In this document: positions 1-52,576 of the stretch, piece after piece
Position numbering within the stretch: the first letter of the stretch is position 1
Layout of the letters: every line of letters starts with the position of its first letter
Assembly (NCBI GenBank): GCA_004377365.1
Contig: SOHZ01000648.1
Span: 1-52,576 of the forward strand
Reading direction: 5' to 3'
Origin: Anaerolineales bacterium
GTDB taxonomy: Bacteria; Chloroflexota; Anaerolineae; E26-bin7
DNA length: 52,576 bases
The notes under the pieces: generated by a model
What the model was told of the DNA's origin: nothing
Seen by the model: the letters and a program-made list of their open reading frames with translations, nothing else
Database searches by the model: none
Program-made: the position numbers and the translations under genes

Positions 1-21
1 CATATTCAGGGAAGGTAACCA

Positions 22-1287
22 ATGCGCAAGCACACGGTCTTTATCAGCTATTCTCGAAAAGACATAGATGCTGCCAATCAACTGGCCCAGGATTTGAAAA
101 AGGCCGGTCTCGACACATGGTGGGATATCTCAGATCTCAAAGGTGGGGACGCCTGGGTACGGACTATTCAGGCGGCCCTCAAGGCAAGTAAATACTGTGT
201 CGTCGTGTTATCGCCAGACGCGGTTGAGTCGGAGTGGGTCGAAAAGGAATACACCTACGCCATAGGCCTGGGGCTGAAAATCATCCCCATTCTCTACAAG
301 AAGTGTGAAGTGCCAATGGCATTGGCTAACATACAATACATTGATTTTCGCGGAAAGAAGTATGAACGTGGCCTACAGGAACTTTTGATCGCCCTTGAAG
401 AAGATTCGAGGCGTCCTCAGAAGCAGGAGCTTGTTAGAAGCCCGGTGAATTGGAAGATGGTGGGGGCCATAGCCGGGGTGATAGGTTTGCTCATTGCTTT
501 GGGTACATGGTTAATGCCAAATGCAATCCACTTGCTTTCCAACTGGCTATCCAAGACGCCCACCCCCTCCGCTCCACCGGGCATGGTCTACGTCCCAGCC
601 GGGGAGTTCATCATGGGCAGCAATGAGGGAGAAAGTGACGAACAGCCGGTGCATACGGTCTACCTGGACGCTTTCTACATTGATAAGTACGAGGTGACCA
701 ACACCCAATACCGAAAGTGCGTGGAGGCGGGGGCATGTGATACACCAGGGACAATTACCTACTATGACAATGCCGACTATGCTCAGCACCCGGTGAGTTA
801 TGTGAATTGGAACGATGCCGATGCCTACTGCCGGTGGGCAGGCAAGCGGCTGCCGACCGAGGCTGAGTGGGAAAAGGCAGCACGGGGCATAGATGGGCAG
901 GTGTATCCGTGGGGGAACACGTTCGATGGCACGAAGTTGAACTTTGCTGACAAGAACACAAGCTTTGATTGGTCTGACTCCAACTGGGACGACGGGTACG
1001 CGGCCACTGCGCCAGGGGGCAGTTACCCTGATGGGGCCAGCCCCTATGGTGCGCTGGACATGTCAGGCAATGTCTGGGAATGGGTGGCCGACTGGCATGA
1101 CGAGGGTTATTACAGCCGATCTCCCAAGCGTAATCCACCCGGTCCTGACTCCGACGAATATCGGGTGTTGCGTGGTGGCTCGTGGGCTATCGATTTGGGG
1201 CACGCCCGCTGCGCTTTTCGCAACTGGTCGTATCCCTGGCTTAGGTTCGACGACGTGGGTTTCCGTTGCGCTAGGGATACTGAATAA
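22..1287 (+). CDS. TIR domain / single TM helix / FGE-sulfatase (SUMF1-fold) domain fusion protein
   Basis: 421 aa ORF. The N-terminus 'VFISYSRKD...[17 protein letters not shown]' is TIR_2-like, including the conserved Glu region. A hydrophobic helix '[20 protein letters not shown]' follows. The C-terminus '[59 protein letters not shown]' matches the FGE-sulfatase fold. A purine-rich RBS (gggaagg) lies upstream of the ATG at 22. Confidence 0.8.
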
Positions 1288-1406
1288 GTCATCTGTCCAT
1301 GCTAACTGCTAACTACCCCCTTAATCCCGCCTTGGGCGGAATGCCGGTGGTAGGAAATTGGTCTTCCGCACAGCACTATAACAAACTGTCAACGAGGAGG
1401 ACACCA

Positions 1407-1781
1407 ATGGCTGAATTGACGCGCAAAGATGTGATCCTGATCCTGGGGATGGGAGGGGCAAACCCCAGGCTCGCCGGGGTGGATCTCAGCGAGTTGGACC
1501 TGCAATACTTTGATTTTCATGGGGCCAACCTGACCAAAGCCAACCTGAGCCAGGCCGACTTGAGCCATGCCAACCTAAGCCGGGCCAACCTGAGGGAGGC
1601 CGACCTGCGCTGGGCCAAGCTGAGCCATGCCAACCTCAACGAGGCAGACCTGAGCGGAGCCGACTTTAGTGGAGCCGACCTGAACGGTGCCGACCTGAGT
1701 CAGGCCATCCTGGAAAGGACCGATCTGGGCCGGACCATCCTGAAAGGAGCCATCATGCCCGACGGCACCCAACACGTGTAA
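1407..1781 (+). CDS. pentapeptide-repeat protein
   Basis: ATG at 1407 is preceded by GAGGAGG. The 124 aa are dominated by tandem A(D/N)LxX units ('ANLTKANLSQADLSHANLSRANLREADLRWAKLSHANLNEADLSGADFSGADLNGADL'). The track ORF starts at 1299, but that upstream part has no RBS. Confidence 0.8.
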   Translation: MAELTRKDVILILGMGGANPRLAGVDLSELDLQYFDFHGANLTKANLSQADLSHANLSRANLREADLRWAKLSHANLNEADLSGADFSGADLNGADLSQAILERTDLGRTILKGAIMPDGTQHV

Positions 1782-1833
1782 GGGTGAGCGGTTGACCGTC
1801 GGGTGACCTGCGGCGCAATAAGGAGCAAAGACT

Positions 1834-2961
1834 GTGCGCATCGGCATCAACGCCTTTTACCTTGGCGCGGTCACAACGGGCAGTGGACAATACATCAACC
1901 ACCTCATCAGCCAGTTGACGCGACTAGGGGGTGAAAGCGAATACGTACTTGTTAAGAATACAGAATATAGAATGCAGAATACTTGCATCCTGCATCCTGT
2001 CTCCACGCCTTTTGACTCAATCAGCGAGAATCTGGCCAAGCTCTGGTTTGAGCAGGTTTCTTTCCCTTGCGTCTGTCGCCGTCAAGGCATTGAACTAGCC
2101 CATGTCCCTTACTTTGCTTCCCCCCTTTTCCCCACCACGCCGACGGTGGTCACCGTCCACGACCTCATTCCTATGCTCCTGCCCACCTACCGGGGCTCGA
2201 TTTTGGTGCGCCTCTACACCCGCCTGGTGGCCGCCGCAGCCAGGAAGGCCGACATGGTACTGACCGACTCTGAGGCATCCAAACAAGACATCATGCGCCT
2301 GCTGGGCATCCCAGCCGAGCGCGTGCGCGTCATCTACCTGGCTGCTGACGACATCTATCAACCGATTCTGGACGACCACCGCCTGTCTGCGACCTGTCAA
2401 AAGTACGGCCTGCCCGAAAGCTATCTCCTCTACCTGGGTGGGTTCGACCAGCGCAAGAACGTGCCGACTCTGCTGAAAGCCTTCGCCCAATTGGTAAAAG
2501 ATTCAAAAGCATTTCTGGTGATAGCTGGTCGGCTGCCGGAAAAGGGTTCAGATTTTTTCCCCGATCCACGGCCTATCGTCCAGGAGTTGGGAATAGGAAA
2601 ACGGGTGGTTTTCACCGGCTGGGTGCCGGAGGAGGACAAGCCGGCCCTCTACAGCGGGGCGCGGGCGCTCGTCTTCCCTTCTCTCTACGAAGGCTTCGGT
2701 CTGCCGCCGCTGGAGGCCCTGGCCTGCGGCACGCCAGTCATCGCCTCCAATCGGGGATCGCTGCCAGAAATCGTGGGGGACGGGGGCCTGCTGCTGGAAC
2801 CGGACGACGTGGAGAGGCTGGCAGAGGCAATGGAGAAACTGCTGAACGATGATACGTTGTGGGGAGATTTGCGGCAAAAGGGGTTAGCCCACGCGTCCAG
2901 GTTCAGTTGGGAGAAGACGGCACAGGAGACGTTAGCGGTGTATCGAGAGATAGGGGAGTGA
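1834..2961 (+). CDS. glycosyltransferase family 1 (GT4-like)
   Basis: GTG start after AAGGAG. The C-terminal 'FPSLYEGFGLPPLEALACGTPVIASNRGSLPEIVGDGGLLLEP' is the GT-B E-x7-E type nucleotide-sugar binding region. Confidence 0.85.
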   Translation: MRIGINAFYLGAVTTGSGQYINHLISQLTRLGGESEYVLVKNTEYRMQNTCILHPVSTPFDSISENLAKLWFEQVSFPCVCRRQGIELAHVPYFASPLFPTTPTVVTVHDLIPMLLPTYRGSILVRLYTRLVAAAARKADMVLTDSEASKQDIMRLLGIPAERVRVIYLAADDIYQPILDDHRLSATCQKYGLPESYLLYLGGFDQRKNVPTLLKAFAQLVKDSKAFLVIAGRLPEKGSDFFPDPRPIVQELGIGKRVVFTGWVPEEDKPALYSGARALVFPSLYEGFGLPPLEALACGTPVIASNRGSLPEIVGDGGLLLEPDDVERLAEAMEKLLNDDTLWGDLRQKGLAHASRFSWEKTAQETLAVYREIGE

Positions 2962-3004
2962 AGTCGGTCACTTCTCAAATCTGGCTTCGTACGCGTTCGG
3001 GGGT

Positions 3005-3091
3005 GTCATTGCGAGGAACGAAATGACGAAACAATCTCCACCGTTGAGAGCAATTGCACCTTGGGGATTGCTTCGCTCCGCTCGCAATGAC
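3005..3091. repeat. palindromic intergenic repeat element (arms gtcattgcgag / ctcgcaatgac)
   Basis: 11-nt terminal inverted arms at 3005-3015 and 3081-3091, plus internal complementarity. The element translates to the 'CHCERSEAIP'-type artefact ORF. There is one copy in this window. Confidence 0.6.
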
Positions 3092-3136
3092 AGATCCAGA
3101 GGTGGTCTTGCTCATTTTCGACCTCCACCTGAGCGA

Positions 3137-3423
3137 TTACCTGGCTTCTTCCTCTGCTAACTCTTCCCGCTTGGCAGAGAGATAAGTAGAAACTGAGGTC
3201 TTTTTGCCTCTGAGCATTCCACGGGCAGTTTCGATAGGGTCTTCGGAGAGGGGCACAACGATCAAGTTTTGCCTGCGTCAATCCATCGCAGCTTAGCCTT
3301 GGGCCCAATCTGATATTTTCGCCTGAGGGCAAGAGGGATCTCTGTACGTCCCTGACGCGAGACCACGGTAATGGCGCCAGTCTCCGCTGAATAGATCGTT
3401 GCAGTCTCCTTCAGCTTTGTCAT
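3137..3423 (-). pseudogene. AbrB/SpoVT (MazE-like) domain protein, frameshifted
   Basis: The ATG at 3423 follows an AGGTGA RBS. Frame A reads 'MTKLKETATIYSAETGAITVVSRQGRTEIPLALRRKYQIGPKAKLRWIDAGKT*', with its stop at 3262-3264. The expected last beta-strand and tail, 'LIVVPLSEDPIETARGMLRGKKTSVSTYLSAKREELAEEEAR*', continues in another frame to 3137. The frame break lies at an A4 run (tttt at 3267-3270 on the plus strand). Confidence 0.5.
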
Positions 3424-3446
3424 TTCGCTCACCTCTTTCAGTTACG

Positions 3447-3475
3447 ATTATAGCATAGAACGTCAGCAGCGACAA
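3447..3475 (-). promoter_or_regulatory. sigma70-type promoter for the AbrB-like ORF
   Basis: Minus strand reads TTGTCG, a 17-nt spacer, then TATAAT (3470-3475 and 3447-3452). It sits about 24 nt upstream of the ATG at 3423. Confidence 0.45.
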
Positions 3476-3485
3476 GGGGGAAATC

Positions 3486-4601
3486 TTGCGCGTCTTGATG
3501 ATTTCCAAAGCCTGCATCGTAGGCGCTTATCAGAAAAAGCTGGAAGAACTGGCCCGGTTCGATGACGTGGAGCTGACGGTCATCGTGCCGCCCTATTGGC
3601 GCGACGAGCGGGGGGTGATGCCCCTGGAACGGGTGCACACAGCAGGCTATCGCTTCATTGTCGAGCCCATGCTGCTCAACGGCCACTTCCACCTGCACTT
3701 TTACCCCGGCCTGGGGAAGCACGTCCGACGTCTTCAACCAGACATCGTCCACATTGACGAGGAGCCTTACAACCTGGCCACCTTCCAGGCTATGCGCCTG
3801 GCCAAAAGGGTAGGGGCCAAGGCCCTCTTCTTCACCTGGCAAAATCTGAAGCGCAGCTATCCCTTTCCTTTCAACTGCATTGAGAGCTACAACCTGGAAA
3901 AGGCCGACTATGCTATCGCTGGCAACCAGGAGGCGGTGGAAGTGTGGCGGGGAAAGGGATATAAAGGACCCATCAAGGTAATCCCACAATTCGGAGTGGA
4001 TCCAGAAATCTACAAAACAGACAAATCTCAAATCTCAAATCTCAAATCTCAGTTTACTATTGGTTACGTGGGACGCTTGGTGGAGGAGAAGGGAGTGCAG
4101 GTGTTGCTGCACGCTGTGGACGGACTGGCGGGGGAGTGGCGTCTGCACATTCTGGGCAGCGGTCCCATACAATCCCAGTTGGAGGCTTTGGCCCGGCAAC
4201 TGGACCTCGTTGAACGGGTGAGCTTTGAATCGCCCATCCCCTCCGCTCAAATGCCAGCCTTCTACCATCAATTGGACACCCTGGTCTTGCCCTCTCTGAC
4301 CCGGCTCCACTGGAAGGAGCAATTTGGACGGGTGCTCATCGAGGCCATGGCTTGCGGGGTACCCGTGGTCGGTTCGCGCTCAGGTGAGATCCCCCACGTC
4401 ATCGGCCAGGCCGGGCTGACCTTTACCGAGGGTGATGTCCAGGAGCTCAGAGCCAGGCTTTCTCAATTGATGGACGATCCCGATCTCCGTGCAGACCTGG
4501 CCAAGCGAGGACGAGAGCGAGTGCTGGCCCACTACACCCAGGCCAGGATCGCTACGGCAACCTACGAGGTCTATCGGCAGATAGTTAAAATCTGGGGGTA
4601 G
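3486..4601 (+). CDS. glycosyltransferase family 1 (GT4-like)
   Basis: TTG start giving 'MRVLMISKA', typical of GT4. The C-terminal 'LPSL..EQFGRVLIEAMACGVPVVGSRSGEIPHVIG' is the GT-B donor-binding motif. Confidence 0.85.
   Translation: MRVLMISKACIVGAYQKKLEELARFDDVELTVIVPPYWRDERGVMPLERVHTAGYRFIVEPMLLNGHFHLHFYPGLGKHVRRLQPDIVHIDEEPYNLATFQAMRLAKRVGAKALFFTWQNLKRSYPFPFNCIESYNLEKADYAIAGNQEAVEVWRGKGYKGPIKVIPQFGVDPEIYKTDKSQISNLKSQFTIGYVGRLVEEKGVQVLLHAVDGLAGEWRLHILGSGPIQSQLEALARQLDLVERVSFESPIPSAQMPAFYHQLDTLVLPSLTRLHWKEQFGRVLIEAMACGVPVVGSRSGEIPHVIGQAGLTFTEGDVQELRARLSQLMDDPDLRADLAKRGRERVLAHYTQARIATATYEVYRQIVKIWG
4021..4051 (+). repeat. heptanucleotide tandem repeat (tcaaatc x4, first copy acaaatc) inside the GT4 CDS
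   Basis: Read directly: acaaatc tcaaatc tcaaatc tcaaatc tca. It encodes 'DKSQISNLKSQ', the linker between the two Rossmann halves. Confidence 0.9.
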
Positions 4602-4656
4602 GCAAATTTCGAAAACTGGCCGAAAAATTATGGCGGATTTCTTCAGTTCATTCTCG

Positions 4657-5028
4657 TTACACCAACTTGCTCAAATCCGCTGCTGCGCGCTTCATATCCA
4701 AGAAGAGCATACCCAGCTTGGTGTCTTTGCGGGCCAACACAGTAAGCACAGCCTCTTCGCCTACATCTAAAAGGAGGACGTAGCCGTCGTCGCCTCGGAT
4801 GTAAACCTGATCCAACGTTCCGCGTCCCAACTCTACAGCGATGCGCTCGCCCAGGGAAAGCATAGCCGCCGACATAGCCGAGACCCGGTCCTCCTCCACA
4901 TCAGGTGGCAGAGCCGAGGCCATAATCAGACCGTCAACGCTAACCAAAGCGGAAGCCTCAACGTCCGTCGAACTGGCCTGCAGGTCCCTCAAGCGATCCG
5001 TCAACTGCTCAGTCCTCGATTTCGCCAT
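4657..5028 (-). CDS. Roadblock/LC7 (MglB-like) domain protein
   Basis: 123 aa. 'VEASALVSVDGLIMASALPPDVEEDRVSAMSAAMLSLGERIAVELGRGTLDQVYIRGDDGYVLLLDVGEEAVLTVLA' matches the Robl_LC7 pattern. An AAGGAG RBS lies upstream. Confidence 0.8.
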   Translation of the reverse strand: MAKSRTEQLTDRLRDLQASSTDVEASALVSVDGLIMASALPPDVEEDRVSAMSAAMLSLGERIAVELGRGTLDQVYIRGDDGYVLLLDVGEEAVLTVLARKDTKLGMLFLDMKRAAADLSKLV

Positions 5029-5175
5029 CGCCTTATATCTCCTTTTCCCTATGGCTGACTATAGCCAAAGTACTAGATTTAGCCCTTCGCTGCGCTCAGG
5101 GAACTTTTGCTCGGGCATAGGTAACGGGTGACGTGCAGAAAAGGGGCAACTGCACCATCTCCTCTCACTCGTTCT

Positions 5176-6081
5176 TCACCCTGGCCCAATCGCATCATGA
5201 TGGTCCTCATCACTCACTCCTTGCTGCTTACAGAACCCCGGAGGATCAGAGTCCAGAGTTTTCAGAGCCTGTCCTGAGCCCCGTCGAAGGATCGAAGGGT
5301 CCGGAGAGGAGCCGGGGGCCATCACTACCCGAAAACCGATGTTCTCGTAGGGGATGTCCGGGTTGAGCTTGGAGCGGCAGGCACAGCGGACGAAACACTC
5401 ATCGTGGCTGAACGCCCCGCCACGCAACACACGGGGGATGCTGTCCAGCGCATCCAGGTCCTCGCGGCCACCGGCCGAATCGTAAGGGGACTTGAACGAT
5501 GGCTTTTCCTGGTTCTTTCTCCACAGGCTACGCGTCCACTCCCACACGTTGCCAGCCATGTCCAACAATCCGTAAGGACTGGCCCCTTCGGGGTAGGCCC
5601 CCACCAGCGTGGTATCCCCCTTGCCGCCCTCTTTACTGTTGCATCGCTCCGCGTCCCACCGGTTGCCCCAGGGATAGATGCGCCCATCGCTGCCCCGCGC
5701 CCCCTTCTCCCATTCGGCTTCGCTGGGCAGGCAGTAGGACTTGCCGGTGACCTCGGCCAGCCAGTGACAGTAAGCTATAGCGTCATGCCAAGAGACCTCA
5801 ACCACGGGATGCTCCTCTTTGCCTCTTGGTGGTTTCCCATCTTCCCAATGTTTCGGCTGCTTGTGGCCGATAGCCTGCACAAAGGCAGCGTACTGAGCGT
5901 TGGTCACCGGCGTCTTGGCCAGGTAGTAGTCGGGCAGGTACAGAGTATGTTGGGGCTGCTTATCATCATCCGCATCTTGGTCCAAGCTGGGATCGCTGCC
6001 CATGAGGAACTCGCCAGCGGGGATGAGGACCATCTCCGGCTTGAAAGGCTGAGAGCGCTCCATGATGGCTTTTTCGATCAT
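5176..6081 (-). CDS. soluble FGE-sulfatase (SUMF1-fold) domain protein
   Basis: 'MVLIPAGEFLMGSDP..QPQHTLYLPDYYLAKTPVTNAQYAAFV..CLPSEAEWEKGARG..YPWGN..RVLRGGAF..IGFRVVMAP'. No TM helix. The last ~50 codons run into a REP-like element. Confidence 0.85.
   Translation of the reverse strand: MIEKAIMERSQPFKPEMVLIPAGEFLMGSDPSLDQDADDDKQPQHTLYLPDYYLAKTPVTNAQYAAFVQAIGHKQPKHWEDGKPPRGKEEHPVVEVSWHDAIAYCHWLAEVTGKSYCLPSEAEWEKGARGSDGRIYPWGNRWDAERCNSKEGGKGDTTLVGAYPEGASPYGLLDMAGNVWEWTRSLWRKNQEKPSFKSPYDSAGGREDLDALDSIPRVLRGGAFSHDECFVRCACRSKLNPDIPYENIGFRVVMAPGSSPDPSILRRGSGQALKTLDSDPPGFCKQQGVSDEDHHDAIGPG
5262..5300. repeat. REP-like element copy A (cctgagc / gtcgaagg motif family)
   Basis: 'cctgtcctgagccccgtcgaaggatcgaaggg' shares the cctgagc and gtcgaaggg/cccttcgac motifs with the copies at 37829, 38350 and 45427. 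Confidence 0.6.
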
Positions 6082-6296
6082 GCTTCCTTCCTTCTGCCTC
6101 CTTATCCGATTTTGTCAGCATTCGTCCTCTTCCGAGGATTTCTCCTCAATTATTCTCATCTATCCCAGCCGCCAGGGCGAGCAAGGTCAGGCGAGCGTCG
6201 CCCTGGGGTAGCACGGCCACCGGCAGCGGGCAGAGCCGGTCCGGGTGACCACACATTCGGTGCGGACCTGGGTGTCGCCGTTTGTCCTGTCACCGG

Positions 6297-6521
6297 CTAC
6301 CTGTGAGCCAGGGCGACGCCGACCATCAGCGCCAGGAGCAACAGGATGGCCAGAACGGCCCGCACGCTACGCGCACGGGCTTGCTCTCGCAGAAAGTAGT
6401 AGGGGGCACGCCGGGACTGGATATAGGCCCGGACGGCCACTACAGCCGCCAGCAAGAGCGCTACCAGGCACCCGCCCAGGATCCAGGGGACACAGGCAGC
6501 AGGCAAGGCAAAGTTCACCAT
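6297..6521 (-). CDS. small two-TM membrane protein (hypothetical)
   Basis: 74 aa with two hydrophobic helices ('WILGGCLVALLLAAVVAV', 'AVLAILLLLALMVGVAL'). A GAGGGA RBS is present. It lies directly downstream of the HTH gene. Confidence 0.45.
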   Translation of the reverse strand: MVNFALPAACVPWILGGCLVALLLAAVVAVRAYIQSRRAPYYFLREQARARSVRAVLAILLLLALMVGVALAHR

Positions 6522-6555
6522 TCATTCCCTCGAGTTCTATGCTAATCGGTCGCTG

Positions 6556-6756
6556 CTAGAACCAACAGGCTTGCTTCTCCTGGTACCAGCGGTTGAACAT
6601 GAACCGCTCGAACTCGCCAAGCTTGATGCGGTAAACGCCCCTTACCTGCCTGGCCTGGAGCTCGCCGCGTCGAATGAGCCGACGCACTGTAGATACATTG
6701 ACACCCAGCCGCTCGGCGACGTCTCTGGTGGTCAAATAGTCTCTTTCATCCATCAA
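6556..6756 (-). CDS. excisionase/MerR-type helix-turn-helix DNA-binding protein
   Basis: 66 aa. 'LTTRDVAERLGVNVSTVRRLIRRGELQARQVRGVYRIKLGEFERFM' matches the excisionase-family HTH_17 pattern. Confidence 0.7.
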   Translation of the reverse strand: MMDERDYLTTRDVAERLGVNVSTVRRLIRRGELQARQVRGVYRIKLGEFERFMFNRWYQEKQACWF

Positions 6757-6941
6757 TCATCTCCACTCAGAGCCTCAATCACTGCGTCTACGTCTGGACA
6801 AACGGTAAACGAGGAGGTGAGGCCGGCAATGCGCAGGGCACACTGGACAGAATCAGTGCTTTCCCGGTTCGCGGTTCCCGTCTCTATGTTTTGACTGCAT
6901 TCGTTCAATAAAAGCGTTGCTTGCGGGAAAGACGCCACCAC
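6753..6941 (-). CDS. hypothetical small protein, translationally coupled to the HTH gene
   Basis: 62 aa ORF whose stop overlaps the HTH start (ATGA at 6753-6756). No family recognised. It overlaps ORF 6853-7107 in another frame, so a frameshifted single gene is possible. Confidence 0.3.
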   Translation of the reverse strand: MVASFPQATLLLNECSQNIETGTANRESTDSVQCALRIAGLTSSFTVCPDVDAVIEALSGDD

Positions 6942-7107
6942 CGTTCTCTATGTCGATCAAGATCAAATCGGCGACCATCTTCCGGTTCGATGGCGTATCC
7001 CGGGGACGGATCTTCCAACGGAAGTCGCCCCCGATTGTGTCCCGTATCCATGTGTCAAACTCTTCTCTGCTGCCAGTCAAGTGTTTACTCATGCCCGCGT
7101 TTTTCAA
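6853..7107 (-). CDS. hypothetical protein
   Basis: 84 aa ORF ('MSKHLTGSREEFDTWIRDTIGGDFRWKIRPRDTPSNRKMVADLILIDIENGG...'). No family recognised. Confidence 0.3.
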   Translation of the reverse strand: MKNAGMSKHLTGSREEFDTWIRDTIGGDFRWKIRPRDTPSNRKMVADLILIDIENGGGVFPASNAFIERMQSKHRDGNREPGKH

Positions 7108-7233
7108 ACCCCCTTTGTTTTACTCGATCATTTGCAAAATGCGGTTGGCAATATCGAGGTATGCCTTAGCAATGTTGCCCTCTGGATAACTAAACCTGGC
7201 CTTTGGATTCGTCTTGCGGCCAGTTCCCGCTCA

Positions 7234-7710
7234 TTAGCGGCCACCGCCGACTCGTTCCACGAGTTCGTCAAAGCGCCGGCGCAGCGCTGCTGCTCGCTGG
7301 TCCGCTTGTCGATATTCAGGGGGGCGTGTGGTTGGCAAACGCGCCTTGAGTTCCTGCAACAGGTGGATTGCCTCTTGATGGTTGGTTCCGTCCTGGTAGA
7401 GCGCCTCAATCGAGTCCAGAGCCTGCTCCCAGTCGCCAGAGACGATTTGTTGCATGATCTTGTGCCGCAGTTGCCGGTGTCTTCCTTCGCGCTCTTGCTG
7501 TGCTTTTTCCCTGATCACCTGCTCGGCCAGCGCCTCTTTCGCCTGGCGATGAGCCTCCTCCACCTCCGTGTCCGACAACTCTTGCTGCCGCAGAGTGTAG
7601 CGCAGCCAGCTACAAAGCTGGAGCGCGCGTCGCCACTGCTCGTCGGCCATCGCTATCGCCAACTCTTTTTTCCAGATCTCTATCTGTTCCCCGGCCGTCG
7701 TTTCTGTCAC
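7234..7710 (-). CDS. hypothetical charged/alpha-helical protein
   Basis: 158 aa. It is Glu/Arg/Gln-rich with probable coiled-coil segments ('EEAHRQAKEALAEQVIREKAQQEREGRHRQLRHKIMQQ'). It runs in the same direction as the flanking genes. Confidence 0.5.
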   Translation of the reverse strand: MTETTAGEQIEIWKKELAIAMADEQWRRALQLCSWLRYTLRQQELSDTEVEEAHRQAKEALAEQVIREKAQQEREGRHRQLRHKIMQQIVSGDWEQALDSIEALYQDGTNHQEAIHLLQELKARLPTTRPPEYRQADQRAAALRRRFDELVERVGGGR

Positions 7711-7976
7711 GTTGTCTTACCCCCTCTACCAGAATTGTGTGGCGTCACACACTTTTACGCCTCTTGCTCGTTTACCCCGAATTCCGTCGCCGCGCTCGAT
7801 AACGAGTGAGCATGCACGGCATGGACTTGATCTTGGTCATAGGATAGCGATGCTGCCAAAGCCCCCGGTAACACAGAGCCGGGTTCGTGCACCAACCGAT
7901 GGAGGCGATCTTCCAGGGATTGTAGTAACGGCACGTGCCGCACCGCTTTATGGCTAACTGCTCTCTGTCTTTTTCT

Positions 7977-9239
7977 CTAGGCAGCCTGTTCCGCCAAGCG
8001 GTCCAGGTATCGCCGGATGGCGTCCTTGTATTCGCTGTATTCCGGCTCTCTCTCCAGGATGGTGAACTTGATCCATAGGGCAATGATTGGGTCGGTGATG
8101 TAATAGCGGTGGCCCTCCCGACCGATGAGGTCAAAGTCGGCCAGGCGCTTCAGATAAGAGCGCACCTCTCCCGGCGTTCGCTTGAGCGGAGCGGCGATCT
8201 CGGAGAGGGTCTGTTTGCCCCCTTCAGCCAGCACCAGCAACACCGAGCGCAACGTGGTCCTGCCCCGGGCCTCGGCCAACGACGTCTCTAGTCGGTGCTG
8301 GCAGTACTGGTAGATCCGCCCTTCCCGCGTCAGGATCTCCTCATAGATTGCCCGATCCAGGACATCACCGCCGGTTTTGTCCTGATCCAGCCGGCGCATG
8401 GCGGTCGTCAGGCAGTTCAGGTAAAAGGGGTGACCAGAGGTGAATTCGAACAGTCGAGCGATGGTCTCTTGCGTCAGCAGGTGCTCCGGTAGGCTCTTGC
8501 GGCAGAACTCGGCCGTGGCCGCCCGATCAAAGGGGGGCACAGGTACAACCTGGAACTGGTCAAAAAGAGGGGACGTCGCGGATTGCACGGTCCGCTTCAC
8601 CATGCTGGTGTTCGAACTGGCCACAATATAACCCACTTCGATCTGCCGGCTGAGGGCCTGGCCCACGACGCTTAGCATATCCTTGATGTGCGGAAAGCTG
8701 TCAAGCTGGGTGACATTATGGAACTCGTCCAGGATGACGAGCGGTTTCCTGCCCGTGTGCTGGGCCGTCTGTTCCAGGCAGGACAGAGTGATCTCTAGCA
8801 GCAGACGTTCGTCGGGCCGATCTTTCTCCATTTCTCGTGTCACCTGCCGGGCGGTGGCGACGATGGTCTCTTCCCGCGTCTGGTCAACGACTGTTAGCAA
8901 ACTGGCCGCGTCGAGTACCCCGCCCGATTGCTCCACCTGCCGGCCATCAGCCTCGACGAACGAATGGCCGATGGCCGCCAGCAAGCGGACGGCAAAGACA
9001 GAGGGCACAGAAAGGTTGCGGGCCACGTTGAAATACACGGGCACCAGGGGCGAATGGCGTTCGTGGAGGAGATCATCGGCGAATCGCTGAACGATCATTG
9101 TCTTGCCGATGCGCCACTGCCCGACCAGGGCCAGGTTCACGCCCTCGCCCTGCTGGATCAGATCGGCGTTGCGGTGCAGCGCCGCCAGAATCTCGTCCCG
9201 GTCAGTAAAGAGGGCACGTTCGTGTTCTCTGAGCAACAT
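7977..9239 (-). CDS. AAA+ ATPase (archaeal-ATPase/ORC-Cdc6-like) with C-terminal winged-helix domain
   Basis: Start refined to the ATG at 9239, preceded by GGGAGGTG. Walker A 'GQWRIGKT', Walker B 'LVILDEFHNV'. The C-terminus 'TLSEIAAPLKRTPGEVRSYLKRLADFDLIGREGHRYYITDPIIALWIKF' looks like a wHTH (DUF234-like). Confidence 0.75.
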   Translation of the reverse strand: MLLREHERALFTDRDEILAALHRNADLIQQGEGVNLALVGQWRIGKTMIVQRFADDLLHERHSPLVPVYFNVARNLSVPSVFAVRLLAAIGHSFVEADGRQVEQSGGVLDAASLLTVVDQTREETIVATARQVTREMEKDRPDERLLLEITLSCLEQTAQHTGRKPLVILDEFHNVTQLDSFPHIKDMLSVVGQALSRQIEVGYIVASSNTSMVKRTVQSATSPLFDQFQVVPVPPFDRAATAEFCRKSLPEHLLTQETIARLFEFTSGHPFYLNCLTTAMRRLDQDKTGGDVLDRAIYEEILTREGRIYQYCQHRLETSLAEARGRTTLRSVLLVLAEGGKQTLSEIAAPLKRTPGEVRSYLKRLADFDLIGREGHRYYITDPIIALWIKFTILEREPEYSEYKDAIRRYLDRLAEQAA

Positions 9240-9312
9240 ACCAGCACCTCCCTTTCGCCTCGTGTCAGAGCTCCAACGCATGTTCTACGCAGTCAAACGT
9301 GGATCTGGGAAG

Positions 9313-9378
9313 TTAGGCCAATTGGCCTAACTCTGCTAATTATAGTATAATTCTGGAAATTATGCCAATTGGCCTAAC
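9313..9378. promoter_or_regulatory. paired palindromic operator-like sites flanking an AT-rich -10 region
   Basis: A perfect 18-bp palindrome, ttaggccaattggcctaa, lies at 9313-9330. A second copy, gccaattggcctaac, lies at 9364-9378. 'tatagtataat' lies between them. The region is immediately upstream of the ATPase-wHTH gene. Confidence 0.4.
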
Positions 9379-9477
9379 CTGGCTGGAGGAGAATAACGGA
9401 AATGGAGCGACTCAGGTATGGGAAGAAAGAGACATAGGACATGTCACACAGACGAAGTGTTCCCCATCCGCTACTAT

Positions 9478-9825
9478 GGGACGGTTGTCTGCCTGGGGGT
9501 GGGCAGGGGTATCTGGGCTATCGCGCCGCTGGCCAAAGACCTGAGGGACGCCGGCAACCGGATCGTCTCTATCCTCGATGCCGGCGACGAGTTGGATCTT
9601 TTGTGGGAGGAGGCCATCCGGATCGTCAGCGATGAAGCGATTGTCTCTGCTCTGGATGGGTCGCGGGGAGAGCCCCTCCACGCGGGCCATCCTCTCTTTG
9701 AGCGACTGAGCTGGGGCGACGTCAACCTGGTCGTGGCCGTTGGGCCGATGGAAGAAGTCAAACGGCTGGGATTCATCGTCGAGGCGCAGGGATGTGCCTT
9801 CGTCGCGCTGCCGGCGGAGCGTTAG
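9478..9825 (+). pseudogene. fragment of an NfnA/PyrK-like FAD/NAD(P)-binding oxidoreductase (NAD-binding domain only)
   Basis: 'GTVVCLGVGRGIWAIAPLAKDLRDAGNRIVSILDAGDELDLLWEE...DGSRGE...VNLVVAVGPMEEVKRL' resembles the 'GGGvGiaP...G..v..i.g.r....l......TdDGS.G..G....DlvvaiGP..Mm' pattern. The N-terminal FAD domain and the C-terminal Fe-S segment are missing. Confidence 0.45.
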
Positions 9826-9912
9826 TGCGAGGAGTTAGATGTCTTGACTGCAATAGGCAAGAACCCACCACAGGCGAAGAGAGAAGGTATGAAAACCGTC
9901 GTCGCCGGCGCG

Positions 9913-10190
9913 TTGGGCGGGTGCTCATCGAGGCCATGGCTTGCGGGGTGCCCGTGATTGGTTCGCGTTCAGGTGAGATCCCTCACGTCATCGGTCAGGC
10001 CGGGCTGACCTTCACCGAGGGTGATGTCCAGGAGCTCAGAGCCAGGCTTTCTCAATTGATGGACGCCCCGGCTCTCCGTGCAGACCTGGCCAGGCGAGGG
10101 CGAGAGCGGGTGCTGGCTCATTACACTCAGGCCAGGATCGCCGCTGAGACCCACGAGGTGTACCGCCAACTGCTGAACCGGACCGAATAG
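9913..10190 (+). pseudogene. 3'-terminal fragment of a GT4 glycosyltransferase, a duplicate of 4324-4601
   Basis: 'RVLIEAMACGVPVIGSRSGEIPHVIGQAGLTFTEGDVQELRARLSQLMDAPALRADLARRGRERVLAHYTQARIA' is near-identical to the C-terminus of ORF 3486-4601. Over the first ~230 nt the identity is roughly 90% by eye, and the last ~30 nt diverge. No N-terminal GT domain lies upstream. Confidence 0.75.
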
Positions 10191-10217
10191 GGATTGAGGT
10201 CTAATGCAGTTCAGTTA

Positions 10218-10350
10218 AGCGCCGTCGGTTGAGTAGTGAAACGTATCGAAACCACGACGCGGCTCATGCAATGCGAAATCCATTACAAAAGCCGCTCGCG
10301 TGGCCTCGATACAGTCTTCCGCTACGCTCCAGACCTACTCGGCCGACGCT
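10218..10350. repeat. long nested-hairpin repeat element (family with 25432-25601)
   Basis: Outer arms are agcgccgtcggttgagtag / ctactcggccgacgct. Inner arms are cgtatcgaaaccacgacgcggc / gccgctcgcgtggcctcgatac. The signature words gagtag, cgtatcga, tcgatac and ctactc are shared with the second copy. Confidence 0.6.
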
Positions 10351-10479
10351 CGCTCCCTTATCTAAACCGTATTGGATCTAGTCCCCTGGATTGTGATCCG
10401 CCGCGACCCGCGTAAAAACACAGGGGAACGGAACAACCCGCTCCCCTGTTGACTCGTTGACTTGTTGACCCCCCCCAGC

Positions 10480-11469
10480 TTACGGCGTGGTCTCGGTGGG
10501 TACCGTGCTGGGCGCAATGGTGGCCCCGGACATGGTCTCACCGGGCGTCAGATTGAGGAAGGGAACAAAGCTGCCGGGAGGCATGATGCCCCAGGTGACC
10601 CTGCCCTGTGGGTCGCTCAGGGATTCCACAAATTGCAGTTGGATGATGGCCGGGTACTCTGCCAGGGCTTCACCCTTAACCTGGATGGCTCCTGCCTCCG
10701 CGTCCGCCAGCAGTTTCACCTTTTCCGCATCGCCCCTGGCTCGTTCGATGGTAGACTGGGCCTCACCTTTGGCCATCTCGACCTGGGCCTGAGCGCGATA
10801 AACTGCCTGCTCAGCCTTGTGCTGCTCCGTGATGATGGTCTCAGCCTCGATCTGTTTCTGCTCCACGGCCTGCCTGTAATCCTCGGTGAACTCTATCTTG
10901 CGCAGGCCGAAACTGTCGAGGACGATTCCCTTCTCGGCAAAAAGGGGCGTGAGCAACTCTTCAAATTGATCCTGGACTGCCTGGATGTTCCCCGTGTAGA
11001 GGTCGAGGGCCGCGTATTCCTTGGGAATGTTACGGGCCAGGATGCGGCTGTGGAACTTTACCACTTTCTCCACCACATCTCGCTCGTCACCGATGTTGTT
11101 GGCGATCCAGTCCACCCTCGCCGGGTCAATGCGGAAGCGAATGGAATACTTCAGGATGATCTGCTGCCCGTCCGCGGTGGTGGTATCCGTGGGAAAGTCC
11201 ACGTACTCAGCCTGTGACTCCGCCTCGCCAACGGTTTGGTAGATGATCTCCTGGGTGCGATAGCGCTCCACCCCCTCAATGAGAGGCATCTTCCAGTTCA
11301 GGCCCGGCTGCATGAGCCTTCCCGTCACTGCTCCGAAGCGAGTGACTACTCCCACTGTGCCGTATTGGATCTGGACATAACTTGAGGATGCCAGGATCAG
11401 AACCAAGAACACCACCCCGGCGACGATCAGCACACTGCAACTGGGCAACGCAACCTGTTGCTTTCTCAT
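10480..11469 (-). CDS. SPFH/Band-7 (prohibitin/HflK-C-like) membrane protein
   Basis: N-terminal TM helix 'VLIVAGVVFLVLILA'. 'VVTRFGAVTGRLMQPGLNWKMPLIEGV' and the coiled-coil 'EQKQIEAETIITEQHKAEQAVYRAQAQVEMAKGEAQ' are typical of Band 7. Confidence 0.8.
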   Translation of the reverse strand: MRKQQVALPSCSVLIVAGVVFLVLILASSSYVQIQYGTVGVVTRFGAVTGRLMQPGLNWKMPLIEGVERYRTQEIIYQTVGEAESQAEYVDFPTDTTTADGQQIILKYSIRFRIDPARVDWIANNIGDERDVVEKVVKFHSRILARNIPKEYAALDLYTGNIQAVQDQFEELLTPLFAEKGIVLDSFGLRKIEFTEDYRQAVEQKQIEAETIITEQHKAEQAVYRAQAQVEMAKGEAQSTIERARGDAEKVKLLADAEAGAIQVKGEALAEYPAIIQLQFVESLSDPQGRVTWGIMPPGSFVPFLNLTPGETMSGATIAPSTVPTETTP

Positions 11470-11675
11470 GTCAAAAACCTCCTTATCCTTTCTTCTCTTG
11501 ATCTTCGGCTTAATTTTCCCTTACGAGACCTCTCCATCCAGATAGGCCCCAGGTACATCCGCAAAAGTGTGGGCAGGATGTAGGTCAAGATGCTTCTGAG
11601 TGAAGCCTTCGCCGCCATCGGCTTTACAGCGCCCCGGCCGGCGGTGAGGCTGTACCCCGTTCCGGCTGGAGAGGG

Positions 11676-12392
11676 CTAAGGAGACGAGGCCGGAGTAGGG
11701 GTAGGCGGCGGGGGTGCCTCGACCACAGGGATGGAAGCGAGAGACCCTCTGACCTGGGCGTAGGAGACGGAAACCCAACCCCGGCCGATGGTGCCGGCTG
11801 GGTAAACGATTTGCAGCCAGGAGCTATCAGCGTTCTTGCCCACAATCTCCACCGCGTCGTTTTGCTGCAGTTGGCCGGCAACAGGGTAGTCGGTGCCTGG
11901 CCCCCTCCTGACGTTCAGGACCCCGGTGGTGATGGCAGCCCAAGGGGCGCCCGGCGGCAGAGTCACACTGGTCGGGGTGGTAGGAGCAGCGGCTGTCCCC
12001 TCCTCAATGACGTTAATGGTAATCGTGGCCGGGTCGCTGACCCGTCTGGCGGCATTGTAGGCCTTGACCGTCACGCTGTGGCTGCCGAGGACGGTGGCTG
12101 TCCACTCCTGGGTGACGCTAAAAGCGGGCTGCTGTTGAGAGCTGACGTCGGAGTGGACCAGCGAGCCGTCCACCCACAGTTCGACCCGGGTCACACCCTT
12201 GGCGTCGGTGGCGCTGGACTGGATGGCGACGGTTTCGCCTACCTTGACCTGGGTGCCGCTGGCCGGGGAGAGGATCGCCGCTGTTGGCTTTGTGCCGCCC
12301 CCAAGGCCGGGCAGTTCGCAGGCCAGAATGCCTGCCCCAAAAAGTAAGAGGACAGCGAGGGCCGCTATTCCCCGGAAGCGGAAGGGGAACAT
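11676..12392 (-). CDS. putative lipoprotein with Ig-like domain and bacterial SH3 domain
   Basis: Start refined to the ATG at 12392, after GGAAGGAGA. Signal/lipobox 'LLLFGAGILAC'. The Ig-like segment 'SPASGTQVKVGETVAIQSSATDAKGVTRVELWVDGSLVH...VTVKAYNAARRVSDPATITINV' is homologous to the first ectodomain of the two FHA proteins. The SH3b-like segment is 'GVLNVRRGPGTDYPVAGQLQQNDAVEIVGKNADSSWLQIVY'. Confidence 0.7.
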   Translation of the reverse strand: MFPFRFRGIAALAVLLLFGAGILACELPGLGGGTKPTAAILSPASGTQVKVGETVAIQSSATDAKGVTRVELWVDGSLVHSDVSSQQQPAFSVTQEWTATVLGSHSVTVKAYNAARRVSDPATITINVIEEGTAAAPTTPTSVTLPPGAPWAAITTGVLNVRRGPGTDYPVAGQLQQNDAVEIVGKNADSSWLQIVYPAGTIGRGWVSVSYAQVRGSLASIPVVEAPPPPTPTPASSP

Positions 12393-12460
12393 CTTTTCAC
12401 CGTCTCCTTCCCTGGTCAAGCCTTATTTGCCGCGCCGAGCCTTCGAAGGCGGACTTGGCC

Positions 12461-14527
12461 CTACGGCCTCTCAATGCGAGGCTCAACCCACACCGCCCAG
12501 TCCTGGCTGGGAGACCCGTTAGCCAGTAGTCTTAACGAGACATAGGAAGACCCCACAAAGATAGAGGGAAACTCAAAAGAGACATCCACAAGTGAGTTAT
12601 TATATGGCTTAACCTGGGTCCACGCCGTACTACCCCCGTTAGTGCCAGCTGTCACCATAAATCTCACATTGCCGGCGGCAGCATTCTTGAGGAATCCCAC
12701 CTTGGCCACGAACCTATCACCTGCTTGAATAGGCGAGGGCAAGTGGTACTTGCCTTGAATCCATCCGTCATTAACCCACTGAGGATGGGTTTCAAGCGCT
12801 TTCGGCCAGGTGCTCCCATCCTCAAGCTCCATACCGCCGACCGCTATGACGAAACCTTCATTGTCACCAGTGCCTCCTGGACACGGAAGCGAACCTGCCC
12901 CACTTGTCCAATTGGCATCACACATGTGGTCCATGAAATCGTATACCACCGTGGGGCCCGCAGGCGTTACATTAACCGTGACCGTCTTGTCCTCCGTGCT
13001 GGAATCCAGCTTGACTACGTGCAGGGTGTAGGTGGTAGTGGAAGCAGGACAAGTAGATCCCGACCAATGGGGACCGGTCACACCAGAGTTGGCGTACTCG
13101 GCACCGCTCAGGGTAGCTGTCTGCACGTTCTCAATGTGCACCCTCAGGGTTGTGCAATTCCCTGCGGTGATGGTATCGTCATCCACCGTGAACTCAATAA
13201 CCGATGAGGGAGGCGGCGGTTGGGTCGGCGTCGCCGTCGGAGTCTCCGTCGGAGTCGGAGTCGCCGTCGCCAGTGCGGGCACTACAATCTGCACGCTACA
13301 GGTCTGGCCAAAGACCTGCCCGTCGGGACTCTTCATCCGCCAGTGGCCGGTGTAGGTGCCCGGAGCGCTGGGCGCATACATGGTCACCCCAATGTCCACG
13401 TTGGCCCCCGCTGCGGTGGCGGGCACAGCCTGGGAAGGAGCAGCCCCCATCTGGTCGCCGGACACAAACACCCACGTGTACCCGCTCTCCCAGGGACAAC
13501 TGCCGCTGTTGCGGATGCGCCAAATCTTATCAACCTGTGTTCCAGGTGAGAAGACAGTCCCATCGGGCACGGTCACGTCGGCCACAAAGGCCGCATCCAG
13601 AGTGCAACCGGTGGGCGTGGGGGGGGGTGTCCCGGTGACGACGACAGGTGTCCCGGTCGCGGTGGGCGTACCTGGAGCCAGGGTGGATGTCACTTCACCT
13701 GGCCCAGGTGTGGTAGCCCCAGTGACGTTGACGGTGATGGCCTCCGGCTGGCTGACCCCTCCAGCAGCATTATAGGCTTTGAGCATCAGAGTATAGGTGC
13801 CAGGGGCCGACGCCCGCCAGGACTGCCGGGAGATGAAGGGCGATTGCCCCTGCGGGTTGGGACTGACGTCAGAGTGGTAGAGAACCCCATTGACCAACAG
13901 CTCGACACGGGTCACCCCTTTGGGATCGGTCGCCGTGACCTGGACAATGACCTCCTGTCCCACCGGCACCTGGCTGCCACTGGCAGGCGAGTTGATGACC
14001 ACCGTTGGCACTCCCCCGGCTATCTTCTTGCCCCGCTGGGTGTAAAGGTAGGCTCCAACGGCAGCCACGACGAGCAAGACGACAACCGCCGCGCCCAAGA
14101 GTCCCAAGGCCATCCACGACAGGCCCCCTGGCCCCTTCCTGGCCTCTGCCGGTGGGGCTGGCGGCGGGGCATAAGCTGGCGGCCGGGGGGCCGGCCCGAC
14201 TGCGGTCGGGTAAGCCCCCGCTACTGCCGGGCACTGAAAACCCAGTTGGGCCTTGCCCAGGCCGATGGTGTCGCCGTCGCGCAGGGCCTGGGCACCGGTG
14301 ACGCGCACACCGTTGACAAAGGTGCCGTTGGTGCTGCCCAGGTCCCTGATGACTGGCTGACCTCTTTCCCAGGTGATGCTGGCGTGGCGGCGAGAGACCT
14401 CAGAGTCAGTGACGACCACATCGCTGCCCACCACGCGGCCAAGAATGATGCTGTCCTTGGACACGGAAAAACGCTGGCCACGCTGGGGGCCTTGTTGTAC
14501 GGTTAAAGTAATAGAGGGTTGCTGCAT
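12461..14527 (-). CDS. FHA domain / TM / Ig-like / NBR1-like Ig / C-terminal unknown-domain protein (paralog 1)
   Basis: 688 aa with an AAGGAGG RBS. FHA segment: 'GRVVGSDVVVTDSEVSRRHASITWERGQPVIRDLGSTNGTFVNGVRV'. TM helix: 'WMALGLLGAAVVVLLVVAAVGAYL'. NBR1-like segment: 'AAFVADVTVPDGTVFSPGTQVDKIWRIRNSGSCPWESGYTWVFVSGDQMG..YAPSAPGTYTGHWRMKSPDGQVFG'. Confidence 0.8.
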   Translation of the reverse strand: MQQPSITLTVQQGPQRGQRFSVSKDSIILGRVVGSDVVVTDSEVSRRHASITWERGQPVIRDLGSTNGTFVNGVRVTGAQALRDGDTIGLGKAQLGFQCPAVAGAYPTAVGPAPRPPAYAPPPAPPAEARKGPGGLSWMALGLLGAAVVVLLVVAAVGAYLYTQRGKKIAGGVPTVVINSPASGSQVPVGQEVIVQVTATDPKGVTRVELLVNGVLYHSDVSPNPQGQSPFISRQSWRASAPGTYTLMLKAYNAAGGVSQPEAITVNVTGATTPGPGEVTSTLAPGTPTATGTPVVVTGTPPPTPTGCTLDAAFVADVTVPDGTVFSPGTQVDKIWRIRNSGSCPWESGYTWVFVSGDQMGAAPSQAVPATAAGANVDIGVTMYAPSAPGTYTGHWRMKSPDGQVFGQTCSVQIVVPALATATPTPTETPTATPTQPPPPSSVIEFTVDDDTITAGNCTTLRVHIENVQTATLSGAEYANSGVTGPHWSGSTCPASTTTYTLHVVKLDSSTEDKTVTVNVTPAGPTVVYDFMDHMCDANWTSGAGSLPCPGGTGDNEGFVIAVGGMELEDGSTWPKALETHPQWVNDGWIQGKYHLPSPIQAGDRFVAKVGFLKNAAAGNVRFMVTAGTNGGSTAWTQVKPYNNSLVDVSFEFPSIFVGSSYVSLRLLANGSPSQDWAVWVEPRIERP

Positions 14528-14675
14528 CTCATTTCCTCCTTAGTCTAGGGAGATTAAAGTCCACCGCCTTGGTATCGTTGGTGCCACCCTGGTTGTCGGC
14601 GGTGTAGAGCGTGATAGTAGCCCGGCACGGCATGCCGTTAGACTTGTCGGCGAGCCTGTTTGTGCCAATAGATGG

Positions 14676-16604
14676 TCAGGGGCTGATGGTTAGGGTCCAG
14701 ACCTTGACATTATTGTTCTCGTTCGTTTCGGCAACTTCATTGCGGTTATCAGCTTGGACCTCAACGTCATAATAACCGACCGAGGGGTACTTAAATGTGA
14801 CCGTTTTTGTACACGAAGCATATTGGGTATTTGCCGGACAGGATTCTTCCTGCCAGTCGAAGCCAGGCCCTTTTCGCCAACGAAAGTGCGAAGCCGGGAA
14901 AAAGGGTCCCCCGCTGGGATAGGTGTCGGTGACAATCATGATGAAGAGGCTGATCGTATCTATCACCGCCGGGTTGGCCGGGCTGGAATCCATCTTCTTG
15001 ACGTACAGGTCGTAAACGGCAGGCGAGGGGCAGACACCAGCTACGTGAACCGTGACCGTCCTGTCGGTCGTGCTGCCGTCGGTGAGCTCCACGTGTAAAG
15101 TGTAGGTGGTATCGTTACAAGGGCAGACTTGCTTCTCTTTATGACCGCCGATCACTGGCTCTCCGTCCAGCCAAGCAGCTCGCACATGCTCCACTCTGGC
15201 TCTGACCCAGGTACATTCCCCGGCGTTGATGTGGTCTCGGTCCACTGTGAGGCTGATCTCCGCCCCAGGCGGGGGCGGCGAGGTAGGCGTAGCCGTAGGT
15301 GTAGCGGTAGCCAGGCTCGAAACCACGATCCTCACACTGGACGTCTGGCCAAAGACCTGCCCATCGGAACTCTTCATCCGCCAGTAGCCGGTGTAGGTGC
15401 CCGGAGTACTGGGTGCATACATGGTCACCCCAATGTCCACGTTGCCACCCACGGCAGTGGTGGGCACAGCCTGGGAAGCAGCCGCCCCCATCTGGTCGCC
15501 GGACACGAACACCCACGTGTACCCACTCTCCCAGAGACAACTGCCGCTGTTGCGGATGCGCCAAATCTTGTCAATGCGGGCCCCTGGCTCAAAGACGGTG
15601 CCATCGGGCACGGTCACGTCGGCCACAAAGGCCGCATCCAGGTTACAGGGGGTGGGGGTCACGGTCGGTGTGGGGGTCACCACGATAATGACGGGGGTCT
15701 GGGTATCGGTGGGCGTGGCCGTCGGCCCCGGCGGGGTAGCCGTCGGCGTGGCCGTAGGCCCCGGCGGGGTAGCCGTCGGCGTGGCCGTAGGCCCCGACAG
15801 CGTGGGCGTGGCAGCCCCGGTGACGCTGACGGTGATGGCCTCCGGCTGGCTGACCCCTCCAGCAGCATTGTAGGCCTTGAGCATCAGAGTATAGGTACCA
15901 GGGGCCGATGCCTGCCAGGAGTGCCGGTAGATGAAGGGCGATTGCCCCTGCGGGTTGGGACTGACGTCAGAGTGGTAGAGAACCCCATTGACCAACAGCT
16001 CGACACGGGTCACCCCTCTGGAATCGGTCGCCGTGACCTGGACAATGACCTCCTGTCCCACCGGCACCTGGCCGCCGCTGGCAGGCGAGTTGATGACCAC
16101 CGTTGGCACCTTGGCTACCTTTTCGCCCCGCCGGGTATAAAGGGAAGCTCCAACGGCAGCCACGACGAGCAAGATGACAGCCGCCAGCCCAAAGAGCCCC
16201 AAGGCCATCCACGACAGACCCCCTGGCCCCCTCCTGGCCTCCACCGGTGGGGCTGGCGACCGGGGGGCCGGCCCGGCTACGGTCGGGTAAGCCCCCGCTA
16301 CTGCCGGGCACTGGAAACCCAGTTGGACCTTCCCCAGGCCGATGGTGTCGCCGTCGCTCAGGGCCTGGGAACCAGTGATGCGCACACCGTTGACAAAGGT
16401 GCCGTTGGTGCTACCCAGGTCCCTGATGACAGGCTGACCTCTTTCCCAGGTGATGCTGGCGTGGCGGCGAGAGACCTCAGGGTCACTGACGACCACATCG
16501 CTGCCCCGCACACGGCCGAGAATGATGCTGTCTTTGGCCACTGAAAAACGCTGGCCACGCTGGGGGCCTCGTTGTACGGTTAAAGTAATAGAGTGTTGCT
16601 GCAT
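14676..16604 (-). CDS. FHA domain / TM / Ig-like / PT-repeat linker / NBR1-like Ig / CARDB-like protein (paralog 2)
   Basis: Start refined to the ATG at 16604 ('MQQHSITLTV'), after AAGGAG. About 90% aa identity to paralog 1 over the first ~430 aa. The C-terminus 'YYDVEVQADNRNEVAETNENNNVKVWTLTISP' looks CARDB-like and differs from paralog 1. Confidence 0.8.
   Translation of the reverse strand: MQQHSITLTVQRGPQRGQRFSVAKDSIILGRVRGSDVVVSDPEVSRRHASITWERGQPVIRDLGSTNGTFVNGVRITGSQALSDGDTIGLGKVQLGFQCPAVAGAYPTVAGPAPRSPAPPVEARRGPGGLSWMALGLFGLAAVILLVVAAVGASLYTRRGEKVAKVPTVVINSPASGGQVPVGQEVIVQVTATDSRGVTRVELLVNGVLYHSDVSPNPQGQSPFIYRHSWQASAPGTYTLMLKAYNAAGGVSQPEAITVSVTGAATPTLSGPTATPTATPPGPTATPTATPPGPTATPTDTQTPVIIVVTPTPTVTPTPCNLDAAFVADVTVPDGTVFEPGARIDKIWRIRNSGSCLWESGYTWVFVSGDQMGAAASQAVPTTAVGGNVDIGVTMYAPSTPGTYTGYWRMKSSDGQVFGQTSSVRIVVSSLATATPTATPTSPPPPGAEISLTVDRDHINAGECTWVRARVEHVRAAWLDGEPVIGGHKEKQVCPCNDTTYTLHVELTDGSTTDRTVTVHVAGVCPSPAVYDLYVKKMDSSPANPAVIDTISLFIMIVTDTYPSGGPFFPASHFRWRKGPGFDWQEESCPANTQYASCTKTVTFKYPSVGYYDVEVQADNRNEVAETNENNNVKVWTLTISP
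15710..15800 (-). repeat. ~36-nt tandem coding repeat (~2.5 copies) encoding PTATPTATPPG units
   Basis: Read directly: 'gccgtcggcgtggccgtaggccccggcggggta' is repeated. It is present only in FHA paralog 2. Coordinates are approximate. Confidence 0.7.
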
Positions 16605-16747
16605 CGTCACCTTCTCCTTACACAGTACACAAACCAACGCTTCTACTCATAAATCCCCCAACCATCTCTAGTCCTCGTTATGGGGCAGCGATGGACAGGC
16701 GAAAACTGATGATGGGGGAACGTGGTCAAAATCAATGGCTTGCTCTC

Positions 16748-16776
16748 ATTGTAGCATTGAATCAAGCCCTTGTCAA
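16748..16776 (-). promoter_or_regulatory. near-consensus sigma70 promoter upstream of the FHA operon
   Basis: Minus strand reads TTGACA (16771-16776), a 17-nt spacer, then TACAAT (16748-16753). This implies a leader of about 135 nt before the ATG at 16604. Confidence 0.55.
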
Positions 16777-16862
16777 CAGTTTCAGGTCAGATCAGATTCT
16801 ATGAAAAGGCTCAAAGCTAATCAGCATCGAGACTTTCGGTCCCTGGGGACGTAGGAATTCCC

Positions 16863-19238
16863 TCACCGCCCGGCCTTGATCCAATACCTCTCACCATCGC
16901 TGATCACCTCCACCGTGCCGTTTTGATCGGTGCGCAGCACCATCACACTGTGCTCCTCCAGCTTGGCCAGTGTCGTCGGATCGGGATGGCCGAACTTGTT
17001 GTCGGCCCCGACTTGAATGACGACTAACTGGGGATTGACCGCTTCGAGGAACTTGGTGTTGAGGGAAGTATCACTGCCGTGATGGGGAGATTTGAGGATA
17101 GTGCTGGTCAGGTCCTCGTTGCTCGACAGCAGAACTGCTTCCGCCTCCTCTTCCACATCTCCGGGCAGCAGAAACGAGATGTGGCCATAGGTCAGGCGCA
17201 GCACGATGGAGTTGTTGTTGAGATCTGAGCCGGTGTCTGAGAGGAGATCACTCTGAGGGTAGAGGACTTTTATCTGCAACCCTTCGCCCAATTGGATCCG
17301 CATCCCGGCGCGGGCCAATTGGTAGGGAACGCCTTTCTCCTGGACTAACTCCAGGCAGTGAGTGTAGGCAGGCGTGGGGTGCTCCTGGCCCCCGTCGAGG
17401 ACAGCTTTGACCTTGTAGCGTTCAAGGACAGGGATCAGACCGCTGACGTGGTCGTCGTGAGGGTGGGTGAGAACCACCAGGTCAATGGTGCGCTCCCAGA
17501 AGGGCATCCGACGGCCCAGGGCGGTCAGCAAGAGGGTAGGACTTGGCCCGCCGTCCACCAAGACTTTTTGACCCCGAGGGGTCTGGATAAGGATGGCGTC
17601 CCCCTGACCGACGTCAAGGAAGGTGACATGCAGTTTGCCATCGGGCAGGCTGAAAGCAGCCCCCCACACCAGCAGCACAACGATGGCCAGTCCAGCCACC
17701 AGAGCCTTGATTGAAAAACGATCGGTCAGGCGCTGCCAGAGCGTTTTGAGGCGTGAGGGTTCCTGTGCAGTCACGATGGTACCTCCAGCGAGCAAGCCGT
17801 AATAGAGACAGACCAGGCCCAAGCTGACACGCCCCACGTCCAGCGAGGCGTAGGGCACGCGGGCCGTAAGCTCAACGATGACGATAGTAAAAGTCAGAAA
17901 GAGCCAAGCCACCCAGCCCAAAGCCTGACCCAGAGGCCGCCAGAGAAGCCCAGCGATGGTGGCCACGCCTCCCCAGAGCATCACCCCTGGCTGAGCGGGC
18001 AGGATCAGGAGGTTGGTGAGGAGGGTGACCAGGGAGAGAGTATGGAAATTGTAGACGATGATGGGCAGGGTAGTAATCTGGGCGGCCAGGGTCACAATGA
18101 GGGCCTCGTTGAACAGACTAATGGCTTTTTGGATTGCCCCTTCCGATAGCAATTTGCGTAGGCCGCGCTCAAACCAACCCTGGACGATGGGAGTGTAGAG
18201 CACCAGGCCCAAAGTAGCGGCAAAGGAAAGTTGAAAACCAAGGTCCCACAGAGTGAAGGGGTTGAGAGCTGTCATCAGGATGGCGGCAGCCATGAGGGAG
18301 TTGAGGGCATCGCTCTGGCGGCCGTAGTGGATGGCGATGACGTAGAGGCTGCCCATGATGGCCGCCCGCACCACGGCTGCCGAAGCGCCGACGAAGATGG
18401 TGTAGAGAATGATCCCGGCCACGGCAAAGGGCATGGCCCGCCGCCTGCCGAAGAGACGGGTGCTCAAACCGCTGAGGAGACCAGCTATGATGGAGATGTT
18501 AAATCCGCTGATAGCGATGATGTGGCTGGTGCCGGTGGCCGAGAAATCAGCCATCAAGTCGGCGGGGATACCCCTTTCTACGCCCAACAGGATACCTGTT
18601 AGAAGGGAGGCTTGAGGTTCAGACAGCATCTGGGCGATGGTGGCCTGAGCGCGGCTCTTGAAGGCATAGAGTTTGGCGTAGAAAAAGTTGCCCTGGTCAC
18701 GGGCCAGGAGGGTAATGCGGGGGCGGCGCAAAAGGGAGTGGATACCCTGACGGGCCAGGTAGTCCCTGTAGGAGAAATCCTCAAATTCGGGCGGCGTTCC
18801 CAGGAGGCCCTCGATCTCCAGACGGTCCCCGTAGCGGTACTCAGGATAGCGGGGTGCTCGCACCAGGACGGTGCCTGTTACAGCACATTCCTGATCGCCC
18901 AGGGCCAGGCTCTCGGTGGCTACCCGCAGGTTGGTATAGGTGTCACGCACATCGGGCTCACCGCTGACAACGCCTGTCAGCTTGACCCAACCCTGTTCGT
19001 TGTAATAAGCCAGAGAGCCCTCATCGAAGTGAGGAATCGTAGAAGAGTAGCGCCAGGCACCGATGAGAAGGGCCAGGGCGCATACACTGGCCAACCTAAC
19101 CCGGGGATTCTCGCGCCAGAGAAAGAGGCTGACCAACGGCACGAGCCCCATCACGGCGAGGAAGAGCGCGGGCAGATTCAGGAGCGAGCTCAGAAATATG
19201 CCAGCCAGCCAGGCTATGCCCAGGTAGATAAGAGTCAC
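16863..19238 (-). CDS. comEC: ComEC/Rec2 DNA-internalisation protein with C-terminal metallo-beta-lactamase domain
   Basis: Polytopic membrane core plus 'VTFLDVGQGDAILIQTP..VLVDGG' and 'LVVLTHPHDDHVSGL' (MBL HxHxDH). The start is uncertain. The GTG at 19238 avoids an overlap with argF, whereas the track ORF extends to 19376. Confidence 0.8.
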   Translation of the reverse strand: MTLIYLGIAWLAGIFLSSLLNLPALFLAVMGLVPLVSLFLWRENPRVRLASVCALALLIGAWRYSSTIPHFDEGSLAYYNEQGWVKLTGVVSGEPDVRDTYTNLRVATESLALGDQECAVTGTVLVRAPRYPEYRYGDRLEIEGLLGTPPEFEDFSYRDYLARQGIHSLLRRPRITLLARDQGNFFYAKLYAFKSRAQATIAQMLSEPQASLLTGILLGVERGIPADLMADFSATGTSHIIAISGFNISIIAGLLSGLSTRLFGRRRAMPFAVAGIILYTIFVGASAAVVRAAIMGSLYVIAIHYGRQSDALNSLMAAAILMTALNPFTLWDLGFQLSFAATLGLVLYTPIVQGWFERGLRKLLSEGAIQKAISLFNEALIVTLAAQITTLPIIVYNFHTLSLVTLLTNLLILPAQPGVMLWGGVATIAGLLWRPLGQALGWVAWLFLTFTIVIVELTARVPYASLDVGRVSLGLVCLYYGLLAGGTIVTAQEPSRLKTLWQRLTDRFSIKALVAGLAIVVLLVWGAAFSLPDGKLHVTFLDVGQGDAILIQTPRGQKVLVDGGPSPTLLLTALGRRMPFWERTIDLVVLTHPHDDHVSGLIPVLERYKVKAVLDGGQEHPTPAYTHCLELVQEKGVPYQLARAGMRIQLGEGLQIKVLYPQSDLLSDTGSDLNNNSIVLRLTYGHISFLLPGDVEEEAEAVLLSSNEDLTSTILKSPHHGSDTSLNTKFLEAVNPQLVVIQVGADNKFGHPDPTTLAKLEEHSVMVLRTDQNGTVEVISDGERYWIKAGR

Positions 19239-19260
19239 GACGCCCCCTAACAGCGCAGGA

Positions 19261-20184
19261 TCAGAAGCCGAGCATCTCCACCATGAGTGCTTTCTGCACG
19301 TGCATCCGGTTCTCCGCTTCGTCCAGCACCACCGAATGGGGACCATCGAGCACGTCAGCCGTGATCTCATCACCACGATGGGCTGGCAGACAGTGCATCA
19401 CCAGCACGTCCCCTTTGGCCAGGTCCACCAGGGCCTGGTTGACCTGATAAAGAGGGAAGATTTTGCTACGCTCCTCGGCCTCACTTTCCTGGCCCATGCT
19501 GGCCCAGACGTCGGTATAAAGGGCGTCGGCTCCTTTGGCCGCCACCGCCGGGTCGGTGGTGACAACGATTTCGCTGCCGCTCTCTTGGGCCAACTTCCTG
19601 GCCCACCCTACCACGCTTGGATCGGGCCAGTATCCCCTGGGGCAGGCCGCCGCCATGTTGATGCCCATGGTGGCGCAGATGAGCAGGAGTGAGTGGCAGA
19701 CGTTGTTGCCATCGCCCAGCCAGGCCAGCTTGAGCCCCTGCAACTCGCCTTTGTGTTCATGGAGGGTAAGAAGGGCAGCCAGAGCCTGGCAAGGGTGCTC
19801 GTGATCGGAGAGGGCATTGATCACGGGCACACTGGCTTCCTGAGCCAGTTCTATTACGGATTCATGGGCATAGGTGCGAGCCATGATGATCTCTACCCAG
19901 CGGGAGAGGTTGGCTGCAATGTCGGCTATCGTCTCCCGAGTGCCAAACCCGATGTCCTGACCCAGGTAGATGGCATGGCCGCCCAATTGGGTCATCCCAG
20001 CCTCAAAGGTCACCCGGGTGCGCAGCGAGGGCTTCTCGAAGATCATGGCCATCGTCTTGCCGGCCAGGAGTGGCGGATTGCCTCCGGCTTTCCATTCTGC
20101 TTTGAGAGCCCGCGCCCGTTCAATGACGCACTCAACTTCTTCACGGGAGAAATCCCCCATGCTGACCAGGTTTTTGCCTTTCAT
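19261..20184 (-). CDS. argF: ornithine carbamoyltransferase
   Basis: 'FEKPSLRTRVTFE', 'HPCQALA', 'DVWASMG' and 'HCLPAHRGDE' are the carbamoyl-phosphate and ornithine binding motifs. 307 aa, with an AAGGAGG RBS. Confidence 0.85.
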   Translation of the reverse strand: MKGKNLVSMGDFSREEVECVIERARALKAEWKAGGNPPLLAGKTMAMIFEKPSLRTRVTFEAGMTQLGGHAIYLGQDIGFGTRETIADIAANLSRWVEIIMARTYAHESVIELAQEASVPVINALSDHEHPCQALAALLTLHEHKGELQGLKLAWLGDGNNVCHSLLLICATMGINMAAACPRGYWPDPSVVGWARKLAQESGSEIVVTTDPAVAAKGADALYTDVWASMGQESEAEERSKIFPLYQVNQALVDLAKGDVLVMHCLPAHRGDEITADVLDGPHSVVLDEAENRMHVQKALMVEMLGF

Positions 20185-20255
20185 TAGTTTCCTCCTTCGT
20201 AGATAACTCCTGTAGTAAACGTAGGCCCTCGCAAGCGAGGGCCAGAGGTGGGAGG

Positions 20256-20329
20256 TGCGCCCGACAGGACTCGAACCTGCAACCTAGGGTTTAGGAAACC
20301 CTTGCTCTATCCACTTGGGCCACGGGCGC
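20256..20329 (-). tRNA. tRNA-Arg (anticodon CCT)
   Basis: The reverse complement folds as a 74-nt cloverleaf. Acceptor GCGCCCG/CGGGCGC, anticodon stem AGGGT/ACCCT with loop TTCCTAA, T-arm GCAGG-TTCGAGT-CCTGT. No encoded CCA. Confidence 0.85.
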
Positions 20330-20362
20330 ACGTCAATTGTGGTTGAACTGGGGTGAACAAAG

Positions 20363-20434
20363 CACCCCCGGGGCGACTCGAACGCCCGCACATGGCTCCG
20401 GAGGCCACTGCTCTATCCGCTGAGCTACGGGGGC
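20363..20434 (-). tRNA. tRNA-Arg (anticodon CCG)
   Basis: 72-nt cloverleaf. Acceptor GCCCCCG/CGGGGGT (G1-U72 wobble), D-arm GCTC-AGCGGATA-GAGC, anticodon loop CTCCGGA, T-arm GGGCG-TTCGAGT-CGCCC. Confidence 0.8.
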
Positions 20435-20446
20435 ACATCTGCCTAT

Positions 20447-20475
20447 AGTGTAGCATAGAAGAACTGATTTGGCAA
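20447..20475 (-). promoter_or_regulatory. sigma70-type promoter for the tRNA-Arg pair
   Basis: Minus strand reads TTGCCA (20470-20475), a 17-nt spacer, then TACACT (20447-20452). It ends about 12 nt upstream of the tRNA 5' end. Confidence 0.5.
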
Positions 20476-20493
20476 ATAGAAATGGCTGAAAAC

Positions 20494-21153
20494 CTAACGA
20501 GCCAATAAGTAAAGGAGAAGGGCAGAGAGAAGAGGAACTGTCAGATTGTCAACGTGCCAAATAGAGACCGCCTCAACTGCGGTAGCGATGACAGCCACAA
20601 TGAGAGAGTAGAGCAGACTCAACTGCCAGCCAAGAGGAGGGAAAAACAAAAGGGCTAGAAAAGTGGCCAGCCAACTGAAAAGGAACATGGTCAGCGATCC
20701 CTCCAGCGAACGGGTGAATCCCCTGATGCTGTACTTGTATTTACCATAGGGTCTGCCCAGGATAGCTGCCAGGGCATCGCCCCAGGTCATCGGCATCAGG
20801 CTGGCCACCACCAGGTACCGTCTGGTCCACAGAAAATAGATAATGAGGGCAAAAGAAATGGGGAAATAAACAGTGCCCAGGTTGCCCTTTTCGCCCATCT
20901 CCATAGCCTTGAAGGTTTCCCGACGATAGGAAACGTAATTGATGAGCACAAAGGAAAGAGGAGGAATTGCCGCAAAGTACCAATTCTCGAAAAGGAGAAC
21001 GGTACCCACCGACCACATGCCTACAGCGATGTGGATAAACTTGCGGGTAAAGTCCGTCGAGTAGCCCTGCCATTTGCGCAGGCCCTCGCCAATACCGATG
21101 GCGGCAAAAACGTAAACGTAGGATAGAGCAAGAGCAAGCCAGTCAGATTTCAT
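20494..21153 (-). CDS. CTP_transf_1 family membrane protein (polyprenol/phytol/dolichol kinase or CdsA-like)
   Basis: 219 aa, polytopic. 'FTRKFIHIAVGMW' and 'WGDALAAILGRPYGKYKY..RSLEGSLTMF' match the cytidylyltransferase/polyprenol-kinase family signature. Confidence 0.6.
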   Translation of the reverse strand: MKSDWLALALSYVYVFAAIGIGEGLRKWQGYSTDFTRKFIHIAVGMWSVGTVLLFENWYFAAIPPLSFVLINYVSYRRETFKAMEMGEKGNLGTVYFPISFALIIYFLWTRRYLVVASLMPMTWGDALAAILGRPYGKYKYSIRGFTRSLEGSLTMFLFSWLATFLALLFFPPLGWQLSLLYSLIVAVIATAVEAVSIWHVDNLTVPLLSALLLYLLAR

Positions 21154-21216
21154 AACCGGTATCCTTTCTTATGCTGATTACAGCTAGGCTGACCTCATGC
21201 TGAGGGAGCCCAAAAC

Positions 21217-21492
21217 TGTGGATAACTAGCTAAAAACTGTGGATAAGTGCTCCAAGTTGGGGATAACTCTCCTCTGTTACCGCTTACTGCATTTTCACTT
21301 TGGGGCCTTTGTACTAATTCCGAATCAGCAAACTCCCCCACATATCTAGTTGACTACTGCCCCTCATTCATCCACAATCTTGTCCACATCCATTGAAAAA
21401 GCCCTCTGCCAACACTATACAAGGCATCGCCCTCTCCACATCCATACCCCCAACATCTAGGGCAATCTTGGGACCTAAACTCGTTATCCCCA
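21217..21492. promoter_or_regulatory. cluster of DnaA-box-like 9-mers (oriC / DnaA-regulatory candidate)
   Basis: Perfect TGTGGATAA at 21217-21225 and 21238-21246, both within a repeated aaaactgtggataa spaced 21 bp apart. TGGGGATAA at 21258-21266. In the opposite orientation: TCATCCACA at 21368-21376, TTGTCCACA at 21380-21388, CTCTCCACA at 21432-21440 and TTATCCCCA at 21484-21492. An AT-rich stretch follows at ~21520-21590. Confidence 0.5.
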
Positions 21493-21714
21493 GATCTCAC
21501 AGGCCCTACTACGACTACTATTTTAGTATAACATCCAGGGTTAAGTTTACCTTTATATTTCTTTGAGAAGCAACTCTAACTTCTCCAATTGTATCACCAA
21601 TGAGTTTCTCAGGAAAGCTCGCACAGAAAAGTCTGGACTCACAGGTTCACAAGGGAATCTTTGGGCAGAGAGTGTAATCACAATTCTATCAGAAACCTTT
21701 CCTGTTGTCAACAG

Positions 21715-21752
21715 TGCCAAAGAATGCAAAATCTAGCAACCTGTGGTATAAT
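21715..21752 (+). promoter_or_regulatory. extended -10 promoter for apgM
   Basis: TGgTATAAT, with TATAAT at 21747-21752. A weak -35 (atgcaa) lies 17 nt upstream. The promoter sits inside the 5' part of the track ORF, which supports the downstream GTG start. Confidence 0.45.
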
Positions 21753-21806
21753 TCTGAGAAATCGTCCCCAGCAGAATTGCGCATTTGTGTTTGGAAAGGA
21801 GAGATC

Positions 21807-23012
21807 GTGGCTGATCTTGAGCTGATGCGGGAATTGCAAATCGCTAGTGAGAGCAAAATCGTCATGCTGGTTATTGATGGCCTGGGAGGGCTGCCTATGG
21901 AACCGGGTGGGCCCACGGAACTGGAAGCGGCCCGGACTCCTAACCTGGACCACCTGGCTGCCAGGGGCCTCTGCGGTCTGAGTGTGCCCATTGGGCCAGG
22001 CATTACCCCTGGCAGCGGGCCAGCCCACCTGGCTCTCTTTGGCTATGACCCGCTCAAATACGAGATTGGGCGGGGCGTGCTAGAGGCCCTGGGCATCGGC
22101 TTCGACTTGCACGACGAAGACGTGGCCGCCCGGGGCAACTTTTGCACAGTGGATGAAAAGGGCCTCATCACCGACCGGCGAGCGGGGCGTATCCCCACAG
22201 AAAAAAACGTCGAACTTGTCAAGCTGCTCAGGGGCATCAAGCTGTCAGGTGTACACATCTTTGTAGAGACGGTCAAAGAATACCGCTTCGTCCTGGTCCT
22301 CCGTGGCGAAGGCTTGGAGGGAGGGCTGACAGAGACTGACCCCCAGCAGTTGGGAGTGCCTCCGCTCCCTGTGGAGGCCCTGGTGCCGGAGGCGGAGCGG
22401 ACGGCTCAGTTGTTTAACCAGTGGATCGCCCAGGCCAGGAAGATATTGGCTGACCAGCGCCCGGCCAACATGGTCAATCTGCGGGGCCTGGCCAAAAACC
22501 CGGGCCTGCCCAGCATGGAGGAGGTCTACGGCCTGCGCTCAGCGGCCATCGCCAGCTATCCCATGTATCGCGGCGTGGCCAAACTGTTGGGCATGGATGT
22601 GCTGGATACAGGGGAAGCGTTGGAGGAAGAGGTCGAAACTCTCCAGGCCCACTTTGCGGACTATGATTTCTTTTTCGTCCACGTCAAAAAGACCGACAGC
22701 GCTGGCGAGGACGGCGACTTTGAGCGCAAAGTCTCCATCATTGAGCACGTGGACGAGTTGGTGCCAGCCATCCTGGACTTGAAGCCGGAAGTCCTCATCG
22801 TCACCAGCGACCATTCCACGCCGGCCTTGCTCAGGTTGCACAGTTGGCATCCCGTGCCCACTCTCCTTCACTCCCGCTATTGCCGCGCCGATCAGACCGA
22901 CGAGTTCTCCGAGCGGGGATGCAGTCGGGGGGCTCTGGGGCGCTTCCCTGCTGTTGATCTGATGCCCCTTGCCATGGCCAATACCTTGCGTTTGGCGAAG
23001 TATGGAGCATAA
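21807..23012 (+). CDS. apgM: cofactor-independent phosphoglycerate mutase, archaeal type
   Basis: GTG at 21807 after AAGGAGAG. 'KIVMLVIDGLGGLP...ELEAARTPNLDHLA..G......PGSGPAHLALFGYDP' and 'LIVTSDHSTP' match the ApgM (COG3635) pattern. Confidence 0.75.
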   Translation: MADLELMRELQIASESKIVMLVIDGLGGLPMEPGGPTELEAARTPNLDHLAARGLCGLSVPIGPGITPGSGPAHLALFGYDPLKYEIGRGVLEALGIGFDLHDEDVAARGNFCTVDEKGLITDRRAGRIPTEKNVELVKLLRGIKLSGVHIFVETVKEYRFVLVLRGEGLEGGLTETDPQQLGVPPLPVEALVPEAERTAQLFNQWIAQARKILADQRPANMVNLRGLAKNPGLPSMEEVYGLRSAAIASYPMYRGVAKLLGMDVLDTGEALEEEVETLQAHFADYDFFFVHVKKTDSAGEDGDFERKVSIIEHVDELVPAILDLKPEVLIVTSDHSTPALLRLHSWHPVPTLLHSRYCRADQTDEFSERGCSRGALGRFPAVDLMPLAMANTLRLAKYGA

Positions 23013-23024
23013 AGGAGTGTAAAT

Positions 23025-24185
23025 ATGCAACCAGCAAAACGTCTCTCTAACCTGCCCCCTTACCTCTTCGCCCGGTTGGGGCAGCGTATTGCCGAACTGC
23101 GGGCGCAAGGGATTGATGTCATCCGTCTGGACATCGGCAGCCCTGATATGCCGCCCGACGATGAGATCATCGAGGCCCTGGCCCGCTCGGCCCACCGGCC
23201 AGACGGCCATGGCTACGCTGGCTACTACGGCCTGCCAGAACTGCGCCAGGCCATCGCCGATTACTACGCCCGCCGCTTCGGAGTGGACCTGGACCCCGAG
23301 GGCGAGGTGCTCCCTCTGATCGGCTCCAAAGAGGGCCTGGCCAACCTCTCTCTGGCTTTCCTCGACCCCGGCGATGTGGCCCTGGTCCCCGACCCGGCTT
23401 ATCCCACTTATGAGTTAGGTGCTTACCTGGCTGGGGGCACCACCCACCGCTTCCCTCTCCTGGCCAAGCAGGACTTTTTGCCTAATCTGGCAGCCATCCC
23501 TGTCGGGATGGCACGGCGAGCCAAGCTCCTCTGGCTGAGTTACCCCAACAACCCCACCGGGGCGGTGGCCTCCCTGGAGTTCTTCGCCGAGGCGGTGACC
23601 TTTGCCCGGGAGCGCGACCTGCTCTTATGTCACGATAATCCCTATTGCGAAGTGGCTTACGAAGGCTACCGACCTCCCAGTCTGCTGCAAGTGGAAGGGG
23701 CCAAGGAAGTCGCTATAGAGTTCAACTCCTTCTCCAAGACCTACAACATGGCCGGCTGGCGCATTGGGATGGTGGTAGGCAACCGTGCGGCCATCAAGGC
23801 CCTGGCCCAGGTCAAGACCAACGTGGACTCGGGTATCTTCACCGCTATCCAGGCGGCGGCGGTGGTGGCTCTGACAGGCGACCAGACGTGGCTAGAGAGC
23901 CGCAACGCCATCTACCAGGAGCGACGGGACATCATTCTGGAGGGCCTGGCTGCTGTGGGGATCAAAGCCCGCAAGCCGCTAGCCACCCTCTACATCTGGG
24001 CTGAGGTGCCGCAGGGCTACAGATCGGCCGAGTTCGCAGAGAAGCTGTTGACCGAGCAGGGGGTCTCCTTTGCTCCAGGCTCGGCCTACGGAGAGTGTGG
24101 CGAGGGATACCTGCGCATCTCGGTGGGGATGGCGACGCCGCGCGTGCGGGAAGCCATGGAACGGCTGAAAGAGTTCCAGTTTTAG
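23025..24185 (+). CDS. class I/II PLP-dependent aminotransferase (LL-diaminopimelate aminotransferase-like)
   Basis: 'LPPYLFARL...GIDVIRLDIGSPDMPP', 'YPNNPTGAV' and 'SFSKTYNMAGWRIG' (PLP Lys). The overall pattern resembles DapL-type enzymes, but specificity is not provable from sequence alone. Confidence 0.7.
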   Translation: MQPAKRLSNLPPYLFARLGQRIAELRAQGIDVIRLDIGSPDMPPDDEIIEALARSAHRPDGHGYAGYYGLPELRQAIADYYARRFGVDLDPEGEVLPLIGSKEGLANLSLAFLDPGDVALVPDPAYPTYELGAYLAGGTTHRFPLLAKQDFLPNLAAIPVGMARRAKLLWLSYPNNPTGAVASLEFFAEAVTFARERDLLLCHDNPYCEVAYEGYRPPSLLQVEGAKEVAIEFNSFSKTYNMAGWRIGMVVGNRAAIKALAQVKTNVDSGIFTAIQAAAVVALTGDQTWLESRNAIYQERRDIILEGLAAVGIKARKPLATLYIWAEVPQGYRSAEFAEKLLTEQGVSFAPGSAYGECGEGYLRISVGMATPRVREAMERLKEFQF

Positions 24186-24201
24186 CCTCGACTTTTCTTC
24201 A

Positions 24202-25380
24202 CTACCTCCCCCCACTGACCCGATGCACAAGGCTGCCCAGCCAGGAGCGCTCCAAATCTATGGCCCCCTCGGTGCACAGCTCGTGACAGCAATAGCAACG
24301 GATGCACTGGTCATAGTCAATGACCGCCAGACTGTCCACTATGGTGATGATCTGCTGGGGGCAACCGGCTACACAATCGCCACAGGCTGTGCAGCGGCCC
24401 CGCTGAGGCACCGGCCTGAGGGTGAAATGGTCGGTGATGAGAGGCCCAAAGTGCCTGGTCAAAAAGGGATTGCCCATGGTTGCATCCTCGCGTGGGCTGG
24501 CCGAGGGTGGCTGAAAGTCGGGCACGAGAACCTCATCCACGGAAGCCCCCAGCGTGACGACATCATCCACTCTGCCCGTCCACAACCCACGAGCCGCCGC
24601 TTCCCGTAAGGTAGGCACTTTGAGCGGATCGAAGCCCACGATGCCCGTGGCCACGGCGTCCAGAGCCACACTATCACGGCTGGCCAGGATCACTCCCACA
24701 TCCCGAAGGGGCCCGGTAGAGGGGCCATCGCCTTCCATGCCTACGACAGCGTCCATCAGTACCAGAGCAGGTTTGACCAGGGAGGTGATGTCCAGAAGCA
24801 TCAGCGCAAAGTGGGTCACGTTGCGCATCCTGGCGTGGAAGACAGCCTTGGCAAAGCCGGGCACCACTCCAAAGAGGTTCTTGGTCGCTCCGGTGAAAGT
24901 GAAGAGAACGTGGGTCTTGAGCTTGGGCATGGAGATGACCACGTCCGCCTCCAGGACTGGCTTGATGACCTCCAGCCGTTTGACCAAAAAGCCTTCGGGA
25001 TGGGAGATCTCCTCGTAGCTCGTGTCCCAGTTCAGGGCCGCTCCGGTGCGTTCGGCTACTTGCAGAAGGCCGCTGGCCTCATAAGTCCTCCTCAGGCCGG
25101 CCTCGGTGTAAGGGACACTGCCCCCAGGGCTATCGGCGATGAGAGGTAACCCCCCCGCCTCCTGAACCAGCTTGACCACAGCCTCTACCACCGCCGGATG
25201 GGTGACGATGCCTCTCTCCGGCGGCGTGGCCGACAACAGATTGACCTTGAGAAGCACCTTCTGGCCGGGCTGCACGAACTGACTTATCCCGCCCAGGAGG
25301 TCAATGCTTTCCCGCACTGCCCGATCAACAGTTGGCTGCCGATAATCGGGACACTTGACGATGGCTACTTGGGAAGTCAT
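24202..25380 (-). CDS. DUF362 domain protein with C-terminal 2x[4Fe-4S] ferredoxin domain
   Basis: 'VAIVKCPDY...GQKVLLKVNLL...HPAVVEAVV' is typical of DUF362. The C-terminus carries 'CTACGDCVAGCP' and 'CIRCYCCHELCTEGAI'. Confidence 0.7.
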   Translation of the reverse strand: MTSQVAIVKCPDYRQPTVDRAVRESIDLLGGISQFVQPGQKVLLKVNLLSATPPERGIVTHPAVVEAVVKLVQEAGGLPLIADSPGGSVPYTEAGLRRTYEASGLLQVAERTGAALNWDTSYEEISHPEGFLVKRLEVIKPVLEADVVISMPKLKTHVLFTFTGATKNLFGVVPGFAKAVFHARMRNVTHFALMLLDITSLVKPALVLMDAVVGMEGDGPSTGPLRDVGVILASRDSVALDAVATGIVGFDPLKVPTLREAAARGLWTGRVDDVVTLGASVDEVLVPDFQPPSASPREDATMGNPFLTRHFGPLITDHFTLRPVPQRGRCTACGDCVAGCPQQIITIVDSLAVIDYDQCIRCYCCHELCTEGAIDLERSWLGSLVHRVSGGR

Positions 25381-25431
25381 AATATTCGGTCAATCCTTTC
25401 TGCTAATGTAACTGTTCAGAGAGGCGAGACC

Positions 25432-25601
25432 AGCGCCGGTCGAGCGTCGCCCTGAGTAGCAGAGCGTACCGAAGGGTAGGAGCAAAGCGACGTATCGAGA
25501 CTAAGCGGGGCTTATGCACACAGCCCCGCTCGCTTGATTTCGATACACTGGCTTCGATATGCCTTCGGCTACTCAGCCCAAGTCGCTACTCAATTGGCGC
25601 T
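25432..25601. repeat. long nested-hairpin repeat element (family with 10218-10350)
   Basis: Outer pairs are agcgcc/ggcgct and gagtagc/gctactc. Inner pairs are cgtatcga/tcgatac. The central 9-bp hairpin is agcggggct-tatgcacac-agccccgct. Confidence 0.55.
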
Positions 25602-25604
25602 CGC

Positions 25605-26168
25605 TTACCTGCTGATTTGGTCCAAGGCGCTAGCTGCCTCTGAACGGAGAAGGCCCCCCTCGGCGCGTACGATCCGTCTCAAAGAAGGGATGGCCTGGGG
25701 CACCCGCAGGCCGCCCAGGAGCCGAATGGCCAAGCGACGGGTGAGTTCGTCCTTTCTGCGCAACAGCGCCTTGGCTGCCGCCCAAACAATCGCCGGTTCC
25801 AGGGCTCCCTCCAGAGCGATGACCACGTTGTCAACCAACGCTTCAGCAGAGCCCTGGTGATAACCCAACGAGCCCGCTATCGCTTTCGGCAACTGCTCAT
25901 TGGCCGCCCAGTGAGGAATCTTGTACACGGCGTCTTGCAGTAGACAGGTCTTGGCACAACGCGCATTCAACCTGGCCAACTGCTCGGCTGCGGTCCGGCT
26001 AAGTGACAAGTTGGGGGCTTCGAGGACCAGGTAAGCGAGAGCCTGGGCTGTGGGCTTCCCAAGTTTGCCTAACCGGCGAGCAGCAGCCCGCCGGTCGCGC
26101 CGGCGAGGACTTTTCAGTTGCTCGAACAGAGCTTTTTGCTCCTCCACCCTCTCCCTCATGTGGTCCAA
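25605..26168 (-). CDS. HEAT-repeat-like protein (hypothetical)
   Basis: 187 aa. 'RRAAARRLGKLGKPTAQALAYLV' and 'RLAIRLLGGLRVPQAIPSLRRIV...RSEAASALDQI' resemble PBS-lyase/HEAT_2 repeats. Confidence 0.45.
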   Translation of the reverse strand: MDHMRERVEEQKALFEQLKSPRRRDRRAAARRLGKLGKPTAQALAYLVLEAPNLSLSRTAAEQLARLNARCAKTCLLQDAVYKIPHWAANEQLPKAIAGSLGYHQGSAEALVDNVVIALEGALEPAIVWAAAKALLRRKDELTRRLAIRLLGGLRVPQAIPSLRRIVRAEGGLLRSEAASALDQISR

Positions 26169-26169
26169 C

Positions 26170-26198
26170 TTGCTTTTTGTGACCTAATATGATATTAT
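26170..26198 (+). promoter_or_regulatory. candidate promoter for the RHH-HNH pair
   Basis: TTGCTT (26170-26175), a 17-nt spacer, then TATTAT (26193-26198). Confidence 0.35.
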
Positions 26199-26292
26199 GC
26201 TAAGTGGCAATGCTATGAGCCGGGCTCTCAGAAAACGACGAACTATAAGCGAGAATCACTAGCCTTTGTCTGAAACCACCAGAGGGAATGCT

Positions 26293-26724
26293 ATGTCTGT
26301 TCGTACTGTTACTCTCAAGTTGCCGGAGCATCTTTACGAGCGATTGGAGACAAAAGCCCGGGCTGCAACCAGCTCTGTAGATGAAATCGTTGTTCAGGCA
26401 CTTGCTCGCAGTCTGCCGCCACTGGTAGAAAAAGACCTCCCGCAGCCTCTTCAGGCGGAACTTGAGGCCATGGATCACCTATCCGACGAGGCCCTCTGGC
26501 AGATTGCTGAGAGCACTATGAATCGTGACAAAGTTGCGCTTTACGATGTGCTGCTGGAGCGCCATCAAGCCGGCACCCTCACCCCCGAAGGTCAAGAGTG
26601 GTTGACCCGTCTCCGGGAAGAAGCTGAGGCTTTGATGCTGCGTAAGGCCCATGCCTATGCGCTGCTCCAAAGCCGGGGGCATAGACTGCCCACTCTCGAA
26701 GAACTCCACGCTCGGACACCGTGA
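26293..26724 (+). CDS. ribbon-helix-helix (CopG/antitoxin-like) protein with helical C-terminal extension
   Basis: 'MSVRTVTLKLPEHLYERLETKARAATSSVDEIVVQALARSL' fits an RHH fold pattern. Its stop overlaps the next gene's start (GTGA). Confidence 0.55.
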   Translation: MSVRTVTLKLPEHLYERLETKARAATSSVDEIVVQALARSLPPLVEKDLPQPLQAELEAMDHLSDEALWQIAESTMNRDKVALYDVLLERHQAGTLTPEGQEWLTRLREEAEALMLRKAHAYALLQSRGHRLPTLEELHARTP

Positions 26725-27149
26725 CCCGATCTTACGTCTCGCCCGATTTGCGCCGCCAGGTAGCAAAAGACGCCGGTCATCGTTGCGGGTACTGCCTTTC
26801 GGATGAAGTGTTGACGGGCTTACCTCTGAGCGTTGATCATATCGTCCCGGTTGCAGCCGGAGGCCCGACAACACGTGAGAACCTGTGGCTGGCCTGCCGT
26901 CCCTGCAACGAGTTCAAGGGAGCCCAGACCCACGCCGAGGATCCAGAAACCGGCGAGATCGTACCCCTGTTTAATCCTCGCACTCAAGACCGGCACGCAC
27001 ATTTTGCCTGGAACGACGACAAAACCCGCATCATCGGCTTGACTCCCACTGGTCGAGCAACGGTCATGGCGTTACAACTGAATCGCTCCATCCTGGTGAG
27101 GGCACGTTGGCGCTGGGTTATGGCTGGCTGGCACCCGCCCCAGGAATGA
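26721..27149 (+). CDS. HNH endonuclease
   Basis: 'GHRCGYCLSDEVLTGLPLSVDHIVPVAAGGPTTRENLWLACRPCNEFKG' carries the HNH motif (C..C...DH....GG...NL...C..CN..K). Confidence 0.8.
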   Translation: MTRSYVSPDLRRQVAKDAGHRCGYCLSDEVLTGLPLSVDHIVPVAAGGPTTRENLWLACRPCNEFKGAQTHAEDPETGEIVPLFNPRTQDRHAHFAWNDDKTRIIGLTPTGRATVMALQLNRSILVRARWRWVMAGWHPPQE

Positions 27150-27203
27150 ACAGGGGCCTAGCCCCACCTGACCACCGGTGGGTGCCCCTTTGGGACTAGG
27201 CCG

Positions 27204-27233
27204 TGCCCCCTCCTAACCACGGGGGCATTTTTT
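27204..27233 (+). terminator. rho-independent terminator after the HNH gene
   Basis: Stem tgccccc / gggggca (27204-27210 and 27221-27227) with a 10-nt loop, followed by tttttt (27228-27233). Confidence 0.55.
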
Positions 27234-27394
27234 ACTTCCTAGACAAGTCTCTGAGAACCCCTGTCTGTATTCTCTGCTCGAATCCACAATCCCATTCTTC
27301 TTCTCCGCCGGCCCATACAACTCAACAGCGCGTCAACCGGCCGGTCTGTGGCCTTGATCTGCCACTGGTAGAGTTCCTTGTCGGCGGTGGTTCT

Positions 27395-27478
27395 GAAACA
27401 CGAAAATCACGAAAGGACGCGAAAACCGCGAAACGCCCTTTTCGTGTCTTTCGCTTCCTTTCGCGTCATTCGTGTTTC
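27395..27478. repeat. 84-bp imperfect palindrome (cgaaa/tttcg-rich element)
   Basis: gaaacacgaaaatcacgaaaggacgcgaaaaccgcgaaacg ... ttttcgtgtctttcgcttcctttcgcgtcattcgtgtttc. It lies between convergent genes and produces the 'FRVFRFLSR' artefact ORF. Confidence 0.6.
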
Positions 27479-27528
27479 AAATATCCTCACATCCCCCTCG
27501 TGGTTCAGTGATTATAGGCGTTCAGGGA

Positions 27529-29493
27529 TTATTCTCCTCGCAGTTCGCGCAGGTGTTGCTCGGCCTGCTCGCGCCAGTGCGGGTCGGTGCTCAATTCCAG
27601 ATAACGCTCAAAGTCGGCGATGGCTGCTTCGTGGTCACCCAGATTGCTGTGTGCTGCGGCACGGTTGAAGTATGCCTCGGCGAGGTCCGGCTTGATGCGG
27701 ATGGCTTCAGTGCAGTCGGCGATGGCTGCTTCGTGGTCGCCCAACTCTCGTTGTGCCGCTGAACGGTTGACGTATGCCCCGGCGAAGTCAGGTTTGATGC
27801 GGATGGCTTCGGTGTAGTCGGCGATGGCCGCTTCGTGATCGCCTAGATTGCTGTGTGCGATGGCACGGCCGAGGTATGCCTCGGCGAGGTCCGGCTTGAT
27901 GCGGATGGCTTCGGTGCAGTCGGCAATGGCCGCTTCGTGGTCACTCAGATTGCTGTGGGCGATGGCACGGTTCAAGTATGCCGTAGCGTAGTCGGGCTTG
28001 ATGCGGATGGCTTCGGTGCAGTCGGCAATGGCCGCTTGGTAGTCGCCCAACTCTCGTCGTGCCGCTGAACGGCTGAAGTATGCTTCAGCGTAGTCAGGCT
28101 TGATGCGGATGGCTTCGGTGTAGTCGGCGATGGCCGCTTCGTGGTCACCCAGATTGAAGTGTGCGAAGCCACGGCCGTAGTACGCTTCGGCGTAGTCGGG
28201 CTTGATGCGGATGGCTTCGGTGTAGTCGGCGATGGCCGCTTCGTGGTCGCCCAGATTGCCGTGTGCGCAAGCACGGTTGAAGTACCCTGGCGCATCCTCG
28301 GGATTCAAGTAGAGGGCGCGATCATAATCTTGCAAGGCAATCTCGTATTCCCCGAGCCAAGAGTAGCAGTTTGCCCGCCACACGTAGGCTTCCCAAGGTT
28401 TGACCCGTGTACCCTCCACAACGCTGCTCACTGCCGCATCGAAGAAAGAGATAGCCTGCCGCAACTCGGCCGATGACTCAACGACGATGTGGGTCATCCC
28501 CAGTGTAAAGAGCCCCAGATAGGCAGACTGCGAGGGAATTTCATTGAGAAAGTAGAAAGCCATTGGTGTGGGCGTTTCCAGGGCTATCCCTTCGCCTTGT
28601 ATCGTGTGTTCGCCGATCAGCTCAACGTAGGGCTGTGCCCCCAGACTGTTATACCAGCCCCAAATGACGAGATTGGCCGCGTACAGCTCGCCGAGTGTTT
28701 GTGCATCCCGCGAATTGGTTACGACCTGTTCAAATCGCTCTACCCGCGCGTTTGATTCTGGATTATCCTGAGCCGCCAGGAGAACAAAGTCATAGATTGA
28801 CGAACTGGGGTCAACGCCAACCAACTGGCCTTCACTACGGTTGTCAAACTCGGCGACGATAATTAGCGCTTCATCGTCGCTAGCCGGAGCAAAGGCCGTT
28901 GGGGTGGGCAGCAACCCTTGCAGCGTAGGGATGTTAAAGATGCTTGCTGCCAGCACAAAGGCCAGGATCAACCCCACCGTCAGAATCGCCAATCCACAGG
29001 GGGATACCACCGCCTGGAACACTTTGCGAATGGGGCTGCCAAAGAACTTTTCCACGATATCCGGGTGATGGTTCACCTTCTCGTCGAGTTCGGTGCCGGC
29101 CCAAAAGTCACACTCCAGCCCGGCCTGCTTGCAGCGCTCGCGGGCCTTTTGCCGGGTGTTGGCCGAAACGTCGCAGGTGACGAGAAACACCAGCACCGCC
29201 GGGCGCTGGTCCTCCGGCAGGGCCAGCACTTTCTTGACTTCCGTCAGCGCATCCTTTGGGTAAAAGCTCTGTACCCGCTTGCATTGAAAGGCCCACAATA
29301 CACCCTCGCGCCAGGCGATGATGTCGCGGCCCTGCTCGCTGCCCGCTGCGCCCAGGTGCTCGGCCCGTTCGTACCCTTCGCGCTTGACCAGCCACAGGCA
29401 CAGCCGTTCAAAGTCACGCGGCGACAGTTTGTCGAAGGGCAAGGGGTGAGTTGTTCCAGTGATAGGAGGTTGGGGCTGGGTCATAAGATTCAC
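27529..29493 (-). CDS. Mrr-like restriction-endonuclease-fold domain / TM helix / TPR-array protein
   Basis: N-terminus: 'LSPRDFERLCLWLVKREGYERAEHLGAAGSEQGRDIIAW..LWAFQCKR' (Mrr_cat-like D...QxK). TM helix: 'GLAILTVGLILAFVLAASIF'. Eight C-terminal 34-aa TPRs. The likely start is the ATG at 29484, after AAGGTG. Confidence 0.7.
   Translation of the reverse strand: MNLMTQPQPPITGTTHPLPFDKLSPRDFERLCLWLVKREGYERAEHLGAAGSEQGRDIIAWREGVLWAFQCKRVQSFYPKDALTEVKKVLALPEDQRPAVLVFLVTCDVSANTRQKARERCKQAGLECDFWAGTELDEKVNHHPDIVEKFFGSPIRKVFQAVVSPCGLAILTVGLILAFVLAASIFNIPTLQGLLPTPTAFAPASDDEALIIVAEFDNRSEGQLVGVDPSSSIYDFVLLAAQDNPESNARVERFEQVVTNSRDAQTLGELYAANLVIWGWYNSLGAQPYVELIGEHTIQGEGIALETPTPMAFYFLNEIPSQSAYLGLFTLGMTHIVVESSAELRQAISFFDAAVSSVVEGTRVKPWEAYVWRANCYSWLGEYEIALQDYDRALYLNPEDAPGYFNRACAHGNLGDHEAAIADYTEAIRIKPDYAEAYYGRGFAHFNLGDHEAAIADYTEAIRIKPDYAEAYFSRSAARRELGDYQAAIADCTEAIRIKPDYATAYLNRAIAHSNLSDHEAAIADCTEAIRIKPDLAEAYLGRAIAHSNLGDHEAAIADYTEAIRIKPDFAGAYVNRSAAQRELGDHEAAIADCTEAIRIKPDLAEAYFNRAAAHSNLGDHEAAIADFERYLELSTDPHWREQAEQHLRELRGE
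27580..28293 (-). repeat. 7 x 102-nt near-identical tandem coding repeats (TPR units 2-8)
   Basis: Units are of the form 'AEAYxxRxxAxxxLGDHEAAIADxTEAIRIKPDx'. The second half of each unit is almost invariant at the nucleotide level. Confidence 0.85.
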
Positions 29494-29610
29494 CTTCTGT
29501 GAGAGACCTTAATCGTTCTGAACAATGGCCTTAAACTCGGCTATCCATCCGTCCAACTTTGCGCTGCGTAGCCCCGTTCGCTACCCGTCACGCCAGGTAG
29601 GCCTTTTACA

Positions 29611-29970
29611 TCAGAATGGAAGCCACATCGTGCGATCCACCCACTCCTTGGCCTCACTGGCCGCCCAGATCAGATAGAGCGCTTCCGCTAATGGGCCTAT
29701 CCTGACTCCAGGGCGTGTCCAGGCGATCCCCCAATGATGCCTCCCGGCGGCAGCATGGCCGGCAACACAAGACGGTATGCTGCTCCTGTTATCCGTGACC
29801 AGGAACCGCTGCGTCGCTTCAAGATAGCTCAAGATATCGGGGTCGAGGGTACCCAGAGGTGGCGCGCTCTCGTCCCCCACCCGTAGCACGTCAATCGCTG
29901 CATCGTAGCGCCAGAGGGCCGCCTTTAAGCGAGGCGTCAGGTTCTCGTCAAGCAGAAAGCGCACCTTCAC
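29611..29970 (-). CDS. DUF5615 (PIN-like) putative toxin
   Basis: The GTG at 29970 overlaps the upstream stop (GTGA). 'VRFLLDENLTPRLKAALWRYDAAIDVLRVGDESAPPLGTLDPDILSYLEATQRFLVTDN' matches the DUF5615 pattern. Confidence 0.65.
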   Translation of the reverse strand: MKVRFLLDENLTPRLKAALWRYDAAIDVLRVGDESAPPLGTLDPDILSYLEATQRFLVTDNRSSIPSCVAGHAAAGRHHWGIAWTRPGVRIGPLAEALYLIWAASEAKEWVDRTMWLPF

Positions 29971-30305
29971 GGGCGCTGCTCCTGGATGGCTCGCAATCGC
30001 TGAACCAGCGGTGGTGGATCGGCGGCCCACTCCTCGTACTCCCGTTCATAGCGCTCCCTCAAGCGGGCAAGATAGGCATCCACCTCCGCCTGATGGCGCA
30101 GATAGTAGGTGATGGTGGCATAGATCTTTTCTAGGCTCAACCCTGGAAATTCTTTGGCAATTTCATCCGGGTTGTACCCTTCGTGGTAGTACGAGAGTAC
30201 ATGTTCGATGCCAATCCTGTGCCCCTTGATACGAATGGCATCGCTTGACTGAGGCTCACGAGCGTCCGACCCCAGAAAATCAAAATAGTCTTCTAGTTGC
30301 ATCAA
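29967..30305 (-). CDS. DUF433 putative antitoxin
   Basis: 'IRIKGHRIGIEHVLSYYHEGYNPDEIAKEFPGLSLEKIYATITYYLRHQAEVDAYL' matches the DUF433 pattern. Confidence 0.7.
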   Translation of the reverse strand: MMQLEDYFDFLGSDAREPQSSDAIRIKGHRIGIEHVLSYYHEGYNPDEIAKEFPGLSLEKIYATITYYLRHQAEVDAYLARLRERYEREYEEWAADPPPLVQRLRAIQEQRP

Positions 30306-30516
30306 ATCACCTCCATCCGTTATCCTCTATTCTCTGTCCTACATCGTCGGCCCATTGAACTTGCTGACTGTCGTTCCTTCAATGTCCTTATCCCGCTGTC
30401 CTCATACACCCACCTCCCCGAAAGTTCCAGACACACGTCAGCCAATAATTCTTGGACTTTTCAGACGGTTCTTGGCTGGCCAAGGTGTCTCGAAGCTTTC
30501 GGGAAGGTTTGGCGTC

Positions 30517-31374
30517 TCAGTGCAAGCCCTCGAAAAGGTCGTCTGCGGGGCACTCGCCCTCCTTTAGCATCTTGCCCTCGCAGGCAAAGCAGTCGGTATG
30601 CCTGAACTGGCGGCGTAACTCTTCAGGGATAAGGGTGAAAAGACTATCGGGAGCAAGTTGGCTGCGGTGGCACTGTCGGGCCCGCTCTTGCACCTCCAAA
30701 TAGGCGCTGATGTCAACGTGGGTGGTACAAAATTCGTCCGGCACGCCCATGGAGTCCAGGTCCATGTACCTGGTGGGTGGCTCTATGCCCATCTCTTTCG
30801 CCGTCTGGATTAGCTTTTGGAATACGCTGCGCGGAAAGGCTGTGTAGTAGAGCTTTTGGGGGGCGTAGGGCTCCAGGCCCTCGGCCAGGTGTTCGGGGTA
30901 TTGGGTGGGGTCGCCAGCGGCATAAAAGGCCGCTTTGGCGTGGCGGTGGGCAGCCTTGTGGTCGGGATGGCCATAGCCGCCGCCCTCCTCGAAAGTCACC
31001 ACCACCTGGGGACGGATCTGGCGCATCAGGCGCACAATCTTGCCCGCTGCTTCATAGGGATCAGCCTGGACGAGGGAACGGGGATCTTTGTTAGCCGGGG
31101 TGCCGGCCATGCCCGAGTCCCGACAGCCCAGAAGGTGCAACTCGGAGATGCCCAGGACATCGCAGGCGCAGCGCAGTTCCCGCTCCCGGATCTCGGCTAT
31201 CTGCTCCCTGGTGCCCAGGCTGGGGTCGTTGATCTCCCCCTCTTCTCCACCAGTGGCACAGATAAGGGACACTTTGACCCCCTCAGCGGCGTATTTGGCC
31301 AGTGTTCCCCCGATGCCAAAGCTCTCATCGTCAGGATGGGCGAAAACAGCTAGCAGCGATAGCTCCTCTTTCAT
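30517..31374 (-). CDS. PIG-L/LmbE family N-acetylglucosaminyl deacetylase
   Basis: 'LLAVFAHPDDESFGIGGTLAKY' plus 'GYGHPDH' are the LmbE zinc-site motifs. Confidence 0.8.
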   Translation of the reverse strand: MKEELSLLAVFAHPDDESFGIGGTLAKYAAEGVKVSLICATGGEEGEINDPSLGTREQIAEIRERELRCACDVLGISELHLLGCRDSGMAGTPANKDPRSLVQADPYEAAGKIVRLMRQIRPQVVVTFEEGGGYGHPDHKAAHRHAKAAFYAAGDPTQYPEHLAEGLEPYAPQKLYYTAFPRSVFQKLIQTAKEMGIEPPTRYMDLDSMGVPDEFCTTHVDISAYLEVQERARQCHRSQLAPDSLFTLIPEELRRQFRHTDCFACEGKMLKEGECPADDLFEGLH

Positions 31375-31417
31375 TCATTACTCCTTAAACCATTTCGTTT
31401 TTTATTTTGCCCTCGCT

Positions 31418-32476
31418 TCACTTGAACACCCACTGGCCAGCCTCTATGACCAGCTTGTCATCCAGGATAAGGTCTGGCTGGGGGAGGACGAAATCCTCGT
31501 GTAGATCGCACGAAATCTGGCCGCCCATGTGGGCGTTGTCACCCACTGCTACGTGGACCGTCCCTTTGATCTTCTCGGCCTCCAGCAGGTTGATGGGCGA
31601 CTTGGCGTTGGGGTTGGTGCCGACGCCCAGTTCGGCCAGATTGCGGCGAAGGCGGTGCTCGTCGGCATCGCTGTCGAACTGCATCAACTGACGCAACCTG
31701 TCTCCCCCCTTGCCTCCGCCTCGAATCTCCCGAACCCACCCTCCCTGAAAGATGAGCGTCATCTCTTCTGTGATGTCCACGCTGCCGCCCTTGGGCACCA
31801 CCACCCGACCTTGGGCGGTACCTTCCACGGGAACGCTGTAGGCTTCACCACCGGGCAGATTGCCCCAAGCCCCTTTGGTCGTGTAGATGCCATCGTCCGC
31901 CTGGCCCGGCCGTCCGGCCAGGCTGAAGCTCAGATTCGTTCCTTCCCGTGACCGGACTATTGCTTTCTGGGCTGTGGTGAGAAGCTCAGCTATGACCTTG
32001 GTATCTTTGGCCACCTGCTGGTAGTCAACCGCCATTGGTCCTTCAGGATAGAACATCTGGGGCTCGAACGAGGGCATGCTGGCTATCCGTGCCCCAGCCT
32101 GGCAGGCCTGCTGGCGGGCATCTGTGTGAGACAGAGAATAGGTGGTGATGGCAATGGCCACATCAGCCTGTGTCATCTTCCTGGTCATTTCTTCACCTGG
32201 TTCTGCCCCATCCTGGCCTGTCGCTGGGTAGAGGTAGAACTCTACCTTGCATCGAGGATAGCTTTCACTGGCAATTTCGGCGACCATCTTGGCCAACATG
32301 GACCTTTCTGAAGCCAACATGAGCCTCGTGCCCTCCAGACTGTTCCACTGAAGGGGGGTGAGCAAGTCGGTGACCACCAGGAGCTTCTCACCCTCCTGCA
32401 GCCCCATGTTGACTTGCAGCATGTCGAGTACACCTTGTCTGATTTGATCTTTGTTCGGCCAGCCCACTGAAATCAC
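31418..32476 (-). CDS. M29 (aminopeptidase T / AmpS)-like metallopeptidase
   Basis: 'NLPGGEAYSVPVEG', 'ELGVGTNPNA' and 'EKIKGTVHVAVGDN' resemble Peptidase_M29 signatures. Confidence 0.6.
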   Translation of the reverse strand: MISVGWPNKDQIRQGVLDMLQVNMGLQEGEKLLVVTDLLTPLQWNSLEGTRLMLASERSMLAKMVAEIASESYPRCKVEFYLYPATGQDGAEPGEEMTRKMTQADVAIAITTYSLSHTDARQQACQAGARIASMPSFEPQMFYPEGPMAVDYQQVAKDTKVIAELLTTAQKAIVRSREGTNLSFSLAGRPGQADDGIYTTKGAWGNLPGGEAYSVPVEGTAQGRVVVPKGGSVDITEEMTLIFQGGWVREIRGGGKGGDRLRQLMQFDSDADEHRLRRNLAELGVGTNPNAKSPINLLEAEKIKGTVHVAVGDNAHMGGQISCDLHEDFVLPQPDLILDDKLVIEAGQWVFK

Positions 32477-32838
32477 TCCTTCTCGTTCTGACTTTCCTCA
32501 TCAGACTCCAGACCCAAGATATCCGCGCCCGGGCGGTGTTCGTGGCAGTGGCCACAGCCTACCATCGGTTCAGCGACTTCTTCCTTCGTCAAGGTGCAGA
32601 AGGCTTCCACTGCCACGCGGCGGAGCAGCCCAAAGCGCCGCCCGACCCGCGCTTCGAGGACCATGTTGGGGCAGGCATTGGCCTGCAGGATGGTTGGCAC
32701 GGGACAAGTCCGGCAGAGATCCGGTGTCCAGCGCTCCGAAGCGCGGTTGCGGGCGATCAGGCGACATTCCTGGCGCGACCGGCCGCGCTGGTAATCAGCA
32801 TGGTAGAACCGACATTCAGCTCCTGCTGGAGTGTGCAT
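32473..32838 (-). CDS. Cys-rich hypothetical protein (13 Cys in 121 aa)
   Basis: Contains 'CRTCPVP', 'ACPNM' and 'GCGHCHEH'. There is a 4-nt overlap with the downstream gene, and only a 4-nt gap after the GT2 stop. Confidence 0.45.
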   Translation of the reverse strand: MHTPAGAECRFYHADYQRGRSRQECRLIARNRASERWTPDLCRTCPVPTILQANACPNMVLEARVGRRFGLLRRVAVEAFCTLTKEEVAEPMVGCGHCHEHRPGADILGLESDEESQNEKE

Positions 32839-32842
32839 GACC

Positions 32843-33568
32843 CTAGCTTCCTGGTGTGAAAGCGTCGCTACCCCGCAATCTTCTCCACATGCGAATGGTG
32901 TCTACAAAGGTATCCCACATGATCTTGAATCCGGCGAATGTGTTGCCACCCAGGGCTTCTCCAAGTTCACGAGCCAGGTGCTCAATGTCCACTTCACCAA
33001 TGCTATAGCCCAGCCTGGCGGCCCTGATGCACAGTTCGGCGTCGGTAAAGGCGCTGGTCGTCTCAAAATGGATACGCTGAAGGACCTCACTTTTGATCAG
33101 CTTGATGCTGTTGATGTCCCGCACTTTCAGGCCGTAGAGGATTCGGAGCAGCGAATTATAAATGCAAGAATACACCTTTCTCATGACAGGGTCTTGCCTC
33201 TCCCTGCGGCGGCCGATAACGAGGTCGTGGTCCTGAATGGCGGGCAGCATTTTGAGCAACTCCCTGGCTCGCAATTGTCCATCGCCTGGGACTGAAAATA
33301 CCAGGTCCTCTCTGGCTCCCACATATAACTCGGCAATGGTAGCCCCGTAGCCGCTATTGGTCTCGTGGTGTATTACTCGAATTGCTTTATCCGCCTGGGC
33401 CAGCCGATCCAGCAGCGCTCCCGTGTTATCTCTGCTGGCGTCGTTTACCACGAATATCTCATAATCGGTAGCGAGATCTGAGGCGACCTCTATCGCCTCA
33501 CTGACGACTTTCTCAATAGTTCCTTGATCGTTGTAGGCGGGAATGATTACTGATACGGATTGTTCCAT
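32843..33568 (-). CDS. glycosyltransferase family 2 (polyprenol-phosphate glycosyltransferase-like)
   Basis: 'VSVIIPAYNDQGTIEKVV...YEIFVVNDASRDNT' and 'NSGYGA' are GT2 signatures. Confidence 0.85.
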   Translation of the reverse strand: MEQSVSVIIPAYNDQGTIEKVVSEAIEVASDLATDYEIFVVNDASRDNTGALLDRLAQADKAIRVIHHETNSGYGATIAELYVGAREDLVFSVPGDGQLRARELLKMLPAIQDHDLVIGRRRERQDPVMRKVYSCIYNSLLRILYGLKVRDINSIKLIKSEVLQRIHFETTSAFTDAELCIRAARLGYSIGEVDIEHLARELGEALGGNTFAGFKIMWDTFVDTIRMWRRLRGSDAFTPGS

Positions 33569-33589
33569 TGGCTTTCCTATTTTTAAAGA

Positions 33590-34321
33590 TCACACCCAAT
33601 CAGGGGGCACGTCCTTGACCACTCTGGCCGGGACGCCCATAACGATTTTCCCTGGCGGCACGTTACGGGTCACCACGGTGCCTGCTCCGACTACGGCCCG
33701 CTCGCCAATCTCGACTCCCGGCAACAGAGTGGCGTTCTCCCCGATGGATGCGCCACGGCGGATAGTTGGCCCTTTCCAGACTATTGAGCTTCTTTCGTGG
33801 CGTCCCAGATAGTTGTCGTTGGCCGTACAGACATTGGGTCCAATGAAGACGTCCTCTTCAATCACCATATCGCCGGTCAGATGGCATCCGTCAATAAGTC
33901 GGCAACGGTCCCCCACCCTAGTGTTATAGAGGATGGTAACCATCCGCCCCACGACCACGAATTCCCCAATGACACACTCCTCTCGGATGGATGCCAGATC
34001 GGCGATGAGGGTGTTACGGCCGATGGTGGTGTCTGTGTAGAGAACGGCCCCCACTCCTATGACGCAGTTGTCGCCGATGATCAGGGGACCGTATGTGACC
34101 TTCAAAGGCCGTACCAGATTGCCTGCTCCCTGGGGCTTTCGGCCCAGGACCGCGTTGTCATAGATGGTGACATTCTCACCGATGACCGTGTTGGGATAAA
34201 TCACCACATTGTTGCCAATTGAGGCTCTATCTTTGATGGTCACTTTCTCCATGACAACAACATTTACCCCAAACTCTACGCTATCTGCCACCAGCGCATC
34301 CTCGCTGACACAGTTTGTCAT
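33590..34321 (-). CDS. hexapeptide-repeat (left-handed beta-helix) acyl/acetyltransferase
   Basis: ATG at 34321 after GGAGAGGAG. It shows repeated [LIV]G-x4 hexapeptides throughout ('[26 protein letters not shown]', '[25 protein letters not shown]'). Confidence 0.8.
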
Positions 34322-34385
34322 TGAAATCTCCTCTCCACTTTCCCTCAGAATCGTTTCGTCAGTGTTCTTCAAATCAAGAGGGCTG

Positions 34386-35855
34386 TCAGGGCGGGGGTCT
34401 GAGGGTGCCCTCCGTCTTTCCTCCTACCATAGTCGCCGCCACCGCCAGCCCCAGGTATAGCCAGAAAAGGGCGACGGCGTGTGGAAAGTTCAGATTAAAC
34501 AGATAGTGGTCAAGGACGCCCGCCACCATCGCCCCGGCCAGGGCAGCCACAAGCCCCAACAGGATAGATTCCAAACGAGTACCCCTTCTCATCCTCCACC
34601 AGGCCCGCCCGGTGTAGGCGAAGAAGATGGCCATGGTGACCAAAAAGACGAATAGACCCACCAGACCCATCTGCTCAGCAATGAGGAGATAGACGTTGGA
34701 GACCCCAATGTAAATGTCAATGTCCGGGGTGCCGGCAAAGCCTACTCCCAACCACGGGTAACGGGAGATGAGGATCAGGGCGTCCTTGTATTCCCCAAAG
34801 CGCATTTGGGTGGCCCGGTCTTCCCCCCGCAACCCCTCCTGAAAGCGAGCGATGTAATCCTGCGTCTGAGGTATCAAGAGGGCAATCATTCCCACAATCA
34901 GTATCACCAAAAGGAGCCGGCGATACCTGGCTGCCCCCAAAAGGAGCAAAGCCGTGACCAAACCTAAAAGGGAACTCCGAGAGTATGTCAGGTACAGGCA
35001 GAGGGCCATGACCGCCAGCATGGGCGCTATGAAAGCACGTCGCAGCAGTGGCTTCCGGGCGAACAGTTGAGAGGCCGTCAAGGCTCCCACAAAGATCAGC
35101 ATCCCCCCAAGGAGATTGGGATCCACTGAGGTGGAAGTGGCCCGGCGGGGCAGGGTGGGATCGTCCTCGATGAACCGCAGAACACCCCAGCCCGTCGGAT
35201 AGCGGACCCGCCCCAAAACGGACAGCAGGCGGATGGTCCATCCTTCGGGCAATAGGTTCAGCACCACACCAATGAGAGCCGCTGCAAAGCCTGCCAGGAT
35301 AAGGAGCGTCACCACCTGTTCCAGTTGTTTCTGAGTTCGCACGCAGTTGACGACTACAAAGAAGAGAGCAATGCACATGATGATCTCGGCAAAGTGGCGC
35401 AGCACGTTGGCCGAGAGGCGGGCGTGGGCCAGGCCAGCGACGAAAGAGGCGAAAGCCAACAGGATAAAGATCAGAATGGGCACAGCCAGAGGGGAAGTCA
35501 CGAACTCTTCCTGTTTGCGTGTGGCCAAGGCTGTTACCCAGACCAGGAAAATGACAACCAAAACCAAGTCGAGAAAGGTGGGGGAGAAACCGATGTTGAC
35601 CGGCAAAGCGGCAAAGGGCAACAGGTAGATGATGCCCACCAAAGCAAATAGTCCCCACTGAATGCTACGCAGCATCAGGAGACCGCCCACCAGGGCTATG
35701 AGTCCCAGTGCAGCTAACAGGGGAGTGAGGAAAGCGATGTAGGCTCCCCCGATCAGTCCTACCACAAGACAGAGGCCCACTACGGCCAGGATGATCAACC
35801 AGCGCTCATTTGTGACAAAGATTGTCTGGAGGCTTACCTTCCGCCCGTTTTCCAC
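34386..35855 (-). CDS. O-antigen ligase/polymerase (Wzy_C)-like polytopic membrane protein
   Basis: 489 aa with at least 10 TM helices. '[13 protein letters not shown]' and a large loop with 'PWLGVGFAG' are typical of the Wzy_C/O-antigen ligase family. Confidence 0.7.
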
Positions 35856-35869
35856 AGTATGTCTGCCTC

Positions 35870-36865
35870 TTACCAGTAATTGTCCTTGTAACGCCGATAA
35901 TATTCAATGGTTCGACGCAACCCCTCTTCCAGGGAGGTCTTTGGTTGCCAGCCCACGACGCGCCTGATCTTGGATATATCGGAGTAAAAATCACCCGGCT
36001 CTTGAGCCTTCCTCTCCGGGGTGAAGGGAGCGAATTCCCAGCGGCCGCTTCCTGCCACCCGGACAATCGTCTCAGCCAACTCGACGATCTTGGTCGGTTT
36101 ATCAATACCCACGTTGAAAATCTTGCCCACGGCTGGCTGACAGACGGCACTCATTAGCAGCGCCTCAACACAATCATCCACGAACAGAAAATCACGGAGG
36201 ATTTGCCCATCCCCGAAAACCTTGATGGTTTCATCGTCAATCGCCAGCCGCACAAACCAATTCACGACCCCATACCGGGAGTGCTTCATCTGAGCTCTGG
36301 GACCGTAGGTATTGGTCAAACGTAAGAGAACACAGTCAATGCCATGGACGTCACAATACACCTTGATGATCTTTTCCGCTGTGAGGTTCGAAATCTCGTA
36401 AATGCCCTTGGGGTTGGTGGGTGCGTCCTCGCTGACCGGTAACTTCACACTTGAGCCATATTGCCCCCTGGTCCCGGTGTAGATGACTTTTGCCTCAGGG
36501 TTGTGTCTCTTGCAGGCTTCCATTACGATGGCCGTTCCTTTGATATTGATGTCAATGTCAGGGAAGGGATTCGTCAGACTCATGACATGGCACACCTGAC
36601 CAGCCAGATGGAAGATATAGTCCTTGCCCTTCACCAGGTAGTTCATGGCATTAGCATCCCTGATGTCACAGAAATTGACGATCACTTTGTCCTTGACCGG
36701 CTCAATGTTGAATAGATTGCCGCCATAGTCAGGGACCATGGCATCCACCAGGGTGACGTGTGCGCCCAGTTCAACCAGTTTGATAGCTAGGTGGCTGCCG
36801 ATAAAGCCAAGGCCGCCGGTAATCAGAATGTTTCTTCCCACGAACTCGGTTCGGTCATCTATCAT
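35870..36865 (-). CDS. NAD-dependent sugar epimerase/dehydratase (SDR family)
   Basis: 'ILITGGLGFIGSHL' Rossmann motif and the 'YEISNLTAEK' (YxxxK) catalytic motif. Confidence 0.85.
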   Translation of the reverse strand: MIDDRTEFVGRNILITGGLGFIGSHLAIKLVELGAHVTLVDAMVPDYGGNLFNIEPVKDKVIVNFCDIRDANAMNYLVKGKDYIFHLAGQVCHVMSLTNPFPDIDINIKGTAIVMEACKRHNPEAKVIYTGTRGQYGSSVKLPVSEDAPTNPKGIYEISNLTAEKIIKVYCDVHGIDCVLLRLTNTYGPRAQMKHSRYGVVNWFVRLAIDDETIKVFGDGQILRDFLFVDDCVEALLMSAVCQPAVGKIFNVGIDKPTKIVELAETIVRVAGSGRWEFAPFTPERKAQEPGDFYSDISKIRRVVGWQPKTSLEEGLRRTIEYYRRYKDNYW

Positions 36866-36901
36866 GCTGTCTATCGCTCTCTCCTTTGTTTCCTTGAGAG
36901 T

Positions 36902-39124
36902 CTATTTTACCACTATTCTGTCGGATAGCAAAACCCGCTCATTTTGCTTTTGCCCTGTCTTGTCCAGCAGCGGCAGGCGCTGGCCCGTCGTCGCATCATA
37001 CAGTCCCACCTCCAATTCATACCGGCCTGCGGGCGCATTGGGGGGGATGATTATATCATACTTGTCTACAATCGTTTCGCCAACCCTCCAATTGGTGGTT
37101 GGATAAGAACCTCGCACAGGAGGGTTGTCCTTCTGCGCCCATAATTGGCCGTTGGCGTCAAGCAGGTGGGTAAAAACGGTGTAACTGATCTCCATGGGAG
37201 CCAAAACGTGCCAGTATAGGGTCAGACGCAAGGCGGTGTTTGGTGCTGTGGTCAGGATGCCAGATTGGGGGCTCGCGACGTCGGTAGTCAGCTTGTAGCC
37301 CGCCAGTTCCACCTTGTCGCCCAGGCTAGCGTTGACAGGCGCCATCTGATCCAAGAAGGCCGAGGGCGTGAGGTAAAGGCTCAATGACAGCGAACCGACG
37401 GCTTTGTGGTGGATCTTGTCACAGTGTCGGTCCAGCCAGCTCTCGACAAAGCCGTTGGCGTCCCACAGTGCGGAAGGTTGGGGCACAAGCCAAAGCCGTT
37501 GGTGCTCCGCAGCCAGCTTGTCCAGCGCCTCAGCCGTAACCACGGGAGCAACCGGCGAGCTGGCGGGCAGGACGACCAGGGGCAAATCATCCCGAAGGTA
37601 ATACTGCAAAGCAGGGTCGGGATAATTGTGGATGACCAGGTCACCGGTTGCACTCTGCTGGCGGAGGGTTGCCGCTAGGGCACGCCAGTCGGGGCTCTTG
37701 GCGTAATCTGGGGCGTAGAAATAGTTGGACAGCGAGTAGCCAGACGAAGCGAGCACGAGCGCTAGAAGCAATCCCCCCGCTATCATGGAGGTCAAGCTCC
37801 CCGCCATCCTCCCGTGCAACTTAGCCATCCCTTCGACAGCCCTTCGACGGGGTTTATCCTGAGCAAAGCCTGCCCTGAGCCCTGTCGAAGGGTCAAAGGG
37901 CTCAGGATGAGGCTCAGGGCGCCGCCGCTGAAGCAAAATACTCAGGCCCAGAGCCAGGAGAATGCAGTAGGCCGGGGCGACAATGATGAGGTACTTTTCG
38001 TCAAAGATGGGCCGGAACAACGAAATCAACCAGATGCCGCCGGTGGGCAGAAACAGATATGTGCCCAGAGTGACGGCTCTCTCTCTGGGCAGACGTACGA
38101 GGCCATAGCAACCCAGCAAGAAGGCGGTCACAAAGGCCCACACCAGCAGGTTGGCGCGATCCTCGGGAATGGTCGTGCCCAGGCTGTAGACGACGAAGAA
38201 CCTTCTCAAGAAGGAGAAGAGGCCGATGGATTCGATCCAGTCTTTGGTGTGACCCAGCATGAATTTGCCCACGTAAAGGAGCCAGGGCACATACAGAACG
38301 GCGATTACGGCTTGAGTCACAAACCAGCGTCCCAGCAGATGCCCCTGCCCCCCTTCGACTTCCCTCAGGACAGGCCCTTCGACAGCCCTTCGACGGAGTT
38401 GATCCTGAGCAAAGTCGAAGGGCTCAGGACAGGGCTCAGGACACTGCTTTGAGCCAGGCTCCACTTCTGTAGGGCAGGTTTCCATACCTGCCAGATTTGC
38501 GGGGCTATCGCCTGTCTCCTCCTTTCTCCCCCGACCAGGGAAGAGGTATAAGTAGAGAAAAGTCACGTTCTCTACGGCCAGGATAAAAAGACTGAAGTAG
38601 TGGACGTAGAGAGTCCCAATCGTGAGAAGGACATAGCCAATCCAGAGGCTCTTCTCACCGCCTTTATGCCCTCGCTCCAGGGTCAGGCTGAAGAGCAAGA
38701 CCGAACCCAGTCCCAGGCAGGCCAGCATGGAATACATCCGCACGTCCTGGCCGTGCCAGATCAGAAACGGGTTGATAGACCCAAGAAGGGCTGCCAACCA
38801 TCCCACTTTCGCACCGCAGAGCGCCAAGCCGAGCCGATAGATCATGGGGATCATCAGGATGCTCACAAGCACGGATAGGAAGCGGGCCGCGAACTCGCTC
38901 TGGTCCAGCAGGTAGGTCCAGAGGTGCAGAGTAGCATAGTAGAGGGGGGGATGAGGTTCAATGGTAGCCAGTGAGAGCAGCATCTCCCTCAGTGGCTGCT
39001 GGGCGAAGAGATGGGCAAAGGCCTCGTCGCCTCGCAGGGCCTGATAGTCTAGGCGATGCACCCGCAGGGCAAAAGCCACGAGCACAAACAAAAGCATGGC
39101 CAGCCGGATTCGATTTTTGACCAT
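36902..39124 (-). CDS. ArnT/PMT (GT39/GT83-like) polyprenol-phosphate-sugar glycosyltransferase carrying two in-frame REP-like insertions
   Basis: Polytopic N-terminus with 'RLDYQALRGDEAF' (DE motif in loop 1). The C-terminal soluble domain is 'YTVFTHLLD..G.LWAQKDNPPVRGSYPTTNWRVGETIVD'. The likely start is M20 at 39124 ('MVKNRIRLAMLLFVLVAF'); the track ORF extends to 39181. Confidence 0.75.
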   Translation of the reverse strand: MVKNRIRLAMLLFVLVAFALRVHRLDYQALRGDEAFAHLFAQQPLREMLLSLATIEPHPPLYYATLHLWTYLLDQSEFAARFLSVLVSILMIPMIYRLGLALCGAKVGWLAALLGSINPFLIWHGQDVRMYSMLACLGLGSVLLFSLTLERGHKGGEKSLWIGYVLLTIGTLYVHYFSLFILAVENVTFLYLYLFPGRGRKEETGDSPANLAGMETCPTEVEPGSKQCPEPCPEPFDFAQDQLRRRAVEGPVLREVEGGQGHLLGRWFVTQAVIAVLYVPWLLYVGKFMLGHTKDWIESIGLFSFLRRFFVVYSLGTTIPEDRANLLVWAFVTAFLLGCYGLVRLPRERAVTLGTYLFLPTGGIWLISLFRPIFDEKYLIIVAPAYCILLALGLSILLQRRRPEPHPEPFDPSTGLRAGFAQDKPRRRAVEGMAKLHGRMAGSLTSMIAGGLLLALVLASSGYSLSNYFYAPDYAKSPDWRALAATLRQQSATGDLVIHNYPDPALQYYLRDDLPLVVLPASSPVAPVVTAEALDKLAAEHQRLWLVPQPSALWDANGFVESWLDRHCDKIHHKAVGSLSLSLYLTPSAFLDQMAPVNASLGDKVELAGYKLTTDVASPQSGILTTAPNTALRLTLYWHVLAPMEISYTVFTHLLDANGQLWAQKDNPPVRGSYPTTNWRVGETIVDKYDIIIPPNAPAGRYELEVGLYDATTGQRLPLLDKTGQKQNERVLLSDRIVVK
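37829..37919. repeat. REP-like element copy B, in frame inside the ArnT-like CDS
   Basis: cccttcgacagcccttcgacgg...cctgagcaaagcctgccctgagccctgtcgaaggg...gctcagg...gctcaggg. It encodes 'PEPHPEPFDPSTGLRAGFAQDKPRRRAVEG'. Confidence 0.7.
38350..38452. repeat. REP-like element copy C, in frame inside the ArnT-like CDS
   Basis: cccttcgacttccctcaggacaggcccttcgacagcccttcgacgg...cctgagcaaagtcgaagggctcaggacagggctcagg. It encodes 'CPEPCPEPFDFAQDQLRRRAVEGPVLREVEG'. Confidence 0.7.
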
Positions 39125-39371
39125 CAATCGGTTTGCTCCCACAGTCATTGTGGCTGCCATCTCTTCCTCGCTACCACCCAAGCCCTATCCCACTGAGGTC
39201 AGGGTGAAAGCTGGGGCAGGTGGGCTGTTCAGGGATTCTGCCATTTGGCTGGATCAGATCAGGACCATTGACAAGCGACGGCTGGAAAATTACATAGGTC
39301 AACTTGATGCCGAGACCATGCCCCAGGTAGACGAGGCGATCAAGATCAGCCTGGGGCTGGTGCCGCTCTAG
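39096..39371 (+). pseudogene. N-terminally truncated MazF/PemK-family toxin remnant
   Basis: '[73 protein letters not shown]' matches the MazF C-terminal two-thirds. The N-terminal 'GDIW..DP..G.E' strand is absent. The 5' end overlaps the ArnT-like start region on the opposite strand. Confidence 0.5.
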
Positions 39372-40929
39372 CGATCATCCCCGCCAGCCGCGCCGCTGCT
39401 GCATTGCTGCCTGCGACGAGGGCCCCCGCCTCTCGTAGCTTCCGCTTCTGCTCAGCCAGGTTCTGCGGATCTCTTTCGGTGCCGCAGACGTGGGCCACGA
39501 AGATGGGTGGGTTCGGCGTCGCATCCCGACAGGCTCGAATGGCTTCCGCCGTCTCCCCGGCAGGGTCGGGGTGGACGCCATAGCCCAGAACCACATCCAG
39601 CAGGATGACGGCCGTCTCGGGGTCTTCTGCTTCCCATTGGATACGCCGGTTGCGCAGGCTCAAGTCCAGCATGGGATGCGGCCGGCCTACGGTGAACTCG
39701 TCCTCTCCCAGGTCAACGCAGGTATGAGCAAGGCTCTTGTTGGAATCCGCCAGCTTGTGCCGTTTTTCCAGCGGCGCGTTGGAATGCACGTTGCCGATGA
39801 AATCACGTAGGAGGAGCAAGGCTTCATAGCAGAAGGTGCCGCCGCAGAAGAGGCCGCGCACATATCTCTGCCGCTCAGTTAGCTTGGCCCGCGCCTCCGC
39901 CGCCAGCCCTTCCAACCCTTCATCCCGCCTTTCCAGTTCGCGCTTTATCTCAGCGATGACTTGTTCCACCGGCTGCTGGCTGGCCGCTGCTAACCTGCCA
40001 GCCAGCAGCGCTGCCTCTTCCAGCGTCGTCGCGGGGATTGCACCTGCCGCTGCCACCGCCGACGGGTCGCCTCCCAGGAAACAGACGACCGTCGGCTTGT
40101 CGCTCTCTCGGACCAAGCCCAGCACCTTTTCGGCCACACCTGGAGCAGGCGGCTTGGAAATCAGGACCAGGGCCTGGGTGTCGGGGTCTTCTTGCAAGGC
40201 CATCAGGCTTTCCATCATCATGATCCCGCCCACGGCCTCCGAGAGGTCACGCCCGCCTACGCCCACGGCCTGGGAGATGCCACCCCCCTGGCGGGCGATG
40301 AGGGATGTCACCTCCTGTAAGCCGGTGCCCGCGGCGGCCACCAGGCCGATGCTCCCCTCCGGCACGGCGTTGGCGAAACCCAGGGCCACCCCGTTGATGA
40401 TGGCCGTGCCGGCATCGGGTCCCATGAGCAAGAGCCCTTCTTCTTGGGCGTAGCGCTTCAGCTCGATTTCGTCTTCCAGGGGTACGTTGTCGCTGAAGAG
40501 GAAAATGTGCAGCCCCTTTTGCAGTGCCTTCCGCGCCTCTCCGGCCGCGTAGCGCCCAGCCACCGAGATGACCGCCAGGTTGGCCTCAGGCTCGGTGCGC
40601 ACGGCGGTCTCAATGCTCCGGGGCTGATACTCCTCCCCCTCTGCGGCCACGGCGCGCTTCTGGGCCAGCAACTCCTCGGCTCTGGCCAAGGCTGCCCTGG
40701 CCGATTCATCGTTTTCGGCTCGCACAGCGATGACCAGATCGTTGGGGTTGGCGGCTTGGACCTCGACAGTGAGCAGGTCTGCCTCGGCCAGGATGCCTTT
40801 GTTGGCCTCGGTGCCCATCACCACCGCCGCGTCGAGAACGCTGGGCAGATTCAGCAGCTCCCTGGCCACCAGCATCAGGGTTACAGAGTCGTGGTATTCG
40901 CTCCTTCTAATTAGGCTCTGGGTTGTCAT
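39346..40929 (-). CDS. fdrA: FdrA family (succinyl-CoA-ligase-alpha-like, acyl-CoA synthetase) protein
   Basis: ATG at 40929. The N-terminus '[42 protein letters not shown]' is characteristic of FdrA. CoA-ligase-like '[18 protein letters not shown]' is also present. Confidence 0.7.
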
Positions 40930-41009
40930 CAGTGCTCCCTTCGCACACGTCCTGTACCACAACAGTGGTCATTGTGGTTGACAGCATCTCTGGACCTATT
41001 TTACCACAC

Positions 41010-41180
41010 TTCTCCTTTTTTGACACCCTCAATTGCTTCGATATACCTCTCATCATTTTTGTTCATTCGCCTGGCTTTCTGCGCGGCACAGCTCAGGAGC
41101 ACGGGGGCATCATCCGGCATGGGGCCAAGATCGTCTACGCTTACTCTGAGGCCACTGTGCCCAAAATCTCCATCGTCACT
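41010..41180 (+). pseudogene. short relic of an acyl-CoA carboxylase carboxyltransferase (beta) subunit
   Basis: '[55 protein letters not shown]' matches the conserved 'F.rfcd.fniPlv.lvDvPGFlPG..QE..[13 protein letters not shown].eATVPkitvi' block. Nothing upstream or downstream of the domain remains. Confidence 0.55.
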
Positions 41181-41413
41181 TTCCCCAGCCTTTTTCTTTT
41201 TAAGGTTCAAACTATTGCAAAAGGTAGCAATTGGTGATATACTGGTACGAAGCTTGTTCCATACCACCTCTGAAGGCATCGTGGCGGCATCTGAGCTGTC
41301 AGGGTAGGTCATTATGGTCAAGTGACTATGTGCCCTCCAAGAGGATGCGGCGCACGATTAAGCTATGCCAAATTGTATCAGCAGAGCGACTAAATCTGAA
41401 AGGAGAAAACAGA

Positions 41414-42235
41414 ATGAGAGAGAAACTTTGGACCGTTTTGGCGGTCGTGGTCATCCTCAGTCTGGGGCTGGCAGCCTGTGGCCCCACACCGACGCCGGTG
41501 CCAACCGATACCCCTGTGCCGCCGACGGATACCCCTGTGCCGCCGACGGATACCCCTGTACCGCCGACGGATACCCCTGTACCGCCGACGGATACCCCTG
41601 TGCCGCCGACGGATACCCCTGTGCCGCCGACGGATACCCCTGTACCGCCAACCGATACCCCTGCACCAGCAGCACCGCCTCCCACTCCCACCCCTGTCGC
41701 TTCCCCTGCTCAGGAACACTTTGAGAAGGGATTCGACTACTTCCAACAGGAGAAGTGGGACGAGGCCATGGCCGAGTTCCAGGAAGCCATCCGACTAGAC
41801 CCGGAGTTTGGCGATGCTTACTGGGGATTGGGCTACAGCCATGCCAACAAAGGGGAGTTCGAGAAAGCGATCGAGGCCCTGGAGAAATATCTGCAACTGG
41901 TGCCCGGTGCCAGTGATCGCGCGCAGGTGGAAGCCCACATCCAGCAAATGCGGGACATCCTTGCTTCTCGGCCACCCTGCTGCGAGCCACTGCAACCGGG
42001 CAAGGGGGCGATCTGGTTTGAGAACCACGTGGGCGAAACCGTGCAAGTGGACGTCGGCCCCAATTTCTACGAGGTTCCGCCCAAGGTGGGCGATACACCA
42101 GGTTGCCTCTGCCCTCAACTCGACCCGGGGACCTATCCGGCTATTCTCAAAACAGGGAGTGCAGAAGGACGCTGGGACATTATAATAGAAGCAGGGAAGA
42201 TATGGCCCCAGCCGCTCTCCTACGAGGGATACTAA
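41414..42235 (+). CDS. lipoprotein with PTDTPVP tandem repeats, TPR segment and Cys-containing C-terminal domain
   Basis: ATG at 41414 after AAGGAG. Signal/lipobox '[12 protein letters not shown]'. 8x 'PTDTPVP'. TPR-like '[50 protein letters not shown]'. Confidence 0.7.
41500..41667 (+). repeat. 8 x 21-nt tandem coding repeat (gccgacggatacccctgtRcc)
   Basis: Read directly. The Val codon alternates gtg, gtg, gta, gta, gtg, gtg, gta and then gca (Ala) in the last unit, which suggests duplication of a 4-unit (84-nt) block. Confidence 0.9.
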
Positions 42236-42426
42236 GCGAATGAGGCCCGCCGGAACGTTGGAGAGGGTCGGCATCAGGTGAAGAGCATGGCCTATTGGAC
42301 CTCGAAGCGGCGTCCCTTGACACTGCGCCCCATCCATCCCCTGAACTGAACGCTGCTGATACGGATAAGTGGGGAAGGGATGCTTCTATGAATCGGAGCG
42401 TCCCTTTTTCTTTAGCACGCCAGTTG

Positions 42427-43176
42427 TTATGATTGTGTCTGTGTGTCCGATTCGCTGTCCTCTGCCGAGTCTTTCTTCGTTTCTGGTTTCTGAATGGTGA
42501 ACATTGTCTTTACGAGGCTTTCTAGCCATCCCACTACATCACGCATACCGAAGCCAACCAAGGCTCCAGTCCCAAAGGCTGCAAAGTTACTCGCCCCGGT
42601 CACATCTGTTCCCATCGAGCCGCCAAACACGGCGACACCGCCCCGGATCAGTGCCAGAACTACCATCGCCATGCCCGCACCCTCCCACGGTCCGGTAATG
42701 TACTTTCCAAGCCAGCGGGGGTCATAGTTCTTCTGGCGAGCGTAGTGGTGGAACAATACCCGGATCTGATACAATAGGCTGCCCATAATACCGCCAACGA
42801 TTGTGAAGCCAATTGATCGCAACAGAGGGTCTTCCAGTGCCTCTCCGCTCACGCCCATCAAACGCATGAGCGTAAAATTGCTGCTCCAAGTATCGAACAG
42901 AAACCAGAATGAAAAGAGCAGCACGACCATGTAGTAGGCAACTAGAGCGTGCACTTGCACGGAATAGTTGGTAGCTGTAGCATCATGCCGAGTTGGATCA
43001 ACCAAAAGATAACCTTGGCCCCGTTGGGGTGTTGGCGGGAATCGCTCCTCACGCACAACTGTGCGCTCTGGGCCGATCGCTTTTCCTTCTGCATCAACGA
43101 TGGCATACTGGCCAGAGCAAGGACAAGTTTCTCCAGGCTTGAATATCCTTTCCATATTTATTTCCTTTTTCACCAC
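42427..43176 (-). CDS. YjzC-like N-terminal domain fused to a 4-TM membrane domain (hypothetical)
   Basis: 'FKPGETCPCSGQYAIVDAEGKAIGPERTVVREERFPPTPQRGQGY' resembles the YjzC family, and four hydrophobic helices follow. The start is ambiguous: GTG at 43173/43176 after AAGGAGG, or ATG at 43155. Confidence 0.55.
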   Translation of the reverse strand: MVKKEINMERIFKPGETCPCSGQYAIVDAEGKAIGPERTVVREERFPPTPQRGQGYLLVDPTRHDATATNYSVQVHALVAYYMVVLLFSFWFLFDTWSSNFTLMRLMGVSGEALEDPLLRSIGFTIVGGIMGSLLYQIRVLFHHYARQKNYDPRWLGKYITGPWEGAGMAMVVLALIRGGVAVFGGSMGTDVTGASNFAAFGTGALVGFGMRDVVGWLESLVKTMFTIQKPETKKDSAEDSESDTQTQS

Positions 43177-43218
43177 ACACCTCCTTTGCTATTGCTATGT
43201 TGTTCATCATCCTCGGTT

Positions 43219-44082
43219 TCAGAACTGATTTATCGTGGCTTCCACCAGACGGGCGGCGTTCTCGGCGGCAAGATGGACGTTTCGTCGCATCCGCATCCGC
43301 CTGGATGCAATCGTGGGGTTGCTCAAAAGATACCACAATTTGCGCCCCCAGCCTCGGATCCTGTCCCATGGCGATCGCGGGTCGTCAAGGTAATCCAGCA
43401 GGGGGGTAAAGTCGAATCCTGTGCTGGCGTCGGCCTGGTCGCTGATGGCCCGTACCACCAGCCATGGTCGGCTGTTGGCCGCTGCTACCTGAGCCACGGC
43501 TGCTCCTTCCATTTCCACTGCCAGGGCCTCAAAGGTCCTGTACAGCCACTCCTTCTTCCCCTGGGAAAAGATGACCTGATCGCCGGTGACGATGGTGCCA
43601 ACTCGTACAGCAGGGGGGCGCTTTCTGTTTCCCCTTGGCCAGAGGAGGTCCTCGCCAGCGCTGAGAGCAGCCTGCACCAGACGGGGTTCGGCCTGGAAAG
43701 CCCTCACCCAGCCTTGTCGGCCCTGGCCATTGCTGGCCATCACCCCGCAGAACTTGAAATCGCTGAGGTAGACGCCCGCGTCGTGGGGGATGACTCTGGC
43801 TCCAATGACCACGTCGCCGATTTCGACCTGTGGGGCCACGGCTCCGGCTGAACCGCTGAGGATCAGGGGGGCGGCATCGAACCGATCAATGAGCGCCTGG
43901 GCGGCCATAGCGGCATTGACTTTGCCCATCGCCATCCTGGCCAGCACAGCGTCCCTGCCTTGGTAGATTCCCTGGTAGAAAGTAGCCATCCCGTGCCGGG
44001 TTTTGGTTTCGACTTGAATCTTCTCCAAAAGGGGGTGACTCTCATGGCCTACGGCCAGCAGGCCAATGGGTTGTTTCATCAT
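43219..44082 (-). CDS. PNP_UDP_1 family nucleosidase/phosphorylase (MTA/SAH-nucleosidase-like)
   Basis: The ATG at 44082 overlaps the radical-SAM stop (ATGA). 'GIYQGRDAVLARMAMGKVNAAMAAQALIDRFDAAPLILSGSAGAV' and 'AVEMEGAAVAQVA' are family motifs. The C-terminus carries an ~60 aa extension. Confidence 0.7.
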   Translation of the reverse strand: MMKQPIGLLAVGHESHPLLEKIQVETKTRHGMATFYQGIYQGRDAVLARMAMGKVNAAMAAQALIDRFDAAPLILSGSAGAVAPQVEIGDVVIGARVIPHDAGVYLSDFKFCGVMASNGQGRQGWVRAFQAEPRLVQAALSAGEDLLWPRGNRKRPPAVRVGTIVTGDQVIFSQGKKEWLYRTFEALAVEMEGAAVAQVAAANSRPWLVVRAISDQADASTGFDFTPLLDYLDDPRSPWDRIRGWGRKLWYLLSNPTIASRRMRMRRNVHLAAENAARLVEATINQF

Positions 44083-45359
44083 TTGGCCTGATCCCCAATC
44101 GCTGCTTGTTCGCTCATAGCCTGCAAGCACCCTGGGTCTTTGGCGTAAAAGTCGCCTGTCACGAAATAGGCAATGCGGCGGCATCCCTTGCAGTAATCCC
44201 GTACGTTACAAATGCTGCACCTGCCTTTCAGTTTGGGCGTCATTTCCCGGAATCGCCAAAGGACAGCCGCTTCGCGCCAAATGGATCCCAAGCCGGCTTC
44301 AGTTACATCGCCAGCGCAGAACTCCCTATCAGAGAATTGAGAGCAAGGGTAGACCTGGCCGTTGGCACGCACCGCGATGCTGCGAACCCCAGCATCACAG
44401 CCATAGATGGCATGGGCCTGTAACTCATCGTTGGTGAGATCACCCATCAGGAAAACTAGAGCCGAGTCCACGGTGAAGCGCACCTCCGGGTATTCCAGGG
44501 TCAGGCGGTCCAGTTCTCGTCTGAGCTTTATGAATTCCTTCGGAAGGGGTGAATAACGGTGAAACCACTCGGTGTCGTTGGCAGCGGGCTTGGGGCGCAA
44601 GGCGTTGACCTGTCGTGCACCTTGCTCTACGGCCAGGCGAGCCGTGCGAGAGAAATCACTCCCGCGTGTCACGAGGATATTCACCCCGAAGGCCACGTCC
44701 ATTTCTCTCAGCAGCCTCATGGCAGACAGCGTCTTCTCAAAGCTACCTGGTGTGCGATGAGTTTCGTGGCTCTCAGCGTCGTAGCCGTTGAGGGAGAGTT
44801 GTATCTGGCCGACGGAGCCTTTGATCTCAGCCAGCCTCTCCCGTGTCAGGAGAGTTCCATTGGTCGTCACGTTGGGCACCAGTCCCCGTTGGCGAGCGTA
44901 GCGCACCAGATGACCCAAATCATTCCGCAAGAAAGGCTCGCCGCCGCCCATAGCTAACTGAAAGACTTTTATCTCGGCCAGTTCGTTGATGAGTTGCTCG
45001 ACCTGGGATGTGTTCAAGGGTGGGTCCTTACTTTTGAGTACGTAACAGGCCGGACAATCCAGGTTGCAGGCTTCGGTCAGGGAGAGGTGGACAGTGGTGG
45101 GAGCACTGAGGTAGGTGGGGGGCAGAGGGCAGGAAGCACAGGACGAGGAGCGATGGACAAAGGACACGTTGACAGGGGGCAGGGGGAGTGGATCGTGAGT
45201 TTCACCAATGGAGAGGAAGCGATGTTCTATCAGTCTTTCAGCGAGTTCTTGCACATCTGCTTCTTTTTGCTCCTTTGTCGGCTGGTCAAGGGAATAGAAC
45301 TCGTAGGTAGAGGAGCTGTGATCGGTGGCATAGCCAGTGCGGCAACTCATGATTTTCAT
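44079..45359 (-). CDS. radical SAM enzyme with SPASM-type C-terminal domain and ~95 aa N-terminal extension
   Basis: 'LTEACNLDCPACY' (CX3CX2C). SPASM-like 'GQVYPCSQFSDREFCAGDV' and 'GRCSICNVRDYCKGCRR'. A CAGGAGG RBS is present. Confidence 0.8.
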   Translation of the reverse strand: MKIMSCRTGYATDHSSSTYEFYSLDQPTKEQKEADVQELAERLIEHRFLSIGETHDPLPLPPVNVSFVHRSSSCASCPLPPTYLSAPTTVHLSLTEACNLDCPACYVLKSKDPPLNTSQVEQLINELAEIKVFQLAMGGGEPFLRNDLGHLVRYARQRGLVPNVTTNGTLLTRERLAEIKGSVGQIQLSLNGYDAESHETHRTPGSFEKTLSAMRLLREMDVAFGVNILVTRGSDFSRTARLAVEQGARQVNALRPKPAANDTEWFHRYSPLPKEFIKLRRELDRLTLEYPEVRFTVDSALVFLMGDLTNDELQAHAIYGCDAGVRSIAVRANGQVYPCSQFSDREFCAGDVTEAGLGSIWREAAVLWRFREMTPKLKGRCSICNVRDYCKGCRRIAYFVTGDFYAKDPGCLQAMSEQAAIGDQAK

Positions 45360-45426
45360 GGGATTCCTCCTGAAAGGGTGATTTCTACATAACTGGATAC
45401 TAGGAATTTTCTTCTGGAGTAGCGAA

Positions 45427-45473
45427 CTCTTCGACTATCCCTTCGACCTTGCTCAGGGCAGGGCTCAGGGCAG
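45427..45473. repeat. REP-like element copy D
   Basis: tcttcgactatcccttcgaccttgctcagggcagggctcaggg. It belongs to the same motif family as copies A-C and overlaps the last codons of ORF 45465-45980. Confidence 0.6.
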
Positions 45474-45980
45474 GACTTGCTTTGCGTTCGCTGGCGCAGA
45501 ACAAGTTCTGCTACTCCGCCGATGGGCCAAGTTCACTTGGAGCGTCCGTTCGAACTGCTCACGGTTGGGACGCGCACTGAAGTAGATCAGGTGAGCGGGG
45601 CAGCGGCATTCGGAGGAGCCAAAGCCCCGCAAGGGGACTTGCGCCCCCGACAGCTCTCTGGCAACCTCGCTCCATTTGCACTCCAGTCTCTCTTCTGAGG
45701 CAGCACTCCACACTTCGACCAGTTGCGCTCGCTGGAGCAGGTAGTCAATGTGCCAGTGGAACTTTTTGCCCTTTTGGCGAGAGCTCGACTGTGAGGAACT
45801 CTTGCTGTCGCGCCGGTGGTGGGCCAGCCGCGCCCGCAGCCCGCCCGGTCCCAGAGCGCTGCCCACGTAGAGATAATACCCCGCAGGGAAGTCAAAGGTG
45901 CCCAGCTTGCCGACGGTGATCCTCTCTTGTTTGTCCAGCTTGAGCAGCAAGGCATAAGTGCCTGCTTTAGCCTCAGTCAT
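45465..45980 (-). CDS. DUF123 / GIY-YIG (URI) superfamily nuclease-like protein
   Basis: 'GTYALLLKLDKQERITVGKLGTFDFPAGYYLYVGSALGPGGLRARLAHH' plus 'KFHWHIDYL' match DUF123. The start is taken at M26 (45980). A Ser-rich insert 'RRDSKSSSQSSSRQKGKK' lies between the two motifs. Confidence 0.6.
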   Translation of the reverse strand: MTEAKAGTYALLLKLDKQERITVGKLGTFDFPAGYYLYVGSALGPGGLRARLAHHRRDSKSSSQSSSRQKGKKFHWHIDYLLQRAQLVEVWSAASEERLECKWSEVARELSGAQVPLRGFGSSECRCPAHLIYFSARPNREQFERTLQVNLAHRRSSRTCSAPANAKQVLP

Positions 45981-46129
45981 TTCGATCACAATTATAGCAG
46001 CACTCACGGCAATTGTAAATTGGGCCAAAAACTGGTATAATCTTCGACGGGACAATCGTGATCCTGAGCCGTTGGCGGGAGGCTGGACCGAAGTGTGGGA
46101 TAATGAAGATGCGGAAGGGAGTTGTTGAG

Positions 46130-46417
46130 ATGGATACAGTAACTGTTCAATTGCCCTTGGACATACTTAAGGCGGCAAAGGTTCCTGAAGACCAGGCGAC
46201 GACAGAGGTCAAGAAGATAATCGTGCTGTTCCTGTACGATAGAAGCACCATCTCTTTGGCCAAAGCCTGCGAACTGCTCGGTATAAGCCAATGGGAGTTC
46301 TTCGAGTTGAACAAGGAGTTTGGGCTGGCAATTCACTATGATGTCGAAGATTATCGGGAAGATGTAGAGGGCATTAGAATCGGCGATGAGATCTACCGAG
46401 CGGTGTTGGGCCTCTGA
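46130..46417 (+). CDS. UPF0175 family antitoxin-like protein
   Basis: 'VTVQLPLDILKAAKVPEDQATTEVKKIIVLFLYDRSTISLAKACELLGISQWEFFELNKEFG' matches the UPF0175 pattern. Confidence 0.65.
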   Translation: MDTVTVQLPLDILKAAKVPEDQATTEVKKIIVLFLYDRSTISLAKACELLGISQWEFFELNKEFGLAIHYDVEDYREDVEGIRIGDEIYRAVLGL

Positions 46418-46443
46418 GAATCGTAACTTGAAGCAGGTGCTAT

Positions 46444-46761
46444 ATGGACATACCAGTTCAAACCAAGGAGAGAACTCTTTCACTTATTGAAGAGCATCGG
46501 GATAGGATTAAAGCCCTGGGAGTGAGGAAACTCGGCTTGTTCGGTTCCTTTGTGCGCGAAGAACAGGGTGTGGAAAGTGACATAGATTTGCTCGTGGAGT
46601 TTGAGCAGGGCAAAAAGACGTTTGATAACTTTATGCAGCTCTGCTTCTTTTTGGAAGACTTGCTCAAAAGACGCGTTGAATTGGTAACACCCGAGTCTCT
46701 TAGTCCCTATATTGGTCCTCGTATTATGAGCGAGGTTGAGTATGTCACTTTCATCCCTTGA
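46444..46761 (+). CDS. MNT-type nucleotidyltransferase (MntA antitoxin)
   Basis: 'LGLFGSFVREEQGVESDIDLLVEF' is the minimal NTase motif (GS..R......D.D). Confidence 0.8.
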   Translation: MDIPVQTKERTLSLIEEHRDRIKALGVRKLGLFGSFVREEQGVESDIDLLVEFEQGKKTFDNFMQLCFFLEDLLKRRVELVTPESLSPYIGPRIMSEVEYVTFIP

Positions 46762-47089
46762 ATACCTGCAGCATATCTTGGACGAAACGGCATACCTTGT
46801 AGACCGGGCAAAGGGACTAAGCAGAAATGAGTTCATGCAAGACGAAACGTTGAAAAGGGCTTTTGTGCGCAGTTTAGAGATTATCGGTGAAGCAACAAAA
46901 AATGTATCCGCGGACCTCAGGCAAAAATACAGTCATGTTGACTGGAGAGCAATGGCCGGAATGCGAGACCGATTGATACACCGTTATTTCGGTATAGACT
47001 ATGACATTGTGTGGGATGTTGTCATAAACAAAGTACCATTGCTCCAGCAAGAGATTCGGCAAATCATTCAAAACGAAAGCGATAGCTAG
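46742..47089 (+). CDS. HEPN/DUF86 toxin (HepT)
   Basis: 'MRDRLIHRYFGIDYDIVWDVV' contains the R-x4-H HEPN motif. The gene overlaps the MNT gene by 20 nt, with a GAGG RBS 6 nt before the ATG at 46742. Confidence 0.8.
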   Translation: MSLSSLEYLQHILDETAYLVDRAKGLSRNEFMQDETLKRAFVRSLEIIGEATKNVSADLRQKYSHVDWRAMAGMRDRLIHRYFGIDYDIVWDVVINKVPLLQQEIRQIIQNESDS

Positions 47090-47100
47090 GGGAGGTTCAC

Positions 47101-48093
47101 ATGAGAATTGTGTTAGATGCGATGGGCGGCGACTACGCCCCGGAGGTGGTGGTGGAGGGTGGGGTGATGGCTGCCAGGGAGTACGGCATAGAGGTGGTGC
47201 TGGTGGGTCCCCAGGAGGTGGTGGACGCCGAACTGGCCAAGCACGATACGACTGGGCTGTCGCTGCCCGTCGTCCACGCCAGCCAGGTCATCGAGATGAC
47301 CGACGAACCGTCCATGTCCGCCAGGAAGAAGAAGGACTCCTCTATGGTGGTGGGCATGAACTTGGTAAAGAACGGCGAGGCCGACGCCTTTACCACCGCT
47401 GGGAACTCGGGCGGTGCGCTGGCGGCGGCCCTCTTCCGCCTGGGCCGGATCAAAGGCATCAAGCGACCAGCCCTGTCCACTGTCTTCCCCACGCAGAAGG
47501 GCCTATGCTTCATCTGTGACGTGGGGGCCAACACCGATTGCAGGCCTGTCTACTTGTTGCAATTCGGGATCATGGCCAGCGCCTACGCCGAGCGGGTGCT
47601 GGGCATCCCCAACCCCAGGGTGGGCATTGTCTCCAACGGGGAGGAGGAGGGCAAGGGCAACATCCTGGTCAAGGAAGCCTTCAGGCTGCTCAAGAAAAGT
47701 GACCTCAACTTCATTGGCAATTTGGAGGGCAAGGATATCCCCGCTGGCCTGGCCGACGTGGTGGTCACCGATGGCTTCAGCGGAAACATCGTGATCAAGC
47801 TGTCTGAGGGCGTGGCCAGCCTTCTGATGAGGGTCATGGAAGAGGAGATCAAAAAGAGCCCCATGGCCGTGCTCGGCGCACTGCTGGCCAGGAGCGCTCT
47901 GCGGGAGGTGAAGAGCCGCCTCGATTACAGTGAGTATGCTGGCGCGCCCTTGCTGGGAGTGGATGGGGTGGTCATCGTAGGCCATGGCCGCTCCAACGCC
48001 AAGGCCATCAAGAACATGGTCCGCGTGGGCAAAGAGTCTGTGGAAAAGGGGATGTTGGAGGCGCTCAAGGAGGGGATAGCAGGGAGCGTGTAG
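47101..48093 (+). CDS. plsX: phosphate acyltransferase PlsX
   Basis: 'MRIVLDAMGGDYAPEVVVEG', 'TAGNSGG' and 'GAPLLGVDGVVIVGHGRSNAKAIKN' are PlsX signatures. Confidence 0.9.
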   Translation: MRIVLDAMGGDYAPEVVVEGGVMAAREYGIEVVLVGPQEVVDAELAKHDTTGLSLPVVHASQVIEMTDEPSMSARKKKDSSMVVGMNLVKNGEADAFTTAGNSGGALAAALFRLGRIKGIKRPALSTVFPTQKGLCFICDVGANTDCRPVYLLQFGIMASAYAERVLGIPNPRVGIVSNGEEEGKGNILVKEAFRLLKKSDLNFIGNLEGKDIPAGLADVVVTDGFSGNIVIKLSEGVASLLMRVMEEEIKKSPMAVLGALLARSALREVKSRLDYSEYAGAPLLGVDGVVIVGHGRSNAKAIKNMVRVGKESVEKGMLEALKEGIAGSV

Positions 48094-48183
48094 CAGATGG
48101 CAGATGGCAGATTGCGAATCGCGTATCCCTGATAGATGAATTGAGGCTACATTTTTGCAGCCGATGAAAGGAAAGAGCATAGC

Positions 48184-49443
48184 ATGGCAAGACAGCGTAG
48201 CATGAGAGAAAGAGTCGTCATCACGGGCCTGGGGGCTATCACACCCTTGGGTCTGACGGTGAAGGAGACGTGGGAGGGTTTGGTGGCTGGCAGGTCGGGA
48301 GTGGGTCCTGTCACCCAGTTCGATGCCAGCTCCTTTCCCACCCGTATCGCTGGCGAGGTAAAGGGCTTTGACCCCAAGCAGTACATCAACTTCAAAGAAG
48401 CGCGGCGTATGGCCCGCTGCTCGCAACTGGCCGTCGCCGCCGCTCAAGAGGCCCTGGCCGATGCTGGGCTTTCGCTGCCCTTTGCCGATGAGGAGAGAGT
48501 GGGCGTTCTCATCGGCAGCACCGTAGGTGGCATGGAGCTAGTCGAGCAGGGCCTGCGCACGTTGTGGGAGAGGGGGCTCTCGCGAGTCAAACCTTATGCT
48601 GTCGCTGCTGGCGTGCCCAATATGCCAGCCCACCACATCAGTCGGGCTTTCCAGGCTAGAGGCTACAATTCTACGATCTCGACTGCTTGTGCCTCCGGCA
48701 CCCAGGCTGTTGGCGAGGCGGCCGAGGTCATCCGCCGCGGAGCAGCCGACGTCATGATCAGCGGTGGGGTGGAGGCCATGATCTGCGAGGTACCCTTCGC
48801 TGGCTTTGCTGCCATGAGAGCAATATCCACCCGCAACGAGGAGCCGGAGAAGGCTTCCCGTCCTTTCGAGGCCCATCGGGATGGATTTGTCATCGCCGAA
48901 GGATGTGCTGTGCTTATCCTGGAGAGCCTGGAACAGGCTCTGGCACGGGGGGCTCGCATTTATGCTGAACTCCTGGGGTATGGCTGCTCGTCGGATGCTT
49001 ATCACATGGCCGCTCCAGATCCGACGGGAGCCGGGCCGGTGCTGGCCATGCGTTGGGCTCTGGAGGACGCAGGAGTAGAGATAGCCGACGTTGACTACAT
49101 CAACGCTCATGGCCCTGGCACGCCCCTCGGCGACGCCGCCGAGACCAAGGCTATCAAGATGCTCTTCGGCGAGCGTGCCTACAAAGTGCCCGTCAGTTCC
49201 ACCAAGTCTATGATCGGCCACTCTCTGGGTGGGGCTGGAGCTATCGAAGCCCTGGCCTGCACCCTCACCATCCGGGACAACGTCATCCATCCCACTATCA
49301 ATTATGAGACCCCTGATCCCGAATGCGACCTGGACTATGTGCCCAACGTGGCCCGTTCCGCTCAGGTCGACTTCATCCTCTCCAATTCTTTTGGCCTGGG
49401 AGGGCAAAACGCCTGTCTGGTTCTGGGTCGGTTCACCCCATAG
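48184..49443 (+). CDS. fabF: beta-ketoacyl-ACP synthase II
   Basis: 'RVVITGLGAITPLG', active-site 'ACASG', 'INAHGPGTPLGD' and 'SFGLGGQNACLVL' are present. Confidence 0.9.
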   Translation: MARQRSMRERVVITGLGAITPLGLTVKETWEGLVAGRSGVGPVTQFDASSFPTRIAGEVKGFDPKQYINFKEARRMARCSQLAVAAAQEALADAGLSLPFADEERVGVLIGSTVGGMELVEQGLRTLWERGLSRVKPYAVAAGVPNMPAHHISRAFQARGYNSTISTACASGTQAVGEAAEVIRRGAADVMISGGVEAMICEVPFAGFAAMRAISTRNEEPEKASRPFEAHRDGFVIAEGCAVLILESLEQALARGARIYAELLGYGCSSDAYHMAAPDPTGAGPVLAMRWALEDAGVEIADVDYINAHGPGTPLGDAAETKAIKMLFGERAYKVPVSSTKSMIGHSLGGAGAIEALACTLTIRDNVIHPTINYETPDPECDLDYVPNVARSAQVDFILSNSFGLGGQNACLVLGRFTP

Positions 49444-49482
49444 GGCAGGGAGAGGGGAGAGAAATTCAAGAAAGGATAAGCA

Positions 49483-50166
49483 ATGAAGGTCATCACTAAC
49501 GAGAAACTCGTCAAGAGGCAGGCTGCCATAGGCAAATGGGCCAGTCTCATCGGGATGGGGGCATTATTGGGAGGGTTGGTCGTTTCCTATCGCTGGCCCA
49601 ACCAACTCACAGCCTCCTTTGGCTGCCTCATCGTCGGTTTTATGCTGGCCAGCGTCGGCACCTATAACATGAACCGCTGGGTGAAGGAACCGCGGGCCGA
49701 TCAGACATTGACCAAGGCTCTGAAAGGCTTTGATAACAAGCATTCCCTCTATCACTACACGCTGCCGGCCGCGCATGTCCTCCTGGCTCCTTCCGGTCTT
49801 TTCGTCTTCACGGTAAAGGACCATCACGGCGAAGTCCGGTGTGAAGGAGAAAAGTGGCATCACAAATTCCACTGGGGGCGGTTGTTACTTTTTTTCGGCC
49901 AGGAGGGCCTGGGCAATCCCACCAGAGAGGTGAGAGGAGGGATAGGAAGACTAGGGCGCTTTCTGGACGGAAAATTGCCCGAGGCGGACGTGCCCATTGA
50001 GGGGCTCATCGTCTTTACCAATCCCAGAGCCCGATTGGAACTGATAGATCCCGTCGTGCCTGTGGTGAGCAGCAACAAGTTGAAAACCTTTCTGCGTCAA
50101 CGAAAGAAGAACCGCATCTCTGCTGAGCAACGCAAAGAGCTGGCCGAAATCTTTGAAGAGGCCTGA
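49483..50166 (+). CDS. membrane-anchored NERD-like domain protein (hypothetical)
   Basis: Two N-terminal TM helices. 'LYHYTLPAAHVLLAPSGLFVFTVKDHHGEVRCEGEKW' and 'GLIVFTNP' resemble the NERD pattern (hDhhhh...Gh.hhE.K...G.h). Confidence 0.45.
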   Translation: MKVITNEKLVKRQAAIGKWASLIGMGALLGGLVVSYRWPNQLTASFGCLIVGFMLASVGTYNMNRWVKEPRADQTLTKALKGFDNKHSLYHYTLPAAHVLLAPSGLFVFTVKDHHGEVRCEGEKWHHKFHWGRLLLFFGQEGLGNPTREVRGGIGRLGRFLDGKLPEADVPIEGLIVFTNPRARLELIDPVVPVVSSNKLKTFLRQRKKNRISAEQRKELAEIFEEA

Positions 50167-50252
50167 GTCAGACGAGACCTGAACCTGGATGCTGGCCATC
50201 TCTCCCTTTCGGATGTGGGAAGGCTCAATTGTTAGAGAGGGAATAGACTAGA

Positions 50253-52289
50253 TTGATTCACAATCAAATCTCCATTAGGATGGAGCTCGTCGCTTTGATC
50301 CTCATCGTGTTGGTTGCAGCTTTCTTCAGACTTAACGATCTGGACGAGCTCCCTCCCGGCCTGCACTACGATGAGGCCTTCTATGGCATTGACGCCATGG
50401 ATATTCTCCAAGGAAGAGAATACCCTATTTTCTTTATGGAGAACTTTGGTCGAGAGCCCCTCTTCAGCTACCTGGTCGCCATCTCCTTCTGTTTGCTGGG
50501 GGTAAGTGCCCTCTCTATTCGGGCGGTCTCCGCCGTGGCAGGCATCGTCACGGTGCTAACCCTTTACTTTCTTGTCAAGGAAATTTTCTCCCAGGAGGAG
50601 GACAGCGTTTCAGGGTACAGAGGATTGCTGGCCGCCTTCATTCTTGCCACCTCTTACTGGCACGTCAATTTCAGTCGCGAGGGGCTCAGGGCGATTCTGG
50701 TGCCCCTCTTTGAGGTGTTGACCTTTTACTTCCTGTGGCGAGGAGTCAGGAGGGGGGAAGAGGTGTCCTTTGCTTGCTCGGGGTTTTTCCTAGGTGCGAG
50801 TCTGTATACCTACCAAGCGGCTAGGCTCTTACTGCCATTCCTGGTCCTCTTTTTGGCCTATCGCTTCCTCTTGGAGAGGGGATTCTGGCGAGGGTATGGG
50901 CGGGGTCTATTGCTCCTGTTCGCCGTTGCCCTTATCACCTTTGCCCCCTTGGGTTATTACTTTCTGTGTCATCCAGTTGGTTTCACCCTGCGCGCGGGCC
51001 AGGCCTCCGCTGTCACCCCCGGCGAAGGCTGGGATAAGGCCGCGCGTGCCGTCTTGACTAACACAGCCAAATCGCTGGCCATGTTCAGCCTGCGCGGCGA
51101 CGACGACCCGCGAAATAATTTGCCTGGACGGCCAGCGCTAGATGTGTTCCTTTCGGTTGGCTTTCTTTTAGGGAGCACACTCGCTCTGATCAGGATAAGA
51201 AAGCCCGAGTATGCTTTTTTGGTTTTTTGGCTGGGGGTCATGCTCTTGCCAACGATTCTGAGCGATTATGCCCCTCACTATAAACGGGCCATAGGGGTGA
51301 CGCCAGCGCTCGCCATCTTGACCGCTAATGGCATCCTTGCCCTGAAAGAAGGCATGCAGCGTTTTACTCGACGTAAAACAATGTTGATACAAAGGGGGGG
51401 GTACTTCATTACGTTACTAGCTATCGGTGGCGGCTTGGTGGGCAGCGCTTGGGACACCTACCACGACTACTTTATGACCTGGGGCAAGGGGGACGGGCTT
51501 TACTATTCCTTCGACGTGGGTATGGTCTCCATAGCCAAGTACGTGGGCCGTCTTTCCTCCGACGAGAAAGTATACCTCTCCCCCCTCCGGGCTACTCTTC
51601 CAACCATCGTTTTCACCCTGGGGGAGAAAGGCCGTCTCAAGAGCTACGATGGACGCCTGTGCCAGGTGTTGCCCGGCCATTCTGAGGGTGCCACAACTTA
51701 TCTCGTCGTCGTTCGCGAGGACGGGCGATCCCTGGCCTTGCTCCAAAGGCATTGGCCTCAGGGGGACGTGGTCGAGGAATTCTTCGACCGGGAGGGGGGG
51801 AGCTACGCTGTGGCCTATCGTGTTCCCCCTGGCTCAGGCGCGGCCGTGCAGCCCCAGCACCCGCTGACAGCCAACCTGGACGGCAAGGTGAGGCTGCTGG
51901 GTTATGACCTCAAGGCCGAGTCCTATAAGCCGGGCGAGGTGATTGGTCTGACTCTCTACTGGCAGGCTCTGACGGCTGTGGAGAAGGATTACACTGTGTT
52001 CACCCATCTCCTGGGCTCTTACAATCCGCTGACCAACGGGCCTCTCTGGGGAGGACAGGACAGTCGCCCTGGCGGCGGCACCTACCCGACCACGGTTTGG
52101 GAGGCGGGGGAGATCGTTATTGACGAATATAGGATATCCATTCAGGCCGACGCGCCGCCGGGAGAATATCAGTTGGAGGTCGGTATGTATCACCTGGCGA
52201 CCATGGAGCGGCTGCTGGTCTTGGACAATAGCGGGGCGGTCCGAGACGATAGGATTATGTTAGGCACAGTGCAGTTGATTGGTGAGTAA
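50253..52289 (+). CDS. ArnT/PMT (GT39/GT83-like) glycosyltransferase, paralog 2
   Basis: 'FRLNDLDELPPGLHYDEAFYGIDA' loop-1 DE motif on a polytopic core. The C-terminal domain 'YTVFTHLLG..GPLWGGQDSRPGGGTYPTTVWEAGEIVIDEY' is shared with ORF 36902-39124. The start is ambiguous (50253 or the ATG at 50280). Confidence 0.75.
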   Translation: MIHNQISIRMELVALILIVLVAAFFRLNDLDELPPGLHYDEAFYGIDAMDILQGREYPIFFMENFGREPLFSYLVAISFCLLGVSALSIRAVSAVAGIVTVLTLYFLVKEIFSQEEDSVSGYRGLLAAFILATSYWHVNFSREGLRAILVPLFEVLTFYFLWRGVRRGEEVSFACSGFFLGASLYTYQAARLLLPFLVLFLAYRFLLERGFWRGYGRGLLLLFAVALITFAPLGYYFLCHPVGFTLRAGQASAVTPGEGWDKAARAVLTNTAKSLAMFSLRGDDDPRNNLPGRPALDVFLSVGFLLGSTLALIRIRKPEYAFLVFWLGVMLLPTILSDYAPHYKRAIGVTPALAILTANGILALKEGMQRFTRRKTMLIQRGGYFITLLAIGGGLVGSAWDTYHDYFMTWGKGDGLYYSFDVGMVSIAKYVGRLSSDEKVYLSPLRATLPTIVFTLGEKGRLKSYDGRLCQVLPGHSEGATTYLVVVREDGRSLALLQRHWPQGDVVEEFFDREGGSYAVAYRVPPGSGAAVQPQHPLTANLDGKVRLLGYDLKAESYKPGEVIGLTLYWQALTAVEKDYTVFTHLLGSYNPLTNGPLWGGQDSRPGGGTYPTTVWEAGEIVIDEYRISIQADAPPGEYQLEVGMYHLATMERLLVLDNSGAVRDDRIMLGTVQLIGE

Positions 52290-52298
52290 AAGCAATCC

Positions 52299-52327
52299 TT
52301 GACAAAGGGGGCAAAAGAGGATAGGAT
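52299..52327 (+). promoter_or_regulatory. candidate promoter for the third ArnT-like gene
   Basis: TTGACA (52299-52304), a 17-nt spacer, then TAGGAT (52322-52327). Confidence 0.4.
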
Positions 52328-52455
52328 AGAGCAGAGTTTTGGGGGCTCGTAATGAAAAAGTGTGAAAAACAGGCTGAGGAGTGACGACGGTTTTGAGAGA
52401 GAGGAGAGTTTGCTCGCGGTTTTGGGAAGGGCTGTCACGGCTCTGTACCCCCGCC

Positions 52456-52576
52456 ATGGTGGAGACGGGGATACTCGTGGCCGTCATCGTCTTGGCGGCC
52501 ATCTTCCGCTTCTATCGTATTGAGGCGGCCCCGCCCGGTTTGCAGCACGACGAGGTCTTCAAGGGCAACTTTGCCA
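52456..52576 (+). CDS. ArnT/PMT-like glycosyltransferase, paralog 3 (5' partial, runs off the window)
   Basis: 'MVETGILVAVIVLAAIFRFYRIEAAPPGLQHDEVFKGNF' parallels the N-terminus of paralog 2. An in-frame GTG at 52381 is an alternative start. Confidence 0.6.
   Translation, partial: MVETGILVAVIVLAAIFRFYRIEAAPPGLQHDEVFKGNFA

Follow-up and report, generated by a model that had tools for sequence, protein, structure and literature searches.

The C-terminal displacement of Rhs genes was proposed to proceed by one homologous crossover through a circular intermediate (Jackson et al., 2009; PMC2935791); related cases are the orphan cdiA-CT/rhs-CT arrays and, in Vibrio, T6SS effector-immunity displacement (PMC5361080). 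The element e14 (and phage 21) integrates into icd in E. coli K-12 and leaves icdC behind as a pseudogene (Hill et al., 1989, as outlined in PMC13626634). Foreign DNA was also inserted in the laboratory by Campbell-type insertion-duplication or by homology-facilitated illegitimate recombination (HFIR) in natural transformation (Prudhomme et al., 2002; Meier and Wackernagel, 2003; as cited in PMC5361080 and PMC3240628). Here, a locus is described from the window, a stretch of 52,576 nucleotides from an uncultured member of the Chloroflexota (Anaerolineae) in marine sediment, in which about 5.6 kb from a related Anaerolineae lineage was probably inserted into the 3' end of a conserved GT4 glycosyltransferase (GT) gene, the scar being that of a single reciprocal crossover.

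As in Rhs displacement, the intact gene gained a new 3' end and downstream cargo, the old 3' end was moved downstream and 5'-truncated while keeping some conserved sequence, an integrase is apparently not involved, and both the breakpoints and the size of the fragment that is kept are variable. The locus differs from Rhs in that the gene is a conserved glycosyltransferase of an anaerolinean rather than a polymorphic toxin, in that the swapped tip is orthologous and presumably functionally equivalent, without a new toxin domain or immunity gene, and in that one displaced tip is present instead of an array; the recombining copies are 84-89% identical, whereas Rhs cores are near-identical. With e14, as the latter is outlined, the locus has in common that DNA integrated inside the 3' end of a gene for a housekeeping protein and supplied a replacement end of slightly different sequence that would keep the gene functional; the original 3' end was displaced to the far side of the insert, where it persists as a pseudogene in direct repeat, and recombination between the repeats would give back a chimeric single gene. 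In the same outline, however, e14 encodes both an integrase and an excisionase and is excised when the SOS response is induced, whereas no recombinase was found here, the cargo is not phage-like, homology lies on both sides of the crossover and strains differ in the switch point. As in the Campbell-type and HFIR events summarized in the citing papers, short homology would anchor foreign DNA with one illegitimate junction and without mobile-element machinery, and a circle with one homologous segment yields a direct duplication around the insert, as observed here. Those were laboratory events with near-identical anchors; the present case, in contrast, is natural and fixed, its copies are ~11-16% diverged, and transformation is suggested by a comEC gene alone.

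The repeated glycosyltransferase 3' end

The intact GT4 gene (3486-4601, plus strand, 371 aa) carries the Pfam domains Glycos_transf_1 and Glyco_transf_4. Full-length orthologs (57-72% identity) were found in 80 Anaerolineae genomes, usually directly after a second GT gene, and none of the 80 GT loci examined in other genomes contained an extra GT 3' fragment. A repeat search of the 8.5-kb region returned a single long direct repeat (4324-4579 versus 9913-10168; 256 nt, 89% identical, spacing 5589), the runner-up being 26 nt long, which bears out the duplication in the same orientation noted by an earlier sequence-only reading. Homology in codon register runs from 4323 and 9912 to the respective stop codons (4599-4601 and 10188-10190), with 93 codons per copy in equal frame and length, and includes a perfect block of 52 nt (4425-4476, equal to 10014-10065). 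Copy A (4323-4601, plus strand, attL-like) ends in ...ATYEVYRQIVKIWG*, and copy B (9912-10190, plus strand, attR-like), whose frame is open, ends in ...ETHEVYRQLLNRTE*. The left boundary of the repeat is abrupt, with nothing similar before 9911, and copy B indeed lacks the GT N-terminal domain: in the chimeric ORF 9792-10190, 39 unrelated codons precede its 93 GT codons. The copies differ with a dN/dS of 0.13-0.20 and a dS of about 0.4.

Empty sites, which the sequence-only reading had proposed to look for, occur in four metagenome contigs of related Anaerolineae (L082-L085), where the SPFH gene comes immediately after the GT ortholog and a Big_7/SH3 gene comes next. These contigs are 86-92% identical to the window flanks at the nucleotide level, and the GT body on the left and the SPFH gene on the right (10480-11469, minus strand, Pfam Band_7; 86-90% nucleotide identity) are equally near to the same contigs. 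A terminator hairpin of the SPFH gene was predicted at 10420-10449 by terminator scan and folding. A comEC gene is located at 16863-19376, 7 kb from the segment. Given these four empty sites, the segment is judged a real insertion relative to an ancestral GT-SPFH arrangement. The inserted cargo (4602-9911) comprises 5310 nt, or 5589 nt with one repeat copy, and is missing from all four contigs. Its composition is indistinguishable from that of the flanks (GC 58.3% versus 57.9% for the window, with an unremarkable tetranucleotide distance), so the compositional contrast proposed earlier as a check failed to appear, but the insertion reading stands since empty sites exist.

The same contigs indicate which copy is native. 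Empty-site DNA is 91-92% identical to copy B, with an alignment running past the stop codon, whereas the alignment to copy A ends at 4579. The intact GT gene is 88-90% identical to the empty-site orthologs in its body and 71-74% in its last 125 nt, versus 86-92%, i.e., flank level, for the right part of copy B. The C-termini of orthologs read ...ETHEVYRQLLNRTE/G (tails P0002-P0007 match copy B), unlike the ...IVKIWG of the intact gene. Window-private changes are most frequent in copy A (8.8%) and about equally rare in copy B (2.7%) and the SPFH flank (2.8%); in copy A they affect 20 of 226 sites at which all four empty-site orthologs agree, mostly beyond 4538. By these comparisons, copy B is the original 3' end of the gene, and the final 125 nt of the working copy encode a different tail, in line with the earlier expectation of a substitute end on the working gene and a displaced original in the repeat downstream.

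The two copies make up a reciprocal mosaic, whose switch is placed most parsimoniously at 4407-4423. Scored against the four empty-site orthologs, the informative sites at 4368-4406 all favour copy A (5/5), while 28 of the 30 from 4424 on favour copy B (Fisher p = 6e-5 for the switch); the first two informative sites (4328 and 4361) run opposite to this pattern. Positions 4323-4406 of copy A are thus native-like, and those from 4424 to the stop codon are imported, which makes the GT4 gene chimeric, with codons 1 to ~308 native and the 3' end beyond them foreign. The crossover interval is 4407-4476 (plus strand), its conservative limit being the end of the 52-nt block. The left part of copy B has five private changes at 9957-9995, the five sites on which its foreign origin is based; all are transitions and mostly synonymous, as expected of sequence that evolved inside a working gene, and they contrast in rate with the right part (5 in 84 nt versus 2 in 178 nt; p = 0.036). 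The switch point is strain-dependent, lying at 4538-4553 in another strain (a contig in X2), which fits homologous exchange and not a fixed att core.

Support for the arrangement in other assemblies

Exact unitigs from the probable source run cover every junction at an even depth of 16-23x, namely GT body to left copy A, right copy A to the Roadblock gene, the nfnA end and filler to left copy B, and right copy B to downstream sequence. These Logan unitigs (k = 31) break inside the 52-nt perfect block and cannot phase across it, so that phasing there rests on two 99.9% identical, possibly non-independent assemblies: the window and an NCBI MAG contig (L081) with the same arrangement. The few differences between these two are clustered, and three fall in copy B. 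In another sample, a 559-nt contig joins the GT body to an A-type tail. Contigs in X2 and X3, about 91-93% identical to the window, lead from an A-type GT tail into the Roadblock-side spacer; the X2 contig extends back into the GT body with no identity drop inside the tail. At a further locus (L107), a GT 3' end is followed by Roadblock and FGE genes, both on the minus strand. A donor-type gene order (GT 3' end, Roadblock, FGE) thus exists. The donor lineage itself was not found, and the search for it yielded no full-length GT gene pairing the left part of copy B with the right part of copy A.

Cargo genes and the right junction

The Roadblock/LC7 gene (4657-5028, minus strand; Pfam Robl_LC7, 3.7e-19) is convergent with the GT gene at a stop-to-stop distance of 55 nt, and terminator scan and folding detected neither a terminator nor a hairpin in this spacer. 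Its protein is 89-97% identical to many Anaerolineae proteins, and homology to relatives stops within ~50 nt of the gene, which in relatives adjoins a class-Ib tRNA synthetase and in L107 lies instead beside FGE and the GT 3' end. The FGE-sulfatase-domain protein (5176-6081, minus strand; Pfam FGE-sulfatase, 2.9e-56, residues 15-253) has its last ~48 codons running into a high-copy repeat at 5266-5299, and a depth spike and contig breaks occur at 5263-5299 in the gene. A hydrophobic ORF of 74 aa (6297-6521, minus strand), called as a gene in L081, has no family match. The 66-aa HTH_17 DNA-binding protein (6556-6756, minus strand; MerR or excisionase-type; Pfam HTH_17, 1.3e-13) also matches PHROG excisionase/regulator families, PADLOC mad1 and AbiEi-like HTH. 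It is followed by an ORF of 158 aa with weak Pfam matches and no assigned family (7234-7710, minus strand), kept beside the ATPase at 60-80% identity in L087, L090, L091, L093 and L094.

The AAA+ ATPase with a C-terminal wHTH (7977-9281, minus strand; Pfam ATPase_2/AAA_22) was found at 13 metagenome loci with 77-87% identity and varied contexts. Next to it, at 9312-9378, twin 20-nt palindromes (GTTAGGCCAATTGGCCTAAC; inverted repeat I1) enclose two divergent sigma-70-like promoters (11/12 and 10/12 matches in a promoter scan; fold z-score -3.5), and similarity extends at least to ~9373 in 13/13 ATPase loci; this region is probably the control region of the ATPase. The relic noted earlier to the left of copy B was confirmed as an nfnA (NfnI small subunit/PyrK-like) pseudogene, an internal NAD-domain fragment (9466-9804, plus strand) that aligns with the NfnI small subunit (284 aa; PDB 5jca_S, E 2.4e-15) at residues 101-214 and has no match in Pfam. 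Four loci keep it beside the ATPase (L090 and L092-L094): in-frame stops interrupt it in L090 and L092, whereas in L093 and L094 it is truncated and joined to a transposase stub. The relic was considered as target-site debris and rejected as such, since it lies beside the ATPase in relatives, i.e., it is an old pseudogene that arrived with the ATPase block. Similarity of L090 to this block ends at 9829, and a filler of 82 nt (9830-9911) separates it from copy B, the right end of the filler (9911|9912) being the illegitimate junction. An exact X1 unitig (9741-9947) crosses both filler and junction, and an X2 contig has 9871-9919, including the junction, in common with the window but differs upstream of 9871.

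The families assigned earlier to the Roadblock, FGE, HTH_17 and ATPase genes held in Pfam, and the claim that all cargo is on the minus strand did so except for the nfnA relic. Neither the cargo ORFs nor six-frame scans contained an integrase, recombinase, transposase or remnant (the sequence-only reading had recognised no integrase or recombinase either), and unannotated gaps are each <480 nt. The cargo genes are of chromosomal type, with homologs in relatives at 77-97% identity in different contexts. Because the Roadblock homology, the ATPase block and the 9911|9912 junction have separate contexts, the cargo is a patchwork and may have been assembled in several steps.

Origin of the insertion

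The topology matches the model put forward for C-terminal displacement in Rhs genes, with one crossover and a circular intermediate (PMC2935791). The recipient would have had the order GT, terminator, SPFH, like the empty-site contigs, and the donor lineage the order GT, Roadblock, FGE and other cargo genes. A donor fragment from GT codon 279 to ~80 nt beyond the nfnA pseudogene would have circularised, its closure being the 9911|9912 junction, and one crossover at about 4407-4476, within the homeologous last 279 nt of the recipient GT gene, would have joined the GT body and the left repeat part, both native, to the right part and tail of the donor, followed by the cargo. The downstream product would be a 5'-truncated copy of donor-left and native-right parts, i.e., the displaced original 3' end. 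The catalyst was most likely the homologous recombination of the host, and an element-encoded integrase would be unnecessary. DNA uptake by this organism is plausible, because comEC is nearby. The circle, the catalyst and the entry route are what we infer from this arrangement.

Of the two origins offered earlier, an island inserted into the GT gene stands as to insertion and not as to a self-mobile element, which is unsupported because of the missing recombinase, the flank-like composition, the chromosomal-type cargo genes and the strain-variable switch point; recombination of two GT paralogs stands in the narrower sense of homeologous GT 3' ends from different lineages, not of paralogs as such. 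A degenerate or non-autonomous integrative element, whose site-specific recombinase was lost or is encoded elsewhere and whose attP carried a substitute GT 3' end, is unlikely. It would account for the e14-like anatomy, in which, as outlined in PMC13626634, an element-borne 3' end keeps the target intact and the original becomes a downstream pseudogene, for the exactly restored reading frame and length of the GT gene, and for the HTH_17 gene, whose excisionase-like product may point to a recombinase acting in trans; L107, with Roadblock-FGE beside the same GT 3' end at a different junction, hints at a preferred site. However, no integrase, transposase or remnant was found in any frame and no gap exceeds 480 nt, and homology reaches 84 nt or more beyond the crossover on its left, in addition to the right side, so that it does not begin at a core; the inconstant switch point, conserved chromosomal genes of native composition and the 0/80 count also speak against it. 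A process without a circle, i.e., one homologous crossover and one illegitimate join (HFIR bridging sister chromosomes, or unequal exchange), is rather improbable. Copy B would then be wholly native with a few acquired mutations, and just five sites argue otherwise; HFIR is an established one-anchor route for foreign DNA, proposed for similar displacement arrays (PMC3240628; PMC5361080), and the junction is sharp and illegitimate. HFIR on a single chromosome, however, replaces sequence without duplicating it, and the changes in the left part of copy B are clustered and mostly synonymous, which is unexpected under neutral pseudogene decay.

It is very unlikely that the cargo side is native, with an A-tailed GT gene leading into Roadblock-FGE, and that the GT fragment and SPFH block were joined later by rearrangement or import. 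The adjacency in L107 and the X2 and X3 tails, with steady identity through the tail of the X2 contig, would agree with this order, but the intact gene is itself recombinant, its identity to SPFH-type relatives dropping from 88-95% to 71-74% at the repeat, GT body and SPFH flank are equally near to the same empty-site contigs, and GT adjoins SPFH in four relatives. An assembly chimera across the repeat, or in-place tandem duplication of the GT 3' end followed by decay, is largely refuted and has hardly any probability. The metagenomic source, the unitig breaks at the repeat and the clustered differences between the two assemblies could suggest an artefact, but exact source-run unitigs cross all four junctions, L081 shows the identical order and the 559-nt contig ties the GT body to the A-type tail in another sample. 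Duplication and decay predict a working copy near the orthologs and a drifting relic; the reverse was found, and divergence of the copies under purifying selection rules this order of events out. The single reciprocal crossover is therefore preferred, and the insertion is regarded as a clear and well documented, yet ordinary, case of a genome gaining DNA without a dedicated integrase.

The repeated end of the glycosyltransferase gene

The intact GT4 glycosyltransferase (GT) gene (3486-4601, plus strand, 371 aa) has its 3' end repeated downstream in the same orientation, as the sequence-only reading had claimed. Positions 4324-4579 and 9913-10168 form a direct repeat of 256 nt with 89% identity and a spacing of 5589, while the second-longest direct repeat in the searched 8.5-kb region measures 26 nt; the repeat is real and far beyond chance. 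Homology in codon register runs from 4323 and 9912 to both stop codons, so that each copy has 93 codons and the frame is shared, and a perfect block estimated earlier at about 50 nt was confirmed at 52 nt (4425-4476 = 10014-10065). Copy A (4323-4601) forms the end of the intact gene. Copy B (9912-10190) was said to have no GT N-terminal part, and this was borne out: its left edge is sharp, resemblance to GT is absent upstream of 9911, and it lies in a chimeric plus-strand ORF (9792-10190, 132 aa) that opens with 39 codons bearing no relation to any GT. The copies differ at 42 sites, mostly third codon positions, and dN/dS is 0.13-0.20 at a dS of about 0.4, which argues that the copies diverged as working coding sequence and not through decay of an in-place duplicate.

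Full-length orthologs of the GT (57-72% identity) were found in 80 MAGs of Anaerolineae/Chloroflexota, usually directly after a second GT, and an exact-protein look-up of the intact GT returned no record. The GT-GT spacer (2962-3485) is 524 nt long here vs about 5-40 nt in many related genomes, and it contains a 56-aa minus-strand ORF (3262-3432), which is a gene call in the near-identical NCBI MAG contig L081 and has no Pfam match. A search with the ORF of copy B retrieved the C-terminal parts of true GT orthologs in close relatives (P0002-P0007), in which GT sequence continues upstream of the repeat edge. The comparison with relatives proposed earlier also yielded an empty site: in four of the contigs that carry these orthologs (L082-L085), 86-92% identical to the flanks at the nucleotide level, the GT is followed directly by the minus-strand SPFH gene (10480-11469 here), the cargo between the repeats (4602-9911) being absent. 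Only L082 has a Big_7/SH3 gene after SPFH. The first 860 nt of L083 were left out and treated as a possible chimeric contig; this stretch (1-860) is AT-rich, codes for a radical-SAM-like protein (CNLSCNYCP motif) and abuts the GT ortholog, which is cut at residue ~188; the joint is either a chimera of metagenome assembly or an independent rearrangement in the same gene.

Comparison with these relatives separates the two copies. The ortholog tails (...ETHEVYRQLLNRTE/G) resemble copy B, and the tail of the intact gene is ...ATYEVYRQIVKIWG. Empty-site DNA is 91-92% identical to copy B, with the alignment continuing past the stop codon, vs 86-90% to copy A, where it ends at 4579. By segment, the GT body is 88-90% identical to the orthologs (two longest contigs), and identity to the four orthologs is 92-95% for the left part of copy A (A-left, 4323-4406), 71-74% for its right part (A-right, 4477-4601), and 88-93% and 86-92% for the corresponding parts B-left and B-right. 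At sites where all four orthologs agree, changes private to the window reach 8.8% in copy A, against 2.7% for copy B and 2.8% for the neighboring SPFH gene; copy B therefore evolved with the flank, and the 3' end of the working gene did not. The earlier proposal of a replacement 3' end on the working gene, with the displaced original downstream, is thus supported by both the ortholog tails and the segment identities.

Phase and mosaic structure of the two copies

Marine-sediment run X1, the probable source run, contains the region almost completely (96% of sampled words), and about 20 further runs contain it in part. Exact X1 unitigs lead from the GT body into A-left (4022-4358), from A-right into the Roadblock gene (4447-4924), from the nfnA end and filler into B-left (9741-9947), and from B-right into downstream sequence (10036-10355), with an even depth of 16-23x across these junctions. 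L081 shows the same order at 99.9% identity. The X1 unitigs (Logan, with k presumably 31) break within the 52-nt perfect block, which makes phasing across the block impossible with unitigs, and this phase is the sole difference between the integrated form and an empty site accompanied by a 5.6-kb circle. Evidence for the integrated phase comes from the two assemblies and from a 559-nt contig of run X2, in which the GT body is physically joined to an imported-type tail and the Roadblock-side spacer. No joint skipping 5589, corresponding to the empty-site form, was among the joints listed for four runs, in which the unitigs at this place are too short.

The orthologs assign the sites that differ between the copies to one side or the other. 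In 4368-4406 they side with copy A at all five such sites, opposite which copy B has five transitions of its own (four in third positions, one changing V to I). From 4424 to the stop codon they side with copy B at 28 of 30 informative sites (Fisher p = 6e-5 for this pattern of sites). At the first two informative sites, 4328 and 4361, it is copy A that has the private state. Private changes number 5 in 84 nt in B-left vs 2 in 178 nt (p = 0.036), which modestly favors a foreign origin of B-left. On these site patterns the copies form the reciprocal mosaic expected from one crossover between the resident gene and a circle bearing a homeologous 3' fragment: the attL-like copy A would comprise native-left and foreign-right parts, and the attR-like copy B foreign-left and native-right parts. 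The crossover probably lies at 4407-4423, or conservatively at 4407-4476.

Strain variation was found in the same interval. The 559-nt X2 contig (4073-4631, 93% identical) is ortholog-like to 4538 and of imported type only from 4553, which puts its switch point 115-145 nt further 3' than that of the window. A fixed short crossover core common to the integrants was not seen (switch at 4407-4423 in the window vs 4538-4553 in X2), a comparison that later gene conversion could have blurred. A second X2 contig keeps 9871-9919, including the junction between 9911 and 9912, is without 9920-10103 and has different DNA upstream of 9871. L081 departs from the window in only 12 places, and these are clustered: six fall inside 32 nt of the Roadblock-FGE spacer (5088-5119), two inside 7 nt at the ATPase 3' end (8154-8160) and three in copy B (10135-10152), and one is a single-base indel at 13618. 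The three in copy B have states swapped with copy A or the orthologs, which could reflect short-patch conversion between the repeats or read mixing in assembly, and the clustering as a whole suggests strain-level patch recombination or consensus mixing. Together, the X2 contigs and the L081 differences point to ongoing homologous exchange at the locus and not to cutting at one fixed core, and they suggest that the cargo may have accumulated in several steps.

Cargo and surroundings

The minus strand of the cargo encodes a Roadblock/LC7 protein, an FGE-sulfatase-domain protein, a 74-aa hydrophobic ORF, an HTH_17 protein, a 158-aa ORF and an AAA ATPase with a wHTH. The view that all cargo is on this strand held in the domain search for the Roadblock, FGE, HTH and ATPase genes. 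The NfnA-like relic left of copy B was confirmed as an internal fragment of an nfnA-type gene; it lies on the plus strand and is followed by 82 nt of filler. No recombinase or remnant was found in the cargo by Pfam (ORFs of at least 50 aa), PHROGs, PADLOC and a six-frame scan of 6050-8000, nothing beyond the HTH_17 protein coming up, and the unannotated gaps are each <480 nt; the earlier statement that no integrase was recognizable thus withstood a check for degenerate remnants. Atypical composition relative to the flanks was not detected in GC (58.3% in the cargo vs 57.9% in the window) or in tetranucleotides (26% of windows of equal size deviate from the window average by as much or more). 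The sequence-only reading had set indistinguishable composition, coupled with the lack of any empty site, against an insertion; the former was found, and empty sites exist in L082-L085.

The block spanning 6556-9829, with the HTH gene at one end and the nfnA fragment at the other, recurs, whole or in part, at 13 metagenome loci with 77-87% identity and other neighbors, and GT fragments are absent there. In L090 the similarity stops exactly at 9829, with an unrelated dehydrogenase operon beyond. The nfnA fragment contains in-frame stops in L090 and L092, and in L093 (145-520) and L094 (870-1260) the nfnA pseudogene breaks off at the equivalent of ~9655 and continues into the C-terminal stub of a DDE (rve-type) transposase (...FYNHQRPHQGLSYQTPAEVHF), which is separated from the ATPase by about 1 kb of other DNA. 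This flank of the ATPase block gathers gene fragments repeatedly. The nfnA fragment is an old pseudogene travelling with the ATPase. The order GT, small TM gene, nfnA, nfnB in two distant genomes (L018, L024) had hinted at local target-site debris, an interpretation that was rejected because the fragment accompanies the ATPase block in L090 and L092-L094. The window has no intact nfnAB. Within the block, 9312-9378 holds two copies of a perfect 20-nt palindrome (GTTAGGCCAATTGGCCTAAC) around two overlapping divergent sigma-70-like promoters (11/12 and 10/12 matches), and the similarity to all 13 related ATPase loci takes in most or all of the stretch, which is probably an autoregulated operator. 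Its predicted plus-strand promoter (9322-9351) would drive transcription of the nfnA pseudogene and of copy B.

The Roadblock protein is 89-97% identical to many Anaerolineae proteins, and the normal neighbor of its gene in relatives (L099-L111) is a class-Ib tRNA synthetase. These contexts indicate that the cargo copy is away from its usual place; homology limited to the gene could also reflect distance. In the closest relative, L107, a GT 3' end with a native-type tail is followed by a terminator and by minus-strand Roadblock and FGE genes, with a junction differing from that of the window. The GT-Roadblock-FGE arrangement therefore exists naturally, as required of the donor in the model proposed below.

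Several other features were observed in the neighborhood. A TIR-domain and FGE-sulfatase-domain protein (22-1287, 421 aa) has strong PADLOC TIR matches, and with the second FGE-domain protein in the cargo, genes of this domain have multiplied here. Three short high-copy repeats, at all of which unitigs break, reach a depth of 450-1870x vs ~17-20x nearby in public runs: a palindromic element of the type GTCATTGCGAGG...CCTCGCAATGAC in the GT-GT spacer (3004-3097), the last ~48 codons of the FGE ORF (5266-5299, CCTGTCCTGAGC..GTCGAAGG), and a repeat between copy B and SPFH (10213-10374), which is missing from the empty-site contigs and is thus a separate small insertion. Tandem paralogous FHA + Big_7 + N_BRCA1_IG proteins (688 and 653 aa) are encoded at 12461-14527 and 14676-16637, a region to which L082 aligns only in pieces and which is thus variable between relatives. 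Adjacent tRNA-Arg genes (CCT, CCG; 20254-20434) lie beside an aspartate/ornithine carbamoyltransferase gene with no integrase next to the pair, and Rfam families other than two tRNAs were not found in the 52,576-nt window.

Origin of the insertion

The best-supported model is a circular donor fragment and a single homeologous crossover. Part of the chromosome of a related lineage, starting at GT codon 279 and reaching just beyond the nfnA pseudogene, would have circularized, with closure between 9911 and 9912, and the circle would have integrated through one homeologous crossover in the GT 3' end. We infer the circle, the catalyst and the route of uptake. A ComEC/Rec2-type competence protein (Competence, DUF4131 and metallo-beta-lactamase domains) is encoded at 16863-19376, 7 kb from the insertion. 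ComEC/Rec2 is the DNA-uptake channel of natural transformation, and its presence makes DNA uptake plausible. A donor GT with the ...IVKIWG tail was not found in a protein search with the C-terminal 129 aa of the intact gene; the matches of this search are mostly similar to the query in length, so that full-length donors were possibly missed. Short ORFs for GT C-termini, present on long contigs (P0116, P0159 and others) and considered as recurrent relics, were rejected: all begin at an internal Met within GT sequence and look like gene-calling or frameshift fragments rather than chimeric relics.

The same topology was proposed by Jackson et al. for Rhs C-terminal displacement (PMC2935791). As there, the 3' end of the intact gene was acquired laterally and the former end lies downstream, 5'-truncated with its conserved sequence kept, and the reciprocal mosaic predicted by a single crossover with a circle is seen in the GT copies. 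Rhs loci, however, comprise a polymorphic toxin and an immunity gene, whereas here the gene is a GT4 glycosyltransferase with both tips orthologous GT C-termini, and no toxin or immunity domains were found in the cargo ORFs by Pfam and PADLOC; the locus thus resembles the Rhs model in its working and is not a member of the rhs/CDI family. A related model, displacement with HFIR, was described for Vibrio T6SS modules (PMC5361080), and HFIR across sister chromosomes is an alternative to the circle that we regard as improbable here.

An integrative element whose recombinase was lost or acts in trans is unlikely, though somewhat less so than the HFIR route. The integrase-mediated analogue is e14 in icd/icdC (PMC13626634), which the GT locus resembles in the target-gene 3' ends flanking the insert (4323-4601 vs 9912-10190), in the element-borne end that keeps the gene intact and in the empty site of relatives (L082-L085). 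It differs in that the domain and six-frame searches found no tyrosine or serine recombinase or remnant in the insert, and the fixed crossover core and atypical composition expected of such islands were not seen, the switch point being variable and the composition equal to that of the flanks. The earlier idea of an island inserted in the GT gene therefore stands as an insertion with a replacement 3' end, given the empty sites and the native copy B, and is not supported as a mobile integrative island. The reverse polarity, with the cargo side native and the SPFH side the newcomer, is quite improbable. Least probable is an artefact or an in-place duplication: in tandem duplication or paralog decay the working copy would not be the diverged one, the dN/dS of 0.13-0.2 speaks against decay, and the second full-length GT at 9.9 kb that paralog decay would leave in relatives was seen in none of the 80 GT-ortholog genomes or L082-L085.

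Building on the circle model, a broader and rather doubtful reading is that the 5.6-kb block is, or derives from, an integrase-less circularizing element, with the 279-nt homeologous GT 3' end as landing pad and host homologous recombination as vehicle. Marine-sediment Anaerolineae would then repeatedly capture DNA at the GT 3' end, with cassettes of chromosomal genes (Roadblock, FGE, AAA ATPase block, gene fragments) building up there and passing between lineages, and C-terminal displacement would be acting on a housekeeping gene outside toxin loci.

For annotation, the 132-aa "glycosyltransferase" ORF (9792-10190) and a 135-aa ORF (9418-9825) are pseudogene fragments, and the intact GT is a chimera. 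The cargo could be lost by recombination between the two repeats. Well documented here, the event is of a known kind, in an unusual gene and an unusual phylum, and not a new kind of system: 3'-end displacement is known mainly from polymorphic toxin loci and integrase-bearing prophages, and here it concerns an ordinary cell-envelope glycosyltransferase gene, with recombining sequences 11-16% diverged. Seen together are the empty site, the native 3' end that was displaced, its imported replacement, a crossover interval tens of bases wide and strain variation within it, which makes this locus of an uncultured Chloroflexota lineage a clean natural case of genes gained without the machinery of mobile elements.

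Follow-up and report, generated by a model that had tools for sequence, protein, structure and literature searches.

FGE/FGS domains are frequent sensor or effector modules in the conflict systems of multicellular bacteria (PMC7159879). The best fold matches of the ATPase considered here are archaeal ATPase_2 structures (PDB 2qen and 2fna, with target-normalised TM values of 0.71 and 0.65), followed by Orc1/Cdc6 bound to DNA. At the sequence level, homologues in Nitrospirota and Desulfobacterota (26-32% identity) are ATPase_2-wHTH-Mrr_cat fusions, adjoined in about 5 loci by a 1711-aa Eco57I-type methylase. The window that we analysed, which is the whole 52,576-nt stretch of contig SOHZ01000648.1 from an Anaerolineales bacterium, encodes this ATPase at the head of a minus-strand run of eight genes, which a preliminary description had put forward as a candidate for one novel NTPase-centred module. 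All of the reading frames listed there are present where it placed them, and the run and its domain calls are correct, with the exception of the ORF at 6753-6941. The genes are not tightly packed, and are separated by gaps of 266, about 140, about 96, 34, 215 and 147 nt.

Comparing the set with related arrangements, of which there were about 20 distinct ones, we divided it into three parts. All of these arrangements come from genomes of one Anaerolineae clade, mostly on short contigs, so that absences are partly uninformative. On balance, and with little more than even confidence, we regard the run as composite, made of three units that differ in their history. Of these, unit A (9378 to about 6094) would be an operon passed on by vertical descent and confined to one sediment Anaerolineae clade. 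The idea of an NTPase-centred set survives to the extent that such a set recurs across genomes; the FGE-fold gene and the type-B Roadblock gene lie outside it.

The ATPase, its partners and a divergent promoter

The ATPase (7977-9239, minus strand, 420 aa) is an AAA+/STAND-like protein of ATPase_2 type, with a Walker A motif (GQWRIGKT), a Walker B motif (LVILDEFH) and a Pfam ATPase_2 score of 35.3 bits against a cut-off of 33.2; its start, MLLREHE, is also the one picked by public gene calls. Pfam HTH matches on residues 345-389 agree with an AF2 model (pLDDT 80) that ends in a helix-turn-helix and a beta-hairpin, and the C-terminus is accordingly predicted to be a winged helix, as had been proposed. 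A faint similarity to TniB/AAA_22 can also be seen. About 85 clusters of homologues are 68-92% identical to the protein, after which identity falls to 32% or less. Purifying selection is indicated by dN/dS for the ATPase (0.14-0.32), hel158 (0.17-0.59), HTH_17 (0.26-0.44) and Roadblock.

The partner most constantly seen with the ATPase is hel158 (7234-7710, minus strand, 158 aa), an orphan TPR-like protein adjacent to it in about 14 distinct arrangements, and the helical character noted earlier is borne out by an AF2 model with six helices (pLDDT 86). This model has no significant fold match, with TPR-like matches weak only, and neither hel158 nor any of its 129 homologues, all of 150-180 aa, has a Pfam family; indeed, a profile run against 1.84 billion representatives returned just 22 matches, all from its own family. 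Between the two genes lies a 266-nt spacer (7711-7976, minus strand) that occurs only in the window, L093, L027 and partly L038, other loci having 25-35 nt at this position. It holds a Cys-rich ORF that lacks a start codon (dN/dS 0.6), and shows no excess of structure over shuffled sequence (z=+1.65).

Beyond this pair, orf84, HTH_17, a membrane peptide and a type-A Roadblock gene join in varying combinations: HTH_17 follows the ATPase in 6 distinct arrangements, and the 79-aa product of orf84 in 5, plus a fusion (P0130) in which its homologue is joined in frame to hel158. The real gene among the small ORFs is orf84 (6853-7092, minus strand, 79 aa counted from ATG), conserved in L010, L026, L030, L032/33 and L093, with six members in its 90% cluster and dN/dS of 0.25-0.38 against distant relatives versus about 1 against close ones; some copies carry frameshifts. 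The overlapping 62-codon ORF (6753-6941, minus strand), also proposed as a gene, is probably not coding, since its matches are mostly confined to the orf84 overlap or show near-neutral dN/dS (about 1 in three of four; the fourth, L026, gives 0.35 on 39 gapped codons). Neither of two public annotations calls it, and its supposed ATGA coupling to the next gene is in fact a TGATG junction. That next gene (6556-6753, or 6756, minus strand, 65 aa) encodes an excisionase/MerR-like DNA-binding protein, and its assignment as an excisionase-type HTH is confirmed by Pfam HTH_17 (E=1.3e-13) and TIGR01764 matches. The membrane peptide (6297-6521, minus strand) has the two hydrophobic segments expected of a two-TM protein (maximum Kyte-Doolittle value 2.7); all 10 members of its 90% cluster are exactly 74 aa long, it is 90.5% identical in L093 and a remnant in L044, and no such peptide follows HTH_17 in L003, L014 or L028.

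Upstream of the ATPase lies a symmetric divergent promoter-operator (9312-9378, assigned to neither strand), in which two 18-bp palindromes, TTAGGCCAATTGGCCTAA, at 9313-9330 and 9360-9377 (2 found versus 0.02 expected) enclose back-to-back TATAAT boxes, with the -35-like hexamers inside the palindromes. In consensus-only promoter and terminator scans, to be read with the caveat that Chloroflexota promoters are poorly known, the region 4400-10300 showed no other sigma-70-like promoters than these two (scores 11/12 and 10/12). The architecture is kept in 17 of 18 aligned related loci, the first palindrome of the eighteenth (L010) being N-masked, and the half-sites covary symmetrically. On the other side, a plus-strand gene (9418-9825, 135 aa) encodes only the NAD-binding domain of the PyrK/sulfide-dihydroorotate-dehydrogenase-like family (NCBIfam PRK06222, E=4e-14, profile positions 94-198 of 281), and is conserved, unchanged in length and position, in L008, L011, L012, L030, L042 and L093, at 66-82% amino-acid identity. 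The recurrent flanks include, besides this PyrK-like protein, a B12-binding-domain protein, octopine-DH-like, CarD-like and S1-domain proteins, and Band7.

The FGE-fold and Roadblock genes

The FGE-fold protein (PF03781; 5176-6081, minus strand, 301 aa) matches FGE-sulfatase at E=2.9e-56, and shares 39.5% identity with the FGE domain in a TIR-FGE protein at 22-1287. The remark that its cysteines are arranged non-canonically was right, because a PDB alignment to human FGE places Ser at the position of catalytic Cys336, with the Cys341 position retained. Its membership of the set does not hold: it lies next to the ATPase in no other locus compared, an intact copy is found in this genome only (its 90% cluster consists of a single member), and the nearest relative, L093, retains only scraps of it, namely a 16-codon leader. 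Its 3' tail (5263-5339) enters a short dispersed repeat that has other copies. The 5' region (6082-6153, minus strand), with the ribosome-binding string GGATAAGGAGGCAGA, precedes FGE here and type-A Roadblock in relatives; in L044, the sequence homologous to 6089-6153 runs directly up to the start of Roadblock-A, and in L087, after an identical string, hel180 and Roadblock-A overlap by ATGA. L093, whose ATPase is 91% identical, is colinear with window positions 9378-6094 at 92.4% nucleotide identity, and past 6094 it has Roadblock-A instead of FGE, then Roadblock-B at 96% identity. These comparisons point to a lineage-unique insertion or replacement of the FGE-fold gene, and on the two genomes compared, the event may be either a replacement here or a loss elsewhere.

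The Roadblock/LC7 gene of the window (4657-5028, or 4657-5083 with its upstream region at 5029-5083; minus strand; Robl_LC7 E=3.7e-19) is of type B, which has dozens of homologues at 89-97% identity versus just 64-69% identity to the cluster-linked type A. Since it has its own upstream region, with conservation of the upstream 58 nt in L089-L092, and stands solitary in unrelated contexts at those loci, it is an independent unit, rather than the member of the set that it was taken for. Among about 20 arrangements, a Roadblock gene is linked downstream to the ATPase in only 4, and the linkage is indirect, given that L087 has hel158 and Roadblock-A without an ATPase nearby. The reported lack of an adjacent small GTPase extends to the entire window, in which tblastn found no MglA-like match.

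Competing explanations and proposed role

The preliminary description placed the genes in a repeat-bounded context, and a 256-nt direct repeat (89% identity) does bracket the block. Together with the HTH_17/TIGR01764 'excisionase family' domain and the TniB/AAA_22 similarity mentioned above, this could suggest that the segment from about 4580 to 9912 is what remains of a mobile element that integrated here with a replacement 3' end for its target gene and an excisionase-type HTH. We consider this extremely unlikely. The first copy (4324-4579, plus strand) is the 3' end of an intact GT4 glycosyltransferase gene (3486-4601), and the second (9913-10168, plus strand) comprises the final 86 codons of a GT4 paralogue that is truncated, homology being absent upstream of this copy, so that the repeat is no mark of mobility. 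Integrase, recombinase and transposase genes are absent; moreover, the same genes occur elsewhere without repeats, in synteny and with divergence typical of vertical descent. The survey found no near-identical copies of the block at other sites and no intact att-like ends, IMG/VR yielded no relatives on viral contigs, and plasmid relatives are haloarchaeal, at about 25% identity only.

Also very improbable is a single novel NTPase-centred system for defence or signalling made up of all eight genes, in which FGE would be the sensor and Roadblock would regulate the NTPase. The genes are co-directional under a single sigma-70-like promoter on that strand, FGE/FGS modules are known from conflict systems, only 3-8 kb separate the set from a TIR-FGE protein and a GT4-conflict glycosyltransferase, and the position of the FGE gene after a ribosome-binding site internal to the operon makes its expression together with the operon probable in this genome. 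Against this stand the isolated FGE gene, the independent Roadblock gene, the purifying selection and syntenic chromosomal context of the core, and a limited survey in which ATPase, FGE and Roadblock do not recurrently co-occur; the neighbourhood comparison upheld the ATPase-hel158 pair and not the FGE-fold gene. PADLOC gave no significant match for the gene set, consistent with the earlier statement that it corresponds to no named system. Defence by the core without FGE, Roadblock-A included, deserves more weight, yet we still think it unlikely. Under this explanation, an abortive-infection or similar system would derive from ATPase-nuclease restriction-like proteins, in which the effector would be either the TM peptide or some unknown partner, and HTH_17 would be an AbiEi-like regulator. 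The Mrr-type nuclease of distant homologues, some beside a methylase, would be compatible with a defence ancestry; PADLOC adds weak similarities to PDC-S27 and Avs1b and a resemblance between HTH_17 and the HTH domains found in mad1 and AbiEi, and gene content 3' of the ATPase is variable. However, neither a nuclease nor any other effector domain is present here, the TM peptide is limited to the closest relatives, the ATPase is 68-92% identical clade-wide with dN/dS of about 0.15, and the conserved operators and syntenic, housekeeping-type flanks are unlike defence islands; these features, with the lack of viral or close plasmid relatives, tell against the suggested defence role. Less probable again is that the ATPase, hel158 and the small genes are neighbours through inherited synteny only and have no functional link, although the comparison genomes come from one clade and the flanking genes are syntenic too: where flanks are reshuffled the ATPase-hel158 pair stays, with its 25-35-nt gap, and both the P0130 fusion and the hel180/Roadblock-A overlap in L087 argue for more than shared descent.

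Under the composite reading that we favour, the ancestral operon of unit A would have ended with a type-A Roadblock gene, whose place behind its ribosome-binding site may have been taken by the FGE-fold gene in the lineage of this genome, at a rearrangement hot spot with a dispersed repeat. The divergent promoter would drive the ATPase, then hel158, and then the 79-aa protein, HTH_17 and the two-TM peptide. Most likely, the ATPase would bind the palindromes through its winged helix and thereby autoregulate both divergent promoters; the same palindrome/-10/palindrome layout is present at loci that have the ATPase alone, without HTH_17. Alternatively, a factor encoded elsewhere could bind the palindromes, or these, being located in 5' UTRs, could act as RNA hairpins instead. 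The hel158 and 79-aa proteins may serve as an adaptor of the ATPase, and a dimer of Roadblock, the gene of which shows translational coupling to hel158 in L087, may serve as a platform or regulate the nucleotide state, the ATPase replacing the missing small GTPase.

The conserved core belongs to the archaeal-type ATPase_2 family as a variant specific to its lineage, and has orphan partners. Judged from its sequences, its role would most likely be that of an autoregulated, Orc1/Cdc6-like, ATP-dependent DNA-binding switch, and unit A looks like a housekeeping-type regulatory module rather than an immune system.

Composition of the gene run

Neighbourhood comparison shows the gene run to be composite, and the system put forward in a preliminary description shrinks to a core consisting of the ATPase, a 158-aa helical protein (hel158), a 79-aa protein, an HTH_17 protein and a two-TM peptide, with a Roadblock gene of type A (defined below) as an ancestral member. 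The minus-strand ORFs listed in that description are all present and its domain calls hold (ATPase_2 with winged helix, all-helical 158-aa protein, HTH_17, two-TM peptide, FGE fold and Roadblock/LC7). We gathered 93 loci through 12 exact-protein look-ups and a scan each of GTDB and of metagenomes, and mapped the window proteins onto them with tblastn; the counts that follow refer to approximately 20 distinct arrangements. The hel158 gene (7234-7710, minus strand; all-helical in its AF2 model) follows the ATPase gene in ~14 of the ~20, mostly with a gap of 25-35 nt. Downstream lie the excisionase-type HTH_17 gene (6556-6753, minus; Pfam and NCBIfam) in 6 arrangements, the gene for the 79-aa protein (6853-7092, minus, counted from its ATG) in 5, not counting a fusion described below, and a Roadblock gene in 4 (comparison loci L012, L044, L087 and L093), whereas the FGE-fold gene was detected by tblastn in none. 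Outside the window the 74-aa two-TM peptide (6297-6521, minus; assigned by hydrophobicity) was found only in L093, the closest relative, with a remnant in L044. The proposed conservation of neighbours was consequently borne out for the ATPase-hel158 pair, but not for the FGE-fold gene.

Values of dN/dS were 0.14-0.32 for the ATPase, 0.17-0.59 for hel158, 0.26-0.44 for HTH_17 and 0.17 for Roadblock. The flanking genes also recur, in varied order and on either flank (encoding B12-binding-domain, octopine-dehydrogenase-like, 135-aa PyrK-like, CarD-like, S1-domain and Band7 proteins), suggesting a chromosomal region that is vertically inherited yet locally reshuffled. In the window, a Band7 gene (10480-11469) and a Big_7/SH3 gene (11676-12419) adjoin tandem paralogues with FHA, Big_7 and N_BRCA1_IG domains (12461-14527 and 14676-16637, both minus).

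Searches of Pfam, NCBIfam, PADLOC and PDB sequences returned nothing significant for hel158 (which has no assigned family), the 79-aa protein, the TM peptide or a start-less ORF in the spacer that precedes hel158. A fold search with hel158 gave weak TPR-like matches only (every E>0.1), and a profile search of 1.84 billion representatives recovered no remote relatives. The spacer itself (7711-7976, minus) is a 266-nt insertion separating the ATPase and hel158 genes in the closest relatives only, and carries a Cys-rich frame (KRCGTCRYYNPWKIASIGWCTNPALCY) that lacks a start codon. A structured RNA at this position was ruled out (z=+1.65), and an Rfam scan of the window found only two tRNAs.

Two overlapping small ORFs had been proposed downstream of hel158, one of which is a real gene. 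The 79-aa protein is kept in L010, L026, L030, L032/L033 and L093, has six members in its 90% cluster, and in P0130 is fused in frame with the helical protein. Comparison with distant copies gives a dN/dS of 0.25-0.38 and comparison with close ones ~1, and a stop or frameshift interrupts some copies, such that selection on this protein looks uneven. The second ORF (6753-6941, minus) is matched elsewhere mostly within its overlap with the 79-aa gene, has a dN/dS near 1 in 3 of 4 matches and appears in neither public annotation; it is probably non-coding, and we treat it as such.

Roadblock types and the FGE-fold gene

Dozens of homologues share 89-97% identity with the window's Roadblock/LC7 gene (4657-5028, minus; PF03259, E=3.7e-19), a degree of conservation above that of the ATPase, which reaches 92% with its best relative. 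In four loci (L089-L092) with copies that are 90-94% identical, and with which the 58 nt upstream of the window gene are conserved, the gene is solitary, lying between epimerase and unknown genes on one side and a class-Ib tRNA synthetase on the other; none of these loci has an ATPase, FGE or GTPase in the vicinity. Cluster-linked Roadblocks are only 64-69% identical to the window protein; those of L044, L087 and L093 (its first copy) share 64-76% mutual identity and an N-terminal MSKSRxDLM, and on this basis are grouped as type A, the window gene being type B. The L012 Roadblock is truncated and its type ambiguous. A Roadblock gene as a member of the set is therefore supported insofar as some Roadblock occurs in 4 of the ~20 arrangements, but not for the type B copy in the window.

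No MglA-like GTPase was detected in the 52.6-kb window (tblastn with a Myxococcus xanthus MglA query, E<=1), in agreement with the earlier remark that no small GTPase is adjacent, nor did the neighbourhoods of L012, L044, L087, L089, L091 and L093 contain a small GTPase. MglA/MglB modules and actinobacterial conservons likewise pair a Roadblock/LC7 protein with a P-loop NTPase encoded together with it or close by, but there the NTPase is a small GTPase, whereas here it is an AAA+ ATPase. Since orphans make up ~44% (328/749) of prokaryotic MglB homologues (PMC4316618), a Roadblock gene without a GTPase is not unusual in itself.

The FGE-fold gene (5176-6081, minus) encodes a full-length PF03781 domain (E=2.9e-56), as in the formylglycine-generating enzyme (SUMF1) and ToxD-like proteins, its best PDB sequence match being ToxD (7spq, E=1.7e-33), followed by FGEs. 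The cysteine arrangement had been described as non-canonical, and alignment to human FGE chains bears this out, as Ser replaces Cys336 and Cys341 is retained; one half of the Cys pair with which true FGE binds copper is consequently missing, and no sulfatase gene lies near. The protein is alone in its 90% cluster, and shares just 39.5% identity with the FGE part of a TIR-FGE protein (22-1287), which means that the gene is not a recent local duplicate. A blastn search of the gene against the window, as a check for a DGR template, found two short matches only, one of 60 nt to a dispersed repeat and one of 48 nt to a paralogue, and no reverse transcriptase was present in the subset of the window's ORFs that was scanned.

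Three loci together indicate that the FGE gene occupies the slot of a type A Roadblock. The L093 locus, whose ATPase is 91% identical, aligns colinearly with window 9378-6094 (92.4% nucleotide identity), and colinearity stops 13 nt ahead of the FGE start codon; beyond the break lie a truncated type A Roadblock, the first 16 FGE codons with an early stop, a 75-aa Zn-ribbon-like ORF, a type B Roadblock (96% identical) and the convergent glycosyltransferase also seen in the window. In L044 the start codon of the type A Roadblock directly follows the sequence homologous to window 6089-6153. In L087, which lacks an ATPase nearby, the hel158 homologue hel180 and the type A Roadblock overlap by ATGA, and the string ahead of this overlap (GGATAAGGAGGCAGA) is identical to that ahead of the window FGE start. 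The Zn-ribbon-like ORF (L093 7703-7930, …DPLVCERCGAEMW…) sits between the FGE leader remnant and the type B Roadblock, and its 3' third persists, interrupted by one stop codon, at window 5074-5198, right after the FGE stop, which makes this a hot spot of rearrangement.

At its 3' tail the FGE gene passes into a short dispersed repeat, which recurs in partial form at several other places in the window. This GC-rich element (core CCTGTCCTGAGCCCCGTCGAAGG; 5263-5339, also 37829-37923, 38352-38443, 45440-45462 and 21608-21640) translates as ...RRGSGQAL / FDGAQDRL...; one copy supplies the C-terminal end of the FGE ORF, and another truncates the type A Roadblock in L093. An apparent FGE 3' fragment in L093 was rejected as an FGE remnant, being itself a copy of this repeat; what truly remains of the gene there is the 16-codon leader plus the intergenic region downstream. 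The reading of the whole run as one eight-gene system is thus supported only for the core, which recurs, and the claim of an eight-gene novel defence system is misleading, given that the neighbourhood comparison makes the FGE gene and the window Roadblock bystanders.

The ATPase and its relatives

The ATPase gene (7977-9239, minus) encodes an ATPase_2 protein matching PF01637 at 35.3 bits (cut-off 33.2) over residues 25-289, with Walker A GQWRIGKT and Walker B LVILDEF corresponding to GxxxxGK[ST] and hhhhDE; the Walker K, T and D residues are kept throughout the family. Its AF2 model (pLDDT 80) shows a C-terminal winged helix, and the top Foldseek matches are 2qen and 2fna (E=1e-10; target-normalised TM 0.71 and 0.65), followed by Orc1/Cdc6, ORC subunits and STAND proteins. 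Archaeal-type ATPase_2 proteins (PABY2304, PDB 2qen; SSO1545, PDB 2fna) are also its sole PDB sequence match, sharing an AAA+/STAND-like P-loop core, Walker A and B, a helical lid and the C-terminal winged helix, and are as functionally undefined as the window protein. However, the latter is only ~17% identical to them, is bacterial and confined to one Anaerolineae clade, and differs in that hel158 is its fixed orphan partner and its palindromic promoter is conserved. The additional C-terminal DUF234/nuclease-like domain common in the ATPase_2 family is absent, the protein ending past the winged helix at residue 420; a literature search on DUF234/PF01637 yielded nothing but unrelated papers, on DUF2345 and rotary ATPases. 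Orc1/Cdc6 initiators share the AAA+ and winged-helix layout of an ATP-dependent DNA-binding switch, and the third-best fold match, 2qby, is a structure in complex with origin DNA, yet TM is only 0.45-0.50 without sequence similarity, and the context here is bacterial and a promoter rather than an origin.

A word-indexed search recovered ~85 clusters of homologues at 68-92% identity and then a single match at 24%, and the GTDB matches are from Anaerolineae or Anaerolineales MAGs throughout. Collection scans add relatives at 21-32% identity in Nitrospirota, Desulfobacterota and others, of which the nearest are ATPase_2-wHTH-Mrr_cat fusions of ~555 aa from Nitrospirota and Desulfobacterota. These are 26-32% identical over the ATPase and winged helix and belong to the same Pfam families, but carry a C-terminal restriction-endonuclease-like domain that the window protein lacks, and none of hel158, the 79-aa protein, HTH_17 and Roadblock is encoded next to them. 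Together with the ATPase_2 fold matches, the Mrr_cat domain of these distant relatives makes the window ATPase a nuclease-less, clade-specific variant of the ATPase_2 family. An antisense shadow-ORF cluster that ORF clustering produced near the distant homologues was discarded, since it is actually the C-terminal Mrr_cat domain of longer proteins. In ~5 loci a 1711-aa Eco57I-type methylase/restriction protein adjoins the Mrr_cat-fused relative, directly upstream of the ATPase-nuclease gene (L049 3634-10615; also L052, L053, L056 and L065), and the two genes may form a restriction-like system.

The divergent promoter and the proposed role of the core

The intergenic region between the ATPase gene and a divergent PyrK-like ORF contains two 18-bp palindromes (TTAGGCCAATTGGCCTAA; 2 found, 0.02 expected), which flank back-to-back TATAAT boxes (9312-9378). 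This divergent, perfectly symmetric pair comprises the only sigma-70-like promoters in 4400-10300, with the -35 hexamers inside the palindromes. The layout is kept upstream of the ATPase in 18 aligned loci (L010 being N-masked over the first palindrome), including loci that have neither HTH_17 nor hel158, and across the ATPase orthogroup half-site changes are symmetric (G..C to T..A). Such symmetric palindromes are the classic signature of a dimeric-repressor site. Given that they travel with the ATPase alone, its winged helix is, by inference, the simplest candidate binder. Each palindrome also lies within the 5' UTR of the opposite transcript, and an RNA-level role is therefore possible. The PyrK-like ORF (9418-9825, plus; 135 aa) is a NAD-binding domain alone, similar to PyrK and sulfide dihydroorotate dehydrogenase, and resembles a gene fragment. 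However, an ORF of the same length lies divergent from the ATPase in at least 6 other loci, and this constancy of length and placement makes it probable that the domain functions on its own and is co-regulated with the ATPase.

A defence role for the core is disfavoured. The nuclease fusions among its distant relatives leave such a role conceivable, but sequence conservation, synteny and the lack of an effector argue against it. No component protein had a significant system-level match in PADLOC-DB v2, as anticipated from the preliminary description, the best matches being PDC-S27 (E=2e-6, partial) and generic HTH matches to mad1 and AbiEi. STAND-type conflict domains (repeat sensor, or nuclease, TIR, protease or pore-former effector) are absent from the eight proteins, and similarity to Avs1b is 16-21 bits and confined to the NTPase helical region. 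In the NTP-dependent conflict systems described by Kaur et al. (2020, PMC7159879), as in the window set, a P-loop NTPase is found together with an FGE-fold module, and the lineage is of a filamentous, multicellular type. In those systems, however, the FGS domain is fused C-terminally to vWA or effector domains and linked to MoxR, iSTAND or DGR components, none of which is seen here, whereas the window FGE gene stands by itself and is not kept alongside the ATPase. The nearby TIR-FGE protein fits their theme. It is part of a trio at 22-2961 (plus), with the TIR-FGE fusion (22-1287), a pentapeptide-repeat protein (1299-1781) and a GT4 glycosyltransferase (1834-2961) matching the Pfam 'GT4-conflict' model; it looks like such a conflict system, and a better defence candidate than the ATPase set. 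Two nuclease-type genes, a Mrr_cat nuclease fused with a long TPR array (27529-29493, minus) and a NERD-domain protein (49483-50166, plus), may also be defence-related.

Carriage of the run on a mobile element was rejected. The repeat behind the repeat-bounded context of the preliminary description (4324-4579 and 9913-10168; 256 nt, 89% identical) is a gene fragment, namely the last 86 codons of an intact GT4 gene against those of a 5'-truncated paralogue, and its homology ends with the coding end. No integrase, recombinase or transposase was found among the ORFs between the copies, and the block occurs in other genomes without such repeats; the flanking repeat is consequently not a mobile-element mark. 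Moreover, IMG/VR holds no relatives, and plasmid relatives are limited to haloarchaeal proteins at 25% identity. Between two GT4 genes, at 2975-3160, ORF translations (…IASGAKQSPR…, …CHCERSEAIP…, …FVPRNDT…) presumably reflect a dispersed palindromic repeat, of which they are typical.

The core is a variant of a known, uncharacterised ATPase family with orphan partners. It would act as an autoregulated ATP-dependent DNA-binding switch, for which hel158 and the 79-aa protein may serve as adaptor, and Roadblock, to which hel158 is translationally coupled in one lineage (L087), might be a nucleotide-state regulator. That a Roadblock/LC7 protein, acting through this adaptor, regulates an Orc1/Cdc6-like ATPase-wHTH switch at a two-operator divergent promoter, instead of a small GTPase, is in our judgement improbable; if true, bacterial Roadblock regulation would extend past GTPases. 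What remains is a clean lineage-specific operon on the large and functionally blank ATPase_2 family, with an unusually well-defined regulatory site, two orphan partners and a recurrent but loose Roadblock link. With ~44% of MglB homologues being orphans (PMC4316618), an ATPase-linked orphan Roadblock, known here from genomes of an uncultured clade, would be a useful lead.

What the first reader, a model, noticed from the sequence alone, without database searches (positions are those of the whole stretch)
21154..21806. DnaA-box cluster in a 0.65 kb AT-richer spacer at a switch in gene orientation: an oriC or DnaA-controlled region not next to dnaA
Seen in sequence:
- Two perfect TGTGGATAA boxes are embedded in a duplicated 14-mer (aaaactgtggataa) exactly 21 bp apart, with a third, TGGGGATAA, 20 bp further on.
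- About 100 bp later there are four boxes in the opposite orientation with 1-2 mismatches: TCATCCACA, TTGTCCACA, CTCTCCACA and TTATCCCCA.
- An AT-rich tract follows at ~21520-21590 ('attttagtataacatcc...tttacctttatatttctttg').
- All annotated genes from 10.4 to 21.15 kb are on the minus strand. The next genes (apgM, aminotransferase) are on the plus strand. This divergence is what is expected at a replication origin.

Established: TTATCCACA is the consensus DnaA box, and origins combine box clusters with an AT-rich unwinding element.

Inference: this is a candidate oriC or a datA/DARS-like DnaA-titrating locus. The absence of dnaA/dnaN in the flanks would be atypical and therefore worth checking.
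Basis: partly seen in the sequence, partly recalled or inferred. Interest (0 to 1): 0.65.

Follow-up and report, generated by a model that had tools for sequence, protein, structure and literature searches.

The report
Probable replication origin away from dnaA
The 0.65-kb spacer is very probably the chromosomal replication origin of an uncultured marine-sediment Anaerolineae bacterium, with DnaA boxes, an unwinding module and the least stable DNA of the window, but no dnaA gene beside it; that makes it a new example of a known kind of origin.

Summary
Observation confirmed. Seven of the window's 16 near-consensus DnaA boxes, and all three perfect ones, lie in 21030-21492; 0.06 are expected by chance.

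Box 21484-21492 is followed by a degenerate second box, GGCC, DnaA-trios (CTA CTA CGA CTA CTA TTT) and then the least stable 50 and 80 bp of the whole window. This is the layout of the 'basal unwinding system' (BUS) of bacterial oriC.

- A 25-nt pattern taken only from this locus and one relative hit 41 metagenome contigs. In 31 of them dnaA ends 70-350 bp upstream.
- Two Anaerolineae-type dnaA loci, one in the 5.35-Mb record CP070811.1, carry the same layout just downstream of dnaA: three tandem boxes about 21 bp apart, about 250 bp, then box-GGCC-trios.
- Boxes and trios are conserved in four orthologous spacers. None has dnaA nearby.
- The window has no dnaA or dnaN.

Best reading: a functional oriC that lost its dnaA neighbour (confidence 0.8). 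GC skew over 52 kb is uninformative. The species' own dnaA locus could not be found. New member of a known kind; moderate interest.

The parts
21217..21266 (-). Left array: three tandem DnaA boxes on the minus strand. TTATCCACA at 21217-25 and 21238-46, TTATCCCCA at 21258-66, spaced 21 and 20 bp (two helical turns).
   Evidence: 26 of 27 box positions are invariant in four orthologues. The same triple array lies downstream of dnaA in L130 and L132.
21368..21388 (+). Middle boxes on the plus strand: TCATCCACA (21368-76, weakly conserved) and TTGTCCACA (21380-88, conserved; TTATCCACA in L120).
   Evidence: The MAFFT register is off by 1 nt here, so conservation was read by eye from the alignment blocks.
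21484..21505 (+). Tandem boxes next to the unwinding site: TTATCCCCA (21484-92), then directly the degenerate box GATCTCACA (21493-21501), then the GC cluster GGCC (21502-05). Together these make a 13-nt spacer to the trios.
   Evidence: The pattern TTATCCNCAGANNNCACAGNCCCTA hit 41 metagenome loci, 31 of them just downstream of dnaA. 13 nt is the commonest BUS spacer (PMC8287927).
21506..21523 (+). DnaA-trios: CTA CTA CGA CTA CTA TTT on the top strand, which is 3'-GAT-5' on the bottom strand. Five of six triplets fit [CT]T[AT]; the third (CGA) breaks the run.
   Evidence: 14 of 18 positions are invariant in the orthologues. The dnaA-linked locus L088 has the same CTA CTA CGA CTA start.
21514..21594 (.). 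AT-rich DNA unwinding element (69-75% A+T).
   Evidence: It holds the least stable 50-bp and 80-bp windows of all 52.5 kb.
21683..21711 (-). Sigma-70-like promoter TTGACA-17-TAGAAT with an upstream TG (11 of 12 matches). It reads leftwards into the DUE and boxes, towards the 219-aa gene. Conserved in L003 and L086 but absent in L127.
21742..21752 (+). Extended -10 element TGTGGTATAAT, the likely promoter of apgM. In L003 and L086 it precedes an ABC-ATPase gene inserted before apgM.
20494..21153 (-). Left flanking gene: a 219-aa membrane protein that sources name phytol/dolichol kinase or phosphatidate cytidylyltransferase. It holds a perfect DnaA box at 21030-21038.
   Evidence: It is linked to the origin in L086, L120 and L127-129. 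The internal box is polymorphic in the population (21037 A>G).
21807..23012 (+). Right flanking gene apgM (cofactor-independent phosphoglycerate mutase). It is not a conserved neighbour of the origin.

Best explanation
The spacer 21154-21806 is the chromosomal replication origin (oriC) of an uncultured Anaerolineae bacterium (Chloroflexota) from marine sediment.

Inferred mechanism, by analogy with the Bacillus subtilis basal unwinding system:
1. DnaA occupies the three strong tandem boxes at 21217-21266 and the oppositely oriented boxes at 21380 and 21484.
2. From the tandem pair 21484-21501 a DnaA oligomer extends across the GGCC cluster onto the DnaA-trios of the bottom strand (21506-21523).
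3. This opens the adjacent AT-rich element (21514-21594), where the helicase is loaded.

Shown here: the sequence elements, their order and spacing, their conservation, and their identity of layout with dnaA-linked origins.

Inferred: DnaA binding, unwinding, and that this is the only or the active origin.

In this genus a rearrangement has separated the origin from dnaA. A polyprenol-kinase-like gene now sits where related Anaerolineae have the 3' end of dnaA.
For: 1. Box cluster far above chance, including all three perfect boxes of the window.
2. Box, 13-nt spacer holding a degenerate second box and GGCC, then trios. Among 250 boxes in 1.18 Mb of control Chloroflexota DNA, only the orthologue in L003 scores as high, at 5 of 6 trios.
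3. The least stable DNA of the window starts within the trios.
4. A 25-nt pattern taken only from the window and L003 found 41 metagenome loci. All 41 begin the next stretch with CTA (part of the pattern) and most run on as CTA/TTA-type triplets. In 31 of them dnaA ends 70-350 bp upstream on the same strand.
5. The same overall architecture lies directly downstream of dnaA in L130 (Anaerolineales, CP070811.1, 5.35 Mb) and L132: three tandem minus-strand boxes at about 21-bp spacing, about 250 bp, then a plus-strand box, GGCC or GCCC, trios and AT-rich DNA. L017 has a compact version.
6. Four orthologous spacers keep the boxes and the BUS: L120, L003, L086 and L127 (L128 and L129 are further contigs carrying the L127 locus). 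78% of element positions are invariant against 57% of the rest, Fisher p = 0.0009. Meanwhile the right flank, a 73-bp indel and the sequence beyond the DUE all vary.
7. The best-supported population variants in the spacer avoid the boxes and trios.
8. No ORF evidence, no Rfam hit and no tRNA in the spacer.
Against: - No GC-skew inflection at 21.2 kb. Third-position skew gives a replication component of about +0.02 on both sides, with a standard error of about 0.018. Cumulative skew shows no minimum here. The test has little power over 52 kb.
- Right of 24 kb most genes would be head-on to a fork leaving this site.
- No parS within 52 kb.
- The published search rule of three or more uninterrupted NAN trios within 16 bp of a box is not met literally, because the third trio is CGA. 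However, 6 of 15 distinct dnaA-linked BUS sequences recovered here also have initial runs of 2 or fewer.
- The dnaA locus of this species was not found, so a second, dnaA-linked origin in the same genome cannot be excluded.
Confidence: 0.8

Rival explanations
1. A former or secondary origin. The active oriC would lie elsewhere, for example beside this genome's dnaA, and this locus would be a relocated or duplicated copy that no longer fires or fires only as an auxiliary.
For: No skew inflection is detectable. This species' dnaA locus was not examined. dnaA-linked origins of the same architecture exist in relatives.
Against: Boxes, GC cluster and trios are kept in four orthologous spacers, while neighbouring spacer sequence, flanks and indels diverge. 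A dead origin should decay. Two of five sampled Anaerolineae/Chloroflexota dnaA loci (L131, L133) have no boxes within 4 kb, so origins separated from dnaA recur in the group.
Confidence: 0.1
2. A DnaA-box cluster that titrates DnaA or lets it regulate genes. It would resemble E. coli datA/DARS or the B. subtilis DnaA-box clusters, or act as a DnaA-controlled promoter region for the 219-aa gene and apgM, without unwinding.
For: The three strong boxes lie just upstream of the 219-aa gene's start. Conserved promoters flank the region. The locus is far from dnaA.
Against: Titration or regulation needs only boxes. It does not explain the precise box, GGCC and trio module followed by the least stable DNA of the window, nor why that motif retrieves dnaA-linked origins in 31 of 41 cases.
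Confidence: 0.07
3. Chance accumulation of box-like 9-mers in an AT-richer spacer, or the origin of an integrated plasmid or phage beside the two tRNA-Arg genes.
For: The spacer is AT-richer than its surroundings. Two tRNA-Arg genes lie 0.7 kb to the left.
Against: 0 of 100 shuffles reach the window's count, and the local excess is about 100-fold. The boxes are conserved across orthologues. No integrase, replication or mobile-element genes lie in the flanks, which are housekeeping genes (argF-type OTCase, ComEC, apgM, plsX, fabF).
Confidence: 0.02

Closest known systems
Basal unwinding system (BUS) of bacterial oriC, defined in Bacillus subtilis incC (PMC6669920, PMC8287927; Richardson et al. 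2016 as cited in those papers)
   Same: Tandem DnaA boxes with the better one upstream, a roughly 4-bp GC cluster, a 13-nt spacer, 3'-GAT-5' trios and an AT-rich DUE, all in the same order and orientation.
   Different: It is not between dnaA and dnaN. The third trio is CGA, so the trio run is split 2 + 3. There is no experimental evidence.
dnaA-downstream origin regions of related Anaerolineae, predicted here: L130 (CP070811.1), L132 and L017
   Same: L130 and L132 have three tandem minus-strand boxes at about 21-bp spacing, about 250 bp with weak boxes, then a plus-strand box, GGCC or GCCC, CTA-type trios and AT-rich DNA. L130 also carries a CAACATCT-like block.
   Different: In those genomes dnaA ends about 90 bp before the first box. 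Here a polyprenol-kinase-like gene on the other strand takes that place. L017 is a compact version without the triple array.
Origins known to lie away from dnaA, such as E. coli oriC between gidA and mioC or Caulobacter Cori next to hemE
   Same: A DnaA-dependent origin whose neighbours are unrelated metabolic genes. Nearby promoters read towards the unwinding region.
   Different: Different box layout and accessory sites. Here the canonical BUS is intact, and only the gene neighbourhood has changed.
E. coli datA and DARS, and the B. subtilis DnaA-box clusters outside oriC
   Same: Clusters of DnaA boxes away from dnaA.
   Different: Those loci are not described as having trios plus a DUE. This locus has both.

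Membership tests
Bacterial chromosomal origin (oriC) with a basal unwinding system | Cluster of at least three DnaA boxes less than about 100 bp apart on average (criterion quoted in PMC7561715) | tested here: met
   Six boxes with up to 1 mismatch lie in 21217-21492, plus one at 21030. About 0.06 are expected.
Bacterial chromosomal origin (oriC) with a basal unwinding system | A DnaA box with up to 2 mismatches lying 0-16 bp upstream of the trios, in the 5'-TTATCCACA-3' orientation, with an optional second weaker box and a roughly 4-bp GC cluster in the spacer (PMC8287927) | tested here: met
   TTATCCCCA (1 mismatch) is followed by GATCTCACA, then GGCC. That is a 13-nt spacer, the commonest length.
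Bacterial chromosomal origin (oriC) with a basal unwinding system | At least three consecutive DnaA-trios (3'-NAN-5', consensus 3'-GAT-5') | tested here: inconclusive
   The sequence is CTA CTA CGA CTA CTA TTT. Five of six fit, but the run is split 2 + 3 by CGA, so the literal rule within 16 bp fails. Six of 15 distinct dnaA-linked BUS sequences recovered here also start with runs of 2 or fewer, and L088 has the same CGA.
Bacterial chromosomal origin (oriC) with a basal unwinding system | AT-rich, easily melted element directly beyond the trios | tested here: met
   21514-21563 and 21515-21594 rank first of about 52,500 windows for instability.
Bacterial chromosomal origin (oriC) with a basal unwinding system | Elements conserved in orthologous loci | tested here: met
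   In the four-way alignment 78% of element positions are invariant against 57% elsewhere (p = 0.0009). L127 keeps the same layout.
Bacterial chromosomal origin (oriC) with a basal unwinding system | Lies at the switch of strand composition (GC-skew or Z-curve minimum) and at the coverage maximum of growing cells | tested here: inconclusive
   No inflection appears within 52 kb, but the power is too low. Only assembled contigs of the sequencing runs are available, not reads.
Bacterial chromosomal origin (oriC) with a basal unwinding system | Adjacent to dnaA or dnaN (typical, not defining) | tested here: not met
   Neither gene is within -21 kb or +31 kb, nor in any orthologous locus.
Bacterial chromosomal origin (oriC) with a basal unwinding system | DnaA-dependent unwinding and autonomous or in vivo initiation | not testable with these tools
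   This needs biochemistry or a cultured host.
DnaA-titrating or DnaA-reactivating loci (datA, DARS) and non-origin DnaA-box clusters | A box cluster that binds DnaA but has no unwinding module. Function is defined by effects on DnaA-ATP/ADP levels. | tested here: not met
   An unwinding module (trios plus DUE) is present. The functional criterion itself cannot be tested here.

The most novel reading that the evidence does not exclude
In Anaerolineae the origin may behave as a portable module that is repeatedly cut loose from dnaA and acts as a rearrangement hotspot. Three different right-hand neighbourhoods occur among close relatives. Two of five sampled dnaA loci have no boxes. In this genus a conserved sigma-70 promoter beyond the DUE transcribes through the unwinding region, and perhaps the whole origin, into the polyprenol-kinase gene, which could couple origin opening to transcription.
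Probability: 0.25. Interest if true: 0.5.

Novelty: new member of a known kind. Interest (0 to 1): 0.38.

Why it matters
- Tools that place origins in genomes and metagenome bins, and growth-rate estimates from coverage (peak-to-trough ratios), often take dnaA as the origin marker. In this Anaerolineae genus, and probably in other Chloroflexota (L131, L133), that assumption would put the origin in the wrong place.
- The composite motif of box, degenerate box, GGCC and trios marks the origin on a single contig without needing chromosome-scale skew. Here it recovered dnaA-linked origins in 31 of 41 hits.
- The locus also gives a natural series of closely related origins with different flanks and a 73-bp indel. 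That series is useful for asking which parts of an origin are constrained.

Tried and rejected
- GC skew, AT skew and third-position skew across the window showed no inflection, and the test is underpowered.
- The parS search found no match with up to 3 mismatches.
- The 80 apgM loci from genomes showed that the origin is linked to apgM only in the same species and one 91% relative, so apgM is not a conserved origin neighbour.
- L017 has dnaA 3 kb from apgM. It is the only such case among the 80 loci, and I estimate about 0.4 by chance, so I treat it as coincidence.
- Homologues of the 219-aa gene at about 77% identity (L124, L126) have no spacer and no boxes. The linkage is therefore limited to the near clade.
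- I suspected a structural breakpoint at the left edge because two contigs start there. It is explained by an 11-12-nt indel polymorphism after 21179 that splits the assembly graph.
- Coverage-based marker frequency was not attempted. Only assembled contigs are held for the runs, and the expected gradient over 50 kb is below 1%.
- I could not find this species' own dnaA. The DnaA search returns thousands of Chloroflexota proteins with nothing tying any of them to this genome.
- Rfam at a permissive threshold, tRNA and ORF scans of the spacer found nothing.

Full report
**1. The observation**

The spacer runs from 21154 to 21806 (653 bp). On its left is a 219-aa membrane-protein gene on the minus strand (20494-21153). 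On its right is apgM on the plus strand, starting at GTG 21807 behind a GGAGAG ribosome-binding site.

- Perfect TGTGGATAA at 21217 and 21238, inside a duplicated 14-mer 21 bp apart.
- TGGGGATAA at 21258.
- On the other strand, TCATCCACA 21368, TTGTCCACA 21380, CTCTCCACA 21431 and TTATCCCCA 21484.

A scan with up to 1 mismatch finds 16 boxes in the window, against 6.8 +/- 2.5 in shuffles. Seven of them lie in 21030-21492, including all three perfect ones. About 0.06 would be expected in a stretch of that length.

No dnaA or dnaN is in the window. Pfam was run on all large ORFs, and tblastn with an Anaerolineae DnaA found nothing.

The only RNA genes are two tRNA-Arg at 20254-20434. The spacer has no Rfam match even at E <= 1 and no credible ORF.

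**2. Source organism**

The apgM protein is encoded identically on a contig of MAG GCA_030589485.1 and in one Logan assembly. Its nearest relatives in species-representative genomes are Anaerolineae MAGs. The runs that hold the sequence are marine or other sediment metagenomes.

**3.

Immediately after box 21484-21492 come these elements, in order:
- GATCTCACA, a degenerate second box with no gap.
- GGCC.
- CTA CTA CGA CTA CTA TTT (21506-21523).

On the bottom strand these triplets read 3'-GAT-5', the consensus DnaA-trio.

The published description of the basal unwinding system (BUS) is a DnaA box, a spacer of up to 16 bp that may hold a weaker second box and a roughly 4-bp GC cluster (13 bp is the commonest length), then trios (PMC8287927). 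The C. difficile trio string 5'-CACCTACTACTATTACTACTATGA-3' is of the same type (PMC7561715). Here the spacer is exactly 13 nt.

Controls:
- Among 250 boxes with up to 1 mismatch in 1.18 Mb of control Chloroflexota DNA, the only one followed by 5 of 6 strict trios is the orthologue of this site in L003.
- The trios run into the least stable DNA of the whole window. 21514-21563 ranks first of about 52,500 50-bp windows, and 21515-21594 ranks first of the 80-bp windows.

**4. Is the motif really an origin signature?**

I took a 25-nt pattern, TTATCCNCAGANNNCACAGNCCCTA, from the window and L003 only, and scanned the metagenome collection. It matched 41 contigs.
- All 41 begin the following stretch with CTA (part of the pattern), and most run on as CTA/TTA-type triplets.
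- In 31 of them a dnaA gene ends 70-350 bp upstream on the same strand.
- Two of the rest (L086, L120) are orthologues of this locus.
- Several others are too short upstream to tell.

The window's trio score is 5 of 6, with an initial run of 2. That lies inside the spread of the 15 distinct dnaA-linked sequences, which score 1-6. Six of those 15 have initial runs of 2 or fewer, and L088 begins with the same CTA CTA CGA CTA. So the CGA interruption fails the literal published rule but does not set this site apart from real dnaA-linked origins.

**5. Same architecture next to dnaA in relatives**

| Locus | What lies downstream of dnaA |
|---|---|
| L017 (Anaerolineae MAG) | TTTTCCACA-n10-TAATCCACA-GGC-CTA CTA CTA-CCT TTA, directly after dnaA |
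| L130 (Anaerolineales, CP070811.1, 5.35 Mb) | Three perfect minus-strand boxes spaced 22 and 20 bp; 259 bp on, ATATCCACA-GGCC-CTA TTA CTA CAA CTA CCT TTA TTT and AT-rich DNA |
| L132 | Two perfect boxes and TGGGGATAG about 21 bp apart; then TTTTCCCCA-GCCC-CTA CTA CTG TTA CTA AAA |
| L131, L133 | No box within about 4 kb of dnaA |

The window has the same plan as L130 and L132: three tandem minus-strand boxes (21/20 bp), 226 bp, then a plus-strand box, GGCC, trios and the DUE. The 219-aa gene sits where dnaA would end. L131 and L133 show that separation of dnaA from the origin recurs in this group.

**6. Conservation**

Orthologous spacers were recovered from other species-level relatives:
- L003 (apgM 91% identical).
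- L086 and L120 (219-aa protein about 92% identical).
- L127, with L128 and L129 as further contigs carrying the same locus (90% identical).

None has dnaA.

In the four-way alignment the three left boxes are 26 of 27 invariant, box 21484 is 8 of 9, and the trios are 14 of 18. Overall 78% of element positions are invariant against 57% of the rest (Fisher p = 0.0009). Box 21380 is conserved too (TTATCCACA in L120), although the aligner put it out of register. Box 21431 is not conserved.

Other features vary among these relatives:
- The right flank is apgM here, an ABC-ATPase gene followed by apgM in L003 (in L086 the contig ends within the ABC-ATPase gene), and RidA/DUF4230/POR genes in L127.
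- The window lacks 73 bp that the others have after 21357.
- Sequence beyond the DUE cannot be aligned in L127.

In sediment populations the best-supported variants in the spacer fall between the elements. The coding-internal box at 21030 is hit by a common A>G change at 21037.

**7. Tests that gave nothing**

- Cumulative GC skew has no minimum at 21.2 kb.
- At third codon positions C exceeds G on the coding strand everywhere. The replication-related component is about +0.02 on both sides, with a standard error near 0.018. The skew test is therefore uninformative at this scale and, if anything, mildly unfavourable.
- Gene orientation diverges only locally.
- No parS site was found.
- Marker-frequency analysis is not feasible, because only assembled contigs of the runs are held.
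- This species' own dnaA locus could not be identified.

**8. Interpretation**

The best explanation is a functional oriC that has lost its dnaA neighbour. DnaA on the strong tandem boxes and the right-hand boxes would feed an oligomer from the 21484-21501 pair onto the bottom-strand trios, opening 21514-21594. Those steps are inferred from the B. subtilis model (PMC6669920, PMC8287927).

What is shown here is the anatomy, its rarity, its conservation, and its identity with dnaA-linked origins.

Rivals:
- A relic or secondary origin (0.1). Selective conservation argues against it.
- A titration or regulatory box cluster (0.07). This does not explain the trios plus DUE.
- Chance or a mobile-element origin (0.02).

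**9. Other features of the spacer**

A conserved minus-strand promoter, TTGACA-17-TAGAAT at 21711-21683, reads into the DUE. A plus-strand TGTGGTATAAT at 21742-21752 serves apgM. Both are conserved in L003 and L086 but not in L127, so they are not part of the conserved origin core.

**10. Novelty**

Origins away from dnaA are well known in other phyla, and the BUS is a described system. This is a new member of a known kind. Its practical relevance is for locating origins in Chloroflexota MAGs.

Noticed in passing
window 21030-21038: A perfect DnaA box lies inside the 219-aa gene, 124 bp from its start. In sediment populations 21037 A>G is common, so this box is probably not under the same constraint as those in the spacer.
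   Followed up: partly
window 21357/21358, against L003, L086, L120 and L127: The window lacks a 73-bp segment that all four orthologous origins have between the left and right box arrays. 73 bp is close to seven helical turns, so the phasing of the two arrays may be preserved.
   Followed up: partly
window 21159-21186; L002 and L003 contig starts: Two independent assemblies break at the left edge of the spacer. Laid contigs show an 11-12-nt insertion polymorphism (CCAAAGCAACA or similar) after 21179 that splits the assembly graph.
   Followed up: yes
window 21328-21354, 21390-21413 and 21451-21462: Three blocks that are not DnaA boxes are conserved in the orthologues: GCAAACTCCCCCACATATCTAGTTGAC, CCATTG...AAGCCCTCTGCCAAC and CAACATCTAGGG. 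L130's dnaA-linked origin has similar CCACATCTAGGGGG and CAACATCTTGG. They may be weak boxes or sites for another origin-binding factor.
   Followed up: no
L003 594-1802; L086: In two close relatives an ABC-transporter ATPase gene (UgpC/MalK-like) sits downstream of the conserved TGTGGTATAAT promoter; in L003 it lies between that promoter and apgM, and the L086 contig ends within it. The window lacks it, so there has been gene gain or loss right beside the origin.
   Followed up: partly
L127 9351-10001 and flanks: A 90% relative keeps the 219-aa gene and the origin, but its other flank is RidA/DUF4230/pyruvate-ferredoxin-oxidoreductase genes, not apgM. This is a third neighbourhood for the same origin.
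   Followed up: partly
L131 and L133 (dnaA at 4001-5360): Two Chloroflexota dnaA loci have no DnaA box with up to 1 mismatch within about 4 kb of dnaA. None of the five dnaA loci examined (L017, L130-L133) has dnaN next to dnaA.
   Followed up: partly
L083, L085, L087, L092, L094, L097, L101, L102, L104, L107, L112: A group of near-identical sites, all but L092 with dnaA just upstream (L092 is too short upstream to tell), has perfect tandem boxes and GGCC followed by CTA TGA CGA TGA TGA GAC. Almost none of these triplets fits the NAN trio rule, so this may be a lineage with a variant single-strand motif.
   Followed up: no
window about 4020-4050: A tandem heptamer, CAAATCT x4, lies at the overlap of two ORFs (3438-4031 minus, 3486-4601 plus glycosyltransferase). 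It is among the least stable stretches of the window.
   Followed up: no
window 22-1287; 12461-16637; 27529-29493: Unusual domain fusions: TIR + FGE-sulfatase; two adjacent paralogues with FHA + Big_7 + N_BRCA1_IG; and an Mrr-type nuclease domain + a long TPR array.
   Followed up: no
window 16863-19376 against 19261-20184: The longest ComEC ORF overlaps the OTCase gene by 116 nt. The MAG annotation calls a shorter ComEC (791 aa), so the real start is probably downstream.
   Followed up: no

Follow-up and report, generated by a model that had tools for sequence, protein, structure and literature searches.

What kind of protein joins a restriction-type nuclease domain to a membrane helix and a row of closely similar TPR units, and does it belong to a known defence system? 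The question is raised by an ORF on the reverse strand (27529..29493) of a 52,576 nt stretch of DNA, hereafter the window, from an uncultured filamentous Anaerolineae (Chloroflexota) bacterium. Counted from GTG the whole ORF encodes 654 aa; the true start is probably the ATG at 29484, i.e. the start called in another assembly (MTQPQ...) and in agreement with the family alignment, giving a product of 651 aa. ORF calling, Pfam and Tandem Repeats Finder bore out the ORF, the domain order and the repeat block of a preliminary description made from the sequence. That description did not recognise the architecture as a named system, and in PADLOC likewise no system-specific protein model matched the ORF product. 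All matches there were at the domain level: the candidate PDC-M58A was hit by the head alone (E=5e-9), the nuclease domain of ZorD at E=1e-4, and the remainder were TPR models of a generic kind. No database record was found for the exact full-length product.

Our data suggest that the protein probably serves as a receptor of modular build in immunity or conflict, so far unnamed. The fuller description, i.e. a single-pass membrane protein with a cytoplasmic Avs4-like Mrr head, an external TolB-N-like domain and eight TPRs that serves as a conflict receptor, has in our judgement about an even chance of being right.

A predicted Avs4-like nuclease head

The N-terminal region, in which a restriction-endonuclease-fold signature had been noticed, corresponds to an Mrr-type PD-(D/E)xK head, placed in the cytoplasm (approximately residues 17-152; 29038..29445, reverse strand), as delimited by Pfam, AF2 and Foldseek. 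The Pfam model Mrr_cat (PF04471) matched residues 21-119 well above threshold (40.2 bits vs a cut-off of 21), and the motif residues E29, D57, Q70 and K72 are intact. Among 23 homologues of the head, E29 and K72 were invariant and D57 and Q70 were kept in at least 90 %; one homologue has ECK in place of QCK.

Since a phmmer search of PDB sequences with the head gave no match and a profile search of the PDB only a marginal one to AF1548, the fold was assigned by structure prediction instead. The AF2 model of the head (pLDDT 90) found its best structural match by Foldseek in the Mrr head of Avs4 (8dgf_B; TMq 0.61, rmsd 3.6 Å, 135 columns), further matches being AF1548 (1y88), EcoT38I and Hjc resolvases. 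In the profile alignment with AF1548, GRDiiaW..FQCK lies over IDVVA..IECK, which brings D57 and Q70-C71-K72 onto D and ExK, so that the PD-(D/E)xK residues are both present and aligned. By its modelled structure the head is an Avs4-like Mrr-type PD-(D/E)xK domain with an intact motif, and DNA cleavage is predicted.

Domains of the NTPase families (NACHT, NB-ARC or related) were absent from the ORF product in both Pfam and NCBIfam scans. The protein is therefore not a STAND protein, and the STAND-like sensor originally proposed has to be replaced by an architecture in which a TM helix and an α/β domain stand between head and repeats.

A membrane chassis with exchangeable heads

The head is followed by a single TM helix (approximately residues 163-186, VVSPCGLAILTVGLILAFVLAASIF; 28936..29007, reverse strand) with a predicted N-in/C-out orientation, based on hydropathy and charge bias. 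It is the one strong hydrophobic segment of the protein (Kyte-Doolittle 19-residue mean 2.7), with R and K upstream and neither of them downstream, and the same bias extends over the family: of 137 members, 92 had more K+R upstream than downstream and 18 had fewer (p=3e-11). From this positive-inside bias among the 137 members, together with the solely cytoplasmic-type heads, it follows, as far as sequence can tell, that the head should be cytoplasmic and the TPRs outside the cell. The membrane tethering of the putative sensor, already proposed, is thereby supported; its consequence, i.e. external TPRs, had been missed. With an extracellular array, the putative sensing would concern external or envelope ligands rather than intracellular phage proteins.

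Downstream of the TM helix lies an extracytoplasmic α/β domain with two long helices (residues 198-366; 28396..28902, reverse strand), delimited by AF2 and Foldseek. Pfam gave no match to these about 170 aa even at E<=10. The AF2 model (pLDDT 83.5, pTM 0.80) resembled TolB, PelC, FlgT and LpoB in Foldseek searches (E about 5e-4, TM 0.35-0.45), weakly suggesting a TolB-N/PelC-like fold. The domain, left unassigned in the preliminary description, is widespread and has no Pfam model: a representative library contained 1,830 clusters at 50 % identity. A TM segment was located approximately 17 aa upstream of it in 131 of the 145 top-scoring representatives, and TPRs downstream in 79 of 80 representatives subjected to a whole-protein Pfam scan. 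As TPR models swamped that scan, heads were rescanned separately, which yielded, among 40 proteins, EAD7 (11), HTH_17 (5), EAD1 (4), EAD8 (2), bDLD1 (2) and one each of kinase, AAA_35 and Mrr; HTH_17 heads had been found on 15 of 80 members in the whole-protein scan. Taken together, the chassis (TM helix, α/β domain and TPRs) carries at least eight head types, the ORF product being one such variant, and the family is large and without a name in Pfam or PADLOC. When the middle domain was used in a profile word-index search, mostly fragments were returned, with taxon hints of Chloroflexi, Planctomycetota and Anaerolineales.

The head, too, occurs in other contexts. It was found at 65-84 % identity on more than 100 proteins with other C-termini, among them NACHT, NB-ARC, AAA_16, TIR, SIR2_2, FHA, HNH, EAD1 and nSTAND, so that more than 10 body types carry this Mrr head. 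The nearest genomes were Anaerolineae/Anaerolineales MAGs, with single matches in Phycisphaerales and others. Head and chassis are thus both swappable modules. That the same head is common to NACHT and NB-ARC immune-type proteins agrees with the immune-type link initially drawn for the nuclease. Two homologues also lie beside such genes: P0009 is flanked on both sides by NB-ARC+TPR genes, and P0008 is located 0.7 kb downstream of an Mrr_cat-NACHT gene (locus L006). Considering the shared Mrr head and the interchangeable chassis heads, we place the protein among the modular counter-invader/conflict systems of multicellular bacteria.

Conservation of the head is very high, which is unusual in a plain effector and could mean an additional adaptor role. 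Taken further, the Mrr-like head would act mainly in homotypic interactions, as the EADs on the chassis do, and would couple the protein to Mrr-headed NACHT/NB-ARC proteins from other loci of the genome, the mixed oligomers forming an active nuclease or a signal relay. In favour of this, identity between heads (65-91 %) is far above that in the rest of the carrier proteins, chassis heads are mostly adaptors and less often enzymes, and two related MAGs encode this head at two or more loci each. Moreover, the adjacent genes of L006 have different bodies and heads that are 91 % identical, which parallels the ‘EAD principle’ set out in PMC7159879, i.e. that the most similar EAD copies are adjacent ones. 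However, the invariant or nearly invariant catalytic residues suggest that the enzymatic role was kept, and the 52.6-kb window does not contain a second Mrr-headed gene. We therefore consider it doubtful that interaction is the main function of the head.

The TPR array and its integrity

The eight TPRs (residues 367-638; Pfam TPR_1, E=1.8e-66) are 34-residue helix-turn-helix units that carry the residues canonical for TPRs at positions 4, 7, 8, 11, 20, 24, 27 and 32. Tandem Repeats Finder detected 6.6 copies of a 102-nt period, along with a 306-nt period, and the block 27580-28293 comprises exactly 7 x 102 nt in canonical TPR register. The lay-out of one TM helix, an approximately 170-aa region and eight TPRs, as well as this block length, had been described correctly (hydropathy; Pfam). 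The array, all on the reverse strand, begins with unit 0 (28294..28395), a divergent N-terminal cap repeat set apart by orthology and by a nucleotide identity of 43-47 % to the other units, and continues with units 1-6 (27682..28293), which the unit alignment identifies as homogenised internal repeats of 6 x 102 nt. Unit 7 (27580..27681) is the C-terminal cap; it shares helix A (type NRAAAHSN), and its helix B diverges past AIAD. A C-terminal solvating helix tail, TDPHWREQAEQHLRELRGE (27532..27579), is kept across the family (alignment columns 800-834).

Within units 1-6, nucleotide identity is 84-97 % over codons 14-34 vs 51-85 % over the helix A codons 1-13, and amino-acid identity between these units is 65-85 % (mean 75 %). 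Second halves almost invariant down to the nucleotide level, as initially claimed, would therefore be an overstatement, the more so as helix B of the last unit has diverged. The variable positions are 2, 5, 6, 8, 9, 11, 12 and 13, plus 24 and 34. Of the originally listed residues 2 and 5-13, all hold except 7 (R) and 10 (A), which, like position 4, never vary. The variants of helix A fall into few types, e.g. SRSAARRE/NRSAAQRE in units 3 and 6 and NRA(I/A)AHSN in units 4, 5 and 7. Since the concave TPR groove is lined by positions 2, 5, 6, 9, 12, 13 and 34 (PMC1261162), the variable sites coincide with canonical concave positions, and the proposed variability of the concave surface is borne out.

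Could such an array have been collapsed, expanded or chimerically joined during assembly? The sequence is reproduced without any difference over 11,670 nt by a second assembly (JGI 3300022535), which reaches unit 5 and stops there, so that units 0-5 match exactly between two assemblies and units 6-7 are seen in one. This break in unit 5/6, where the last 105 nt contain 12 mismatches including a stop codon, leaves some room for an artefact, as does the fact that exact 24-mer scans of metagenome contigs did not find the array again: one other contig alone carries the gene, its end falling inside the array, with no further copy. On the other hand, the longest exact repeat within the array is 50 nt, every unit has a helix A segment of its own, the reading frame is open across all TPR units, P0004, a homologue, has orthologues of both the C-terminal unit and the tail, and comparable arrays occur in homologues. 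An assembly artefact, a possibility raised early on, is therefore extremely improbable, with no obvious sign of one.

Evolution of the repeats

Units were compared one by one with those of P0004, the closest relative. All six internal units have their best match within the gene (83-87 % nucleotide identity), the units of P0004 being less similar (72-81 %). At the ends, unit 0 is 75 % identical to the first P0004 unit, and unit 7 is 69 % identical to the last one vs 66 % for its best match inside the gene. Judged by these identities, both end units are orthologous to those of P0004, and the internal units have evolved in concert since the split from P0004, either duplicated or homogenised, in line with the scaffold homogenisation through repeat turnover that had been suspected. 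For the scaffold, pS amounts to 0.31 inside the gene vs 0.60 between the gene and P0004, and homologues have five to nine repeats.

The original interpretation went further, i.e. helix A would be under diversifying selection on a homogenised scaffold, making the protein a fast-adapting STAND/abortive-infection immune sensor. Several results point in this direction. The minimum numbers of nonsynonymous:synonymous changes were 15:2 at six concave codons vs 11:15 elsewhere (Fisher p=0.004), and 51:10 vs 59:56 when pooled (p=2e-5), so that the concentration of nonsynonymous changes at concave codons exceeds chance. At the variable codons, pN/pS was 1.7 in P0009 and 1.75 in P0008; the internal units evolve in concert and the repeat number varies among homologues as given above; and in the TPRs of fungal NLRs, which follow the same regime, positive selection has been proven (PMC4986451). 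However, dN/dS at the variable codons of the gene itself is approximately 1.0, P0004 has a pN/pS of only 0.7, and the pooled nonsynonymous fraction of 0.84 does not significantly exceed the neutral expectation of about 0.78 (p=0.18). As a dN/dS at or below 1 had been named at the outset as speaking against it, diversifying selection on the binding surface is not supported. In addition, the helix A type NRAIAHSN is also found in P0004, so that some helix A variants are old and conserved, and the appreciable synonymous divergence between units (pS 0.24-0.31) indicates that turnover is not very recent; nor is there an NTPase domain, as a STAND sensor would have. The evidence for an arms race on the binding surface is thus only suggestive, and we regard this interpretation as a whole as rather unlikely.

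A simpler explanation would be that the external TPRs form a structural or envelope anchor without ligand sensing, the chassis merely positioning the head at the membrane. Helix A would then vary because exposed concave residues are weakly constrained in any TPR, and helix B would be uniform due to packing constraints and recent tandem duplication. This fits an omega of approximately 1 at variable codons and of 0.06-0.16 elsewhere. It also fits the entropy profile of 100 family members, in which within-protein entropy peaks at the positions where TPRs generally vary (PMC1261162), the envelope-assembly proteins that are the nearest folds of the α/β domain (TolB, PelC, LpoB and FlgT), and the envelope glycosylation genes upstream in the window. 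Nevertheless, the chassis heads are conflict-type adaptors, DNA-binding domains, kinases and nucleases rather than envelope enzymes, STAND genes adjoin homologues, and helix B homogenisation of the ORF product, ranking 11th of the 100 members, exceeds the family norm (median identity 0.47). A purely structural array is, in view of these points, unlikely.

A diversity-generating retroelement target was also considered and rejected: such a target would call for a template repeat, and the window holds no second copy of the TPR array.

Comparison with known systems

Avs4 (antiviral STAND family 4; 8DGF) is close with regard to the N-terminal Mrr head, in the TPR-like repeats as the presumed sensor, and in a nuclease expected to require oligomerisation. 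It differs in possessing a STAND NTPase and a large irregular sensor, whereas the ORF product has canonical 34-residue TPRs, and a TM helix between head and repeats that would render the latter extracytoplasmic.

The EAD modular conflict systems (Kaur et al. 2020, PMC7159879; Kaur et al. 2021, PMC8195603) share the principle of variable N-terminal heads on a constant body, the heads EAD1, EAD7, EAD8, bDLD1, REase, TIR and SIR2, and a filamentous host lineage. In fact, both our head and our chassis show a constant part joined to many alternative effector or adaptor domains, as is characteristic of these systems. In contrast, the constant body described here (TM, TolB-N-like, TPR) was not found in the searched passages of the two papers, and the window lacks a MoxR-vWA, GTPase or STAND core.

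Also similar are the bacterial TRADD-N proteins of PMC8195603 (section 9), with variable heads, a middle α/β domain and C-terminal TPR or other repeats; their heads include REase, HNH, TIR, EAD1, EAD7 and HTH, and some adjoin AP-ATPase+TPR genes. This architecture suggested TRADD-N as the identity of our middle domain, which was rejected. Pfam gave no TRADD_N match at E<=10 in 12 family members, the domain is preceded by a TM helix, and its top 50 Foldseek neighbours were TolB-N/PelC-like and anticodon-binding-like, with TRADD_N absent.

Homogenised TPR, ANK and WD repeats with variable concave sites have already been documented in fungal NLRs (Dyrka et al. 2014, PMC4986451). The array resembles them in its concerted evolution, in variability confined to the concave face and in a repeat number that differs among relatives. 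In contrast to the fungal repeats, its units average 75 % amino-acid identity and so lie below the criterion of >85 %, its excess over neutrality has p=0.18 where positive selection is proven in fungi, its host is bacterial, and the array is putatively extracytoplasmic with no attached NTPase.

Finally, ToxR/CadC-type membrane-tethered one-component regulators likewise cross the membrane once with the N-terminus inside and combine a cytoplasmic head directed at nucleic acids with a sensor domain outside, a logic that fits the HTH_17-headed chassis members (15 of 80) directly. There is no sequence relationship, and their head is a winged helix, whereas that of the ORF product is a nuclease fold with catalytic residues.

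A putative receptor at the cell surface

How might a conflict receptor of this architecture work? A ligand located on the cell surface or in the envelope would dock to the concave face of the external TPRs, and binding would cluster the receptors. If the signal passes through the one helix, as we assume, clustering could bring the Mrr heads together as the dimers or tetramers required by nucleases of this kind, after which DNA might be cut at the membrane, the target being either incoming foreign DNA or, in a suicidal response, the cell's own. Two published observations are in keeping with this sequence of events: Mrr-like REases are among the effectors of modular conflict systems (PMC7159879), and the Mrr head of Avs4 is activated by tetramerisation, with active sites from two dimers (bioRxiv 10.64898/2026.08.25.746987). 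As the concave residues of the internal units are free to change, ligand specificity could drift or diversify.

It is tempting to speculate that the protein is an NTPase-free ‘outside-in’ innate receptor, in which fast-turnover surface TPRs recognise a ligand outside the cell (for instance phage particles, the surface of a neighbour or fragments of the envelope) and directly assemble an Avs4-type nuclease; we advance this only as a tentative and, on balance, improbable proposal. If true, surface surveillance would act on a nuclease for suicide or restriction in one step, Death-like/EAD adaptor networks would also be reached via the same chassis, and prokaryotes would have in this protein their own version of receptor-like or Toll-like surface receptors; the bacterial pattern-recognition proteins characterised in the cited papers (Avs/STAND families) sense phage proteins intracellularly. 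A large domain family, of about 1,800 clusters at 50 % identity and lacking a Pfam model, would be defined as well. The chassis family wires canonical, reshuffled and putatively external TPRs to the heads of the conflict toolbox, i.e. nuclease, Death-like, EAD, HTH and kinase domains. Even in a conservative reading, the locus offers a bacterial TPR array in concerted evolution, as reported for fungal NLR repeats.

Genomic surroundings

Relatives of the head or the middle domain were absent from IMG/VR contigs, and a viral origin was rejected on these grounds. No partner gene of a conflict system (MoxR-vWA, GTPase or STAND core) was found within the 52.6-kb window; apart from housekeeping genes, the neighbours there are two gene pairs, one HNH and one DUF433/DUF5615, and envelope glycosylation genes are located upstream of the ORF. 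A scan for promoters and terminators was mostly uninformative and returned one weak terminator-like hairpin (27407-27422, reverse strand), situated 3' of the stop codon.

An Mrr nuclease head on a membrane protein

The open reading frame at 27529–29493 on the reverse strand is a real gene, as the preliminary description held, encoding 654 aa from a GTG start; an ATG at 29484, three codons after the GTG, is the start called in the other assembly and agrees with the family alignment. The product is a member both of Mrr_cat (Pfam, residues 21–119, 40.2 bits; cut-off 21) and of the TPR proteins (eight repeats, Pfam, residues 367–638), with a single strongly hydrophobic segment at about residues 163–186. 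No Pfam model matched residues 198–366, even at E<=10, and the order already read from the sequence, i.e. a transmembrane (TM) helix, an unassigned region of ~170 aa and eight TPRs, is thus borne out by the hydrophobic segment and Pfam.

The restriction-endonuclease fold proposed for the N-terminus (the head) is supported by the Pfam match, by structural comparison and by its retained motif residues. An AlphaFold2 model of residues 1–157, with 23 homologues as input, reached a pLDDT of 90 and a pTM of 0.83, and its top PDB match was the Mrr nuclease head of Avs4 (8dgf_B; TMq 0.61, rmsd 3.6 Å, 135 columns); further best matches were the Mrr-like AF1548 (1y88), Cdn1, EcoT38I and archaeal Holliday-junction resolvases. 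Since a profile search aligned GRDIIAW...FQCK of the head to IDVVA...IECK of AF1548, the motif was assigned as D57 and Q70-x-K72, to which E29 of the first helix is added. All 23 homologues conserve E29 and K72, and nearly all of them D57 and Q70, one homologue having ECK; replacement of E by Q is common among Mrr-type enzymes.

A widespread chassis with a predicted extracytoplasmic sensor

In the AlphaFold2 model of residues 198–366 (pLDDT 83.5, pTM 0.80), a β-α-β-α-β-β-β unit leads into two long helices. Its Foldseek matches were weak yet coherent (E about 5e-4, TM 0.35–0.45), comprising the N-terminal domain of TolB, PelC, FlgT and LpoB, all periplasmic or envelope proteins, as well as prolyl-tRNA synthetase and Brix-domain (Brx1) proteins, the matching parts of which presumably share the fold class of the TolB N-terminal domain. 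The domain gave no TRADD-N match in Pfam (12 family members, E<=10) or among its top 50 Foldseek neighbours, and a TRADD-N identity was therefore rejected.

A profile search with this middle domain retrieved 1,830 clusters at 50 % identity (E<=1e-3), 855 of them at E<=1e-10. A TM-like segment lies about 17 residues upstream of it in 131 of the 145 top-scoring representatives analysed, and TPRs follow it in 79 of the 80 scanned whole with Pfam; we refer to TM helix, α/β domain and TPRs together as the chassis.

In the studied protein the hydrophobic segment has R and K on its N-terminal side and no basic residue on its C-terminal side. Across the family, K+R in the 15 residues upstream exceed those downstream in 92 of 137 members (equal in 27, lower in 18; Wilcoxon p=3e-11), every head type found on the chassis is a cytoplasmic-type domain, and Pro/Thr-rich linkers follow the TM helix in several aligned members. 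The topology predicted from these features together has a cytoplasmic head, with α/β domain and TPRs on the outside of the membrane.

Exchange of heads and bodies

More than 100 proteins begin with this head, at 65–84 % identity, and their bodies are of many kinds, including NACHT, NB-ARC, AAA_16, nSTAND1, TIR, SIR2_2, FHA, HNH, NERD, FGE-sulfatase, M23 peptidase, CarboxypepD_reg and EAD1; most of these proteins come from Anaerolineales-type metagenomes. Conversely, a scan of 40 chassis heads gave EAD7 (11/40), HTH_17 (5/40), EAD1 (4/40), EAD8 and bDLD1 (2/40 each), and protein kinase, AAA_35 and Mrr_cat (1/40 each), with HTH_17 present in 15 of the 80 chassis proteins scanned whole. In the closest relative of the chassis (P0004, 70 % identical in the middle domain), the head is another one, of low complexity. 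Across these sequences, head and chassis are both swappable modules. The EAD, bacterial Death-like and nSTAND families make up the domain repertoire of conflict systems known from multicellular bacteria, for which Mrr-like REases are listed as effectors (PMC7159879, PMC8195603).

Many chassis heads, that of P0004 included, carry repeated G-D-x-V-G-R-D-K-I/V-like motifs directly before the TM helix, with no family match. P0005 (238 aa) likewise has this Mrr head and TM helix, at 84 % identity, yet ends in an unrelated low-complexity tail; it resembles a copy of the studied protein's architecture altered by frameshift or truncation.

Concerted evolution of the repeat array

Tandem Repeats Finder reported a 102-nt period with 6.6 copies, as well as a 306-nt super-period. 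In the canonical TPR register, 27580–28293 indeed holds exactly seven units (units 1–7), preceded by a divergent cap unit at 28294–28395 (unit 0). The second half of the units had been called almost invariant; codons 14–34 of units 1–6 are in fact 84–97 % identical at the nucleotide level, i.e. highly similar but not invariant, against 51–85 % for helix A codons 1–13, while the last unit has kept helix A and diverged in helix B. Likewise, most of the residues proposed as variable (2 and 5–13) do vary, but helix A positions 4, 7 and 10 are constant and positions 24 and 34 vary too, which gives 2, 5, 6, 8, 9, 11, 12, 13, 24 and 34. A second, unrelated TPR protein in the window (41231–42235, forward strand, 334 aa) has repeats 25–38 % identical to this array.

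A second assembly of the locus (JGI sample 3300022535, a 24,862-nt contig) agrees with the window at every position for 11,670 nt, up to and including unit 5. The final 105 nt (11671–11776) contain 12 mismatches, a pattern typical of a poor contig end, and one of these creates the stop codon that accounts for the 556-aa database entry P0001. Neither an exact-product lookup nor exact 24-mer scans of metagenome contigs found another copy. The number of internal units is that of the window's assembly; an assembly artefact is unlikely, given that the longest exact repeat within the array is 50 nt, that no two units have the same helix A segment, and that the two end units are orthologues of the corresponding end units of P0004.

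At the nucleotide level, unit 0 matches the first unit of P0004 at 75 % (best match within its own gene 47 %) and unit 7 the last unit at 69 % (66 %). Internal units, in contrast, find their best match in another internal unit of the same gene (83–87 % versus 72–81 % for P0004 units), and no one-to-one orthology with internal units of P0004 was found. At synonymous sites, scaffold codons diverge by 0.31 within the gene and by 0.60 from one protein to the other; the middle domain, which lies outside the repeats, gives 0.69. The duplication or homogenisation of the internal units therefore postdates the split of the two lineages, the caps having stayed fixed, in line with the repeat turnover originally suggested. 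Homologues carry about 5 to 9 repeats, and in helix B identity the protein ranks 11th of 100 family members (median 0.47). These dynamics resemble those of fungal NLR TPRs, although internal repeat identity is lower here (mean 75 %) (PMC4986451).

Within-protein entropy in 100 family members peaks at TPR positions 2, 5, 9, 12, 13 and 34. Positions 2, 5, 9, 12, 13, 33 and 34, all on the concave face, are the most variable across TPRs according to Magliery and Regan, and HOP contacts its ligands at 2, 5, 6, 9, 12 and 13 (PMC1261162). The expectation that the variable residues line the concave groove hence agrees with published positions, as mapped by TPR register rather than from coordinates.

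By Nei–Gojobori, dN/dS is 1.0 at the eight variable codons (pS 0.48, pN 0.49), 0.16 at codons 14–34 and 0.06 at conserved helix A codons; pN/pS at variable codons is 0.7 in P0004 and 1.7 and 1.75 in the homologues P0009 and P0008. Minimum-change nonsynonymous:synonymous counts show strong heterogeneity between codon classes, with 15:2 at concave codons versus 11:15 elsewhere in the studied gene (p=0.004) and 51:10 versus 59:56 in the four proteins pooled (p=2e-5). The pooled nonsynonymous fraction at concave codons (0.84) shows no significant excess over the neutral ~0.78 (p=0.18), and some helix A variants are old, since the type NRAIAHSN is common to the studied gene and P0004. Diversifying selection on the binding surface, as first suggested, is therefore possible but not demonstrated, and the data fit equally well with relaxed constraint at variable sites of a homogenised scaffold that is itself strongly constrained.

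Proposed mode of action

In the proposed mechanism, a ligand bound by the external TPR groove would cluster the receptor and bring the cytoplasmic Mrr heads into the dimeric or tetrameric state in which such heads are active, leading to DNA cleavage at the membrane. The third of these steps follows the precedent of Avs4, in which Mrr heads mediate tetramerisation and two dimers independently form active sites (bioRxiv 10.64898/2026.08.25.746987). The HTH_17- and EAD-headed siblings suggest that the same chassis could instead drive transcription or recruit effectors. With no NTPase in Pfam or NCBIfam scans, the protein does not belong to the STAND proteins, to which its architecture had at first been likened, and it matched no named PADLOC system. 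It would work like the modular conflict systems of multicellular bacteria and has parts in common with them. Most worth pursuing is the probable sensor on the outside of the cell, borne by a widespread chassis that neither Pfam nor PADLOC names.

Genomic context

No system partner of the gene was found in the window. Downstream and convergent with it, a 152-aa protein with no family match and a 142-aa HNH endonuclease are encoded with a 4-nt overlap (26266–27149, forward strand); the HNH motif weakly resembles that of IscB and Cas9d (NCBIfam E=1.5e-9, far below cut-off). Upstream on the same strand, 118 nt away, genes for a DUF433 protein (112 aa) and a DUF5615 protein (139 aa) form a pair (29611–30305, reverse strand) that looks like a toxin–antitoxin-type module, its frames overlapping by 64 nt when listed from the first possible start codons. 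Housekeeping genes lie beyond these pairs.

The nearest genomes are uncultured Anaerolineae/Anaerolineales MAGs, and searches of IMG/VR with head and middle domain found no relatives in viral contigs. Homologues, by contrast with the studied gene, do have neighbours of immune type. P0009 is flanked on both sides by NB-ARC+TPR genes. At the P0008 locus (own numbering), an Mrr_cat–NACHT gene (2853–5297) lies 0.7 kb upstream of P0008, an Mrr_cat–TM–TPR gene (6001–7938), and the heads of the pair share 91 % identity over 153 residues, i.e. are closer than heads from different genomes, which suggests head exchange within the genome or co-assembly of heads. Such likeness in adjacent genes, together with the extreme conservation of the head, would also be compatible with a further role, in which the head may be a homotypic adaptor joining the membrane protein to Mrr-headed STAND proteins.

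Elsewhere in the window, 12461–16637 (reverse strand) holds two tandem paralogues of 688 and 653 aa, each with FHA, Big_7 and N_BRCA1_IG (Ig-like) domains in this order, and the only Rfam/ARAGORN matches are adjacent tRNA-Arg genes with anticodons CCT and CCG (20254–20434, reverse strand).
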